This document shows positions 1 through 33,076 of a DNA stretch of 33,076 nucleotides, in pieces. This stretch comes from Candidatus Woesearchaeota archaeon (GTDB taxonomy: Archaea > Nanobdellota > Nanobdellia > SCGC-AAA011-G17 > ARS1178), in the NCBI GenBank assembly GCA_964367025.1, contig CAYIWE010000002.1, forward strand, positions 1-33,076, written 5' to 3'. Both the position numbers and the translations under genes were made by a program. Below the pieces are notes generated by a model. That model worked only from the letters and a program-made list of their open reading frames with translations. It was not told the DNA's origin and did not search any database. Each line of letters begins with the position of its first letter. Within the stretch, counting starts at the first letter, position 1.

Positions 1-48
1 TTTGGTTTTGGATAAAGAAATAAGTAAACAAAAAAAATTGATTGAGTT

Positions 49-822
49 TTAACCAATGTATGTTATATCTTTTCTTTTTTTCTGGTTGGAATCTAATTTT
101 GCTAGTTTGTCTAAACCAACTTTTTTGATTTCTTCTTCTATCTCGTCAATTTCTTCATCTAATTTGTTTAATTTAATATTTAGATCAAGAGATTTTTGTA
201 AAACTTTTAATAATTGTCTGGCACCTTTTATTCCCAAATATGTTGGGTGACCGAATGTTTCTGCTAAAAGAGAAATGGCCGGTATTTTTTCTTCTTTTGC
301 TAGTCCTACTAATAAACCTGTGACGCCAATTATAGGACCTATTGTTCCGTATGTATTTGTTTTTAATTGCGGAGAGTATTTTTTGTATTTTTCCATTATT
401 TCTTTTTGATTTGCTGTACAATAAACTTTTGGATTTTGTGGTATTTCCTGCAAACCCATTCCACCAAGAGTTATTATTTCTTTTCCATTATGTTTTTTAA
501 AAATTTCAAGTATTTCTTGGCAAAACTCATAACAGTTTACTTCATCCAATGGTTGAACATCACCGGCTAGAATCATCAATTCTCTGGTTTTTAGTTTTTT
601 ATAATATATTTGAACTAAAGGAAGTTCTACAAGATTTTCTTCATTTACAAAAACTGAGTGTGGAAATGAGTAAGAATAAATTTCATATATTTTTTTTGCA
701 TTTAGTGATTCTACCAAGAAATCTGCTGCTATTTTTCCTACATTTCCAATCCCGGGTAAACCCTCTATTAAAATAGGATTATTTGTTTTTGGAATGTTAA
801 AGTTTTTTATTTTTATTGTCAT
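49..822 (-). CDS. PAC2-family protein (proteasome assembly chaperone-like, archaeal COG1938 type)
   Basis: 257-aa ORF. The N-terminal PILIEGLPGIGNVGKIAADFL segment is characteristic of the PAC2 family. It is the terminal gene of the conserved archaeal L44e-S27e-aIF2alpha-Nop10 string. Confidence 0.7.
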   Translation of the reverse strand: MTIKIKNFNIPKTNNPILIEGLPGIGNVGKIAADFLVESLNAKKIYEIYSYSFPHSVFVNEENLVELPLVQIYYKKLKTRELMILAGDVQPLDEVNCYEFCQEILEIFKKHNGKEIITLGGMGLQEIPQNPKVYCTANQKEIMEKYKKYSPQLKTNTYGTIGPIIGVTGLLVGLAKEEKIPAISLLAETFGHPTYLGIKGARQLLKVLQKSLDLNIKLNKLDEEIDEIEEEIKKVGLDKLAKLDSNQKKRKDITYIG

Positions 823-970
823 TTTTTATTTTTATCCTATATCTACTAAAATTTTCTTTTATAGAAAATTTTGCTGGTTTTGGCGTTACTGTTTTTATCC
901 TGCATTTTGGACATAGTCTTTTTATGGTATAAGTATCACATTTTGGACATTTTAATACTTCTGTTTTCAT
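797..970 (-). CDS. nop10: H/ACA ribonucleoprotein subunit Nop10
   Basis: 57-aa ORF absent from the supplied track (below its size cutoff). My translation is MKTEVLKCPKCDTYTIKRLCPKCRIKTVTPKPAKFSIKENFSRYRIKIKNDNKNKKL. It has the two CPKC zinc-ribbon pairs and the PKP-KFS motif of archaeal Nop10. Its ATG overlaps the aIF2alpha stop (ATGA) and its 3' end overlaps the PAC2 start by 26 nt. Confidence 0.85.
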   Translation of the reverse strand: MKTEVLKCPKCDTYTIKRLCPKCRIKTVTPKPAKFSIKENFSRYRIKIKNDNKNKKL

Positions 971-1752
971 TTTAATATTTCGCCAAAACTATTGTTCTTT
1001 TTCATTGTTTCTGTTACAATCTCTGTTAACTCCTTTAACTCTGTTTCTGCTTCTTTATAGTTTGGCGAGGTTATTGTTATTTCATACATTGGGGCAGTTA
1101 TATAATTTATTGTGATATTATATTTATTTTTTTGTGCTAGAGTTTGTACCTCATTTAATGTTTTTTTTATTATTTCTATTCCGTTTGGTTCATAACTTTG
1201 AAGTTTTATCCTTCGTTTTAAGATTACTTCTGGAAGTTTTATTTTTTCTTTTATTGTTTCCAAAAGTATTTTCTCGGTTTTTTCTGGTAATTTTAGTTCT
1301 TTTATCATTTGATTATTTTGAATAACCTCTTGAAAAAATGTGGCCAGAAGTGTGTATTTTTCTATTATCTTTAACCCAATCTCTTTTTGTATTTTTTCTA
1401 GCGGGGTTTTTGTTTTTTCTGCTAAAATTCCAAGAATTTTCTCTGATTTCTTTTCTTGTTTTACTTCTTCAAGTTTATTCTTCATTACTGACAAAGAAAC
1501 TCTCCTTAATGAGAGATCTAATTGGTTTTTTTCCTTATTAGTTCTTAATACTTTGCAAACAATTGTTTTGTTCTCTTTTACAAAATCTCGTATGTTTCTT
1601 ATTCTACCTGGAGAAATCTCTGAAATGTGGATTATTCCTTCTTTATTCTCGTATTCATCTAAGTTTACAAATACAGAGTGATATAATATTTTTTTTACAG
1701 TACACAGAACTATTTCGCCTTCTTCTGGGAAACCACTCTTTTTATAAAACAT
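967..1752 (-). CDS. eif2a: Translation initiation factor aIF2 alpha subunit
   Basis: 261 aa. The N-terminal S1 domain (PEEGEIVLCTVKKILYHSVFVNLDEY...EGIIHISEISPGRIRNIRDFVKENKTIVCKVLR) is typical of aIF2alpha. The synteny with S27e/L44e/Nop10 is conserved in archaea. Confidence 0.9.
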   Translation of the reverse strand: MFYKKSGFPEEGEIVLCTVKKILYHSVFVNLDEYENKEGIIHISEISPGRIRNIRDFVKENKTIVCKVLRTNKEKNQLDLSLRRVSLSVMKNKLEEVKQEKKSEKILGILAEKTKTPLEKIQKEIGLKIIEKYTLLATFFQEVIQNNQMIKELKLPEKTEKILLETIKEKIKLPEVILKRRIKLQSYEPNGIEIIKKTLNEVQTLAQKNKYNITINYITAPMYEITITSPNYKEAETELKELTEIVTETMKKNNSFGEILK

Positions 1753-1941
1753 TTATTCTAGTACCTCTAAGATTCTTGCTTTTACTTTTCCTTTGCCACC
1801 AGTTGGTTCACTTAGAGTTTTGTTACACACCAAACATTTAACTTTTGAAGATGCTTTTCCAAATATTATCTGTTCATTTTTACATTTAGGACATCTTATT
1901 TTTATGAATTTGCTTGTTGGCTCTTTTATTAATTCTCTCAT
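1753..1941 (-). CDS. rps27e: 30S ribosomal protein S27e
   Basis: 62 aa with a CPKC...CLVC zinc ribbon (FIKIRCPKCKNEQIIFGKASSKVKCLVCNKTL). It abuts the aIF2alpha start. Confidence 0.9.
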   Translation of the reverse strand: MRELIKEPTSKFIKIRCPKCKNEQIIFGKASSKVKCLVCNKTLSEPTGGKGKVKARILEVLE

Positions 1942-1943
1942 TT

Positions 1944-2255
1944 TTATTTGAACTCAGTTCTCTTAGCTCTTACTCCTTTTTTTTGCATTGAAGTTTTGTT
2001 ACACTCACTACATTTAAATCTTAAATCTGGTTTTTTGGATACTTTAGCACCAGTTCTTTTCCATTTAGATATTGGTGGTTTTGAACCGTATTTACCTTTA
2101 TTTCCTGAACCAACACCCAAACCCCGTTTTTTAGCTCTATTTATAGATCCCTTTTTCAATGCACTTCTTTTCTTTGTTTTTGCTAAACTTACTGAGTGTT
2201 TTGTGTGTTTTTTGCAGTGTTTACAATAACGTGAAGTGATTTTTGGGATTTTCAT
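1944..2255 (-). CDS. rpl44e: 50S ribosomal protein L44e
   Basis: 103 aa, very basic, with CKHCKKHTKH...CSEC zinc-ribbon cysteines (RYCKHCKKHTKHSV...FKCSECNK), typical of L44e. Confidence 0.9.
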   Translation of the reverse strand: MKIPKITSRYCKHCKKHTKHSVSLAKTKKRSALKKGSINRAKKRGLGVGSGNKGKYGSKPPISKWKRTGAKVSKKPDLRFKCSECNKTSMQKKGVRAKRTEFK

Positions 2256-2863
2256 AGTTCTGATTTAATTTCCTCTGCTCGTTTTTTTTCTATTAAAGTT
2301 TTTGCGATGTCTTTTGGAAGATTTGCTAAGTCCTCCCTTTCAAAAGGACCGTAAACATTTAAATCTGTTCCGATGAATTTAGGAATTTCAGTTAGGAATC
2401 TTATCAGTTTTAGGTTGTTATTGTCTTCTGTTTTTATTTCTTTCGGTTCTTCCTTTTGTTTTGGTTGTTTTTTTGATAAAACTCTTAAAAGTATATTCCC
2501 TCTATATTCTGTTAATAATGTAGTCAATTCTTTATAGAATTGTTCTTCTTCAGGCAATAGATTCATTTCTTTATTCTTTATTTCTGTTCGTGAAGATGAT
2601 AAGGCTTGGTCAATTATCTTTTTCTCTCTTTTTTCATATAATTCCTTTAGAAGTTTTTTTACGTTTTCTATTTGTTTTCTTGTTTTTTCTATCTCTAAAG
2701 TAAAAATTGTATCTTTTTCTTGGTTTTTCAAAATAACTTCTTTTTCTTTAAGATAGTTTATCGTTTCTTTAAAGAAGGATTGTGGAATTGGCTGTAAGTC
2801 AATTGAGAACTTTTCTTTTCTCAATAAGTCGTATAAAGTATCATATGTAATTATATTTGTCAT
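2252..2863 (-). CDS. Putative GINS subunit (Gins51/Sld5-like)
   Basis: 203 aa, helical and Lys/Glu-rich. The N-terminus ITYDTLYDLLRKEKFSIDLQPIPQSFFKETINYLKEKE resembles the N-termini of archaeal GINS family proteins. Its stop overlaps the L44e start by 4 nt. The assignment rests on remembered family features only. Confidence 0.5.
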   Translation of the reverse strand: MTNIITYDTLYDLLRKEKFSIDLQPIPQSFFKETINYLKEKEVILKNQEKDTIFTLEIEKTRKQIENVKKLLKELYEKREKKIIDQALSSSRTEIKNKEMNLLPEEEQFYKELTTLLTEYRGNILLRVLSKKQPKQKEEPKEIKTEDNNNLKLIRFLTEIPKFIGTDLNVYGPFEREDLANLPKDIAKTLIEKKRAEEIKSEL

Positions 2864-2898
2864 TCTTTTTAGAAGGTTTTGTATTCTTATATAATTTT

Positions 2899-3972
2899 TT
2901 ATAGTGCAGATATTGTTTTGAGTAACTCTTTTCCTTGTATAGTTTTTAGAGAACCATATTTACATGATTTTTCTGATAGTTTTTGAATGTTGTCTCTGTT
3001 TTTGTTATTATAAATTAGAAGTGGTACTGGGTGTTTTGAGTGACGCTTTAGTTTACATGGGGTAGAATGATCAGATGTAATACAAATAATAGTATTTTTT
3101 ATGTTTTTTAATGGTTTTAATTGTTTATCAATTTGTTCTATTATCTCTATTTTTCCTTTTAAGTCTCCTTTATGGCTGTAGGTGTCTGGACCTTTTATTT
3201 GTACATAAACATTTGTATTTGTTTTTATTGCTTGTTTTATTTCATTTTTTCTTTTTATTATTTTCATATCTAAAAGTTTTGCTAGTCCTAGTTCTACTGG
3301 CATTGATGCTATCATTGACCAGTTTTTTAATGGTTTTATTTTTTTAGGTTTTGTTCCTGCTCCTCTTATTAGGATTGTTTTATCTTTTAGGATTTCTTCT
3401 GTTTGTTTTATGAAACTGTTGATTTTATCTGCTGTTTGTTTGTGGCCTTTACAGGTTTTCTTTTTTAGAATTGGTGTTATTGCCATTGAAATATTTTTGT
3501 AATCTTTATAACCTGGGTGGGTATTTGTAATTGGTAATTTTGCGTTGTTTACTATCATAACTGCTCTGTAATCTATTGTTGGAATTATTTTAATATCTTT
3601 GTTAATTTGATTTAGTTTTTTTATTATATCTTTTGATGGTGTTTTTTCTCTTAGGTTTGTTAGTTTGTTGTTTTTTATTTTTGCGAAATTACAACGTAAA
3701 GCTATTTGATTTTGTTTTAAATGAATGTTTTTTGAGAGAGCTTCTAGTGGACCTCTTCCAGGATAATCTTTTAAACTTTGGCCTAAGATAGAGAATTGTG
3801 CTTCTCCTGATTCAGGCGCAATATCTCTTATTGGCTGTAATAATCCAGTTTTGCTATTTTTTGCTAAGAAATCTAAATTTGGTGTTTTTGCGTATTCTAA
3901 TGGTGTTTTATTGTTTAGTTGTTTATATGGGATGTCACCTAGGCCGTCTAGGATTATCAAGATTATTTTCAT
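2899..3972 (-). CDS. apgM: Cofactor-independent phosphoglycerate mutase, archaeal type (ApgM, alkaline phosphatase superfamily)
   Basis: 357 aa. It has N-terminal MKIILIILDGLGD, an internal LIRGAG, and the C-terminal ITSDHSTP metal-binding motif characteristic of ApgM. Confidence 0.8.
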   Translation of the reverse strand: MKIILIILDGLGDIPYKQLNNKTPLEYAKTPNLDFLAKNSKTGLLQPIRDIAPESGEAQFSILGQSLKDYPGRGPLEALSKNIHLKQNQIALRCNFAKIKNNKLTNLREKTPSKDIIKKLNQINKDIKIIPTIDYRAVMIVNNAKLPITNTHPGYKDYKNISMAITPILKKKTCKGHKQTADKINSFIKQTEEILKDKTILIRGAGTKPKKIKPLKNWSMIASMPVELGLAKLLDMKIIKRKNEIKQAIKTNTNVYVQIKGPDTYSHKGDLKGKIEIIEQIDKQLKPLKNIKNTIICITSDHSTPCKLKRHSKHPVPLLIYNNKNRDNIQKLSEKSCKYGSLKTIQGKELLKTISAL

Positions 3973-4191
3973 TGGTTAATGTAAGATTTTTTGTGTTTAT
4001 AAATGTTTTTCTAGTATTTTTACATACAATGTATGTTTTGTTCTATAGAAATATTTAAATATTTATTGTGTTTTACTAAAATACATACATTGTGTGAATA
4101 TATGGGTAACCCATTATTAACCCATAAAAAAATTTAAAATGAGTGTCACTGAACCTTTCTTAGAAAGAAATGTTCACGAAAGAAAATAAAG

Positions 4192-4398
4192 ATGAGTGTT
4201 CCTGGGAAAAAAGAGGTTTTGGTAGATGTATTAGTGCCGTGTTCTGTTTTTAAAGATAGAAGAATGAGCCCCCTTGAGGCTTTAGTGAAGTATTTGAAAG
4301 AGAATGAAAAATTGAGTTTTAAGCAGATTTCCGTTTTGTTGAATAGAGACGAGAGAAACATATGGACTGTTTATAATAGAGGAAAGAAGAAGGTTTAA
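4192..4398 (+). CDS. Small helix-turn-helix DNA-binding protein (sigma-70 region 4 / LuxR-like HTH)
   Basis: 68 aa. The segment LSFKQISVLLNRDERNIWTVYNRGKKK looks like a classical HTH with a basic tail. It lies in a divergent intergenic region containing repeated palindromic sites. Confidence 0.4.
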   Translation: MSVPGKKEVLVDVLVPCSVFKDRRMSPLEALVKYLKENEKLSFKQISVLLNRDERNIWTVYNRGKKKV

Positions 4399-4447
4399 AT
4401 ATAAGTAAGATTAATCTTACTATATAAAAATTGAAGGAGTTAGGAAA

Positions 4448-4717
4448 ATGGAAAATATCGCAATAACAAGAGTTAGTTCTAAGGGACAAATTGTAATTCC
4501 TCAAGAGATGAGAGGTGACCTTAAAGAAGGTGATGAGTTAGTTATTTTGAAAAATGAAGATCAAATAATTTTAAAAAAAGTTGATAAATTTAGCAAAAGT
4601 CTTGAAGAAGATTTAAAGTTTGCAAAGAAAACAGAGGAAGCGTGGAAGAGGTATGAAAAAGGCGAATTTAAGGAAATAGATTTTGATGATTTTATTAAAG
4701 AAATGAAAAAGTGGTAA
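4448..4717 (+). CDS. AbrB/SpoVT-family antitoxin
   Basis: 89 aa. The N-terminal ITRVSSKGQIVIPQEMRGDLKEGDELVI matches the swapped-hairpin AbrB/MazE/SpoVT DNA-binding motif. A GGAG Shine-Dalgarno sequence sits upstream, and the gene overlaps the downstream toxin gene. Confidence 0.75.
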   Translation: MENIAITRVSSKGQIVIPQEMRGDLKEGDELVILKNEDQIILKKVDKFSKSLEEDLKFAKKTEEAWKRYEKGEFKEIDFDDFIKEMKKW

Positions 4718-4959
4718 TCATTTGTTATGATGAACATTTTCAAAAGACATTTTCAAAAATTAAAGATAATAATTTAAAAGAAAAAATAATAAAACAAATT
4801 CAAAAATTAAAGGAAAATCCTGAGATTGGAAAGCCAATGAGATATAGTAGAAAAGGTACAAGGGAACTTTATGTATCGCCGTTTAGACTTTCATATGCTT
4901 ATATAAAAAATGAAGACAAAATTGTTCTTTTGGATTTGTATCACAAGGATGAACAATAA
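4711..4959 (+). CDS. RelE/ParE-superfamily toxin (mRNA interferase)
   Basis: 82 aa. A GTG start overlaps the antitoxin stop by 7 nt. The layout FQKTFSKIKDN...IIKQIQKLKENPEIGKPMRYSRKGTRELYVSPFRLSYAYIKNEDKIVLLDLYHKDE matches RelE/YoeB-like toxins. Confidence 0.75.
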   Translation: MVIICYDEHFQKTFSKIKDNNLKEKIIKQIQKLKENPEIGKPMRYSRKGTRELYVSPFRLSYAYIKNEDKIVLLDLYHKDEQ

Positions 4960-5028
4960 TTAATTTTTGGAGGAAGATTTAAATATAAGTTGTTACTATT
5001 TAATGAGTAATATTTTGGAGGTAAGAAA

Positions 5029-5472
5029 ATGAAAGGAGATTTTTATGAAGACAAAATAAAACAAGGAGTATTGGAAGAATTGGATGCAAAATATAAACAA
5101 AAGATTGATGGGTTGTACGAAGTAATTAAGGATTTGAAATCAAAATATATACCTGGTGCTTTGATAGTTACTGGGTTAGTGGCTTCTTTAGTTGGTGGTA
5201 GTGTAGGTTATGTTTTACATAATAGATTAAACAAAGAAATAAGAGATTTGGATACAAAAGTTAGTTTAGTCTATCTTCAATCTACTATGCCAGATAACCC
5301 AATTTTACCTGATGATATGACTAAAAGTATGACCAGTGATAGCTCAATCGTACCAAATTCCGATAAGAGTGTAAGTGATGAAGTTATGGATTTTAATGGA
5401 AAGATGCTTATTCAACCAGTATCTGTTCCAGGAAGCAGTAAACAACTTGAATCGTCTTTTGAAGGGTATTGA
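5029..5472 (+). CDS. Hypothetical single-pass membrane protein, paralog A
   Basis: 147 aa with a GGAGG Shine-Dalgarno sequence, an N-terminal coiled segment and one TM helix (GALIVTGLVASLVGGSVGYVL). The C-terminal PDNPILPDD...NGKMLIQPVSVPGSSKQLESSFEGY is shared with the next gene. Confidence 0.6.
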   Translation: MKGDFYEDKIKQGVLEELDAKYKQKIDGLYEVIKDLKSKYIPGALIVTGLVASLVGGSVGYVLHNRLNKEIRDLDTKVSLVYLQSTMPDNPILPDDMTKSMTSDSSIVPNSDKSVSDEVMDFNGKMLIQPVSVPGSSKQLESSFEGY

Positions 5473-5528
5473 AAAAATTACTAAATATTAAGTAAGTATG
5501 CTGTAAATGATATATTTGGAGGTTTAAA

Positions 5529-6020
5529 ATGGAAGGAAGTTTTTATAGACAAGTAGAAGATGAGGTTATGAGAAAAGTAGATGAAAGGTTAAGTGATGAA
5601 GCTGATAGATTTAATAAAACAATCAGCAATTTAAGAACAAGAACCCTTGGTTATGTAATAACTGCAGGTTTAGTTGCTTCTTTGATTGGTATTGGTAGTG
5701 GGATACTTAACCATAGAAAAATCTCAGAATTAGAAGGAAAAATTGATGAAAATAAATATACCACAAATAATGAGATGTTAGATTCAGTAACTATCAAAGA
5801 GATTGATGGTAAAACTTATCCAGGGATAGGATTATTACCAGATAACCCAATTTTACCTAATGATATAACTGAAAGTACGACTAGTGATAATTCAATTTCA
5901 AGTCCGAGTAAGGGTTTGAATAATGAGGTTATGGAAGATTCTAATGGAAAGATGCTTATTCAACCAATACCCGTTCCTGGAAGTACGAAACAATTAGAAT
6001 CGTCTCTAGAAGAGTATTGA
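5529..6020 (+). CDS. Hypothetical single-pass membrane protein, paralog B
   Basis: 163 aa with the same architecture as 5029-5472: TM helix YVITAGLVASLIGIGSGIL and C-terminal PDNPILPND...NGKMLIQPIPVPGSTKQLESSLEEY. Confidence 0.6.
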   Translation: MEGSFYRQVEDEVMRKVDERLSDEADRFNKTISNLRTRTLGYVITAGLVASLIGIGSGILNHRKISELEGKIDENKYTTNNEMLDSVTIKEIDGKTYPGIGLLPDNPILPNDITESTTSDNSISSPSKGLNNEVMEDSNGKMLIQPIPVPGSTKQLESSLEEY

Positions 6021-6039
6021 GGGGATTGAGTTGAATAAT

Positions 6040-6104
6040 GTTTGATAAACTGTTATAGTGATTATCAAACCTTAAAATCTTTAAAAATCACTTTTTTATT
6101 TTAT
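6040..6104 (+). terminator. Hairpin plus oligo-T tract downstream of the paralog pair
   Basis: A perfect 9-bp inverted repeat (gtttgataa at 6040-6048, ttatcaaac at 6062-6070) is followed by a T6 run at 6092-6097. Archaeal termination typically uses oligo-T. Confidence 0.35.
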
Positions 6105-6217
6105 TATTCACTTTTTCTTATTGAACTTAATAATACAAATTTACCAAAACATTTATTATTTAAGTTGATATTTGAAAGGTAAATGCTTTTATTTTTTAGA
6201 AGAGAGGGTGAGATTTA

Positions 6218-8287
6218 GTGAAGAAAGTGTTTTTATTACTTGTTATTATTTCTTTTTTATTTATTTTACAGTTTGTTAGCGCCAATGAAATTATTTATAA
6301 TTATTCTGGTTTAGAGTACCCAAGCAGTATACATAATGCTAGTACTGGTTATCATAGTGCTTTTCCTTTAACTGATATGAGTCCTACATTTAAAAAAGAA
6401 TTTAATGACTCCACTTTAGTTATTCCTGGAAGTAATTATACCCAAGTTGAATTAGCAGATAATACTGATGCTTCTGCAGCTGCAAATGTTTCTAATAACT
6501 ATGCTTTACATTTATTTGAATTTATTATTAACGAATCTAGTGCTTCTATTACTGGAATAAATATCAGTTGGAGGGGTTATGGGTATGCTGTTGATAATTT
6601 ATTAGTTGAACATTATGGAGCACATTTATTCATTTGGAATAGTACGACTTCAACATGGGATTTTATCAATAGCCATGTAACTGGTCCAAATACAGATATA
6701 AATATGTCTTTTAATAGTTCTGAATATACCCTTGGTGATTATTTAGATGGAAGCAATCATTTATATATACTTGCTCAAACTAATGAAACTAGCACTTTTC
6801 AACAAATTCCAACTGTTTTCTCTTTTTTATATACAGACTATGTGGAAGTTTTAGTTGATTATAATGCTGTTACAAACCCACCAGTTATGACAGCACCTAC
6901 AATAATTCCAGAGATAGCTTATGAAAATGACACTCTAAATTGTAGCACCACTATAACAGATTCTGAAGGGGACACAATTAATGTTGAATTTTATTGGTAT
7001 AATGACACTACAGAGTATACTAGTATAAATTATACTGCTCTTGCCTCTGGTACAATTGCATCAGCTGTTATGATAGATACTTCTCCAGCAAAATTGGAAA
7101 TCTGGAATTGTACTGTTCAGATTGATGATGGAACAACGTATGGTAATAATAAAAGCATTATAATAAACATAAGCGATGCTGCTCCTGCTTTAAATGAAAC
7201 AATACCAACAACAGACTCAACAATTGCAGAAGCAGATAACCAAACCTTTGAAATAAATACAACAGATATTGATGATGACTTAGTTTATTTTACTTGGTAT
7301 ATTGATAGTGTTTGGAATAAAAGTGATGGTATTCTCAATTATTCTGAGCTTAATTTTACAAGTGGTTATAGAGATGCTGGAACCTATAATGTTAGTGTAA
7401 ATTTAAGTGATAGTGTTAATGAAGTTTGGTGGAACTGGACCTTGACTATTACAGATAATGCTTTTTGTGTAAATAATGTTTGTGAGGGCACAGAAAATTG
7501 CATTACCTGTCCTGAGGATTGTGGCGGTTGTTCTGGTTGGGGAAGCGGTAGTGTGACTAGAGCATCTATTCCTGAGGAAAAAGTGGAGAAAAAAGAAGCC
7601 AAAGAAGTGAAAGAAGAAAAGAAAGCAGAGAAAAAAGAAGAAATGGTTGCACCTTTTTCAAGCCCACTAGAAGAATTGAGTGAAGAAGAGAGAAGAGAGG
7701 ATAGTTTTTTTAATGAAATTGGTTTGGATAGAGAGGAAAAAATACTTCTGAGTTCTATTCCTGGTTATTTGATATTGGAAAAGTATGAAAAAAAGGATGT
7801 AAAAATTGAAGATGTTTTAAAACCTTACAGGATTGAAACAACTTTTACATCCTTAACTGAATCTACAGATACTTCTGAATCTACAGGAAAAAGTATTTCT
7901 AATATGGAAAGTGAAAAATCTGTTTTAATTGGAATGGTGGTTTATGCAGATGTTGGTGCTGGTGATGAATTTAGAGCTAAACCTAGATTGGATTTTTATT
8001 TTGGAGATAGTCAAACAATGCCGTTTTGGTGTTCTAATAATAAAAAAGACTATGATGAAAAAGGAGTAGATTGCGGTGGAAGCTGTCAGGAATGTGGGGT
8101 AATTGGGGGGTTTTGTGGAGATAATATTTGTAGTGGCAATGAAAGGAATTACTGCATTAAGGATTGCAAGAAAAGAAATATAGATTATTACAATGTTTTA
8201 CCAATTTCACTAATATTTTTGCTTTATCTATATTTTAAGAGCAGTGAATATGAAAGAAAACACTTTCATCATGAGCATAAAAGATAA
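6218..8287 (+). CDS. Secreted, heavily N-glycosylatable surface protein with Cys-rich modules and a C-terminal TM anchor
   Basis: 689 aa with a GTG start preceded by GAGGGTGA. It has a signal peptide (LLLVIISFLFILQFVSA/NE) and about 27 N-x-S/T sequons in the first ~410 aa by my count. Further elements are Cys-knot-like segments (CVNNVCEGTENCITCPEDCGGC; CGGSCQECGVIGGFCGDNICSGNERNYCIKDC), a Lys/Glu low-complexity linker and a C-terminal hydrophobic segment (VLPISLIFLLYLYF). Confidence 0.65.
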   Translation: MKKVFLLLVIISFLFILQFVSANEIIYNYSGLEYPSSIHNASTGYHSAFPLTDMSPTFKKEFNDSTLVIPGSNYTQVELADNTDASAAANVSNNYALHLFEFIINESSASITGINISWRGYGYAVDNLLVEHYGAHLFIWNSTTSTWDFINSHVTGPNTDINMSFNSSEYTLGDYLDGSNHLYILAQTNETSTFQQIPTVFSFLYTDYVEVLVDYNAVTNPPVMTAPTIIPEIAYENDTLNCSTTITDSEGDTINVEFYWYNDTTEYTSINYTALASGTIASAVMIDTSPAKLEIWNCTVQIDDGTTYGNNKSIIINISDAAPALNETIPTTDSTIAEADNQTFEINTTDIDDDLVYFTWYIDSVWNKSDGILNYSELNFTSGYRDAGTYNVSVNLSDSVNEVWWNWTLTITDNAFCVNNVCEGTENCITCPEDCGGCSGWGSGSVTRASIPEEKVEKKEAKEVKEEKKAEKKEEMVAPFSSPLEELSEEERREDSFFNEIGLDREEKILLSSIPGYLILEKYEKKDVKIEDVLKPYRIETTFTSLTESTDTSESTGKSISNMESEKSVLIGMVVYADVGAGDEFRAKPRLDFYFGDSQTMPFWCSNNKKDYDEKGVDCGGSCQECGVIGGFCGDNICSGNERNYCIKDCKKRNIDYYNVLPISLIFLLYLYFKSSEYERKHFHHEHKR

Positions 8288-8336
8288 CTCTTTCTTTACA
8301 AAAGTTATATAAATTGAAAAATATAAATAATTTGTA

Positions 8337-9842
8337 ATGACAATAAGAACAAAAAATAAAGATATTTTTTGGTTAATTGGGATTATTTTAATAGTTTTTA
8401 TCTTTAATTTAATATTTTTACTAAAAACAGAATTTTTTACAGGTGATAGCGCTTATTTTAATGTGAGGTATGTTGAACATTTATTAGAAAATAAAAGACC
8501 TTTAACATATGATGAATTGAGTTATGGTGGAAGAAATGTTTTAGTTGCACCTTTGTTTTATTATATTTTGGCTTTTTTTAAATTATTTTTAAATTCTTTT
8601 TTTATCTATAAAATCATTCCATTATTGGGAAGTTTATTTTTACTTGTTGTTGTTTATTTAATTGCCAAAGAAATTACTGATGATAAAAAAATTATTTTCT
8701 TAAGCGTTTTGTTTACTGGTTTTATTCCTATCTTAACCGAGGGATTATTAAACCAAGTATCAGTTTATTCATTTTTATTACCTGTAATGTTTTTTATGAT
8801 TTATTGTTTGATTAAAATGAAGAAGAATAATATTTACTTGACTCTGTTTATAATTTCATCTTTTGTTTTACCTTTATTACACCAGGATTCGTTATTGTTT
8901 GTTTTTGCTTTGGGATTTTATTTATTACTAATTAATCTTGAATCAATGATGCATTCAAAATTAAAGAGGGAAGCAATATTGTTCTTTGTTTTTTTGGCAA
9001 TTTTAATAGAATTCTTTATTTTTAAAGACGCATTTTTAAAATATAGTCTTGATATGATTTGGCAAAATGTACCCAAATCTTTGTTAGGTAGCTATTTTAA
9101 AGATGTAAGTATTTTTGAGATTATATATAAAGTAGGAGTATTACCCATCTTTTTTGGTGTTGTTGGTCTTTTCTTAGGTATTTTTAAAGAGAAATCTGAA
9201 AGTGCATTTTTCTTGAGTGGTTTAATTTTAGCAGATTTTTTATTTTTATGGTTGAATTTGATAACACCAGTATTTGGTTTGATGGTTTTAGGAATTGCAT
9301 TAGCTATTTTGTCTACACTTGGATTAATCACCTTTTTTAATTATTTAAGAAAAACTAAATTTCACAAAAATGAGAGGAATACAAATATATTTATGATTAT
9401 CTTAATAGTTTTTATTGGCTTATTTATGGTATTACCTTCTATTGGTGTTGCTAATCAGGTGATTGATAGTGCTCCTACTAAGGACGAAGTTGAAGTTTTA
9501 AAATTTTTAGGCGGCACTACTTTTGAATTCTCTCTTATTGCATCTACTTTGAATGAAGGGAATATAGTTAGTTTTTTTACAAATAGACAGAATTTTATGG
9601 ATACTACTTTCTTACTTGCACCGTATCCTGATGAGAGACTCGATGATTTAAATTTGTTATTCGCTACAAGTTCTGAGACAAAAGTAAAAGAAATTTCTGA
9701 TAAATATTCGATAGAATATATATTTTTTAGTGATAAAGCTAGAAAAGAGTATAATATAAATAATTTGAAATATGAGGATGGAAGATGTTTAAGAAAGGTG
9801 AAAGAGATTGGTAAAATTAAAGCGTATAAAATTAAATGTTGA
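8337..9842 (+). CDS. Polytopic GT-C-fold membrane glycosyltransferase, divergent (STT3/AglB- or PMT-like)
   Basis: 501 aa with more than 10 predicted TM helices followed by a soluble C-terminal domain. The first-loop acidic motif FFTGDSAYFNVRYVEHL is reminiscent of the STT3 DPYFNYR loop. I saw no WWDYG-type motif. Confidence 0.5.
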   Translation: MTIRTKNKDIFWLIGIILIVFIFNLIFLLKTEFFTGDSAYFNVRYVEHLLENKRPLTYDELSYGGRNVLVAPLFYYILAFFKLFLNSFFIYKIIPLLGSLFLLVVVYLIAKEITDDKKIIFLSVLFTGFIPILTEGLLNQVSVYSFLLPVMFFMIYCLIKMKKNNIYLTLFIISSFVLPLLHQDSLLFVFALGFYLLLINLESMMHSKLKREAILFFVFLAILIEFFIFKDAFLKYSLDMIWQNVPKSLLGSYFKDVSIFEIIYKVGVLPIFFGVVGLFLGIFKEKSESAFFLSGLILADFLFLWLNLITPVFGLMVLGIALAILSTLGLITFFNYLRKTKFHKNERNTNIFMIILIVFIGLFMVLPSIGVANQVIDSAPTKDEVEVLKFLGGTTFEFSLIASTLNEGNIVSFFTNRQNFMDTTFLLAPYPDERLDDLNLLFATSSETKVKEISDKYSIEYIFFSDKARKEYNINNLKYEDGRCLRKVKEIGKIKAYKIKC

Positions 9843-11262
9843 AACAAATGAACTTATAGCACTGATTTTAATAGCTTTTTTAGTATTACTTTCTGTACAT
9901 ACTTTTAGGTATTTTTTTAATAATAATATTTTATTTGGCGATGAGAATTATTATTATTCAAGGAATGCAGAGAGCATCAGACAGGATTTCTCTTTTGTTG
10001 ATAAAGTTACTAACAGACCGATCTATGATTTTGGATGGCCTTTAATCTTAGCTATTTTTAATTCAATCTTAGGGATAAATATTGAGTTGTTATGCAAGTT
10101 TTTGCCTCTCTTAATTGGTTTATTGACTGTTATAATTTTTTATTTAGTATTGGGCGAATTTGAACTAGAAGATAAAGTTAAATCTTTCAGTTGCCTTTTA
10201 TTAATCTTTTCCCCACCTTTTATTTATTCGTATTCAAGCTGTAATAATTATGGCATGGCTATTTTTATGTCTCTTTTAGCATTTTATTATTTTTTAAAGG
10301 ATAAAATTATTAATACCTTCATAATTTTAATTTTATTATCTTTTTTTGGTGTATCCAACATTATTTTATTGTTCTTTTTAAGTGTGATTAGTATTTTTTT
10401 GAGATATAGGAAGAAGTTTTTTGTTTCTTTAAAATATTTTGGCATTGTATTCTTAATTTATTTGGTTTTTAGGATACCATTTTGGATAAGATACGGGTTA
10501 CCAGAAAGAACTATCTTCAATATCTTGGATAAAGAATTTTTATTTCAACATATTTTTTCTGATCTAGGTGGTTTAATGGGTATTAGTGTCTTTACTTTTT
10601 TATTGGCTGGTTTAGGTTTAATCGCTACTTGGAATCAGAAAAGCAAATATAGTTTGTTATACATTTCTATTTTATTTTTGTTGATACTATTCTTAAAAAA
10701 TCCTTTTGTTTCTTTTTATTTAAATCTCTTATTAATTGTTTTGGTAGTTTATGGCTTTATTTTTGTTATTCATACAAGGTGGGAAAGCGAATTAATAAAA
10801 AAAATGATCATAATCGTTTTAATTGCGGGTATATTATTCTCCAGTTTTTCTTATATTAAGGTGCTTTATACTCTAGAACCAAACCAAAAGACCTTGGATG
10901 GTTTAAATGTTTTAAAATTAGAGAATGAAACTGGCGTTGTTTTTACATATTATACTAATGGGAACTTAGTAGAAAGCATTACCAAAAAAGAAGCACTATT
11001 AGATACAGTATTTGTTTATAATAAAAATGTTAATGATAAATGGGAAGATAGCAATAAGTTGTTTTATGCAACAGATATAAATACCACAATTGATATAATC
11101 AATAAATATAATATCAAATATATTTTTATTGATAAAAAGATGAGAGAGGGATTAATTTGGGAGAGGAAAGATGAGGGATTATTATCCTTATTGAAGTCCA
11201 CCACAACAAAATTTAAAAAGCTTTATGATAATAATGAAGTAGAAGTTTGGAAGTGTATTTAA
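9808..11262 (+). CDS. Polytopic GT-C-fold membrane glycosyltransferase, paralog of the preceding gene
   Basis: 484 aa with the same architecture. The first-loop motif is LFGDENYYYSRNAESI, and the C-terminal soluble domain ends with KYIFIDKKMREG (compare EYIFFSDKARKE in the previous protein). The only in-frame start I can see is TTG at 9808, so the start is uncertain. Confidence 0.5.
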   Translation: MVKLKRIKLNVETNELIALILIAFLVLLSVHTFRYFFNNNILFGDENYYYSRNAESIRQDFSFVDKVTNRPIYDFGWPLILAIFNSILGINIELLCKFLPLLIGLLTVIIFYLVLGEFELEDKVKSFSCLLLIFSPPFIYSYSSCNNYGMAIFMSLLAFYYFLKDKIINTFIILILLSFFGVSNIILLFFLSVISIFLRYRKKFFVSLKYFGIVFLIYLVFRIPFWIRYGLPERTIFNILDKEFLFQHIFSDLGGLMGISVFTFLLAGLGLIATWNQKSKYSLLYISILFLLILFLKNPFVSFYLNLLLIVLVVYGFIFVIHTRWESELIKKMIIIVLIAGILFSSFSYIKVLYTLEPNQKTLDGLNVLKLENETGVVFTYYTNGNLVESITKKEALLDTVFVYNKNVNDKWEDSNKLFYATDINTTIDIINKYNIKYIFIDKKMREGLIWERKDEGLLSLLKSTTTKFKKLYDNNEVEVWKCI

Positions 11263-11263
11263 A

Positions 11264-12481
11264 ATGGAATTATTGACTTGGGTTTATTTGTTTTTTATTT
11301 TTGTATCTTTGTATTTTACTTTATTGTTTTTAGTTTTGTTTTGGAAAAACAAGAATAATTTATTTGAAGAGAGGAAAGAGAGTTATTTGCCTACTTTAAG
11401 TGTTTTAATTCCTGCATATAATGAGGAAAAATCTATTAGAGATACCATCAAGAGTGTTTTAGATATTAATTATCCTAAAAATCTTTTTGAGATTATTGTT
11501 ATTGATGACGGAAGTACGGACAATACTTTAAAAATAATTAAGGAATTTAAGAATATTAAAATTTTGAGTAAGGAAAACAGTGGAAAAGCAGACTCTTTGA
11601 ATAAAGCAATAATGATTGCTAATAATGAAATAATCGTTGTTGTAGATGCTGATTCTTATCCGGATAAAGATTCTTTCTTAAAAATGGTTCCGTATTTCCT
11701 TGATAAAAACGTTGGTGCTGTTACTTCAAGCATAATGGTTAAAAATCCTAAAAACCTAATAGAAAAATTGCAAAGCACCGAATACATTTTTATTGCTTTT
11801 GCCAGAAAGTTATTAGATTCTATTGGGAGTGTTTATGTGACTCCTGGTCCTTTGAGTATGTATAGGAAAGATGCTTTGTTAAAAGTTGGCGGATTTGATA
11901 AAAGAAATTTAACAGAGGATATTGAAATTGCTTGGAATTTACTTAAGCACGGCTATGATGTCAGGATGTGTCTGGGCGCTAGAGTTTATACTAAGTGTAA
12001 GGATAATCTAAAAACCTGGTGGAAACAGAGAGTTAGATGGAATGTTGGAGGTTTACAGACAATAGCTAAATATAAGAATACATTTGGTAAAAAGAATTTT
12101 AAGATGTTGGGTATGTTTGTTACACCCTTTTTTATTTTTACTTGGGTTTTGAGTTTGTTTGGTTTATTCATATTTGGTTATCTTTTCTTAAAAAAAGTGA
12201 TTTATTATGTTTTATTTACAGATTCTGTTTATGGCTCTGGAACAAAGTTTAGTCTAGAATTATTTAATTTTAACCCGACTGTTTTCTCTTTTTTTATAAT
12301 ATTTTTATTTGTTTTGACAGTGTTTTATGTATTCTACTGTTTCAATTATATGAAAGAAACAGAGATAAATTTAAGAACTAGTTTCATTTTACTTATTTAT
12401 CTTTTGTTTTATTTAGCTATGTCCCCACTTATACATATTAATGCAATTTTTAGATTTTTATTTGGTAATTTTCAATGGTAG
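11264..12481 (+). CDS. Membrane-integrated processive family-2 glycosyltransferase (NodC/PgaC/cellulose-synthase-like)
   Basis: 405 aa: an N-terminal TM helix, a GT-A domain with LIPAYNEE, VIDDGSTD, VVDADS, LTEDIE and the Q-x-x-RW motif (QRVRWNVGG), then C-terminal TM helices. Confidence 0.85.
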   Translation: MELLTWVYLFFIFVSLYFTLLFLVLFWKNKNNLFEERKESYLPTLSVLIPAYNEEKSIRDTIKSVLDINYPKNLFEIIVIDDGSTDNTLKIIKEFKNIKILSKENSGKADSLNKAIMIANNEIIVVVDADSYPDKDSFLKMVPYFLDKNVGAVTSSIMVKNPKNLIEKLQSTEYIFIAFARKLLDSIGSVYVTPGPLSMYRKDALLKVGGFDKRNLTEDIEIAWNLLKHGYDVRMCLGARVYTKCKDNLKTWWKQRVRWNVGGLQTIAKYKNTFGKKNFKMLGMFVTPFFIFTWVLSLFGLFIFGYLFLKKVIYYVLFTDSVYGSGTKFSLELFNFNPTVFSFFIIFLFVLTVFYVFYCFNYMKETEINLRTSFILLIYLLFYLAMSPLIHINAIFRFLFGNFQW

Positions 12482-13143
12482 GAATACAAAAAGATGCTTT
12501 TTGGAAGGCAGGAATTTTTACTTTGGTTGTATTTGTATTAGGGATTTTGCTGGGACTTTTCTTAGATGAGTATAGGGTATCAAAAGTTAGAGAGGATTTT
12601 AGTAAGGTTGAAATAGAGTGGGCCGATGCTAAAATCCAGAGTATTTATTATCAATCAATGACCCCCTCTTTTTGCGAGGCTGCTATCAAAGAAAACTTAA
12701 ATTTTGCTGATAGAGTTTATAAAGAAGGATTAAAAATTGAACAGTACGAGGATTCTAATAAACTTGCTAAGAAAATGACTATTGATAAACAAAAATACGC
12801 TTTATTAAAAGTGGAATTTTGGATTAATAGTATTATACTTAAGAAGAAATGTGATGCAGATTATGTTAATTTGGTTTACTTTTATTTAAATGAACCTGAT
12901 TTTAACCAAAAGATAAAGCAAGATACACAGTCAATTATTTTGAAGGACTTAAAACATGAATACGGGTCTGATTTAATGCTAATACCTTTGCCTATGGATT
13001 TAGATATCTCTATGATTAACATTATGAAAGATGCATATAATATAACTGTTGCTCCAACTATTCTACTTGATGAAGAGATAAAATTAGAGGGTGTTACCAA
13101 ACAAGAAGATATTGAAAAATATTTTATTAAAAATGAATTGTGA
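12475..13143 (+). CDS. Hypothetical membrane-anchored protein (possible thioredoxin-like fold without CxxC)
   Basis: 222 aa with an N-terminal TM helix (GIFTLVVFVLGILLGLFL). It overlaps the GT2 stop by 7 nt. The C-terminal VAPTILLDEEIKLEGVTKQEDIEKYF resembles the end of thioredoxin-fold proteins, but this is weak. Confidence 0.35.
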   Translation: MVGIQKDAFWKAGIFTLVVFVLGILLGLFLDEYRVSKVREDFSKVEIEWADAKIQSIYYQSMTPSFCEAAIKENLNFADRVYKEGLKIEQYEDSNKLAKKMTIDKQKYALLKVEFWINSIILKKKCDADYVNLVYFYLNEPDFNQKIKQDTQSIILKDLKHEYGSDLMLIPLPMDLDISMINIMKDAYNITVAPTILLDEEIKLEGVTKQEDIEKYFIKNEL

Positions 13144-13627
13144 CCTTTGTGGTAAGGAAAGCGATTTAAAGAAAGTAAAGATAGAAGGAACTTTTTTGAA
13201 TGTTTGTGGAAAATGCAGTAAATTTGGAGAGGTTATCGAAGAAAAAGTTCTACTTTCTTCACACTCAGCAAAACCTCCTTCAACTATGGCAAAGCTTCCA
13301 CTTTCAAATTCATATGATGGGAAAAAAGTAAAAAAGAAGAGTGAATTTGTTGACAGTATTGTTTCTGATTATTCTACTAAGATTCGGGAATCTAGAGAAA
13401 AAGTGGGATTAACACAAAAGGAGCTAGGAGAAAAAATTGCAGAAAAAGAATCTATTATACACAAAATAGAGAGTGGATTGATGGAACCAAGTTTAAAATT
13501 AGCAAAAAAACTTGAGAATTTCCTAAAAATCAAACTTATTGAGGTTTATGAAGAAGATAAGATAAAAAGAATAGATTTTAAGAGTGATAAGCTCACCATT
13601 GGTGATTTATTAAATATGAAAAAATGA
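13133..13627 (+). CDS. mbf1: Archaeal MBF1-type transcription factor (zinc ribbon + Cro/C1 HTH)
   Basis: I place the start at ATG 13133 (MNCDLCGKESD...VCGKCSKFG zinc ribbon) rather than the upstream GTG at 13091. The C-terminal HTH is REKVGLTQKELGEKIAEKESIIHKIESGLMEPSLKLAKKLENFL. Confidence 0.8.
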   Translation: MNCDLCGKESDLKKVKIEGTFLNVCGKCSKFGEVIEEKVLLSSHSAKPPSTMAKLPLSNSYDGKKVKKKSEFVDSIVSDYSTKIRESREKVGLTQKELGEKIAEKESIIHKIESGLMEPSLKLAKKLENFLKIKLIEVYEEDKIKRIDFKSDKLTIGDLLNMKK

Positions 13628-13667
13628 AATCAAAAAGAACCGTTTTAGGAAAAGCGTTCACGGAAAA

Positions 13668-14264
13668 ATGAAATCAAAAAAAGAATTAGAACTTTTTCTT
13701 TCTAAATTAAAAGATTTTGAGAATAAAGAAATTATCTTGGAACAGTATACTACGCCTAGCAATATTGCAGCTGAAATTTTGTGGTTTGCTTTTATGAACA
13801 AAGAGATCAAGAGTAAAACTATTATGGACTTGGGCTGCGGAAATGGTATTTTTGGTATTGGCGCTCTGAAACTAGGAGCCAAAAAAGTGTATTTTATTGA
13901 TAAGAGTGACGAAGCAATTGAAATCGTTAAAAATAATCTAAAAAACTTTAAAATTAATCTTAAAAAATGCGTTTTTATTAAAAAAGATATCAATGATTTG
14001 AGGAAATACAATGTGGATTTAATCATTCAAAATCCACCATTTGGAGTTAAAAGGGAGCATGCTGATAGAGATTTTTTAGAAAAAGCATTAGAATTCAGCG
14101 CTATTGTTTATAGTTTACATAAATTTGAAAGCAAAGTATTTATTGAGAAAAATTTTGGTGGAAAGTTGATTTTTAGATTTAAGTTTCCTATAAAGAAGAG
14201 CTATAAATTTCATAGAAAAGATGTTTATTTTGTTGATGTTGGGTGCTGGAAGTTTTTGAAATAA
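13668..14264 (+). CDS. SAM-dependent N6-adenine RNA methyltransferase, METTL5-like (COG2263)
   Basis: 198 aa with SAM-binding motif I (DLGCGNGIFGIGA) and the catalytic NPPFG motif. Confidence 0.75.
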   Translation: MKSKKELELFLSKLKDFENKEIILEQYTTPSNIAAEILWFAFMNKEIKSKTIMDLGCGNGIFGIGALKLGAKKVYFIDKSDEAIEIVKNNLKNFKINLKKCVFIKKDINDLRKYNVDLIIQNPPFGVKREHADRDFLEKALEFSAIVYSLHKFESKVFIEKNFGGKLIFRFKFPIKKSYKFHRKDVYFVDVGCWKFLK

Positions 14265-14277
14265 AGAATTAACTGAT

Positions 14278-14300
14278 AAAAACAGAAAGATTTATAAAAG
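14278..14300 (+). promoter_or_regulatory. BRE/TATA promoter of the rpoL operon
   Basis: aaaacagaaagatttataaaagg, with TTTATAA at 14291-14297, about 25 nt upstream of ATG 14322 (near-leaderless). It shares the AAAACAGAAA-ATTTATAA core with the sites at 17400 and 17742. Confidence 0.55.
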
Positions 14301-14321
14301 GTTTTTAAACCTTTTGAGAAA

Positions 14322-14597
14322 ATGGAATTAAATTTTATAGAGGAAAGTGATAATTTAATGAAGGTAGAGATTAAAGGAGAAAACCATACTTTTTGTAATA
14401 TTCTAAGAAAAGAGTTGTGGAATGATAAAAATGTTAAAGTTGCTGGTTATGATATCAAACGTGGTTTAACTGATAGCCCAGTTTTGATAATAGAAACCAA
14501 TGGAAAAGAAAAACCAAGACAGGTTTTAAAAAAATCAATTCAAAGATTAAAAAAGGATTTGGATGAATTTAAAAAAGAAATCAAAAAAATAAAATGA
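14322..14597 (+). CDS. rpoL: DNA-directed RNA polymerase subunit L (Rpo11)
   Basis: 91 aa. MKVEIKGENHTFCNILRKELWNDKNVKVAGYDIKRGLTDSPVLIIET matches the E-D/N-H-T-x-x-N-x-L signature of RpoL/Rpb11. Confidence 0.85.
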   Translation: MELNFIEESDNLMKVEIKGENHTFCNILRKELWNDKNVKVAGYDIKRGLTDSPVLIIETNGKEKPRQVLKKSIQRLKKDLDEFKKEIKKIK

Positions 14598-15154
14598 ATT
14601 TTTTGACTTATGAGCAAGGGAAAAGACTCGTTAGAATTGCTCGTAATTCTGTAACTTCTTGTTTTGAAGGCAAAATTTTTAGCAATGATGATTTTAAAGA
14701 AAAAAAAGGCGTTTTTGTTAGCATCCATAGTTATTCAAATTTGAGATTGAGGGGTTGTATTGGTTTTATAGAACCGATTTATGGATTAAGTGACGCTGTT
14801 ATTAAGGCTGCTAAAGCTGCTGCGTTTCAAGACCCCAGATTTAAACCTATAATTGAGGGAGATTTAAATAAAATTGTTTTTGAAGTGAGTGTTTTGACAA
14901 CACCAAAGCCAGTTACTGATATAAAAAAAATTAAAGTTGGTAGGGATGGTTTAATTGTGGAAAAAGACAACCATAAGGGTTTACTTTTGCCACAAGTAGC
15001 TATACAATATAATCTTAATGTTGTAGGATTTTTAGAACAAACTTCAATAAAAGCAGGATTAGATAAAGATGGCTGGAAAGACGCCAAAGTTTATATGTTC
15101 CAGGCACAAATTTTTAAAGAAATAAAACCTATGGGGGATATCGCCGAAGAGTAA
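14594..15154 (+). CDS. AMMECR1 domain protein
   Basis: 186 aa with the hallmark LRGCIGF motif and the downstream DPRF and GLLLPQV motifs. Its start overlaps the rpoL stop (ATGA). Confidence 0.85.
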   Translation: MNFLTYEQGKRLVRIARNSVTSCFEGKIFSNDDFKEKKGVFVSIHSYSNLRLRGCIGFIEPIYGLSDAVIKAAKAAAFQDPRFKPIIEGDLNKIVFEVSVLTTPKPVTDIKKIKVGRDGLIVEKDNHKGLLLPQVAIQYNLNVVGFLEQTSIKAGLDKDGWKDAKVYMFQAQIFKEIKPMGDIAEE

Positions 15155-15200
15155 ACAATCCTTACTAACTTCATGGTAACGCGAGTTTATTGTTTTTAAA

Positions 15201-15794
15201 ATGAAAAAGACATTAAAAAAACTTTGGTGGTTTATTTGGCATGATAATAGTATATGGAGTTGGATTGTTAATGTTGTTCTTGCCTTTTTAATTGTTAAGT
15301 TTTTAGTTTATCCTGGTCTTGGGGTTTTGTTAGGGACAACTCATCCAGTAGTTGCCGTAATATCTAATAGTATGAACCACAATGGCGTTGATTTTGATGA
15401 TTGGTGGAATAAAAATAAAGAGCTTTATGAACAAAAGAACCTCACTAAAGAGGAATTCTTGAAATTTAGATTTGTCAATGGGTTTGATAAAGGGGATTTA
15501 ATTGTGTTGAAGGGCGTTAAATGTAGTAAAGTTGATAAAGGGGACATTTTAGTTTACAATATTGTTGGAAATCAACCAATAATTCACAGGGTTGTTGATA
15601 CAAATTTGGAAAGTGACTATTATTTCCAAACGAAAGGCGATAATGTAAATAGGGTTCAGTTTTTTGAAGAGAAAATAAAGCAATCACAGGTTATTGGTTT
15701 TGAAAAGTATAAGAAATGTAGTGTTGGTGTTTTTAGAATACCTTGGTTGGGTTGGATTAAAATTTTATTTACAAATTTAATTGGGGGAATTTAA
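15201..15794 (+). CDS. Signal peptidase I, archaeal/Sec11 type (S26B)
   Basis: 197 aa with an N-terminal TM helix, the catalytic-Ser box VISNSMNH, GDLIVL, the IIHRV box and the TKGDNV box. Confidence 0.8.
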   Translation: MKKTLKKLWWFIWHDNSIWSWIVNVVLAFLIVKFLVYPGLGVLLGTTHPVVAVISNSMNHNGVDFDDWWNKNKELYEQKNLTKEEFLKFRFVNGFDKGDLIVLKGVKCSKVDKGDILVYNIVGNQPIIHRVVDTNLESDYYFQTKGDNVNRVQFFEEKIKQSQVIGFEKYKKCSVGVFRIPWLGWIKILFTNLIGGI

Positions 15795-15795
15795 A

Positions 15796-16119
15796 ATGTT
15801 TTGTCCTAAATGTGGTAGTTTGTTAAGACCTAAAAAAAGCGGAAATAAAATTGTTAAGTACTGTTCTTGCGGGTATACCTCAAAAGATAGTGATACTGAG
15901 GGATTATTAATAAAAGAAAAAAGCAATTTAGAGAAAAAAGATAAGATTGTTGTTGTTGATAGGGTTGTTGAAACTTTGCCTAAGGTAAATGAAGAGTGCG
16001 GAAAGTGCGGAAATAATGAGGCTTATTACTGGACAATACAAACAAGAGCTGGTGATGAAGCTGAAACAAGGTTTTTTAGGTGTACTAAATGCGACCATGT
16101 TTGGAGAAGTTACAGTTAA
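15796..16119 (+). CDS. tfs: Transcription factor S (TFS; RpoM/TFIIS-like)
   Basis: I place the start at ATG 15796 (MFCPKCGSLLRPKK). It has an N-terminal zinc ribbon and a C-terminal TFIIS-type ribbon (CGKCGNNEAYYWTIQTRAGDEAETRFFRCTKCDHVWRSY) that includes the acidic D-E loop. Confidence 0.85.
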   Translation: MFCPKCGSLLRPKKSGNKIVKYCSCGYTSKDSDTEGLLIKEKSNLEKKDKIVVVDRVVETLPKVNEECGKCGNNEAYYWTIQTRAGDEAETRFFRCTKCDHVWRSYS

Positions 16120-16168
16120 ACCTTTTTTAACGATACTTTTATATATATCTTTTATTTAACTATCTTTG

Positions 16169-16606
16169 ATGGTTACTGAGACTACTACAACATTATTAAT
16201 TAAGCCAGCTATAGCGTTTGGGCTTATTATTGGTTTGTATGAGTTGTTTTTAATACATGCTGATGAAAATTTTAGAGGCAGTCATTGGTTTGGTCACGGT
16301 TTACAATCAGTTATTCTTGCTATTCTTGCTGTTTTTATAACTATGAATACTGGTTACTTTTTAGATATTACTGGTTTAAGTGGAATGGGAATCCCATTTA
16401 TTAGTAATTATTATCTTGTGAATTTAGCAGTTGCTTTAATATTTGCAATAAAAGTGTATAGTGTTAGTGCTGTTGTTAAGGGAGCAGGTGGGAGGGGAAT
16501 GCATGAAAAGTGGTATCATGTTTTAATTGTTGCTATTTTAGTATATGCTTCGCCTATTATCTACCAGTACATACAAGCGTTTTTACCTCCAATAATTACA
16601 GGTTAA
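16169..16606 (+). CDS. Hypothetical polytopic membrane protein
   Basis: About 145 aa with about 4 hydrophobic helices and no recognisable motif. ATG 16169 is preferred over TTG 16166. Confidence 0.5.
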   Translation: MVTETTTTLLIKPAIAFGLIIGLYELFLIHADENFRGSHWFGHGLQSVILAILAVFITMNTGYFLDITGLSGMGIPFISNYYLVNLAVALIFAIKVYSVSAVVKGAGGRGMHEKWYHVLIVAILVYASPIIYQYIQAFLPPIITG

Positions 16607-16659
16607 TATATCTTTTATTACCAAAATAATTAAATACATTGTTAGTTTTTTCATTTTTT

Positions 16660-17400
16660 ATGAAATTAGTTTTAGCAGAACCCAAATTTTTTGTAGATAG
16701 TATAAACATTATTTCTGAATTAGTTAATGAAGTTAGATTTAAGATAGATGAGAATAAGATAGAGTTAATTGCTATGGATCCTGCTAATGTGGCTATGGTT
16801 ATTTTTAAATTGCTTGGAAGCGCTTTTACAGAGTATTCTATTGATAGAGAAGTAGAAATAGCTGTTAATTTAGAAAACTTAAAACAAATTTTAAGAAGAG
16901 TTAAATCTAGCGATGTTTTGATTTTGGAATTAGATGAAGAGAAGAATAAATTAAAGGTTAGTTTAAGAGGAGATACAAATAGAGTATTTTGTGTTTCTTT
17001 GATTGATATTGAAGAAGGTGAGCAAACAGTACCAAATTTGAAATTTAATGCAAGGGTTGAAACTAGTTCTTTTGTTTTTGATGGAGCTATTGAGGATGTA
17101 AGTATTGTTGCTGAGAGTGTTGCTTTACATGTTTTTAAAAATGTTTTTATTATTAAATCTGAGGGTAATATAACTGAAGCTAAAGTTGAGATTAATGCTG
17201 ATGAAGAAACCCTTCTAAATGGCGATGATGTGGCTTCTAAGTATTCTATTGATTATTTGAAAAAAATAATCAAAGGTTCTAAATTAAGTGATAGTGTTGT
17301 TGTTCAATTTGGCCAGGATTACCCATTAAGAATTGATTATAATGTTATTGATAAAATGAGCTTGAGTTTTATTCTTGCTCCGCGTGTAAGCGGTGATTAA
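16660..17400 (+). CDS. pcn: DNA polymerase sliding clamp PCNA
   Basis: I place the start at ATG 16660 (MKLVLAEPKFFVDSINIISELVNEVRFKIDENKIELIAMDPANVAMVIFKL). The length (~246 aa) and the N-terminal pattern are typical of archaeal PCNA. Confidence 0.85.
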   Translation: MKLVLAEPKFFVDSINIISELVNEVRFKIDENKIELIAMDPANVAMVIFKLLGSAFTEYSIDREVEIAVNLENLKQILRRVKSSDVLILELDEEKNKLKVSLRGDTNRVFCVSLIDIEEGEQTVPNLKFNARVETSSFVFDGAIEDVSIVAESVALHVFKNVFIIKSEGNITEAKVEINADEETLLNGDDVASKYSIDYLKKIIKGSKLSDSVVVQFGQDYPLRIDYNVIDKMSLSFILAPRVSGD

Positions 17401-17422
17401 AAACAGAAAAATTTATAAGTCT
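17400..17422 (+). promoter_or_regulatory. BRE/TATA promoter (copy 1 of a 23-nt repeat)
   Basis: aaaacagaaaaatttataagtct, with TTTATAA at 17412-17418, 24 nt before ATG 17442. The same 23-mer recurs at 17742-17764. Confidence 0.55.
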
Positions 17423-17441
17423 CGTTTCTTAATTTTAATTT

Positions 17442-17537
17442 ATGAGTAAAAAAGATAATGACGTTGATAAGGTGATTAGGGTAATTGTTTATTTGGTTAT
17501 TATCTATTTGTTATTGAAAATATTTAAAATATTATGA
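17442..17537 (+). CDS. Tiny hydrophobic peptide (31 aa), hypothetical
   Basis: Not in the track. My translation is MSKKDNDVDKVIRVIVYLVIIYLLLKIFKIL. Its stop overlaps the next ATG (ATGA at 17534-17537), and it has a promoter-like element at the correct leaderless distance. No homology evidence. Confidence 0.35.
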   Translation: MSKKDNDVDKVIRVIVYLVIIYLLLKIFKIL

Positions 17538-17740
17538 AAATTTCTTTTATTAAACCAATAGTTGAAGGTATAGCTTTCTTAATAATTATTATCTTTTTAT
17601 TTAATGAATTTGTTCAATTTCTGACTATCCTGGGTTTGTTCTCATCTGATGATATAAGATATATAGGTTTAATTTCTGTTTTATTGGCATTTGATAATAT
17701 GCTTTCAAAAACTTTTTTTGGTTTTAGATTTATCACTTAA
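17534..17740 (+). CDS. Small two-helix membrane protein, hypothetical
   Basis: 68 aa with two hydrophobic segments (IAFLIIIIFLF; IGLISVLLAF). It is translationally coupled to the 31-aa ORF. Confidence 0.45.
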   Translation: MKISFIKPIVEGIAFLIIIIFLFNEFVQFLTILGLFSSDDIRYIGLISVLLAFDNMLSKTFFGFRFIT

Positions 17741-17741
17741 A

Positions 17742-17764
17742 AAAACAGAAAAATTTATAAGTCT
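17742..17764 (+). promoter_or_regulatory. BRE/TATA promoter (copy 2 of the 23-nt repeat) for the pilin-like/peptidase/radical-SAM operon
   Basis: aaaacagaaaaatttataagtct, identical to 17400-17422. TTTATAA at 17754-17760 lies 26 nt before ATG 17786. Confidence 0.55.
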
Positions 17765-17785
17765 TGTTTATAGATTTATTTTAAT

Positions 17786-19639
17786 ATGTTAAAAAGAGGT
17801 CAGATAACGTTTTTTATAGTTCTTGGAATTGTAATTTTGGTTGTCATTGCTTTTTTATTTTTTATTAAGGGTCTCTATAAAATTCCTGAAAGAGAAAAAG
17901 TTATTCTTGCTCCAACTCAAAAGGATCCTGTTGAAAAGTATATGGAAAGTTGTATTATTAAAACAGCTAATGAAGCATTGGATAGAATTTATTTATATGG
18001 CGGGTATATTGATCAAACTCATTATATAAAGGATTATAACAAAATACCTTTATTTACCTACAGTTCTGAAGATATTATGTATAATATTCAACCACATCTA
18101 AAGGAAATAAATTATAGAATTGGTGAGTATGTAAAAAACAACCTACTTAATTGTGTTGATTTTACTGATTTTAGAAATCAGGGGTATAATATTCAAGATG
18201 GAAGTTCTGTAGATAAAGTAGTATTGGATATACAGGATAATAAAATTATTTTTAATGTTGATTATGCAATTGGTGTAGAAAGAGGCGGTGTAAAAAAAAC
18301 TTATGACAATTTTAAAACTTTTATTCCAAGTAAACTTGGGAAAGTTTTTGGTTTTATGACCGATATTGTCAATGAAGAGTGTATGGGTTATGAGAGTGGC
18401 TTATTGAATAATTTGGAGGATAGAGCCATTTATGAAGAAATTAAAATTTATAAATCTCCTATTAATGTTGGTTCTGGAATAAATAAGTATGAACTAAATT
18501 CTAAAAGCGACGGTAGGAGTTTTCATTTTGCTTGTCAAAAGGCCAGTTTAATAAGCGGATCTTTTGTTGAAAATCCGAGTATGACCGAAATTAGGGATTC
18601 TTCAACCATCAATCTTGAAAGTGGAATTTACGAAGTAGAAATTGTTAGTATGACTGAAAGTTCTGTCGAATTAGATTTTAAAAAAGGAAATTATGTTATT
18701 AAAAGCGTGTTTTTAAGTACTAATGGGAAGAATAACTGGCCATCTATCACTAAATTGGATTTAGATGATGATAAACGCAAGGATTTACAAATAGATTTGA
18801 GTTATGCTGATGGAAAGAATGTTAAATTGGTTTTTTATAAAGTTGTAGCAATACCACCTATAGCTGTTGTAAAAGTAAGCCCATCTATGATGAATAAAAA
18901 CGAATTAGAAGATTTAGTTTTTGATGCTTCTGGTTCATACGGTGTTAGTGCTGATATTAATTCTTATGAATGGGTTGTTGATTACTATAGGATGGATACC
19001 AACCAGATTAGTACTCGAAGACCAATTTCTTTCTCCAGTGGAAGCCCGAAGATTTTGGCAAAGAGCAATCCTAGTTCTGGTGATTTTGGATTAAGCGTTT
19101 CTAGTTTATTTAACAATGGGGGAACTTATGTTGCAAGATTAAAAGTTGTTGATGCTAATGGAATGGAAAATACCGCCATCAGTAATCCGTTTACTATATT
19201 TAATTGTAATTTAGTTGGTGAAGTAAAAATTATCAGCCCCATTGATGGAAGAAGTTATGAAACTTTACCAGAGTTGGTATGGCAGTATGAAGAAAATGGT
19301 CGAATGATTGGCGGAGTTAAGTATAGGGTTGAATTTAAATTACCTGGTGAAAGCAATTATAGGGATTATTTTGGAGAAATTTATAACAACAAATTGGATT
19401 TAAATGGAGTTGATAATTATATTGCTAATCTTAACAGTAAAGACCAGAACTTGATTGGTTTAACTGGTTATTATGATTCAAGTGCTCTTACTGCAAATGT
19501 TAATACTTTGAAGGACAGATGGGTTGGTTTTAGTGATGGAACTGAGATTTGGTGGAGGGTTGGAGCAAAATCATTTTGCAGTAATGAGGATGAGATTGTA
19601 TGGAGTGACGAAAAATATTTTAAGAAGAAGAATAGTTAA
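17786..19639 (+). CDS. Large class III signal peptide (type IV pilin-like) protein with a PKD-like domain
   Basis: 617 aa. The N-terminus MLKRGQITFFIVLGIVILVVIAFLFF fits the archaeal prepilin pattern (K/R-G then Q followed by a hydrophobic helix). The internal segment PIAVVKVSP...LVFDASGSYG...YEWVVDY...GTYVARLKVVDANGMENT looks like a PKD/Ig-like domain. Confidence 0.55.
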   Translation: MLKRGQITFFIVLGIVILVVIAFLFFIKGLYKIPEREKVILAPTQKDPVEKYMESCIIKTANEALDRIYLYGGYIDQTHYIKDYNKIPLFTYSSEDIMYNIQPHLKEINYRIGEYVKNNLLNCVDFTDFRNQGYNIQDGSSVDKVVLDIQDNKIIFNVDYAIGVERGGVKKTYDNFKTFIPSKLGKVFGFMTDIVNEECMGYESGLLNNLEDRAIYEEIKIYKSPINVGSGINKYELNSKSDGRSFHFACQKASLISGSFVENPSMTEIRDSSTINLESGIYEVEIVSMTESSVELDFKKGNYVIKSVFLSTNGKNNWPSITKLDLDDDKRKDLQIDLSYADGKNVKLVFYKVVAIPPIAVVKVSPSMMNKNELEDLVFDASGSYGVSADINSYEWVVDYYRMDTNQISTRRPISFSSGSPKILAKSNPSSGDFGLSVSSLFNNGGTYVARLKVVDANGMENTAISNPFTIFNCNLVGEVKIISPIDGRSYETLPELVWQYEENGRMIGGVKYRVEFKLPGESNYRDYFGEIYNNKLDLNGVDNYIANLNSKDQNLIGLTGYYDSSALTANVNTLKDRWVGFSDGTEIWWRVGAKSFCSNEDEIVWSDEKYFKKKNS

Positions 19640-19647
19640 TATATAAA

Positions 19648-21900
19648 ATGAAAAAAATTACAATTTTATTTGCTTTTTTACTCTTTTTATTAGTTTTGAA
19701 TGTTCAGGTTAATGCGGTTGGTTGTTGTGTTCAGAAAACTAACAGTGATGGAACAATGATGTATTGTAAATCTGATGATCAGAGTAGTTGTAATGGTGTA
19801 TATGATAATGGTCGTTGTGAGAATCGTGCAGAGTGTAATATTGGTTGTTGTTTTGTTCCTGAAGAAAAAAAATTTCGTTCTGGTATATCTCAAATAGAGT
19901 GTGTTGATTATTTAGAAGGGATATTTGATGGTAGTAATGCTGATTGTAGCCTTACTGAAGGTTACCAACTAGGGTGTTGCAATATTGGTGATGTTAGTTG
20001 TAATGTTGTTCAAAAAAAAGAGTGTGATCTTTTGGCCAGTGAGTATGGAATAGAGGATTATAATTTTGATTCTAGTTTGACAGATCCAGTTAGTTGTATA
20101 AACGCTTGTTATGGTGGAGAGACGGGCTGTTGTTATATTCCTGATGGATGTAAAAATGGAATTACACAAGGTGAGTGTTTTGAGAGTGGTGGAGAGTTTA
20201 TGGCCGGTCAATTATGTACAAACGATATATGTGATTGTGATGCTGGCACTAAGAATATATGTTATAATGATGATGTTGTTTTAGCAGATAATTGTGGAGT
20301 ACCCAAAACAGATAGTTCTGGAAATGTTATTTTAGCAGATAATGGAAATTGTGGAGGAACAACTACTTGTGGATGTAATGAGTATGATGACTGGGGATTA
20401 TGTGAACAGGACAAATTAACTTGTATACCTAGTTCTTGTAGTGTTGATGTTGTCTTTTCTGATTTTGGTTCAGTTGAAGAAACCAACAAGGTAATGAAGA
20501 ATGGTGAAACTTGGTGTGATTATATGATGGATATAAGTATAGAGCCCAATTTTAAAGATACTAGCGGGATGGTTATGGCAAATATTAATTTTATACAATC
20601 AAGGAATAATAAAGCCTATGAAAATTTATTGAATAATGTAAATAATTTAATTAAAGAAAAAGAACTTAGTGATGGTGTTAGCGAAACTGTTCAAAATATT
20701 GTAAGTGGCAATGAACAAGGGCCTGTTGCTTCGTGGATTGATGTTTTTTCGGGTAGATTAAGTAGTGATTATGGTATAAAACCTGCTTTTGATTATGGAA
20801 GAAATCACGCTGTTATGACTTGTGAGAATGGACAAATTAAAGTAAAACAACAGTGCGATGTTAACAGAAAAGAAATTTGTAATATTAAGGATAATGAAGC
20901 AAGATGTTTAACAAATTCTTATTTGAATTGTTATGATGCTACTAGTGAAGAAGTGTGTAGTGCTATGGATGATTGTGAGTGGATTGATAAATGGATTTTA
21001 AATAGTGATTATAATCCTTTACAGAATATTGAGGGTTATAGGGAAAATACCCAACAGATGGAAGAGTCCAGAACTCAACTTTCTTTAAATGAAAAGGTTT
21101 GTGTTCCTAAATATCAACCCGGAGTAGCAAATGGTGAAAAGAATTTATGTGAGATTTGCGGACAGGGTTCTACAAATGATTTGTTAAATCCTTTAATGGT
21201 TGATAGAGCGAGTAATTTAGGTGAAAATTTTAGAGTTAGTACTATTTCAACTGGTGTTTGTGGAAATAATGAATGTAGACATTTAGGTGATTGTCAATAT
21301 GAATTGGGCTGGAACAAAGATCAACAAAGATATCAGGGAATTTGTAAACCCTTTGAACCAAAAGAAAATCGTGGAGATTGCAGATTATGTAATAATTTGA
21401 ATACACCTTGTACTGAGGATTTATGCAATAAATTAGGCAAAAATTGTCAATTTTTAAGTTATGAAGGGGAAGATTTAGCAGATGTTAATTATAAACCCGG
21501 TGTATGTATGGATATGGATGAAGAGGATAGTATTGCTTTAACTTTGAAGTTATGGGATTATCCTTTAGATGATTATACTTTTGATCAAATAGTTGAAGAA
21601 AATGAATTAAAGGGGTATACAGTAAGGGGCGCTGTTGATATTGATAAACTTGAAAAAGAGAACGATGAAATGAGATTGGGAGTTCTTTCAAATAGACAAG
21701 CTGGCTGTTTTTATTACAAGGATTTTGCAGATGAGAACCCATTTAATGATGATGAACTTGAAAACCATAGGATGATTTCTGACGATAAATTTAGACACTA
21801 TGTTACTATACCTTTGGGTGTAATCTTTGATATTTCAAGGAATGAACCCAATATAATCAATGTATATTGCCGTATTGAAGAATCAGTTATCAGTCCATGA
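19648..21900 (+). CDS. Secreted cysteine-rich protein with repeated GCC modules
   Basis: 750 aa with a Sec signal peptide (ILFAFLLFLLVLNVQVNA/VG). Four N-terminal modules each open with G-C-C (VGCCVQ, IGCCFV, LGCCNI, TGCCYI), and there are dozens of further cysteines throughout. Confidence 0.6.
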   Translation: MKKITILFAFLLFLLVLNVQVNAVGCCVQKTNSDGTMMYCKSDDQSSCNGVYDNGRCENRAECNIGCCFVPEEKKFRSGISQIECVDYLEGIFDGSNADCSLTEGYQLGCCNIGDVSCNVVQKKECDLLASEYGIEDYNFDSSLTDPVSCINACYGGETGCCYIPDGCKNGITQGECFESGGEFMAGQLCTNDICDCDAGTKNICYNDDVVLADNCGVPKTDSSGNVILADNGNCGGTTTCGCNEYDDWGLCEQDKLTCIPSSCSVDVVFSDFGSVEETNKVMKNGETWCDYMMDISIEPNFKDTSGMVMANINFIQSRNNKAYENLLNNVNNLIKEKELSDGVSETVQNIVSGNEQGPVASWIDVFSGRLSSDYGIKPAFDYGRNHAVMTCENGQIKVKQQCDVNRKEICNIKDNEARCLTNSYLNCYDATSEEVCSAMDDCEWIDKWILNSDYNPLQNIEGYRENTQQMEESRTQLSLNEKVCVPKYQPGVANGEKNLCEICGQGSTNDLLNPLMVDRASNLGENFRVSTISTGVCGNNECRHLGDCQYELGWNKDQQRYQGICKPFEPKENRGDCRLCNNLNTPCTEDLCNKLGKNCQFLSYEGEDLADVNYKPGVCMDMDEEDSIALTLKLWDYPLDDYTFDQIVEENELKGYTVRGAVDIDKLEKENDEMRLGVLSNRQAGCFYYKDFADENPFNDDELENHRMISDDKFRHYVTIPLGVIFDISRNEPNIINVYCRIEESVISP

Positions 21901-22916
21901 TACTATTTTTTTTACCTTTTATCATTTTGTTTGGTGTATTAAGTTCTTATAGTGATATTAAGTATGGTAAAATTTTTAACAAACATATTATTATATTTTT
22001 GTTAATTGGTTTTATTTTAAATTTGTTATTAGTATCTTTTTATTATTTTAAAAATACCCCGATAAATTATGCTTACTTAATTGAATTATTTGTTAGCTCT
22101 TGTTTATCTTTGGTTATAGGTGTTTTGTTGTGGTTAATTGGTTTTTGGACCCCGGGTGATGCTAAACTGTTTTTTACTTACTCTCTTTTAATACCATTAA
22201 GCGTTTACAATATAGGATATATATTTTATTTTCCACAATTTAGTTTACTTGTTAATACTTTTGTTCCATTGTTTATATTTATGTTTTTTAAACTAATATT
22301 TGGAAGTTCGAAAGATGATAAGTTTAAGGCATTGAAAAACCTATTTAATCTTAAAGAATTAGTTTTTCTGTTTATTGCACTTTTCTCTTTTTCTTGGATT
22401 ATTGCAATCTTCGAAAGAAATTTTCTATTTAATTTGTTCATTCTCTTTTTGATTATATTCCTCTTAAGGAAATATTTTAAAGTCTTTTTAATTATTGTTT
22501 CTTTTTTGTTTTTTGTATTACGACTAATCTTTGATAAAAGTATTTATAATCTTGGCTTTTTAGAGAATTTTTTAATTTTTTATTTAATTTTTGTTTTAAT
22601 TAAATTTATTCTTGATTTAAGTTTTGAGTTTTTTACTAAAGAAATTAGTGTGAATCAATTAAAACCAGGGATGTTTTTAGCTGAAAGAGTTTTCAAAGAA
22701 AAAGGCAAAATAAAAAAAGAAAGAAAATTCTTTTCTTTTTTTAATCTTGATAATTCTTTTTTAGATGATAAGTTGATAGATGAAATTAAAAGCAAAGATA
22801 TTAAGAAAATTAAAGTGTATGAAACTGTTCCCTTTGCTCCATTTATGTTTTTTGGTGTTATACTAACATTATTGGTTAAAGGAAATATATTTTATTTTTT
22901 AGATATCTTTATATAA
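21897..22916 (+). CDS. A24-family aspartic prepilin/preflagellin peptidase (PibD/FlaK/EppA-like)
   Basis: 339 aa, polytopic. The first catalytic Asp context is SSYSDIKYGKIFN and the second is the G-x-G-D-x-K-L-like motif TPGDAKLF. The C-terminal VPFAPFMFFGVIL matches the I-P-F-G-P-F-L ending of A24 peptidases. Its ATG overlaps the preceding stop (ATGA). Confidence 0.75.
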   Translation: MILFFLPFIILFGVLSSYSDIKYGKIFNKHIIIFLLIGFILNLLLVSFYYFKNTPINYAYLIELFVSSCLSLVIGVLLWLIGFWTPGDAKLFFTYSLLIPLSVYNIGYIFYFPQFSLLVNTFVPLFIFMFFKLIFGSSKDDKFKALKNLFNLKELVFLFIALFSFSWIIAIFERNFLFNLFILFLIIFLLRKYFKVFLIIVSFLFFVLRLIFDKSIYNLGFLENFLIFYLIFVLIKFILDLSFEFFTKEISVNQLKPGMFLAERVFKEKGKIKKERKFFSFFNLDNSFLDDKLIDEIKSKDIKKIKVYETVPFAPFMFFGVILTLLVKGNIFYFLDIFI

Positions 22917-22937
22917 CTCCAATCCTTTTTGTCGATA

Positions 22938-23327
22938 ATGGATTTTGTTAATGCAGTTAAAGTCGATGATGAAAAAAAGAGGGTTTTGGTTAAGGTCAAT
23001 CCAAAGATCTTTCATTTAGATGTAATTTATGCTGCTGCTTATGTTTTGATGGACAGGGCGTATGTTTTTATTGATGGTGATCCTGAAAATGAGATTTTTA
23101 TTGAATTAAAATCTAAGGTTGATGGGGATTTAGAAAAATTGGGCAATGATCTTCATGAAGAGTTGATTAATTATTCTGTTTATTATTCCCAATTAGAGAA
23201 AAATAAGGGTATTAAATTAGCTATTTTACAAAAAGCATTATTGAGTGATGATTTAGAATTAAAATCAGAGGAGGATCCCCTTGGGATAAAAAAGGTGATG
23301 AAAAATGATAAAGAAGATAAAGTTTAA
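22938..23327 (+). CDS. HxsD-like small protein (long form)
   Basis: About 129 aa from ATG 22938. The segment IFHLDVIYAAAYVLMDRAYVFIDGD and the later HEELINYSVYYSQLEKNKGIKLAILQKALL resemble my memory of the HxsD family signature (LLNDYxLRE-type motif). It sits directly upstream of the radical SAM genes. Confidence 0.45.
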   Translation: MDFVNAVKVDDEKKRVLVKVNPKIFHLDVIYAAAYVLMDRAYVFIDGDPENEIFIELKSKVDGDLEKLGNDLHEELINYSVYYSQLEKNKGIKLAILQKALLSDDLELKSEEDPLGIKKVMKNDKEDKV

Positions 23328-23520
23328 TTTGGATTTTTATAATTTAAATGCAATAAAAAAAGCTGCTGAAGATTTTAAAGATGTTACACAAATTGAAGTT
23401 AAAGATACTGGCGAAGTTATTTTTATGCCAAATAATGGTTTGAATTTAGAATGGCTGGAAAATGAGTTTAAAAATTATGTTTTGGCTCTTTTAAAGGATG
23501 AACTAAGTCTCGATGAATAA
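23305..23520 (+). CDS. HxsD-like small protein (short form)
   Basis: 71 aa. FYNLNAIKKAAEDFKDVTQIEV and NEFKNYVLALLKDE repeat the two motifs of the preceding protein. It overlaps the preceding gene by 23 nt and the next gene by 1 nt. Confidence 0.4.
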   Translation: MIKKIKFNLDFYNLNAIKKAAEDFKDVTQIEVKDTGEVIFMPNNGLNLEWLENEFKNYVLALLKDELSLDE

Positions 23521-24941
23521 TGGCTATATCTTATTTTGCTGAAGATTTTTTAGACAAGGAATTTATTATAAATAATTATAAAGTTAGAAAAATAAGAGAT
23601 AGTTTTTTAGTTGTTGTTGACCATGGTTCTTGGGTTTTGTTAAATGATGATGAGTATTCTCTTTTGAGATTGGGAAGAGTTAAAGAGAATCTTAGTTTAT
23701 TCAACTTATTAAAGGAAAAAGGCATAATTATTACAAAAGAGAATGTTAAAGATATAATAAAACAATATAAAGAAAGATATAGCTTCTTAAATAAAGGGAC
23801 TTCTTTGCATATTGTTGCTGTTACACAAAGATGCAATCAAAGATGTTTGTATTGTTATGCTGAAGCTGAGAACCTAGAAAATAAAAACCACGATATGGAT
23901 AGTGATACTGGCAAGGCAGTTGTTGATTTTGTTTTTCAAACACCTTCTAAAGATGTGGTCATAGAATTTCAGGGTGGAGAACCTTTGTTGAATTTTGAAA
24001 CTATCAAAGTGATAATTGAGTATGCCAAGGAATTAAATAAAAAATATAAAAAAAATTTATATTTTGATTTAGTTAGCACTTTGACTTTGATTGATAAGGA
24101 TATAGTCAATTACTTGAAAGAGAATAATGTTGGTATATGCACTTCATTGGATGGACCAAAAGAGGTTCATGATAAGAATAGGAGATATTTAGGAGGCAAT
24201 GGGACTTATGAGGATGTTATCAGGGGAATTGATTTAGTAAAAGAAAATTATGGAAAAATAAGTGCCTTAATGGTTACAACCAAATTTTCTTTTCCCTATT
24301 ATAAAGAAATTATTGATGAATACGTAAAACACGGATTTATGAAAGTAAGATTAAAAAGCATGAGTAACATAGGTTATGCACAGAAAGTTTGGAAAGAAAT
24401 TGGCTATACTGGCGATGAGTATTTAGATTTTTGGAAAAAGAGCATGGATTATATATTTAAGCTTAATAGAGAAGATAAATTTTTGATTGAAGATTTAAGT
24501 AATATAATTGTTAAAAAGTTTTTGAATAAAAAAGATGTTTTGTTTACTGACTTACAAAGTCCACCTTGTGGCGCTGCAATAAGTCAAATGGCTTATAATT
24601 ATTCGGGGGATATTTTTACTTGTGATGAGGGACGATTGTTTGAATTGTTTAAGTTAGGTAATGTCAAAAAAGATAAATTTAGGGATGTTATAAAAAATGA
24701 GCAAACATGCGGAATTATATCTAGTTCTATGACTGATGTTCAATTTTGCGATACGTGTGTTTTTAAACCGTATTGCGGTTTATGTCCGGTGTGTAATTAT
24801 GCTGAACATGGCAGTGTTATAACAAAAATACCCTTGAGTGAGAGGTGTAAAATATTGAAGGGTATGTTCAGTTATTTATTTGAGAAGATGGTTTATAGTG
24901 ATGATAAAGAAATATTGTTTAATTGGACTAAGTACCGATAA
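23520..24941 (+). CDS. Radical SAM/SPASM peptide maturase with an N-terminal RRE-like domain (HxsB-like)
   Basis: 473 aa. The CX3CX2C motif is CNQRCLYC at about residue 104, followed by the GGEPLL box. The SPASM-type cysteines are C-x12-G-x4-C (CGAAISQMAYNYSGDIFTC) and CDTCVFKPYCGLCPVC. The first ~90 aa (SWVLLNDDEYSLLRLG...LFNLLKEKGIIITKEN) look like a PqqD/winged-helix RiPP recognition element. Confidence 0.8.
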   Translation: MAISYFAEDFLDKEFIINNYKVRKIRDSFLVVVDHGSWVLLNDDEYSLLRLGRVKENLSLFNLLKEKGIIITKENVKDIIKQYKERYSFLNKGTSLHIVAVTQRCNQRCLYCYAEAENLENKNHDMDSDTGKAVVDFVFQTPSKDVVIEFQGGEPLLNFETIKVIIEYAKELNKKYKKNLYFDLVSTLTLIDKDIVNYLKENNVGICTSLDGPKEVHDKNRRYLGGNGTYEDVIRGIDLVKENYGKISALMVTTKFSFPYYKEIIDEYVKHGFMKVRLKSMSNIGYAQKVWKEIGYTGDEYLDFWKKSMDYIFKLNREDKFLIEDLSNIIVKKFLNKKDVLFTDLQSPPCGAAISQMAYNYSGDIFTCDEGRLFELFKLGNVKKDKFRDVIKNEQTCGIISSSMTDVQFCDTCVFKPYCGLCPVCNYAEHGSVITKIPLSERCKILKGMFSYLFEKMVYSDDKEILFNWTKYR

Positions 24942-24949
24942 TTATTTAA

Positions 24950-25276
24950 ATGAGTTTTTCTAAATTATTCCTTATGAATAAACAAGTAAAATTGCCTGAA
25001 GTTAAAAAGAAAATTAATTTATTTCTATTGAGTGAAGAAGGCAAGATTTCTAAGCAAGCTTTGCTAATGGGCGGTGCTATCTTGGGCAGTGCTGTTTTGT
25101 CTGGTATTTTAAGCAGCAAGGTTGTTAGTGCTTCTGAGGAAAGTGGTGTTGTTGTTCATAATAATGATCTTAAATTTGGTTATAATAAAGATTTAGGGAT
25201 GGTTGCTGCTAAACATATCCATAATGTATCCCATAGCCAGTGTTGTAGTTGTGGCATGGGTAAAGTTTGTATGTAA
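24950..25276 (+). CDS. Candidate ribosomal precursor peptide (His/Ser/Cys-rich C-terminus)
   Basis: 108 aa (100 aa if it starts at the internal MNKQ). It has a basic N-terminal region, a hydrophobic Gly/Ala/Ser-rich segment ALLMGGAILGSAVLSGILSSKVVSA, and the C-terminal core KHIHNVSHSQCCSCGMGKVCM. It lies between the two SPASM radical SAM genes with gaps of 8 and 6 nt. Confidence 0.55.
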   Translation: MSFSKLFLMNKQVKLPEVKKKINLFLLSEEGKISKQALLMGGAILGSAVLSGILSSKVVSASEESGVVVHNNDLKFGYNKDLGMVAAKHIHNVSHSQCCSCGMGKVCM

Positions 25277-25282
25277 TTTCTA

Positions 25283-26278
25283 ATGAAAGAGATACGAGAA
25301 GTAGTTTTATTTGTTACTGAAAATTGTAATTTGGATTGTGATTATTGTTATGTTAAAGATAAGAATGGAAAAAATTTGGATTTTGATACCGGTAAAAAAG
25401 CTATTGATCTATTAAAAAGTTCTAAAAGCGAAGAAAAATTATTGCATTTCTTTGGCGGAGAACCTTTATTGAATTTTGATGTTGTTAAGAAATTAGTTGA
25501 ATATGGTGATGGAGTTAAATTCCAGATTAGTACTAATGGAATTTTATTAAATAATGAAATCTTAGATTTTTGCAAAAAAAATAAAATAAGATTGGCAATT
25601 AGTTTGGATGGTGATGAGGCATCACATAATAAACATAGGGGCATGTTCAATAAAATAAAAAAATGGAATTATGATGATATCTTTTATAGGATGACGGTTT
25701 ATCCAGATTTAGCTGGTAAAATTTTTCAAAATACTAAGTTTTTATATGAAAATTATTCTAAAAAAATAGATGTTGTACCTGCGTATGGTGTTGTTTGGAC
25801 TAAAAAAGATTTGGAAATTTTTGATAGAGAGTACGGGAAAATCTTAGATTTTTATTATGAAAACCTTGGTGATATACACATTTTAAGTGTTGAGGAAGAG
25901 TTTATTAATTTTATAAACCCGTATCAGAAGTACTGCCCTTTTATCAAGAATATTGTTGTTTTGCCCAATGGCGATATTATTTTTTGTCCTTATATACTTG
26001 TTTTTGACAAAGAAAAAAGAGGGTTGTATGTAGTTGGAAATGTTTTTGATGGTTTTAAAGGAAAATGGAAATTTTGTAATTATGGGAGCATAGAATGTAA
26101 GAATTGTTTTCCTGAACCTTATTGCCATTTAACTTGTTTAACTTATGATTTTAAGGATAAGAAATATTACGATGCCAATCTAATCTGCAATAATAACATG
26201 TTAAAGGAGATAATTATAAAACATAGTTTTAGAATATATAAAAAAATAAAAGATACTGACATTATTAAAATTAGGTAG
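25283..26278 (+). CDS. Radical SAM/SPASM peptide maturase (HxsC-like)
   Basis: 331 aa. The motifs are CNLDCDYC at residues 15-22, FFGGEPLLNF, STNGILLN and SLDGDEASHNKHRG. It carries an exact SPASM signature: C-x11-G-x4-C (CPFIKNIVVLPNGDIIFC) and CX2CX5CX3C (CKNCFPEPYCHLTC). Confidence 0.8.
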   Translation: MKEIREVVLFVTENCNLDCDYCYVKDKNGKNLDFDTGKKAIDLLKSSKSEEKLLHFFGGEPLLNFDVVKKLVEYGDGVKFQISTNGILLNNEILDFCKKNKIRLAISLDGDEASHNKHRGMFNKIKKWNYDDIFYRMTVYPDLAGKIFQNTKFLYENYSKKIDVVPAYGVVWTKKDLEIFDREYGKILDFYYENLGDIHILSVEEEFINFINPYQKYCPFIKNIVVLPNGDIIFCPYILVFDKEKRGLYVVGNVFDGFKGKWKFCNYGSIECKNCFPEPYCHLTCLTYDFKDKKYYDANLICNNNMLKEIIIKHSFRIYKKIKDTDIIKIR

Positions 26279-26287
26279 GTGTTATTG

Positions 26288-27616
26288 ATGATAGATGTTT
26301 TATTGGTTTACCCGTGTGATTATAAACAATTAAGCGGAGAGAAATTAGATATTTATGATACAAGAGAATTAGGTTTATTGTATTTAGCTAGTGTTTTAGT
26401 TAATAACGGGTATAGTGTAGAATTATTACCCGCTGTTTATAATTTAAAAGAATTGGAAAGTAAAATAAAAAAAATTGTCAGTGAAAATAATTTGAAATTG
26501 GTTGCTACTACTGGTTTAACTCATGAGTATCCTGCTGCTCAATGGATTTTAAAAAAAGTTAAAGAAGTTGATAAAAATGTTAAAACGGTCATTGGCGGAC
26601 AACATGTTACATGGTTAGCCAAAGAAGTTTTAATTGAAAGTCCGTATATTGATATTGTTGCTAAAGGCGAAGGAGAGGTTGTTATCTTAGATTTACTTAA
26701 GAAAAATTTGAAAGATGTAAAAGGGATAGTTTATAGAGAAAATGGCGTTATTAAAGAGAATGATATCAATGAATTTTGCAAAGAGATAATTTTATTGAAT
26801 GAGGATGTTCTAAAAAATTACTTAAGAAAAATTACTGAGAAGTTTGATGGAATCAAGTTTAATTTGAGTTCTAGCAGGGGATGTCCTTATAATTGTTTGT
26901 ATTGTAGTGAAGTCAAGTTCTGGGGCAATTTTGTTAGAAACAAACCAGTTAAAGACACTATTAATGAATTGGATATTTTTTGCAATAGTAAAACCCGCAA
27001 TAAAATAATCTGTTTTTGGGATAGTACTTTTACTGTTGACCCCAAGTATACAAAAGAATTGTGTAGTGCTGTTAAAAAAAAGAACTACGATTTTGGTTTT
27101 TGGTGTTATACGCGTGTTGATACTTACAACAAAGATATAGCGGGTGTTTTGAGAAGTGCTGGTTTTAACAGTCTGGCTTTTGGAGTTGAACATTTTCATC
27201 CTGAAGTTTTGAAGACTATGGGGAAAAATATTAGTGAAGAACAGATTAAAAAAGCTTTGGAAAATGCAAAGGAATTGAATCAACTTACAAGGGTTTATTT
27301 TATTACTGGACATCCTGGAGATAATGTCGAAAGAACTTTGTATTCCTATCAAAGAGCCAAGAGATTTATTGATTTGGGGTTAATTGATATGGTACAACCT
27401 TTTATTTTTGTTCCGTATCCTGCTACTGATGTTTTTAAAAATCCTTTAAGATATAATGCTGAAATTTTAAGTTATAACTGGATAAAATATATGAGAGATA
27501 CATATCCTGTTATAGAGTACAAGGATTTTAGCGCGGATGAAATATATTATTTATTTATGTTATTCGAAAAACTAAAATTGAAAAATAAAGAGGAATTTTA
27601 CGGAGTTGATGCTTAA
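26288..27616 (+). CDS. Class B (cobalamin-binding domain) radical SAM enzyme
   Basis: About 442 aa from ATG 26288 (AGGTAGGTG Shine-Dalgarno; GTG 26279 is an alternative start). The N-terminal B12-binding-like domain has VLLVYP, GGQHVT and VAKGEGEVVILDLL. The radical SAM core carries SSSRGCPYNCLYCSE. Confidence 0.8.
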   Translation: MIDVLLVYPCDYKQLSGEKLDIYDTRELGLLYLASVLVNNGYSVELLPAVYNLKELESKIKKIVSENNLKLVATTGLTHEYPAAQWILKKVKEVDKNVKTVIGGQHVTWLAKEVLIESPYIDIVAKGEGEVVILDLLKKNLKDVKGIVYRENGVIKENDINEFCKEIILLNEDVLKNYLRKITEKFDGIKFNLSSSRGCPYNCLYCSEVKFWGNFVRNKPVKDTINELDIFCNSKTRNKIICFWDSTFTVDPKYTKELCSAVKKKNYDFGFWCYTRVDTYNKDIAGVLRSAGFNSLAFGVEHFHPEVLKTMGKNISEEQIKKALENAKELNQLTRVYFITGHPGDNVERTLYSYQRAKRFIDLGLIDMVQPFIFVPYPATDVFKNPLRYNAEILSYNWIKYMRDTYPVIEYKDFSADEIYYLFMLFEKLKLKNKEEFYGVDA

Positions 27617-28482
27617 TGGTTTTTATTAAGTTCCATAATGAGTGCAATAATAATTGTCTGAGTTGCAGAAGCAGGGAATGGAATAAAATTGAATTTAATG
27701 ATATTAAAAACGAAGTTATGGAAAAATTAAAACCGGGCGTTGTTTTTGAATTTGTTGGCGGAGAACCGTTTATTAAAGAAGATATCTTTGATTTATTGGG
27801 TATTATTAAGAATAATTTAAGCAGGTATAAGTTTTATAGTAATGGCAGGTTATTTTTTTATAAGGATTTTGTTGAGAAATACCATGATTATTTGAATTGT
27901 GTTGTAATTACTTTTTTTGGCGACACAAAAGAAAAACACGATAAATTTACTAGAGTGGACGGAAGTTTTGATCAAGCTTTTGAGGGTTTAAAAAATTTAA
28001 TTTATTTTGATGTTAAGGTTGTTTGTAACCTGTATAATTGTAGGGAAGAATTTGCTAAAAAATTAATTGATTTTGGGGTTAGTGAGATTTATATTACAGA
28101 GGATGGTGATGGGGAAGAATTTGTTTATAGTTGTTTTAGTGATAAAGTAAAACAAAGAAAATACGAATTTGATAGGATAGCGATACCCCTTGTGTCTATG
28201 AATCATACTGATTTTAACTTAGATTTGTTTGATTTGTTAGTTGGTGTTAAATTTTATTTGAATAAAGACGTTGTATTTTCTAAAAAAGAAGATAATTGTT
28301 ATTTGTATAAACTTAATAGTTTTACTTCTTGTGATTTAAATGAAGATGGGTTTGAATTAATCAAAAGCATAGATGGGAAAGATGTTGGGGTTATATTAAA
28401 AAAATATCCGGAAACAATCCATAATAAAATTTTATTATTTTTGCAGAATTTAATAGAAGATGGTTTTTTAGAGACAAGATAA
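27616..28482 (+). CDS. Radical SAM enzyme fused to a C-terminal PqqD-like (RRE) domain
   Basis: 288 aa. It has CNNNCLSC at residues 10-17 and FEFVGGEPFIKEDIFDLL, but no SPASM cysteine array. The last ~65 aa (YLYKLNSFTSCDLNEDGFELIKSIDGKDVGVILKKYPETIHNKILLFLQNLIEDGFLE) fit the PqqD-family pattern. Its ATG overlaps the preceding stop (TAATG). Confidence 0.7.
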   Translation: MVFIKFHNECNNNCLSCRSREWNKIEFNDIKNEVMEKLKPGVVFEFVGGEPFIKEDIFDLLGIIKNNLSRYKFYSNGRLFFYKDFVEKYHDYLNCVVITFFGDTKEKHDKFTRVDGSFDQAFEGLKNLIYFDVKVVCNLYNCREEFAKKLIDFGVSEIYITEDGDGEEFVYSCFSDKVKQRKYEFDRIAIPLVSMNHTDFNLDLFDLLVGVKFYLNKDVVFSKKEDNCYLYKLNSFTSCDLNEDGFELIKSIDGKDVGVILKKYPETIHNKILLFLQNLIEDGFLETR

Positions 28483-28498
28483 TAGAAAAGTTTTTATT
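28481..28498 (+). promoter_or_regulatory. Putative BRE/TATA promoter for 28541 gene
   Basis: aatagaaaagtttttatt. It shares the 13-mer aatagaaaagttt with 29050-29062. A GTGGAG Shine-Dalgarno-like sequence lies just before ATG 28541. Confidence 0.4.
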
Positions 28499-28540
28499 GT
28501 TTGGTGATTCAATTATAAACAAGTAAATTGTGGAGTTAAT

Positions 28541-28996
28541 ATGTTAGAAAGGCCATTACTAAGAGATCCAATAGATTATATTTCTGAATATATTGGTTTG
28601 AGATCCAAAAAAGTAAAAAGATATAAGAAAATTAGTTTTGAGCAAGCAGTTAAAAGGTTTCTTCCAAAAGGAACACTTGAAAGGATGATAGATGATGGAG
28701 TTGTTCCTGATGAGAAGAAGTATGATGGGGATTTAAATATGACTGAGCGCGCTAAAAAAGTTTCATATATTTTGGAAATGTTTCATTCTTTATGTATGAG
28801 ACGTGAAACGTTAAGACCGTATTTCGAAACTTCAAAAAAAGGTATGGAATGGTTCAATTCAAATTTTTATGATTCTGAATTATTGAAGCGGATAGATGAT
28901 ATGATAACAAGAGATGTGATCGAACAAGGTTATTATCTTAGGCAATGTGAGCTAATAGAGATAAGTAAAGGAAGATTTGATAGGTTTATTGGATAA
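28541..28996 (+). CDS. Hypothetical cytoplasmic protein
   Basis: 151 aa with no TM helix and no motif I recognise. The coding call rests on ORF length, the Shine-Dalgarno sequence and the upstream promoter-like element. Confidence 0.5.
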   Translation: MLERPLLRDPIDYISEYIGLRSKKVKRYKKISFEQAVKRFLPKGTLERMIDDGVVPDEKKYDGDLNMTERAKKVSYILEMFHSLCMRRETLRPYFETSKKGMEWFNSNFYDSELLKRIDDMITRDVIEQGYYLRQCELIEISKGRFDRFIG

Positions 28997-29049
28997 TTTT
29001 AGAAATTTTGTTTATAAGTTTTAGATAAACTGGTTAATGATACGAAGGT

Positions 29050-29069
29050 AATAGAAAAGTTTAAATATA
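29050..29069 (+). promoter_or_regulatory. Putative BRE/TATA promoter for 29093 gene
   Basis: aatagaaaagtttaaatata. The TATA-like tttaaatata lies about 25-30 nt before ATG 29093, and the 13-mer is shared with 28481-28493. Confidence 0.45.
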
Positions 29070-29092
29070 AAATTAGGTAGTTTTTTATATAT

Positions 29093-30913
29093 ATGTTAAT
29101 CAAAAGAGATGTTAGATTTTTAAGCATTTTTTTAATATTAATTTTGGTTTTTGCAATCGTTTCTTATGCTGAAGATGTATCTAGAATCTCTTATAGAGAG
29201 GACAATATTGAGAATTATTACGCCACTAATATGAAAATTGGTGTTTTTAGAGTTCCAACAGGCACTGATAGGGATTTTATTCTTGAAAACCAAAATTTGT
29301 GGGAAAATTGGGAAGTTATGACTAATATTGATAGAGATATGGATGGTAGGGATGATAGTGGTAATGGTGGTACTGGGTGTGATATTTCAACTTTACAAAA
29401 AACAAATGATACTTGTCTTGCGATGGTTAATAAGTATCATTATTGTAAAAGCGAGGGAGATTATTATGCAACTTTAGTTGTTGAAGATAGCAAGGGTGAA
29501 ACAACAAAAGAGTTATCAGAAGTTTGTGATAATAGTTTAGGTATTCTTTTGATTGTTTTGGGTGTTTTGGGTGTTGTTGCTGGTATTGCTACTGGAAATC
29601 CTGAAATTGGCTCGGCTATAGGTTTAATTGTTGGTCTTGTATCGAAATTTTCCAGTGATAGTGTTGAGGTTACTGATGATACAGGTATGGTTGTTTCTGA
29701 TGTTACAGGAGATGCTGTTTATACTGGAATGGCAAGCGATTCTGATTCTGGTGGTGGTTTTTTAAGCGGTCTTGGTGGTGGTGGAGGTATTGCTGCGTCT
29801 GTTGGTGGTTTAGCTGCAGTTATTCTTGGTTCTCAAGACTCTCTTCAAGGTACTGTTGAAATTTTTAATGAATCATCTCCTGGCGCTTCATTTATGATTG
29901 GCGGCTTTCAAGATTTATCCGATCTTTATAAATTAAAGCCGAATAAAGTAGACAAATTTCTTGTAGATAATGGATTTAATAGTAATGGGTATGATGGTTA
30001 TCCTGCATTTCTTTTTACTGTAAATCATAATACTAAAGAAATGTGTGAGTGTGCTGGTTATACTTGGACTGGTATATGTGATAAAACAAAAAACCGTGAT
30101 TATGATAATGATGGTGTTTTGGATCATGATGGAAATGGAGTACAAGTAGATAAATGCCCTGGAACTTCTTTAGGAGAATCAGTTGATATTAATGGGTGCA
30201 GTAATAAACAAAAATTAGAATTAGGCGATCCAACTGATTTTAGGTTTGAATTTAATACTAATAAAGAAGTTAGTTATGAGAGGCCTAAATTTGAAATTGG
30301 ATTAAAGGATGGGTCAGTATTACCTCCTGATGAGACATTTGATTTAACTATTTATTTGTCTCAATATATTGGTGAAAATGGAAATTGCAAATATGAAAAT
30401 GAAGATGGCAATATTGGAACATTTTATTGTAATGCTCAACCTTTGGAGAATTTTGTTCCTTATGAGGGTTATAATTGGCCGTGTTCAGTTACTGGTGTAT
30501 TCTCAGTAGATGAAGGAAATCACGAGGACTTTACTATGACATGTACTTATGAAGATGGACGCAGTGATAAGAGAAGTGTAAGATACTTTAGGGGAGAATC
30601 TAGTGCTTTACTTATTAATTATATTTGGAAAGATGGCAGTGATGATATGCTAGATGTTTATCTTAATGTGTATGGTGGTTGTAAGTATTGGTATGATGAA
30701 GAACAACCGAGTGATTATGAAGCTGATGGGGGATTATTCTTTACAGGAATATGCGATGAGGGTGATGATGGAATTGCGTGTGGTAGAGGGTATTATAAAC
30801 ATCTTAGAACAGAAGAACCCCTTACTCAGAACAGGATACATCTAATGTGCAAGGATGAATTAAATGAAATGATGGGAGTCCAGACTTATACATTCATCGG
30901 AATAGAAGAATAA
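29093..30913 (+). CDS. Secreted/membrane protein with Gly-rich hydrophobic region and a thrombospondin type 3-like Ca-binding repeat
   Basis: 606 aa with a signal peptide (FLSIFLILILVFAIVSYA/ED). Internal hydrophobic Gly-rich segments are LGILLIVLGVLGVVAGIATG and GGGFLSGLGGGGGIAASVGGLAAVILG. The DYDNDGVLDHDGNGVQVDKCPGT segment matches the D-x-D-x-D-G-x-x-D-x-x-D-x-C-P logic of TSP3 repeats, and the C-terminal half is Cys-rich. Confidence 0.55.
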   Translation: MLIKRDVRFLSIFLILILVFAIVSYAEDVSRISYREDNIENYYATNMKIGVFRVPTGTDRDFILENQNLWENWEVMTNIDRDMDGRDDSGNGGTGCDISTLQKTNDTCLAMVNKYHYCKSEGDYYATLVVEDSKGETTKELSEVCDNSLGILLIVLGVLGVVAGIATGNPEIGSAIGLIVGLVSKFSSDSVEVTDDTGMVVSDVTGDAVYTGMASDSDSGGGFLSGLGGGGGIAASVGGLAAVILGSQDSLQGTVEIFNESSPGASFMIGGFQDLSDLYKLKPNKVDKFLVDNGFNSNGYDGYPAFLFTVNHNTKEMCECAGYTWTGICDKTKNRDYDNDGVLDHDGNGVQVDKCPGTSLGESVDINGCSNKQKLELGDPTDFRFEFNTNKEVSYERPKFEIGLKDGSVLPPDETFDLTIYLSQYIGENGNCKYENEDGNIGTFYCNAQPLENFVPYEGYNWPCSVTGVFSVDEGNHEDFTMTCTYEDGRSDKRSVRYFRGESSALLINYIWKDGSDDMLDVYLNVYGGCKYWYDEEQPSDYEADGGLFFTGICDEGDDGIACGRGYYKHLRTEEPLTQNRIHLMCKDELNEMMGVQTYTFIGIEE

Positions 30914-30914
30914 A

Positions 30915-30931
30915 CAAAAATTTTATATAAA
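30915..30931 (+). promoter_or_regulatory. Putative BRE/TATA promoter for the three-gene pilin-like operon
   Basis: caaaaattttatataaa. The TATA box ttttatataa at 30921-30930 ends about 22 nt before ATG 30952 (leaderless spacing). Confidence 0.45.
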
Positions 30932-30951
30932 TTCCAAGGTTTTTTACTCTT

Positions 30952-31959
30952 ATGTTTAAAAAAGGGGTTTCTGGTATGCCGTTTGTTTGGATATTTATAG
31001 GGATAGTTGGTGCTATGTTTTTGTTATTTTTCATTAAATTGGCTTTTGATTTAAGAAATACTTCTCAGGATTTAAATGATAAAATAATGGTTTTAAAAGT
31101 TAAAGATATATTGGTTGGGGCTAGCAGTAGTCCAGGTTATTTTACTAAATTAAGTTTACCTTTAGCAGATGGAAGAATTTTAAATTTTAGTGGTGATAAT
31201 TATTTACAGATTTATAAAGGAGATAAATTGTTGGGACGTGTTAATATGGAGAACAATATTATATTTTCTCCTATTATTGAAAATAATAATGTTTTGTTAT
31301 GGGTTGATAGATGGAATGTTCCTTTTTATGCATCTAATTTTGTTTTTTTGATTACAGAGGATAAAAAGTATAATTTAAGGAGTTCTACTATTACTGGTGA
31401 TTTGGGATTTAGAGAATTAGATGGATTTATAAAAAAATTAAAGGATAAAATACCCTTTGAAGAAAATGTAGAGGTTGGTGGCCGCACGTATACTCCGTTG
31501 AGGAGTGGCGGTGATGATAAAATAATCATGTTTAGAGCTTCTAGTGGTGATTTAAATTGTAGAGGGAGTTCTTCAAATTCTGATGTTGAAGTAATTTTTG
31601 AAAAAGAAACTATGGATTCTGATTATATTTATGGTTATGTTTGTTATTGGGACAAAGAGAGAGTCCCATTTATTGGCAAGCAGATGATATACGGGGCTAT
31701 TTTCACAGATGAGTATGCTACTTTTAAGACTTTAAGCGAATTATCCTTTGAAAGATTAAAAAATTTGGTTGATTTGTATATTGAAAGAACAGAAGATAAT
31801 GAGATTTTACAGAAAAGTTTTGAGGATTTGAAGAAGGCTTTAGATAAAGACTTTGAAGATTTAAGTGATAGTGATTTAAAGAAAATTTATGATGCTATTG
31901 AACAATTAAACCATATCCATTACTTATTTGTCAATGAGAGGGGAAGATATGTTTATTAA
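30952..31959 (+). CDS. Class III signal peptide (pilin-like) protein
   Basis: 335 aa. The N-terminus is MFKKGVSGMPFVWIFIGIVGAMFLLFF (basic residues, Gly, then a ~20-residue hydrophobic helix). Confidence 0.5.
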   Translation: MFKKGVSGMPFVWIFIGIVGAMFLLFFIKLAFDLRNTSQDLNDKIMVLKVKDILVGASSSPGYFTKLSLPLADGRILNFSGDNYLQIYKGDKLLGRVNMENNIIFSPIIENNNVLLWVDRWNVPFYASNFVFLITEDKKYNLRSSTITGDLGFRELDGFIKKLKDKIPFEENVEVGGRTYTPLRSGGDDKIIMFRASSGDLNCRGSSSNSDVEVIFEKETMDSDYIYGYVCYWDKERVPFIGKQMIYGAIFTDEYATFKTLSELSFERLKNLVDLYIERTEDNEILQKSFEDLKKALDKDFEDLSDSDLKKIYDAIEQLNHIHYLFVNERGRYVY

Positions 31960-32422
31960 AGGACAATTGAGGATAAGTGAATCTATGATTGTTCTATTTG
32001 TTGTTTTTATTTTATTTTTATTTGCTTTTGGTTTTTATATCAAGGAATTAAAAAGCGGAATAAGTGACAAATTAAACGAGGAGAGAGATTTTAGTAATTT
32101 ATTGTTAATTAATTCTTTGATGACCAGTCCAGAACTTGGTTGTAGTAAGGATACTGTTGTTGAAATTGGTTGTTTGGATATGAAAAAAATTGATGCTTTT
32201 ATTAAATTAAGTGATAAAGAATTTTATAAGGAAGTTTTTGGAGAGAGCGTTATAAGTGTTAGTGGAATTTATCCAGATAGTTTTTCTTATGATCGGGAAA
32301 TTTATGATAATGCAATGGATGATTATGATTTAAAAATTGTTAGAGAGATTCCTGTTTCTTTGTATAACCCGGATAATAATGGGTATTTTATTGGTTTGTT
32401 AAAGGTGGAAGTTTATGCGTAA
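31949..32422 (+). CDS. Class III signal peptide (pilin-like) protein
   Basis: I place the start at ATG 31949 (GAGAGGGGAAG Shine-Dalgarno), giving MFIKGQLRISESMIVLFVVFILFLFAF. That is a K-G-Q prepilin-type cleavage motif followed by a hydrophobic helix. It overlaps the upstream gene by 11 nt. Confidence 0.55.
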   Translation: MFIKGQLRISESMIVLFVVFILFLFAFGFYIKELKSGISDKLNEERDFSNLLLINSLMTSPELGCSKDTVVEIGCLDMKKIDAFIKLSDKEFYKEVFGESVISVSGIYPDSFSYDREIYDNAMDDYDLKIVREIPVSLYNPDNNGYFIGLLKVEVYA

Positions 32423-32870
32423 AGGACAAATTGAAACCATGGGTTTAGTTGTAATAGTTTTACTGTTTATTTTAGGTTTGACTTTTTATGTTGTTTTTGT
32501 TGTTATGGAGAAAAATTATGATAGGAGTAGCACTGATGTTTATCAGACAATGTTTGCCAGTAATTCTTTGAATAGTGTTTTAAATTATAAGATTAGACCA
32601 AGTTGCCAGGATAAGGATATTGGAGATTATTTAATCAGTTTAGGTATGGGTGTTAGTGCTTGCGGAAAAACTGAAGATGATATAAAGGATGAAATTGGTA
32701 ATGCAATGATCAAAATTTTAGAGGGAAGTTATTTTGAGGGTTATTATGTTGAGGGAATGAAGGGTAAAGATTTATTTTTTGAATTAAACCGAGGCAATTG
32801 CAAGGAAAATCTTGTTGGTATTTTTAGTCCTAAGTATGTTATTTCTACTGGTTATAGTGTTAGATTATAA
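32415..32870 (+). CDS. Class III signal peptide (pilin-like) protein
   Basis: 151 aa with the N-terminus MRKGQIETMGLVVIVLLFILGLTFYVVFVV and an AAGGTGGA Shine-Dalgarno sequence. It overlaps the upstream gene by 8 nt. Confidence 0.55.
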   Translation: MRKGQIETMGLVVIVLLFILGLTFYVVFVVMEKNYDRSSTDVYQTMFASNSLNSVLNYKIRPSCQDKDIGDYLISLGMGVSACGKTEDDIKDEIGNAMIKILEGSYFEGYYVEGMKGKDLFFELNRGNCKENLVGIFSPKYVISTGYSVRL

Positions 32871-32933
32871 ATTTGCAAGTAATCAATTTGTATAGTTAAT
32901 CACATCAATTTTTATAAAAACTTGTTAGGATTC

Positions 32934-33072
32934 TGCGGGGAGCAGGATTCGAACCTGCGAAGGCACTAAGCCACCAGGTGTCTTAACTTTTTTGTGGAAC
33001 CTAAGCTTGGTCTCCTGTTTTCTTTAAACAAGATTAAGGATCTGGCCCATTTGTCCACTCTGGCATCCCCGC
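32934..33072 (-). tRNA. Intron-containing type II tRNA, best model tRNA-Leu(UAG) with two introns
   Basis: On the minus strand I can fold these elements: acceptor GCGGGGA/UCCCCGC with A73; U8; D-arm CCAG-AGUGGACAA-AUGG; T-arm GCAGG-UUCGAAU-CCUGC; and a long variable arm GGC-UUAGU-GCC. At 139 nt it is about 55 nt too long. Removing + strand 33007-33041 and 32980-32999 gives a perfect anticodon arm CCAGG-CUUAGGA-CCUGG. The tRNA identity is firm; the isotype and intron model are moderate. Confidence 0.8.
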
Positions 33073-33076
33073 ATAT

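What the first reader, a model, noticed from the sequence alone, without database searches (positions are those of the whole stretch)
22938..28482. Seven-gene radical-SAM peptide-maturation cassette: an expanded, archaeal His-Xaa-Ser (Hxs)-like system with four radical SAM enzymes
Seven same-strand genes are packed with junctions from a 23-nt overlap to a 9-nt gap. They are two small HxsD-like proteins, a 473-aa radical SAM (CNQRCLYC) with an N-terminal RRE-like domain and SPASM cysteines, and a 108-aa peptide ending KHIHNVSHSQCCSCGMGKVCM. These are followed by a 331-aa radical SAM (CNLDCDYC) with an exact CX2CX5CX3C SPASM array, a B12-binding-domain radical SAM (CPYNCLYC), and a 288-aa radical SAM (CNNNCLSC) fused to a PqqD-like domain. 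The classical Hxs system is defined as HxsA peptide + paired radical SAM maturases HxsB/HxsC + HxsD. This locus has that core plus a duplicated HxsD, a class B radical SAM and a fourth radical SAM-RRE fusion. Its peptide core is Cys-rich rather than a clean HXS repeat. Four Fe-S/SAM enzymes devoted to one small peptide is a large investment for what looks like a reduced-genome archaeon. I am not aware of a characterised product for this architecture.
Basis: partly seen in the sequence, partly recalled or inferred. Interest (0 to 1): 0.9.

Follow-up and report, generated by a model that had tools for sequence, protein, structure and literature searches.

The report
Archaeal Hxs-type radical-SAM peptide cassette
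A small-genome (DPANN-type) archaeon carries an eight-gene cluster, related to the bacterial HXS anti-phage system, that very probably uses four radical-SAM enzymes and a dedicated membrane protease to modify and export one small His/Cys-rich peptide; it is real and conserved, but it is an unstudied variant of a known family, not a new kind of system.

Summary
All of them are under strong purifying selection against a sister strain (dN/dS 0.01-0.14).

The 473-aa protein is a true HxsB (428 bits, cutoff 370; RRE-rSAM-SPASM fold like CteB). The 71-aa protein is HxsD_rel. The peptide carries the conserved leader of the HxsA3/A4 precursor family.

Corrections:
- The cassette has eight genes. A divergent A24 (prepilin-peptidase-like) aspartyl protease (21897-22916) sits directly upstream of HxsD here and in most loci with the closest HxsB.
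- The 331-aa enzyme is PapB/SCIFF-like, not HxsC. The 288-aa enzyme is the remote HxsC relative.
- The B12 and 288-aa genes correspond to a single fused protein in two other archaeal Hxs loci.
- The PqqD call is unproven.
- The peptide probably starts at M9 (100 aa) and has no strict HxS triplet.
- Cys-rich tails and HxS-free cores each occur in about 20% of this peptide family.
- Classical HXS was characterised in 2026 as a block to phage DNA entry.

Verdict: a new variant of a known kind. The product and its biological role remain unknown.

The parts
21897..22916 (+). Divergent A24-family (GxGD, prepilin/preflagellin-peptidase-like) polytopic membrane aspartyl peptidase, 339 aa.
   Evidence: Homologues sit next to HxsD/HxsB in many loci. 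In an 11-sequence alignment D20, N28, W84, D88 and K90 are invariant, in the motifs SYxDIKxGKIxN and WxAGDAKLF. All 11 hit PF01478 Peptidase_A24 (best 4.7e-9) and 5 hit PF06819 Arc_PepC. The window copy is sub-threshold (18.3 against 26.5 bits; Arc_PepC 19.1 against 23.4). Precomputed Arc_PepC hits in L081 and L084. Present within 8 kb in 15/19 loci with the closest HxsB. dN/dS 0.10.
22938..23327 (+). HxsD-like small protein (129 aa from ATG 22938; 132 aa if TTG 22929 is used)
   Evidence: TIGR03976 HxsD 36.6 bits (cutoff 50), residues 25-105. The 94.5%-identical orthologue in L172 carries PF27806 HxsD. dN/dS 0.06.
23305..23520 (+). HxsD_rel, 71 aa; overlaps HxsD by 23 nt and HxsB by 1 nt
   Evidence: NF038315 HxsD_rel 49 bits, above the cutoff of 41. 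dN/dS 0.014. Syntenic in L047, L081-L087 and L166.
23520..24941 (+). HxsB: RRE - radical SAM - SPASM maturase, 473 aa
   Evidence: TIGR03978 428 bits, above the cutoff of 370, full length. AF2 model pLDDT 89.6 with an N-terminal beta3-alpha3 domain. Best PDB match is CteB 5WGG, E=2.3e-24 over 472 columns. CNQRCLYC plus SPASM cysteines.
24974..25276 (+). Precursor peptide, 100 aa (108 aa if the ATG at 24950 is used). HxsA3/A4-type leader, then a hydrophobic segment, then a His-rich core, then a Cys-rich tail.
   Evidence: NF038309 HxsA3 22.6 bits (cutoff 65), leader half only. Leader HMM 59 bits, and it is the only such ORF in the window. 15 strain variants are conserved apart from the first 8 codons, the residues after VSA, K80 and one S96R. 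dN/dS 0.04.
24992..25054 (+). Conserved leader motif LPEVKKKINLFLLSEEGKISK (family consensus LPxIKKxIxxFLxxEEGKIxK, with an invariant Gly)
   Evidence: Shared by precursors next to HxsB in archaeal and bacterial loci. An EEGKI-like motif is present in 121/127 family representatives.
25058..25132 (+). Hydrophobic segment (ALLMGGAILGSAVLSGIL) ending in an AxA-like site, VSA|S
   Evidence: Highest Kyte-Doolittle window is residues 29-43; the N-terminus has net charge +4. AxA-like sites follow the hydrophobic stretch throughout the family (read directly). Strain variation clusters immediately after VSA.
25157..25240 (+). His-rich core HNNDLKFGYNKDLGMVAAKHIHNVSHSQ, the counterpart of the family motif H[ST]NxLxxxY...HxHHxSHSS
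   Evidence: Lines up with HSHHVSHSS (L004), HSHHASHSQ (L005) and HTHHASHSS (L081). Contains no strict H-x-S triplet.
25241..25273 (+). Cys-rich tail CCSCGMGKVCM
   Evidence: Invariant in 15 strain variants and in the 88%-identical representative P0283. 28/127 family representatives have at least 2 Cys in the last 15 residues.
25283..26278 (+). Accessory radical SAM/SPASM enzyme, 331 aa, with no N-terminal RRE; PapB/SCIFF-like (thioether-maturase-like)
   Evidence: Best NCBIfam hit is PapB, 137.5 bits (cutoff 340), profile positions 3-318 of 330; then CcpM and SCIFF maturase. Seven-Cys SPASM signature. Nearly an orphan: one 92% cluster, then 34% identity. That 34% relative also follows an Hxs precursor, in L166. 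dN/dS 0.07.
26279..27616 (+). Class B (B12-binding domain) radical SAM enzyme, 445 aa (442 aa from the ATG used in sister strains)
   Evidence: PF02310 53.8 bits (cutoff 32.1) and PF04055 75.2 bits. No NCBIfam equivalog reached; best is BchE 136 against 481. Paralogues in archaeal Hxs loci L004, L084 (three copies), L150, L090. dN/dS 0.05.
27616..28482 (+). Remote HxsC-like radical SAM enzyme, 288 aa, with a lineage-specific C-terminal domain (about residues 186-288); shares 1 nt with the B12 gene
   Evidence: Best NCBIfam hit is HxsC, 59.4 bits (cutoff 268), residues 8-135 only; HxsC4 37.5 bits. It lacks the CxxCx5CxG motif of HxsC4-like relatives. Fused to a B12-rSAM module in L166 (754 aa) and L081 (770 aa). 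PqqD only E=0.17. The C-terminal domain is found only in sister strains. dN/dS 0.14.

Best explanation
This is an eight-gene, DPANN-archaeal version of the His-Xaa-Ser (Hxs) maturation system. It makes one exported, heavily modified small peptide.

Shown by the data:
- The gene set is an A24-type membrane peptidase, HxsD, HxsD_rel, HxsB (RRE-rSAM-SPASM), a 100-aa precursor, a PapB-like rSAM/SPASM enzyme, a B12-type rSAM enzyme and a remote HxsC-like rSAM enzyme.
- The first five genes are a conserved syntenic core in related archaea.
- All eight genes are conserved under purifying selection in sister strains.

Inferred:
1. The conserved N-terminal motif of the precursor (LPxVKKKIxxFLLSEEGKISK) acts as a leader. 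It is bound in the cytoplasm by the RRE domain of HxsB and/or by the two HxsD proteins.
2. HxsB performs radical chemistry on the HIHNVSHS segment. This segment is the counterpart of the SHRSS site that gains +8 Da in E. coli HxsA.
3. The PapB-like SPASM enzyme cross-links the CCSCGMGKVCM tail, most likely through thioether bonds.
4. The B12 enzyme and the HxsC-like enzyme work as a pair, since they form one fused protein in other loci. They add a further modification, most likely C-methylation.
5. The hydrophobic segment takes the core across the membrane. The dedicated A24 peptidase removes the cytoplasmic leader at one of the conserved glycines. Signal peptidase may also cut at VSA|S. The result is a His/Cys-rich peptide at or outside the cell surface.

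Biological role is the weakest step. By homology with bacterial HXS, an envelope-located barrier against virus genome entry is my first choice. Metal binding is a close second.
For: HxsB is above the curated cutoff over its full length and HxsD_rel is above its cutoff. The HxsB model has pLDDT 89.6, an N-terminal beta3-alpha3 domain and a best match to CteB. The leader motif is shared by precursors adjacent to HxsB in dozens of archaeal and bacterial loci and in 121/127 family representatives. The core motif aligns with HxHHxSHSS in relatives. The five-gene core is syntenic in L004, L047, L081-L087 and L172. The A24 subfamily has both catalytic Asp motifs invariant, all 11 members hit PF01478, and it is present in 15/19 loci with the closest HxsB against 12/81 distant loci. 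An extra SPASM enzyme lies next to the precursor in 21/32 loci whose peptide has Cys or Trp in the last 8 residues, against 3/20 others (odds ratio 10.8, p=5e-4). The nearest relative of the 331-aa enzyme again follows an Hxs precursor. HxsC-like plus B12-rSAM fusions occur in L166 and L081. The B12/288-aa pair with its 1-nt overlap is conserved in L169 and L172. dN/dS is 0.01-0.14 for all eight genes. Bacterial HXS undergoes rSAM-dependent maturation, N-terminal processing and export (PMC13128918).
Against: No chemistry has been observed, so every modification is inferred from family resemblance. The peptide has no strict H-x-S triplet and fails the HxsA, HxsA3 and HxsA4 cutoffs. The 288-aa protein fails HxsC and HxsC4 cutoffs, and its C-terminal domain could not be assigned. 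The tail has no Asp or Glu, so the PapB-type Cys-Asp/Glu ranthionine chemistry cannot be copied literally. The residues around the conserved Gly (EEG|KIS) do not look like a canonical class III signal, and the cleavage site is unknown. The window's A24 copy is below Pfam thresholds. The Cys/Trp-SPASM association is not corrected for phylogeny. The neighbourhood is cell-envelope and glycosylation genes rather than a defence island. HxsA's peptidoglycan-binding domain, which is needed for defence in E. coli, is absent here.
Confidence: 0.72

Rival explanations
1. Same maturation machinery, but the product is a metal-binding peptide (a metallophore, a metallochaperone or a copper/nickel/zinc buffer at the cell surface), not an antiviral barrier. 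The His-rich core and (HxS)n repeats, together with Cys-rich tails, would chelate metal ions. The radical SAM cross-links would pre-organise or protect the ligands.
For: The family's cores are dominated by His, Ser and Gly repeats such as HGSHGS..., and many have Cys-rich ends. The peptides carry export signals. One related locus (L081) sits beside a P-type cation ATPase. The window's neighbourhood is envelope-type, not defence-type. That exported, signal-peptide-bearing RiPPs can serve copper homeostasis is from my own knowledge of bufferins and was not checked here.
Against: The only experimental result for any Hxs system is antiphage defence through blocked DNA entry (PMC13128918). No metal transporter or sensor is conserved with the cassette across loci. 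The window's peptide has only 4 His and 4 Cys in its core and tail.
Confidence: 0.25
2. The product is a diffusible antimicrobial or signalling RiPP (sactipeptide/ranthipeptide-like), released after leader removal and used against competitors or towards the host cell of this episymbiotic archaeon.
For: HxsB's closest solved structures are sactipeptide and other RiPP maturases: CteB, TigE, ChlB, SuiB, SkfB. The 331-aa enzyme resembles the thioether maturases PapB, CcpM and SCIFF. Hypervariable peptide tails across the family fit a role in conflict.
Against: No immunity gene, ABC exporter or C39 peptidase is present in the cassette or conserved in relatives. The core is nearly invariant among strains, not diversifying. 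The hydrophobic segment and A24 processing point to a membrane-associated product.
Confidence: 0.2
3. Only the first five genes form the Hxs system. The 331-aa, B12 and 288-aa radical SAM genes are unrelated neighbours (for example lipid or cofactor modification enzymes) that merely lie downstream in a genome where everything is tightly packed on one strand.
For: Every gene from 5029 to 32870 is on the + strand with small gaps. The accessory set differs between related loci, and no other surveyed locus outside the sister strains (L169, L172-L174) has all three together. The B12 enzyme's best family hits are BchE, PhpK and HpnJ, and the 331-aa enzyme is almost an orphan.
Against: The whole eight-gene order is conserved in sister strains under purifying selection. 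HxsC-like/B12-rSAM fusion proteins lie inside other Hxs loci. The 331-aa enzyme's nearest relative also follows an Hxs precursor. Extra SPASM enzymes track Cys/Trp tails. No family cutoff for a housekeeping function is reached.
Confidence: 0.1

Closest known systems
Bacterial HXS antiphage system (HxsD-HxsB-HxsC-HxsA; TIGR03976-03979; Li et al., Nat Commun 2026, PMC13128918)
   Same: An orthologous HxsB (above the equivalog cutoff) and HxsD-family small proteins. A ribosomal substrate with an N-terminal export signal and a His/Ser-rich target region. A second, HxsC-like radical SAM enzyme. N-terminal processing and export of the substrate are expected.
   Different: Archaeal host. The substrate is a 100-aa peptide with a distinct conserved leader and no peptidoglycan-binding domain, against 214-aa HxsA with five HxS repeats. 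It has no strict HxS triplet. The gene order is pepA24-D-D'-B-A-x-x-C, not D-B-C-A. The HxsC-like protein fails the HxsC model. There are two extra radical SAM enzymes and a dedicated A24 peptidase. Function is untested.
NCBIfam 'type 3/4' Hxs components (HxsA3 NF038309, HxsA4 NF038313, HxsD_rel NF038315, HxsC4 NF038332)
   Same: The leader half of the peptide matches HxsA3. HxsD_rel is matched above its cutoff. Relatives in CPR bacteria and one archaeal contig pass HxsA4 (L011 96.6 bits, L166 59.9 bits). Archaeal HxsC-like proteins hit HxsC4 best.
   Different: The window's peptide and most DPANN peptides fall below both HxsA3 and HxsA4 cutoffs. The 288-aa protein scores 37.5 against a cutoff of 500 for HxsC4. 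These models have names only. I found no paper describing them, the A24 peptidase or the accessory enzymes.
Sactipeptide/ranthipeptide maturases (CteB, PapB, SCIFF maturase)
   Same: HxsB has the RRE-rSAM-SPASM architecture of CteB. The 331-aa enzyme has the rSAM plus 7-Cys SPASM layout and hits PapB best. Its presumed substrate segment is Cys-rich and directly adjacent.
   Different: About 20% identity to CteB. PapB score is 137 against a cutoff of 340. The tail lacks the Asp/Glu acceptor residues of ranthipeptides. The precursor carries a membrane-spanning or signal segment between leader and core, which classical sacti- and ranthipeptide precursors do not have.
Archaeal A24 prepilin/preflagellin peptidases (FlaK, PibD, EppA)
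   Same: A polytopic membrane protein with the two catalytic Asp motifs (DxxxxxIxN and GDxK). Pfam Peptidase_A24 and Arc_PepC signals. A presumed substrate with a positively charged N-terminus, a conserved Gly and a following hydrophobic helix.
   Different: A divergent subfamily (the window copy is below Pfam cutoffs; there is no sequence match to solved structures). It is encoded inside a radical SAM peptide cassette, not with pilins or archaellins. The substrate context EEG|KISKQ is not a canonical class III signal. A 2023 review of RiPP leader proteases lists no aspartyl or A24 enzymes.

Membership tests
His-Xaa-Ser (Hxs/HXS) system, classical | HxsB radical SAM/SPASM maturase (TIGR03978 equivalog) | tested here: met
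   428 bits against a cutoff of 370, residues 20-469 on profile positions 4-465 of 466. RRE-rSAM-SPASM fold, pLDDT 89.6.
His-Xaa-Ser (Hxs/HXS) system, classical | HxsC paired radical SAM maturase (TIGR03977 equivalog) | tested here: not met
   The best candidate (288 aa) scores 59.4 against a cutoff of 267.9, on its N-terminal 135 residues only. The 331-aa protein has no HxsC model among its 25 listed best hits.
His-Xaa-Ser (Hxs/HXS) system, classical | HxsD small protein (TIGR03976 / PF27806) | tested here: inconclusive
   TIGR03976 36.6 bits against a cutoff of 50. The 94.5%-identical orthologue in L172 has a precomputed PF27806 HxsD hit. The second small protein passes HxsD_rel (49 against 41).
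His-Xaa-Ser (Hxs/HXS) system, classical | HxsA substrate with tandem His-Xaa-Ser repeats (TIGR03979) and a peptidoglycan-binding domain | tested here: not met
   No TIGR03979 hit. There are zero H-x-S triplets after the leader. The peptide is 100 aa with no room for a peptidoglycan-binding domain.
His-Xaa-Ser (Hxs/HXS) system, classical | Gene order HxsD-HxsB-HxsC-HxsA (99.6% of bacterial systems, PMC13128918) | tested here: not met
   The order here is A24pep-HxsD-HxsD_rel-HxsB-peptide-SPASM-B12-HxsC-like.
His-Xaa-Ser (Hxs/HXS) system, classical | Antiphage activity, +8 Da modification, periplasmic effector | not testable with these tools
   Needs experiments. Known only for the E. coli system.
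HxsA3/HxsA4-type Hxs variants (NCBIfam NF038309, NF038313, NF038315, NF038332) | Precursor passing the HxsA3 or HxsA4 model | tested here: not met
   HxsA3 22.6 bits against a cutoff of 65, profile positions 2-49 of 81 (the leader) only. No HxsA4 hit.
HxsA3/HxsA4-type Hxs variants (NCBIfam NF038309, NF038313, NF038315, NF038332) | Shared leader LPxIKKxIxxFLxxEEGKIxK followed by a hydrophobic segment, encoded next to HxsB | tested here: met
   Leader HMM 59 bits, directly downstream of HxsB. The same layout is seen in about 80 loci and in 121/127 representatives.
HxsA3/HxsA4-type Hxs variants (NCBIfam NF038309, NF038313, NF038315, NF038332) | HxsD_rel | tested here: met
   49 bits against a cutoff of 41.
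HxsA3/HxsA4-type Hxs variants (NCBIfam NF038309, NF038313, NF038315, NF038332) | HxsC4 radical SAM protein | tested here: not met
   37.5 bits against a cutoff of 500. The C-terminal CxxCx5CxG motif is missing.
Thioether-forming rSAM/SPASM RiPP maturases (PapB / SCIFF / CteB type), for the 331-aa enzyme | CX3CX2C radical SAM site plus a 7-Cys SPASM domain | tested here: met
   CNLDCDYC at 15; C218-x11-G-x4-C235; C272-x2-C-x5-C-x3-C285; C302.
Thioether-forming rSAM/SPASM RiPP maturases (PapB / SCIFF / CteB type), for the 331-aa enzyme | Equivalog-level match to a characterised maturase | tested here: not met
   PapB 137.5 against 340; CcpM 109 against 500; SCIFF 96.6 against 425.
Thioether-forming rSAM/SPASM RiPP maturases (PapB / SCIFF / CteB type), for the 331-aa enzyme | Thioether cross-links in a Cys-rich substrate | not testable with these tools
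   A Cys-rich tail is adjacent, and SPASM enzymes associate with Cys/Trp tails. The product is unknown.
Class B (cobalamin-dependent) radical SAM enzymes, for the 445-aa enzyme | N-terminal B12-binding domain plus a radical SAM domain | tested here: met
   PF02310 53.8 bits (cutoff 32.1), residues 26-136; PF04055 75.2 bits; CPYNCLYC at 202. No equivalog reached.
Peptidase family A24 (GxGD aspartyl prepilin/preflagellin peptidases), for the 339-aa protein | Two catalytic Asp in conserved motifs within a polytopic membrane protein | tested here: met
   D20 (SYSDIKYGKIFN) and D88 (PGDAKLF) are invariant in 11 homologues.
Peptidase family A24 (GxGD aspartyl prepilin/preflagellin peptidases), for the 339-aa protein | Pfam PF01478 at gathering threshold | tested here: inconclusive
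   Window copy 18.3 bits against 26.5. All 11 subfamily members match at E<=0.1, best 4.7e-9. Arc_PepC matches in 5.
Peptidase family A24 (GxGD aspartyl prepilin/preflagellin peptidases), for the 339-aa protein | Cleaves a class III signal peptide after Gly at the cytoplasmic face | not testable with these tools
   An invariant Gly in the leader, followed by a hydrophobic helix, is compatible. The sequence context is non-canonical.
RRE / PqqD-like domain, for the C-terminus of the 288-aa protein | Winged-helix beta3-alpha3 fold, PF05402 | tested here: inconclusive
   PF05402 E=0.17, 12.7 bits against 23.4. The AF2 C-terminal domain has pLDDT below 50. The domain is seen only in sister strains.

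The most novel reading that the evidence does not exclude
DPANN archaea, and some CPR bacteria, carry a distinct branch of the Hxs system in which a dedicated A24 (prepilin-peptidase-like) intramembrane aspartyl protease is the leader protease of a radical-SAM-modified peptide. That would be a class of RiPP leader protease not described so far. After cleavage, the modified His/Cys-rich peptide would stay anchored by its hydrophobic helix, as a type IV pilin does, at the surface of these tiny episymbiotic cells. There it would act as an archaeal counterpart of the bacterial HXS barrier to virus genome entry. It would also point to prepilin-type peptidases as candidates for the still unidentified protease that processes HxsA in bacteria.
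Probability: 0.25. Interest if true: 0.78.

Novelty: new variant of a known kind. Interest (0 to 1): 0.58.

Why it matters
The HXS system was recognised only in 2026 as the first bacterial defence that blocks phage DNA entry. That study reported it as almost confined to Pseudomonadota, did not identify the protease that processes HxsA, and left the chemistry unresolved. This locus and its relatives show that an HxsB-centred system with a different, leader-bearing short precursor is common in DPANN archaea and CPR bacteria, the two great groups of ultra-small episymbionts. In the archaeal branch the system comes with its own A24-type membrane protease and a changing set of accessory radical SAM enzymes. 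If the model is right, it supplies three things. First, a candidate protease class for Hxs processing. Second, a compact natural series of precursor-tail and enzyme pairings (HxS repeats, GGWC or GQW ends, Cys-rich ends) from which the individual chemistries could be assigned. Third, a possible surface or antiviral function in organisms whose biology is mostly unknown. If the role is instead metal binding or an antimicrobial, it is still an uncharacterised, widely distributed RiPP-like family.

Tried and rejected
1. Housekeeping assignment of the radical SAM proteins was rejected. None reaches a curated cutoff for tRNA/rRNA, cofactor, sulfatase or lipid families.
2. PADLOC gave only generic radical SAM cross-hits (pVip, PDC-M51A) and no defence-system assignment.
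3. A sequence-profile search of the A24-like family against PDB gave only spurious Sec61-gamma hits.
4. The structure of the 288-aa protein was meant to test the PqqD fusion, but the C-terminal domain has pLDDT below 50, so I ran no fold search on it. jackhmmer of that domain found it only in sister strains.
5. I considered that the 331-aa enzyme is HxsC and rejected it, because no HxsC model is among its 25 listed best hits.
6. I considered that strand and packing prove an operon and rejected it, because the whole 28-kb + strand block is packed the same way.
7. I considered the 151-aa downstream gene as a cassette member and rejected it, because it is absent in sister strain L172.
8. Rfam and tRNA scans of the window found nothing.
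9. Literature searches for Hxs in archaea or DPANN, and for A24 or prepilin peptidases in RiPP maturation, found nothing relevant.

Full report

Yes. The seven ORFs lie on the + strand at the stated coordinates.

The radical SAM motifs are as described: CNQRCLYC, CNLDCDYC, CPYNCLYC and CNNNCLSC. The SPASM cysteine arrays of the 473-aa and 331-aa proteins are present, including the exact CX2CX5CX3C in the latter.

Junctions run from a 23-nt overlap to small gaps.

The window is archaeal: it encodes aIF2-alpha, GINS51, PCNA and PAC2. It has about 28% GC. The nearest HxsB relatives that carry a source name are from Iain-, Aenigm-, Woese-, Nano- and Micrarchaeota and Altiarchaeales.

Tight same-strand packing is not distinctive. 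Every gene from 5029 to 32870 is on the + strand with small gaps. The case for a functional unit therefore rests on conservation.

A sister strain (L172, also L173 and L174) has the same genes in the same order. Between the window and L172, dN/dS is 0.10, 0.06, 0.014, 0.05, 0.04, 0.07, 0.05 and 0.14 for the eight genes in order, at dS 0.38-0.77. The small peptide gene is therefore a real gene under selection.

**2. What the proteins are**

NCBIfam results:
- The 473-aa protein is HxsB (TIGR03978, 428 bits, cutoff 370, full length).
- The 71-aa protein is HxsD_rel (49 bits, cutoff 41).
- The 129/132-aa protein is HxsD-like (36.6 bits, cutoff 50).
- The peptide matches the HxsA3 model weakly (22.5 bits, cutoff 65), over its N-terminal half only.
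- The 331-aa enzyme is closest to PapB (137 bits, cutoff 340), then CcpM and SCIFF maturases.
- The 445-aa enzyme is a class B radical SAM protein with no equivalog.
- The 288-aa enzyme has HxsC as best hit, but only 59 bits (cutoff 268) and only over residues 8-135.

The 94.5%-identical orthologue of the HxsD-like protein in L172 carries a PF27806 HxsD hit.

Pfam confirms Radical_SAM in all four enzymes and B12-binding in the 445-aa enzyme.

An AlphaFold model of HxsB (pLDDT 89.6) has an N-terminal beta3-alpha3 domain before the radical SAM barrel. Its best PDB match is the sactipeptide synthase CteB over 472 columns, followed by anSME, TigE, ChlB and SuiB.

The PqqD-like C-terminus claimed for the 288-aa protein is not established:
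- The only Pfam signal is PF05402 at E=0.17.
- The modelled C-terminal domain has pLDDT below 50.
- The domain is found only in sister strains.
- Distant HxsC4-like relatives end in a CxxCx5CxG motif that this protein lacks.

**3. An eighth gene**

I compared the window's proteins with ORFs in 80 genome loci and 80 metagenome loci that encode HxsB relatives, and in contigs of the closest relatives. The 339-aa membrane protein just upstream (21897-22916) travels with the system.

In an alignment of 11 such proteins, D20, N28, W84, D88 and K90 are invariant. They lie in the motifs SYxDIKxGKIxN and WxAGDAKLF, the two-aspartate signature of GxGD (A24) peptidases.

All 11 hit Pfam Peptidase_A24 (best 4.7e-9) and five hit the archaeal A24 C-terminal domain. 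The window copy itself is sub-threshold. Precomputed annotation of the relatives gives Arc_PepC.

With a profile of this subfamily, the gene is found within 8 kb of HxsB, usually directly upstream of HxsD:
- 15 of 19 loci with the closest HxsB (near-duplicate contigs L081/L082 and L084/L085 are counted separately);
- 7 of 44 more distant loci;
- 5 of 37 of the most distant loci.

The conserved core of this archaeal branch is therefore A24 peptidase - HxsD - HxsD_rel - HxsB - precursor.

**4. The precursor**

Precursors next to HxsB in these loci share four features:
- an N-terminal motif LPxIKKxIxxFLxxEEGKIxK;
- a hydrophobic segment;
- an AxA-like site;
- a His/Ser-rich core.

A full HMMER search of 1.84 billion cluster representatives found 131 relatives at E <= 1e-3. 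Of the 127 that are at most 200 aa long, 121 have the EEGKI-type motif.

The archaeal members share a semi-conserved core, H[ST]NxLxxxY...HxHHxSHSS. The window's HNNDLKFGYN...KHIHNVSHSQ fits it but contains no strict H-x-S triplet.

Tails are hypervariable: HxS repeats ending in Y, ends such as GQW, GSW or GGWC, or Cys-rich stretches. Among the 127 representatives, 28 have at least two Cys in the last 15 residues and 27 have no HxS triplet. The window's peptide therefore belongs to a recurrent sub-class.

Fifteen strain variants are invariant from H70 (108-aa numbering) to the C-terminus, except at K80 and for one S96R variant. Variation is concentrated in the first eight codons and just after VSA. 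The likely start is therefore M9 (24974), giving 100 aa, which matches how relatives begin.

Most DPANN peptides, including this one, fall below NCBIfam's HxsA3 and HxsA4 cutoffs. A CPR example passes HxsA4, as does one archaeal example (L166).

**5. Do the three accessory radical SAM enzymes belong?**

Three lines of evidence say yes.

(a) An extra SPASM-type enzyme lies within 1.5 kb of the precursor, on the same strand, in 21 of 32 loci whose peptide has Cys or Trp in its last eight residues. The figure is 3 of 20 for the others (odds ratio 10.8, Fisher p=5e-4, not corrected for phylogeny).

(b) The 331-aa enzyme is almost an orphan: one 92% cluster, then 34% identity. Yet that 34% relative sits in another archaeal-type Hxs locus, L166, whose order is HxsD-HxsD_rel-HxsB-precursor-292 aa-enzyme. 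It also hits PapB best, as does the enzyme that follows the precursor in L047.

(c) In L166 (754 aa) and L081 (770 aa), a single protein joins a CNNNC-type HxsC-like radical SAM module (residues about 6-147) to a B12-binding/radical SAM module (about 370-670). In the window the two modules are adjacent genes that share one nucleotide. That arrangement is kept in L169 and L172. B12-type radical SAM genes recur in other archaeal Hxs loci, including L004, L084 (three copies), L090 and L150.

No other locus in my set, apart from the sister strains (L169, L172-L174), has all three accessory enzymes together. This combination is a lineage-specific elaboration of a modular system.

**6. How it most likely works**

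Shown: the gene content, the conserved core, the purifying selection and the associations above.

Inferred, by analogy with RRE-dependent RiPP maturases and with E. coli HXS:
1. The leader is bound in the cytoplasm by HxsB's RRE and/or the HxsD proteins. In E. coli HXS, HxsB, HxsC and HxsD are all needed for a +8 Da modification at SHRSS, for a non-canonical N-terminal cleavage and for export (PMC13128918).
2. HxsB acts on the HIHNVSHS segment.
3. The PapB-like enzyme cross-links the Cys tail.
4. The B12/HxsC-like pair adds a further modification, probably methylation.
5. The hydrophobic segment carries the core across the membrane.
6. The A24 peptidase removes the cytoplasmic leader at a conserved Gly, possibly followed by signal peptidase cleavage at VSA|S.

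The protease that processes bacterial HxsA has not been identified. A 2023 review of RiPP leader proteases lists no aspartyl or A24 enzymes. That makes this the most novel inference here.

The biological role is open. An HXS-like envelope barrier to virus entry is suggested by homology. Against it, the peptide lacks a peptidoglycan-binding domain, and the neighbourhoods are envelope and glycosylation genes rather than defence islands. Metal binding and an antimicrobial or host-interaction role are live alternatives.

**7. Comparison with what is known, and verdict**

Against the classical Hxs definition, HxsB is met, HxsD is inconclusive, and HxsC, an HxS-repeat HxsA and the D-B-C-A gene order are not met. 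NCBIfam's rarer HxsA3, HxsA4, HxsD_rel and HxsC4 models show that curators have seen related variants. I found no paper on Hxs in archaea or CPR, on the A24 link or on the accessory enzymes. The 2026 HXS paper reports 99.7% of systems in Pseudomonadota.

This is a new variant of a known kind.

Interest is moderate to fairly high: a well-supported and widely distributed but uncharacterised branch, with a testable protease hypothesis.

Noticed in passing
window 4448-4717 (+) and 4711-4959 (+): A type II toxin-antitoxin pair: a MazE/AbrB-type antitoxin (PF04014, 4.4e-10) overlapping a ParE/RelE-type toxin (PF05016, 6.6e-8). It lies in the 1-kb gap between the divergent gene blocks. Neither ORF reaches the 90-aa threshold of the first ORF listing.
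   Followed up: partly
window 17786-19639 and 19648-21900 (+): A 617-aa protein with an N-terminal hydrophobic segment (probable membrane anchor), and a 750-aa secreted protein with 54 cysteines (7.2%). The stop of the second overlaps the A24 peptidase start by 4 nt. The last sizeable upstream gap (385 nt) comes before the 617-aa gene, so both may be co-transcribed with the cassette. A homologue of the 617-aa protein (61 bits) lies beside the Hxs locus in L083, on the other strand. Neither protein matches any Pfam or NCBIfam family.
   Followed up: partly
window 28541-28996 (+): A 151-aa ORF of unknown function lies between the cassette and the 606-aa secreted protein. It is absent in sister strain L172, where the 606-aa homologue directly follows the 288-aa enzyme. 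A 147-aa ORF follows the 288-aa enzyme's orthologue in L169, but I did not compare it with this one. It looks like a variable insertion.
   Followed up: partly
L170:486-1535 and 1528-2628: In another relative, the 288-aa enzyme's homologue (81% identity over 84% of the length) is joined to a UvrD_C-like fragment. It is followed by a type I restriction-modification S subunit. This is either a rearranged end of the cassette next to a defence gene or an assembly chimera.
   Followed up: no
L109, L125, L126, L153, L108 (for example L125:9502-11307): Some (probably CPR) loci encode long proteins of 460-600 aa that begin with the same Hxs leader and long HxS repeats, then continue into a conserved C-terminal domain ending ...SFVLKSKGYYT. 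The leader is therefore also used on protein-sized substrates.
   Followed up: no
L099:13264-13824 and L091:4546-5055: Two leader-bearing precursors have extreme cores. One has 25 Cys in GCG[AST]TGCG repeats. The other has repeated C[ST]HSSC(L/A)VH[ST]NC units and lies directly upstream of the A24 peptidase gene, not after HxsB.
   Followed up: no
P0284 (3561-aa protein found in the representative search): Residues 32-78 of the window's peptide (hydrophobic segment plus the HNNDLKFGY region) match 17 repeated stretches of a 3561-aa protein at E=6e-28. This could be low-complexity similarity or reuse of this module as a repeat.
   Followed up: no
window 8337-9842 and 11264-12481; L081:9888-11486; L084:11059-11772: PMT_2/ArnT-like (sub-threshold in the window copy, 20.1 against 26.1 bits) and GT2 glycosyltransferase genes lie in the window. 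In two relatives they sit inside or beside the Hxs accessory region. This hints at glycosylation of the peptide or of surface proteins.
   Followed up: no

Follow-up and report, generated by a model that had tools for sequence, protein, structure and literature searches.

A candidate HxsA-like substrate peptide with a cysteine-rich tail in an archaeal HXS-type maturation operon

The window analyzed here, a 33,076-nucleotide stretch of DNA from a Candidatus Woesearchaeota archaeon, carries an operon of eight genes on the forward strand, which in order encode an A24-type peptidase, an HxsD-like protein, an HxsD-related protein (HxsD'), HxsB, a small peptide, a radical SAM/SPASM enzyme, a B12-binding radical SAM enzyme, and a small radical SAM enzyme. 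The HxsB gene (23520 to 24941) encodes a 473-amino-acid (aa) radical SAM/SPASM maturase that aligns with TIGR03978 over its full length at 428 bits (cutoff, 370) and has an N-terminal extension of ~100 aa, a CX3CX2C motif at residue 105, and complete SPASM motifs (C350-x12-G-x4-C368 and C410xxC413x5C419xxC422). Its homologs in two other loci, L062 and L074, score 489 and 481 bits, and a scan of the genome contigs with HxsB returned only two loci. The HxsD-like protein (22929 to 23327; 132 aa) matches TIGR03976 at 36.6 bits with an E value of 4.4e-9 and so misses the cutoff of 50, and HxsD' (23305 to 23520; 71 aa) matches NF038315 (HxsD_rel) at 49 bits, above the cutoff of 41. In 33 of 37 loci, a homolog of the former precedes HxsB, the one in L001 having a precomputed assignment to PF27806 (HxsD), and HxsD' is found upstream in 29 of the 37.

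HxsC was sought with TIGR03977 (cutoff, 267.9), for which the best candidate, the small radical SAM gene at 27616 to 28482, reached 59.4 bits; the same protein scored 37.5 bits with HxsC4 (cutoff, 500), and its resemblance to HxsC is limited to the radical SAM core (residues 8 to 135). The second radical SAM enzyme of the L062/L083/L087 group was also considered as HxsC and was rejected as ACGX/SbtM-like, and the additional enzymes of related loci likewise proved not to be HxsC. PADLOC, with Hxs models absent, gave only cross-matches to pVip and PDC-M51A, which are generic to radical SAM proteins and which we rejected as evidence for defense. The order of the eight genes is identical in the orthologous locus L008, and many archaeal loci contain the module A24 peptidase-HxsD-HxsD'-HxsB-HxsA. 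This conserved archaeal module without HxsC is a previously undescribed part of the picture, and the fact that it is led by an A24 peptidase suggests pilin-style leader removal.

Between HxsB and the next enzyme gene, both of which encode radical SAM proteins with full SPASM cysteine motifs, lies the open reading frame (ORF) that an earlier note on this DNA had singled out as a candidate precursor peptide (24950 to 25276, forward strand; 108 aa), and the sequence quoted there matched exactly. The first ATG at 24950 is probably not the true start. In L088 and L089, which carry 88% orthologs, a 1-nt deletion throws the window's first ATG out of frame, and their start codon is a GTG aligned with the window ATG at 24974 (codon 9, in the numbering from 24950 that is kept here). 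Since family members also begin 1 to 6 residues ahead of a conserved proline (Pro16), we concluded that the gene most likely spans 24974 to 25276 and encodes a 100-aa protein beginning MNKQVKLPEV. An element, TAATTATTTAAATGAG, lies at 24941 to 24956, ~26 nt upstream of the 24974 start, and is fully kept in four orthologs; because the genome has a GC content of 29%, its reading as an archaeal TATA box giving a leaderless transcript is speculation. Rfam and tRNA scans over the window were empty.

A spurious ORF, open by chance in the AT-rich DNA that separates two enzyme genes, is the first alternative to be weighed. The peptide has no obvious Shine-Dalgarno sequence and no PADLOC match, and Pfam searches with both start codons at E values up to 10 returned nothing. 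However, orthologs at 94% and 88% identity are found on at least eight metagenome contigs from several samples, and codon comparison gave pN/pS ratios of 0.06 against L008 and 0.14 against L088, the latter from 28 synonymous and 12 conservative nonsynonymous changes. All four cysteines are kept in the orthologs, with S94T the sole difference across residues 94 to 108, and homologs occur in 485 clusters, always at the identical operon position. The precursor gene is therefore real, conserved, and under strong purifying selection, and conservation refutes a chance frame, to which we give a negligible probability.

The peptide has four parts, most of which had been recognized in the earlier note. 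The basic N-terminal stretch is borne out by 8 Lys/Arg against 3 Asp/Glu in residues 1 to 37, and within it a conserved cationic leader, residues 9 to 36 (24974 to 25057; MNKQVKLPEVKKKINLFLLSEEGKISKQ), is the presumed recognition element for HxsB/HxsD-type partners. Across 219 family sequences, the leader columns reach frequencies of 0.99 for P16, 0.91 for K20, 0.89 for F25, 0.99 for E29, 0.99 for G31, 0.95 for I33, and 0.97 for K35, and the family motif made up of P16, K19/K20, F25, E29, G31, I33, and K35 (columns, 0.86 to 0.99) is complete in the window peptide. The AF2 model has a helix at residues 16 to 26 of the leader. Residues 37 to 61 (25058 to 25132) form a hydrophobic export or anchor segment, with a Kyte-Doolittle maximum of 1.87 over 19 residues (37 to 55), a predicted helix at 35 to 55 (pLDDT, ~90), and the VVSA/SEE end described before, V59-S60-A61 followed by S62-E63-E64. 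By these heuristics (hydropathy, signal-peptidase-like V-S-A end, and helix) the segment resembles an HxsA-type export signal; in the family, G42 is conserved at 0.94, A61 at 0.75, and position 59 is Val or Ala in 65% of the sequences.

The part that follows the hydrophobic segment comprises 47 residues, fewer than the ~55 estimated earlier, and ends in HIHNVSHSQCCSCGMGKVCM. Its first portion, the His core (residues 62 to 97; 25133 to 25240), reads H70-x-N72 ... H89-x-H91-x-x-S94-H95-S96 and is the presumed target of HxsB; the family frequencies are 1.00 for H89, 0.90 for H70, 0.86 for H95, 0.77 for N72, 0.72 for H91, and 0.64 for S94, and the AF2 model has strands at 68 to 79 and 84 to 93 (pLDDT, 77 to 82), a predicted beta-hairpin. 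The final portion is the Cys tail CCSCGMGKVCM (residues 98 to 108; 25241 to 25273), with the four cysteines as reported, at 98, 99, 101, and 107. The orthologs at 94% and 88% identity have the same tail, which the AF2 model leaves disordered and which takes the place of the His-x-Ser repeats of the family; presumably the additional radical SAM enzymes act on it. At columns 98, 100, 101, 103, and 104, the family has H (0.74), S (0.69), H (0.71), S (0.65), and H (0.60), where the window peptide has C, S, C, M, and G, so that its cysteines fall in the register of the repeats, a point missed in the earlier note; the window peptide holds no strict H-x-S triplet.

The suggestion that the His/Ser cluster echoes HxsA proved to reflect true homology, given the upstream HxsB gene, the two HxsD-type genes, and an N-terminal match to HxsA3. 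Among the HxsA models TIGR03979, NF038296, NF038309, and NF038313, none reached its cutoff, and the sole match was to the N-terminal half of HxsA3 (NF038309; E = 7e-5; 22.5 bits against a cutoff of 65), with residues 15 to 65 aligned to model positions 2 to 49; the C-terminal half is left unaligned because the model's repeats are replaced by CCSCGMGKVCM. More distant homologs do have His-x-Ser repeats at their C termini. A word-index search found only four proteins; it took exhaustive profile searching to reveal the family, with 485 homolog clusters at E values below 1e-3, 137 of them below 1e-10. Among 32 sampled members, HxsA3 was matched by all 32, HxsA4 by 15, and HxsA by 7. The family of small proteins to which the peptide belongs is large, for the most part without annotation, and related to NCBIfam HxsA3/HxsA4; its N-terminal architecture in three parts and its His core are fixed. 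The window peptide has every near-invariant residue of that family (P16, E29, G31, I33, K35, G42, H70, and H89), the hydrophobic segment with G42 and A61, and the His core H70-x-N72...H89-x-H91...S94-H95, and its gene comes right after HxsB, which HxsD genes precede. The metagenome loci were gathered via the EEGKISK motif, with 16 closer sequences as an alignment, so that conservation of this motif among them is partly circular; 150 profile-derived representatives are free of this retrieval bias.

In E. coli and Klebsiella, HXS (HxsA-HxsB-HxsC-HxsD) is an anti-phage system (Li et al., Nat Commun 2026; PMC13128918), which, as cited in PMC9062424 and PMC13128918, had been predicted by Haft and Basu in 2011, and for which the anti-phage role, a block to DNA entry, was shown only in 2026 (PMC13128918). 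E. coli HxsA has a signal peptide and is matured by HxsB, HxsC, and HxsD before export, acquiring +8 Da at SHRSS and a noncanonical N-terminal cleavage (PMC13128918). The earlier note had regarded a leader plus an export signal ahead of the core as unusual for a peptide modified by cytoplasmic Fe-S enzymes. The layout is no oddity: cytoplasmic maturation of a signal-bearing HxsA before export has been demonstrated by experiment in E. coli (PMC13128918), and a leader joined to an export segment is the family hallmark, conserved in a family whose sequence clusters number at least 485.

The operon opens, as the earlier note had not remarked, with a gene (21897 to 22916, forward strand) that encodes a 339-aa paralog of the A24 family (membrane GxGD aspartyl peptidases of the prepilin/preflagellin type) and is a candidate for the leader peptidase. 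The window protein alone matches Pfam weakly (Peptidase_A24, 0.0032; Arc_PepC, 0.0015), whereas 11 of 13 syntenic homologs match both families, with best E values of 7e-8 and 4.9e-10. D20 and D88 are invariant, within the motifs SY.D.K.GKI.N and W[ST][AG][GA]D[AG]KL, and an hhalign comparison with a canonical-looking A24 protein in L074 gave 97.4% probability across both Asp motifs. An alignment profile searched against PDB sequences gave no relevant match, so the assignment rests on the homologs' Pfam matches and the Asp motifs. In the window, the gene adjoins pilin-like genes (17786 to 19639) and has a 4-nt overlap with 19648 to 21900, and because of this position it could serve the pilin-like genes instead. 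The linkage of A24 to Hxs genes nevertheless persists in loci without nearby pilin genes, and L074 has its canonical-looking A24 as a separate gene.

Archaeal A24-family prepilin and preflagellin peptidases include FlaK, PibD, and EppA, and the strict archaeal class III signal-peptide pattern is the one encoded in the FlaFind predictor. Class III signal peptides have a short basic leader and a [KR]-[GA] cleavage junction with the hydrophobic stretch directly behind it. The A24 peptidases bring in a second alternative, in which the product is a membrane-anchored, pilin-like surface peptide, cut on its cytoplasmic side by the A24 enzyme at G31 or G42, with the helix retained in the mature product as in type IV pilins and the modified His/Cys tail displayed on the surface or polymerized instead of being freed by signal peptidase. 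It would account for the conserved module being headed by a dedicated A24 paralog in which the two catalytic aspartates are kept, for the near-invariance of G31 (0.99) and G42 (0.94) before and in the hydrophobic helix, for a charged leader ahead of that helix, and for the likeness of G31-K-I-S-K to the junctions of the window's own pilin-like proteins (G|Q-I-T, G|Q-I-E, and G|Q-L-R-I-S). The sequences after G31 and G42, however, deviate from the strict pattern: the leader is long, positions -2 and -3 of G31 are Glu rather than Lys or Arg (-2 is variable at G42), position +1 is Lys, and the hydrophobic stretch does not begin until 6 residues past G31. Because Pfam detected no class III signal on the peptide or on the window's pilin-like proteins, the analogy with pilins holds at the level of motifs only. 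The small residues at -3 and -1 of the V-S-A end (Val/Ala at 59, Ala at 61) favor signal peptidase I. Of the 32 loci with enough sequence, 20 have an A24-like gene ahead of HxsD, and in the other 12 no A24 gene is adjacent. We regard a pilin-like product as possible and rather doubtful.

Three further radical SAM enzymes follow the peptide gene. The second SPASM enzyme (25283 to 26278, forward strand; 331 aa) begins 7 nt past the precursor stop codon, has SPASM motifs at C218-x12-G-x4-C235 and C272xxC275x5C281x3C285, is kept in the orthologous loci L008, L003, L005, and L089, and is PapB/CteB-like: its best NCBIfam match is PapB (137.5 bits; cutoff, 340), ahead of the CcpM (109 bits; cutoff, 500) and SCIFF maturase (96.6 bits; cutoff, 425) models, and its closest PDB structure is CteB (5WGG; E = 5e-19). 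QhpD-type models are secondary matches of both SPASM enzymes. The B12-binding enzyme (26279 to 27616, forward strand; 445 aa) matches the Pfam B12-binding (2.1e-14) and Radical_SAM (9.1e-21) families and reached no NCBIfam cutoff, the best being BchE with 136 bits against 481. It and the small enzyme (27616 to 28482, forward strand; 288 aa) are both kept in L008. The two RRE-like domains postulated earlier found no confirmation: the 331-aa enzyme has its CX3CX2C motif already at residue 15 and hence no N-terminal recognition domain, a PqqD/RRE search on the HxsB N terminus found nothing meaningful, and the sole PqqD-like signal, a weak match (E = 0.1), is a possible domain at residues 241 to 285 of the 288-aa enzyme. 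Without a recognition domain of its own, the 331-aa enzyme probably depends on the Hxs leader machinery.

The proposal that the peptide is a ribosomally made substrate of the neighboring radical SAM enzymes is supported by these arrangements. Cys-rich tails occur in ~13% of family members, and the enzyme adjoining a Cys-tailed peptide matches PapB best both in the window and in the independent locus L074 (168 bits). A downstream PapB-like SPASM gene is present in 7 of 8 loci with tails of at least two cysteines and in 3 of 20 others (Fisher P = 7e-4), in a set of 28 loci that are phylogenetically nonindependent and with thresholds relaxed after a first pass of 5/4/3/17. With PapB and CteB as the closest relatives of the adjacent enzyme, thioether formation on the tail is plausible. 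The same features (four cysteines in 11 residues beside an enzyme closest to PapB and CteB, and the co-occurrence of such tails with such enzymes) might instead describe a stand-alone Cys-thioether peptide, a ranthipeptide- or sactipeptide-like bacteriocin whose active part is the tail only, with the hydrophobic segment as just one stretch of a long leader and the likeness to HxsA a functionless leftover of evolution. Under that alternative one would not expect the leader, hydrophobic segment, and His core to be the most conserved parts of the peptide and under purifying selection, nor HxsB and two HxsD genes to be kept in the operon and in L008; the enzyme misses the PapB, SCIFF, and CcpM cutoffs and probably relies on the Hxs leader machinery. 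We consider it quite improbable.

Metal binding would offer another account of the C-terminal part. The peptide would then be exported as a metallochaperone- or metallophore-like buffer, with the His core and the tails as ligands and the radical SAM enzymes rigidifying or tuning the site. C98 and C101 stand in exact register with H98 and H101 of the family, an exchange often seen between metal ligands; the conserved H70, N72, H89, H91, and H95 lie on the two strands of the predicted hairpin; and His, Cys, and Gly dominate the family tails. Yet the neighborhoods examined contain no conserved metal transporter or metalloenzyme gene, many family members end instead in Thr/Gly/Ala repeats, Hint domains, or other large domains unrelated to these, and the sole experimental precedent points to antiviral defense through DNA binding (PMC13128918). 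We therefore hold a metal-binding role to be unlikely.

Taken together, these results lead us to propose, with a probability of about 0.7, that the ORF encodes the substrate and effector peptide, an analog of HxsA, of an archaeal HXS-type maturation operon. In the cytoplasm, HxsB, the HxsD proteins, or both would bind the leader LPxxKKK..FL..EEGKISK, and HxsB would then modify the His/Ser core H89-I-H-N-V-S-H-S96, the putative counterpart of E. coli SHRSS (+8 Da). The three lineage-specific radical SAM enzymes would work on the appended Cys tail, with the PapB/CteB-like SPASM enzyme forming Cys thioether cross-links and the B12 enzyme carrying out methylation. Thereafter the hydrophobic segment would insert with its N terminus inside and its C terminus outside, the operon A24 peptidase would cut the leader off at G31 or G42, signal peptidase would cut after V-S-A61, or both would act, and a modified peptide of ~47 to 77 residues would end on or outside the cell surface. 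At the weakest step, which draws on analogy with E. coli, its role may be envelope-level defense against viruses.

More tentatively, and against the odds as we judge them, archaea, probably small-genome DPANN-type ones (DPANN being a superphylum of archaea with small cells, many of them symbionts), could have their own widespread HXS with pilin-style export and an A24 leader cut, of which the window's version would be a His core/Cys-tail hybrid. If this is true, cleavage of a class III-like leader by A24 after modification would explain how Fe-S enzymes act before export, and A24 would be the missing "noncanonical" leader protease of HXS-type systems. The window product would then combine an HxsB-modified His core with a Cys tail to which three recruited radical SAM enzymes had added thioether and methyl modifications, and it would be displayed at the surface for an antiviral role or for interaction with a host.

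The locus bears on the chemistry of HXS (+8 Da at SHRSS) and on how its effector is cut and exported. The locus and its family of ~500 clusters indicate that an HxsB/HxsD-based module is common in archaea, that the invariant target across the family is a short His core on a predicted hairpin rather than the repeats, and that the C-terminal "payload" is freely swapped among His-x-Ser repeats, Cys-rich tails, Gly/Thr repeats, and Hint domains. The operon A24 peptidase is a concrete candidate for leader removal, and the Cys-tail variant is a natural experiment in which Hxs chemistry would be combined with thioether chemistry. Archaeal substrates of ~100 aa without a peptidoglycan-binding domain may also suit reconstitution better than E. 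coli HxsA, which forms inclusion bodies.

The window operon shares with E. coli HXS an HxsB above the curated cutoff, HxsD-type small proteins, a substrate that joins an N-terminal export signal to a His/Ser-rich C-terminal part, and, as proposed here, cytoplasmic radical SAM maturation before export and N-terminal processing beyond simple signal-peptide removal. It differs in being archaeal, when 99.7% of reported HXS systems are from Pseudomonadota, in lacking HxsC, in having two HxsD paralogs, an A24 gene in first place, and three further radical SAM enzymes, and in its order (A24-D-D'-B-A-SPASM-B12-rSAM, against D-B-C-A). Its substrate is ~100 aa long, with a cationic leader before the hydrophobic segment and a Cys tail, and without a peptidoglycan-binding domain or strict H-x-S repeat. 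Because the HxsA cutoffs are missed, HxsC is absent, and gene order and domain content differ, function in E. coli can be carried over only loosely to an archaeon, which lacks a periplasm.

With archaeal class III substrates, the system has in common an operon A24 enzyme with both catalytic aspartates, a charged leader, a near-invariant Gly, a hydrophobic helix, and a junction like those of the window's own pilin-like genes; unlike them, it has a long leader (~22 to 33 residues) that is itself highly conserved, acidic residues before the Gly, and a signal-peptidase-like A-x-A past the helix. The ranthipeptide/SCIFF peptides of PapB and CteB likewise have a Cys-rich C-terminal core adjoining a radical SAM/SPASM gene, but the window enzyme is far below the PapB cutoff and has no N-terminal RRE, and the window precursor also bears a leader of the Hxs type followed by an export segment. 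The usual acceptor residues of ranthipeptides are Asp and Glu, whereas the window tail has neither and offers Ser, Lys, Gly, Met, and Val. QhpC, the small, Cys-containing gamma subunit of quinohemoprotein amine dehydrogenase, is cross-linked in the cytoplasm by the SPASM enzyme QhpD, loses its leader, and is then exported, and so offers a precedent; the precursor sequences are unrelated, the leader logic is different, and the window enzymes lie below the cutoffs. HxsA3 (NF038309) and HxsA4 (NF038313) are like the window peptide in the leader and hydrophobic segment, which can be aligned to the models, and part from it where their His-Xaa-Ser repeat half meets its CCSCGMGKVCM.

The 108-codon reading frame at 24950-25276 (+ strand), picked out in an earlier note on this DNA, is present with exactly the sequence quoted there and lies, as claimed, between two radical SAM genes whose SPASM Cys motifs are complete. 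Proteins 94% and 88% identical to its product were found on several contigs from different metagenomes, giving pN/pS values of 0.06 and 0.14, respectively; all four Cys residues are unchanged in these orthologs, and the only substitution across residues 94 to 108 is S94T. The peptide gene is real. Because the 88% orthologs start at a GTG aligned with the window ATG at 24974, and carry a 1-nt deletion that puts the first ATG of the window out of frame, the product is most likely a 100-aa protein beginning MNKQVKLPEV. An AT-rich element (TAATTATTTAAATGAG, 24941-24956) that overlaps the HxsB stop codon shows 100% conservation across four orthologous loci, in contrast to the variable coding sequence nearby; this element may be an archaeal TATA box ~26 nt upstream of 24974, in which case the precursor transcript could be leaderless. 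At the other end of the gene, one 88% ortholog carries a 63-nt insert (L089:564-625), including a palindrome-like stretch (GGGTAAAACCC), between the peptide stop codon and the SPASM gene, which lie 6 nt apart in the window. Counting residues from the codon at 24950, positions 1 to 37 hold eight Lys/Arg against three Asp/Glu, and the hydrophobic segment reported earlier was confirmed, with a hydropathy maximum over 19 residues at 37-55 (1.87, Kyte-Doolittle) and an end at V-S-A61 followed by S-E-E. The 47 residues after A61 end in HIHNVSHSQCCSCGMGKVCM.

The gene belongs to an eight-gene operon with intergenic gaps of at most 12 nt, in an archaeal context (aIF2-alpha, GINS51 and PAC2 are encoded in the window; GC, 29%). 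First comes a gene for an A24 (prepilin-type aspartyl membrane) peptidase (21897-22916), with weak Pfam matches when queried alone, followed by an HxsD-like gene (22929-23327; TIGR03976, 36.6 bits, cutoff 50), an HxsD-related gene (23305-23520; NF038315, 49 bits, cutoff 41), HxsB (23520-24941; TIGR03978, 428 bits, cutoff 370) and the peptide gene (24950/24974-25276), residues 15 to 65 of which match positions 2 to 49 of the HxsA3 model (E = 7e-5, 22.5 bits, cutoff 65). Downstream are a SPASM enzyme (25283-26278) whose top family is PapB (137.5 bits, cutoff 340) and whose closest solved structure is the thioether-forming CteB (5WGG, E = 5e-19), a B12-binding radical SAM enzyme (26279-27616) below every cutoff, and a small radical SAM enzyme (27616-28482) that is HxsC-like in its core only (59 bits, cutoff 268). 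Elsewhere in the window, overlapping small ORFs at 4448-4717 and 4711-4959 resemble, by eye, a toxin-antitoxin pair, an AbrB/SpoVT-like "ITRVSSKGQIVIPQEMR" protein preceding a RelE/ParE-like protein of 82 aa.

A word-index search returned only four relatives of the peptide: two with the same Cys tail and two, ending in HSHHGSHSSY and HTHHGSHSSHGSHGSHGSHSSSF, that match HxsA3/HxsA4 below cutoff. A profile search of 1.84 billion representatives extended this to 485 clusters at E < 1e-3, of which 137 reached E < 1e-10. Over 219 distinct family sequences, conserved columns run through the leader (P16, 0.99; E29, 0.99; G31, 0.99; I33, 0.95; K35, 0.97), the hydrophobic segment (G42, 0.94; A61, 0.75) and the His core (H70, 0.90; N72, 0.77; H89, 1.00; H91, 0.72; H95, 0.86), and the window peptide carries all twelve residues. 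The combination of leader, export signal and core, which had been thought unusual, thus defines the family. The suspected echo of HxsA was correct: like the window peptide, all 32 sampled members match HxsA3, 15 also match HxsA4 and 7 match classical HxsA. AlphaFold2, run with the family alignment (mean pLDDT, 71), predicted a helix in the leader (16-26), a long helix in the hydrophobic segment (35-55; pLDDT ~90), a beta-hairpin (68-79/84-93; pLDDT ~80) whose two strands carry H70/N72 and H89/H91, respectively, and disorder in the tail.

In the family, columns 98, 100, 101, 103 and 104 favour H, S, H, S and H, respectively (0.60 to 0.74), and the window peptide, in which no strict H-x-S triplet occurs, reads C98-C99-S100-C101-G-M-G in that register; thus, Cys replaces His in the repeat. 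As a role for the peptide, metal binding is a reasonable rival to an antiviral barrier, and the His-to-Cys swap speaks for it. Among 203 small members, 138 have at least two H-x-S triplets, whereas the last 25 residues hold at least two Cys in 48 and at least three in 26. Tails with at least two Cys tend to precede a PapB-like SPASM gene: on a first pass, 5 had the gene and 4 did not, versus 3 with and 17 without for other tails, and with orthologs removed and thresholds relaxed post hoc the counts were 7 and 1 versus 3 and 17 (Fisher p = 7e-4). Because the sample is small and the statistic is not corrected for phylogeny, we regard this association as suggestive. At an independent locus, L074 (tail HCSGCSCKW), the next gene encodes a SPASM enzyme whose top family is again PapB (168 bits).

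Tails vary in other ways too. Some members (examples of tails: P0032, P0140, L072:503-802, P0015 and P0102) have, in place of His-x-Ser repeats, Thr-Gly or Ala-Thr dipeptide repeats ending YY, or poly-Gly; 55% of small members have Tyr or Trp as their last residue, and five members, the window peptide included, end in Cys-Met. In others (L015:8004-8861, L081:8004-9311, L029:348-1184, P0036, P0064, P0119 and P0120), the three HxsA-like parts, leader, hydrophobic segment and His core, are joined to a Hint/intein-type autoprocessing domain or to two of them (best hit among Pfam PT-HINT, Hint and Intein_splicing, 7.5e-21). The domain opens with Cys (CCFPAGT...VHN) directly behind the His-rich region, an arrangement that points to self-cleavage of the modified peptide or to its C-terminal transfer. 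Giant HxsA-like proteins of ~520 aa (L062:7998-9572, L071:7998-9563 and L070:1248-2768) combine the family leader with an unbroken run of over 40 His-x-Ser repeats, and their C-terminal domain of ~300 aa matches nothing in Pfam; their loci have an ACGX/SbtM-like, non-HxsC SPASM enzyme between HxsB and HxsA and no adjacent A24 gene.

A metagenome scan gave 80 loci, which we annotated by phmmer against the operon proteins of the window; L008 is a full ortholog, with all eight genes in identical order. In distinct loci whose flanks were long enough to judge, the upstream genes include HxsD in 33 of 37, the HxsD-related gene in 29 of 37 and an A24-like gene in 20 of 32, and the HxsB homologs tested, at 489 and 481 bits, exceed the curated cutoff. 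The related loci examined yielded no canonical HxsC; the extra enzyme of one subgroup, considered as HxsC, is instead ACGX/SbtM-like. In a closely related strain with a 94% identical peptide, HxsB is represented only by its C-terminal 250 aa (L002:2896-3648 and L004:54-806). This fragment has no radical SAM cluster motif, and HIT, EF-1-beta and ribosomal aS21 genes immediately precede it; either the operon is truncated and decaying or the assembly is chimeric.

Both catalytic Asp residues, D20 and D88, are invariant in the A24-like proteins, 11 of 13 of which match Pfam Peptidase_A24 and Arc_PepC (best E = 7e-8 and 4.9e-10). In L028, L077, L079 and L080, A24 adjoins Hxs genes, and the upstream neighbours are housekeeping genes, not pilins. 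The L074 contig encodes two A24 paralogs (L074:2815-3711 and L074:4673-5809), a canonical-looking one of 298 aa beside small pilin-like genes and one of 378 aa in front of HxsD; identity between the two is only 15%, but both Asp motifs align (97.4% probability). The Hxs-linked A24 therefore looks like a dedicated paralog, although this is less clear in the window, where the gene directly follows pilin-like and secreted-protein genes. The stop codon of a 750-aa Cys-rich secreted protein (19648-21900) overlaps the A24 start there by 4 nt, and pairs of large pilin-like and large secreted proteins likewise adjoin A24 in L015 and L024. Pilin-like (class III) N termini in the window occur at 17786-19639, 30952-31959, 31928-32422 and 32415-32870; their junctions include MLKRG/QITFF, MRKG/QIETM and FIKG/QLRISES.

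The homology, synteny, selection, conserved motifs and topology features are shown by the data, whereas the chemical and functional steps that follow are inferred. In the cytoplasm, the conserved leader would dock the peptide on HxsB, the HxsD proteins or both, and HxsB would modify the His/Ser core (H89...S94-H95-S96), the presumed counterpart of the SHRSS site of Escherichia coli HxsA, which gains +8 Da (PMC13128918). The Cys tail would be the substrate of the recruited PapB/CteB-like SPASM, B12 and small radical SAM enzymes, which might, as the obvious guess, introduce thioether bridges and methyl groups. By the positive-inside rule, the hydrophobic helix would insert N inside/C outside, and leader cleavage might fall to the A24 paralog, at G31 or G42, to signal peptidase, behind V-S-A61, or to both. 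The G31/K-I-S-K junction resembles the G/Q-I-T, G/Q-I-E and G/Q-L-R-I-S junctions of the window pilin-like proteins, but the residues upstream of G31 are acidic, not basic, and a class III signal search gave no match. An envelope-level antiviral barrier is conceivable as the biological role, but only by analogy with E. coli.

The closest known system is HXS, the E. coli anti-phage system HxsA/B/C/D (Haft & Basu 2011, via PMC9062424; Li et al. 2026, PMC13128918). The locus shares with it matches to the HxsB model and one HxsD-type model but falls below the HxsC model and the HxsA repeat models and lacks its gene order and peptidoglycan-binding domain. For these reasons, we do not file it as canonical HXS; it is an archaeal variant on a shared HxsB/HxsD core. 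PapB, SCIFF and CcpM systems resemble it in the Cys tail and adjacent SPASM enzyme, but the locus scores below their cutoffs. Of HXS systems, 99.7% are reported to be in Pseudomonadota, and archaea go unmentioned (PMC13128918); our literature search found nothing on archaeal Hxs modules or an A24 link. NCBIfam already includes HxsA3, HxsA4, HxsD_rel and HxsC4 models, so curators have met parts of this diversity. Three features are new: the replacement of His by Cys in the tail, together with the recruitment of three radical SAM enzymes, the architecture without HxsC and with an A24 peptidase in first place, and the size of the archaeal HxsA-like family. For a type of defence system characterised only recently, the locus supplies small, tractable substrates and a candidate for the leader protease.
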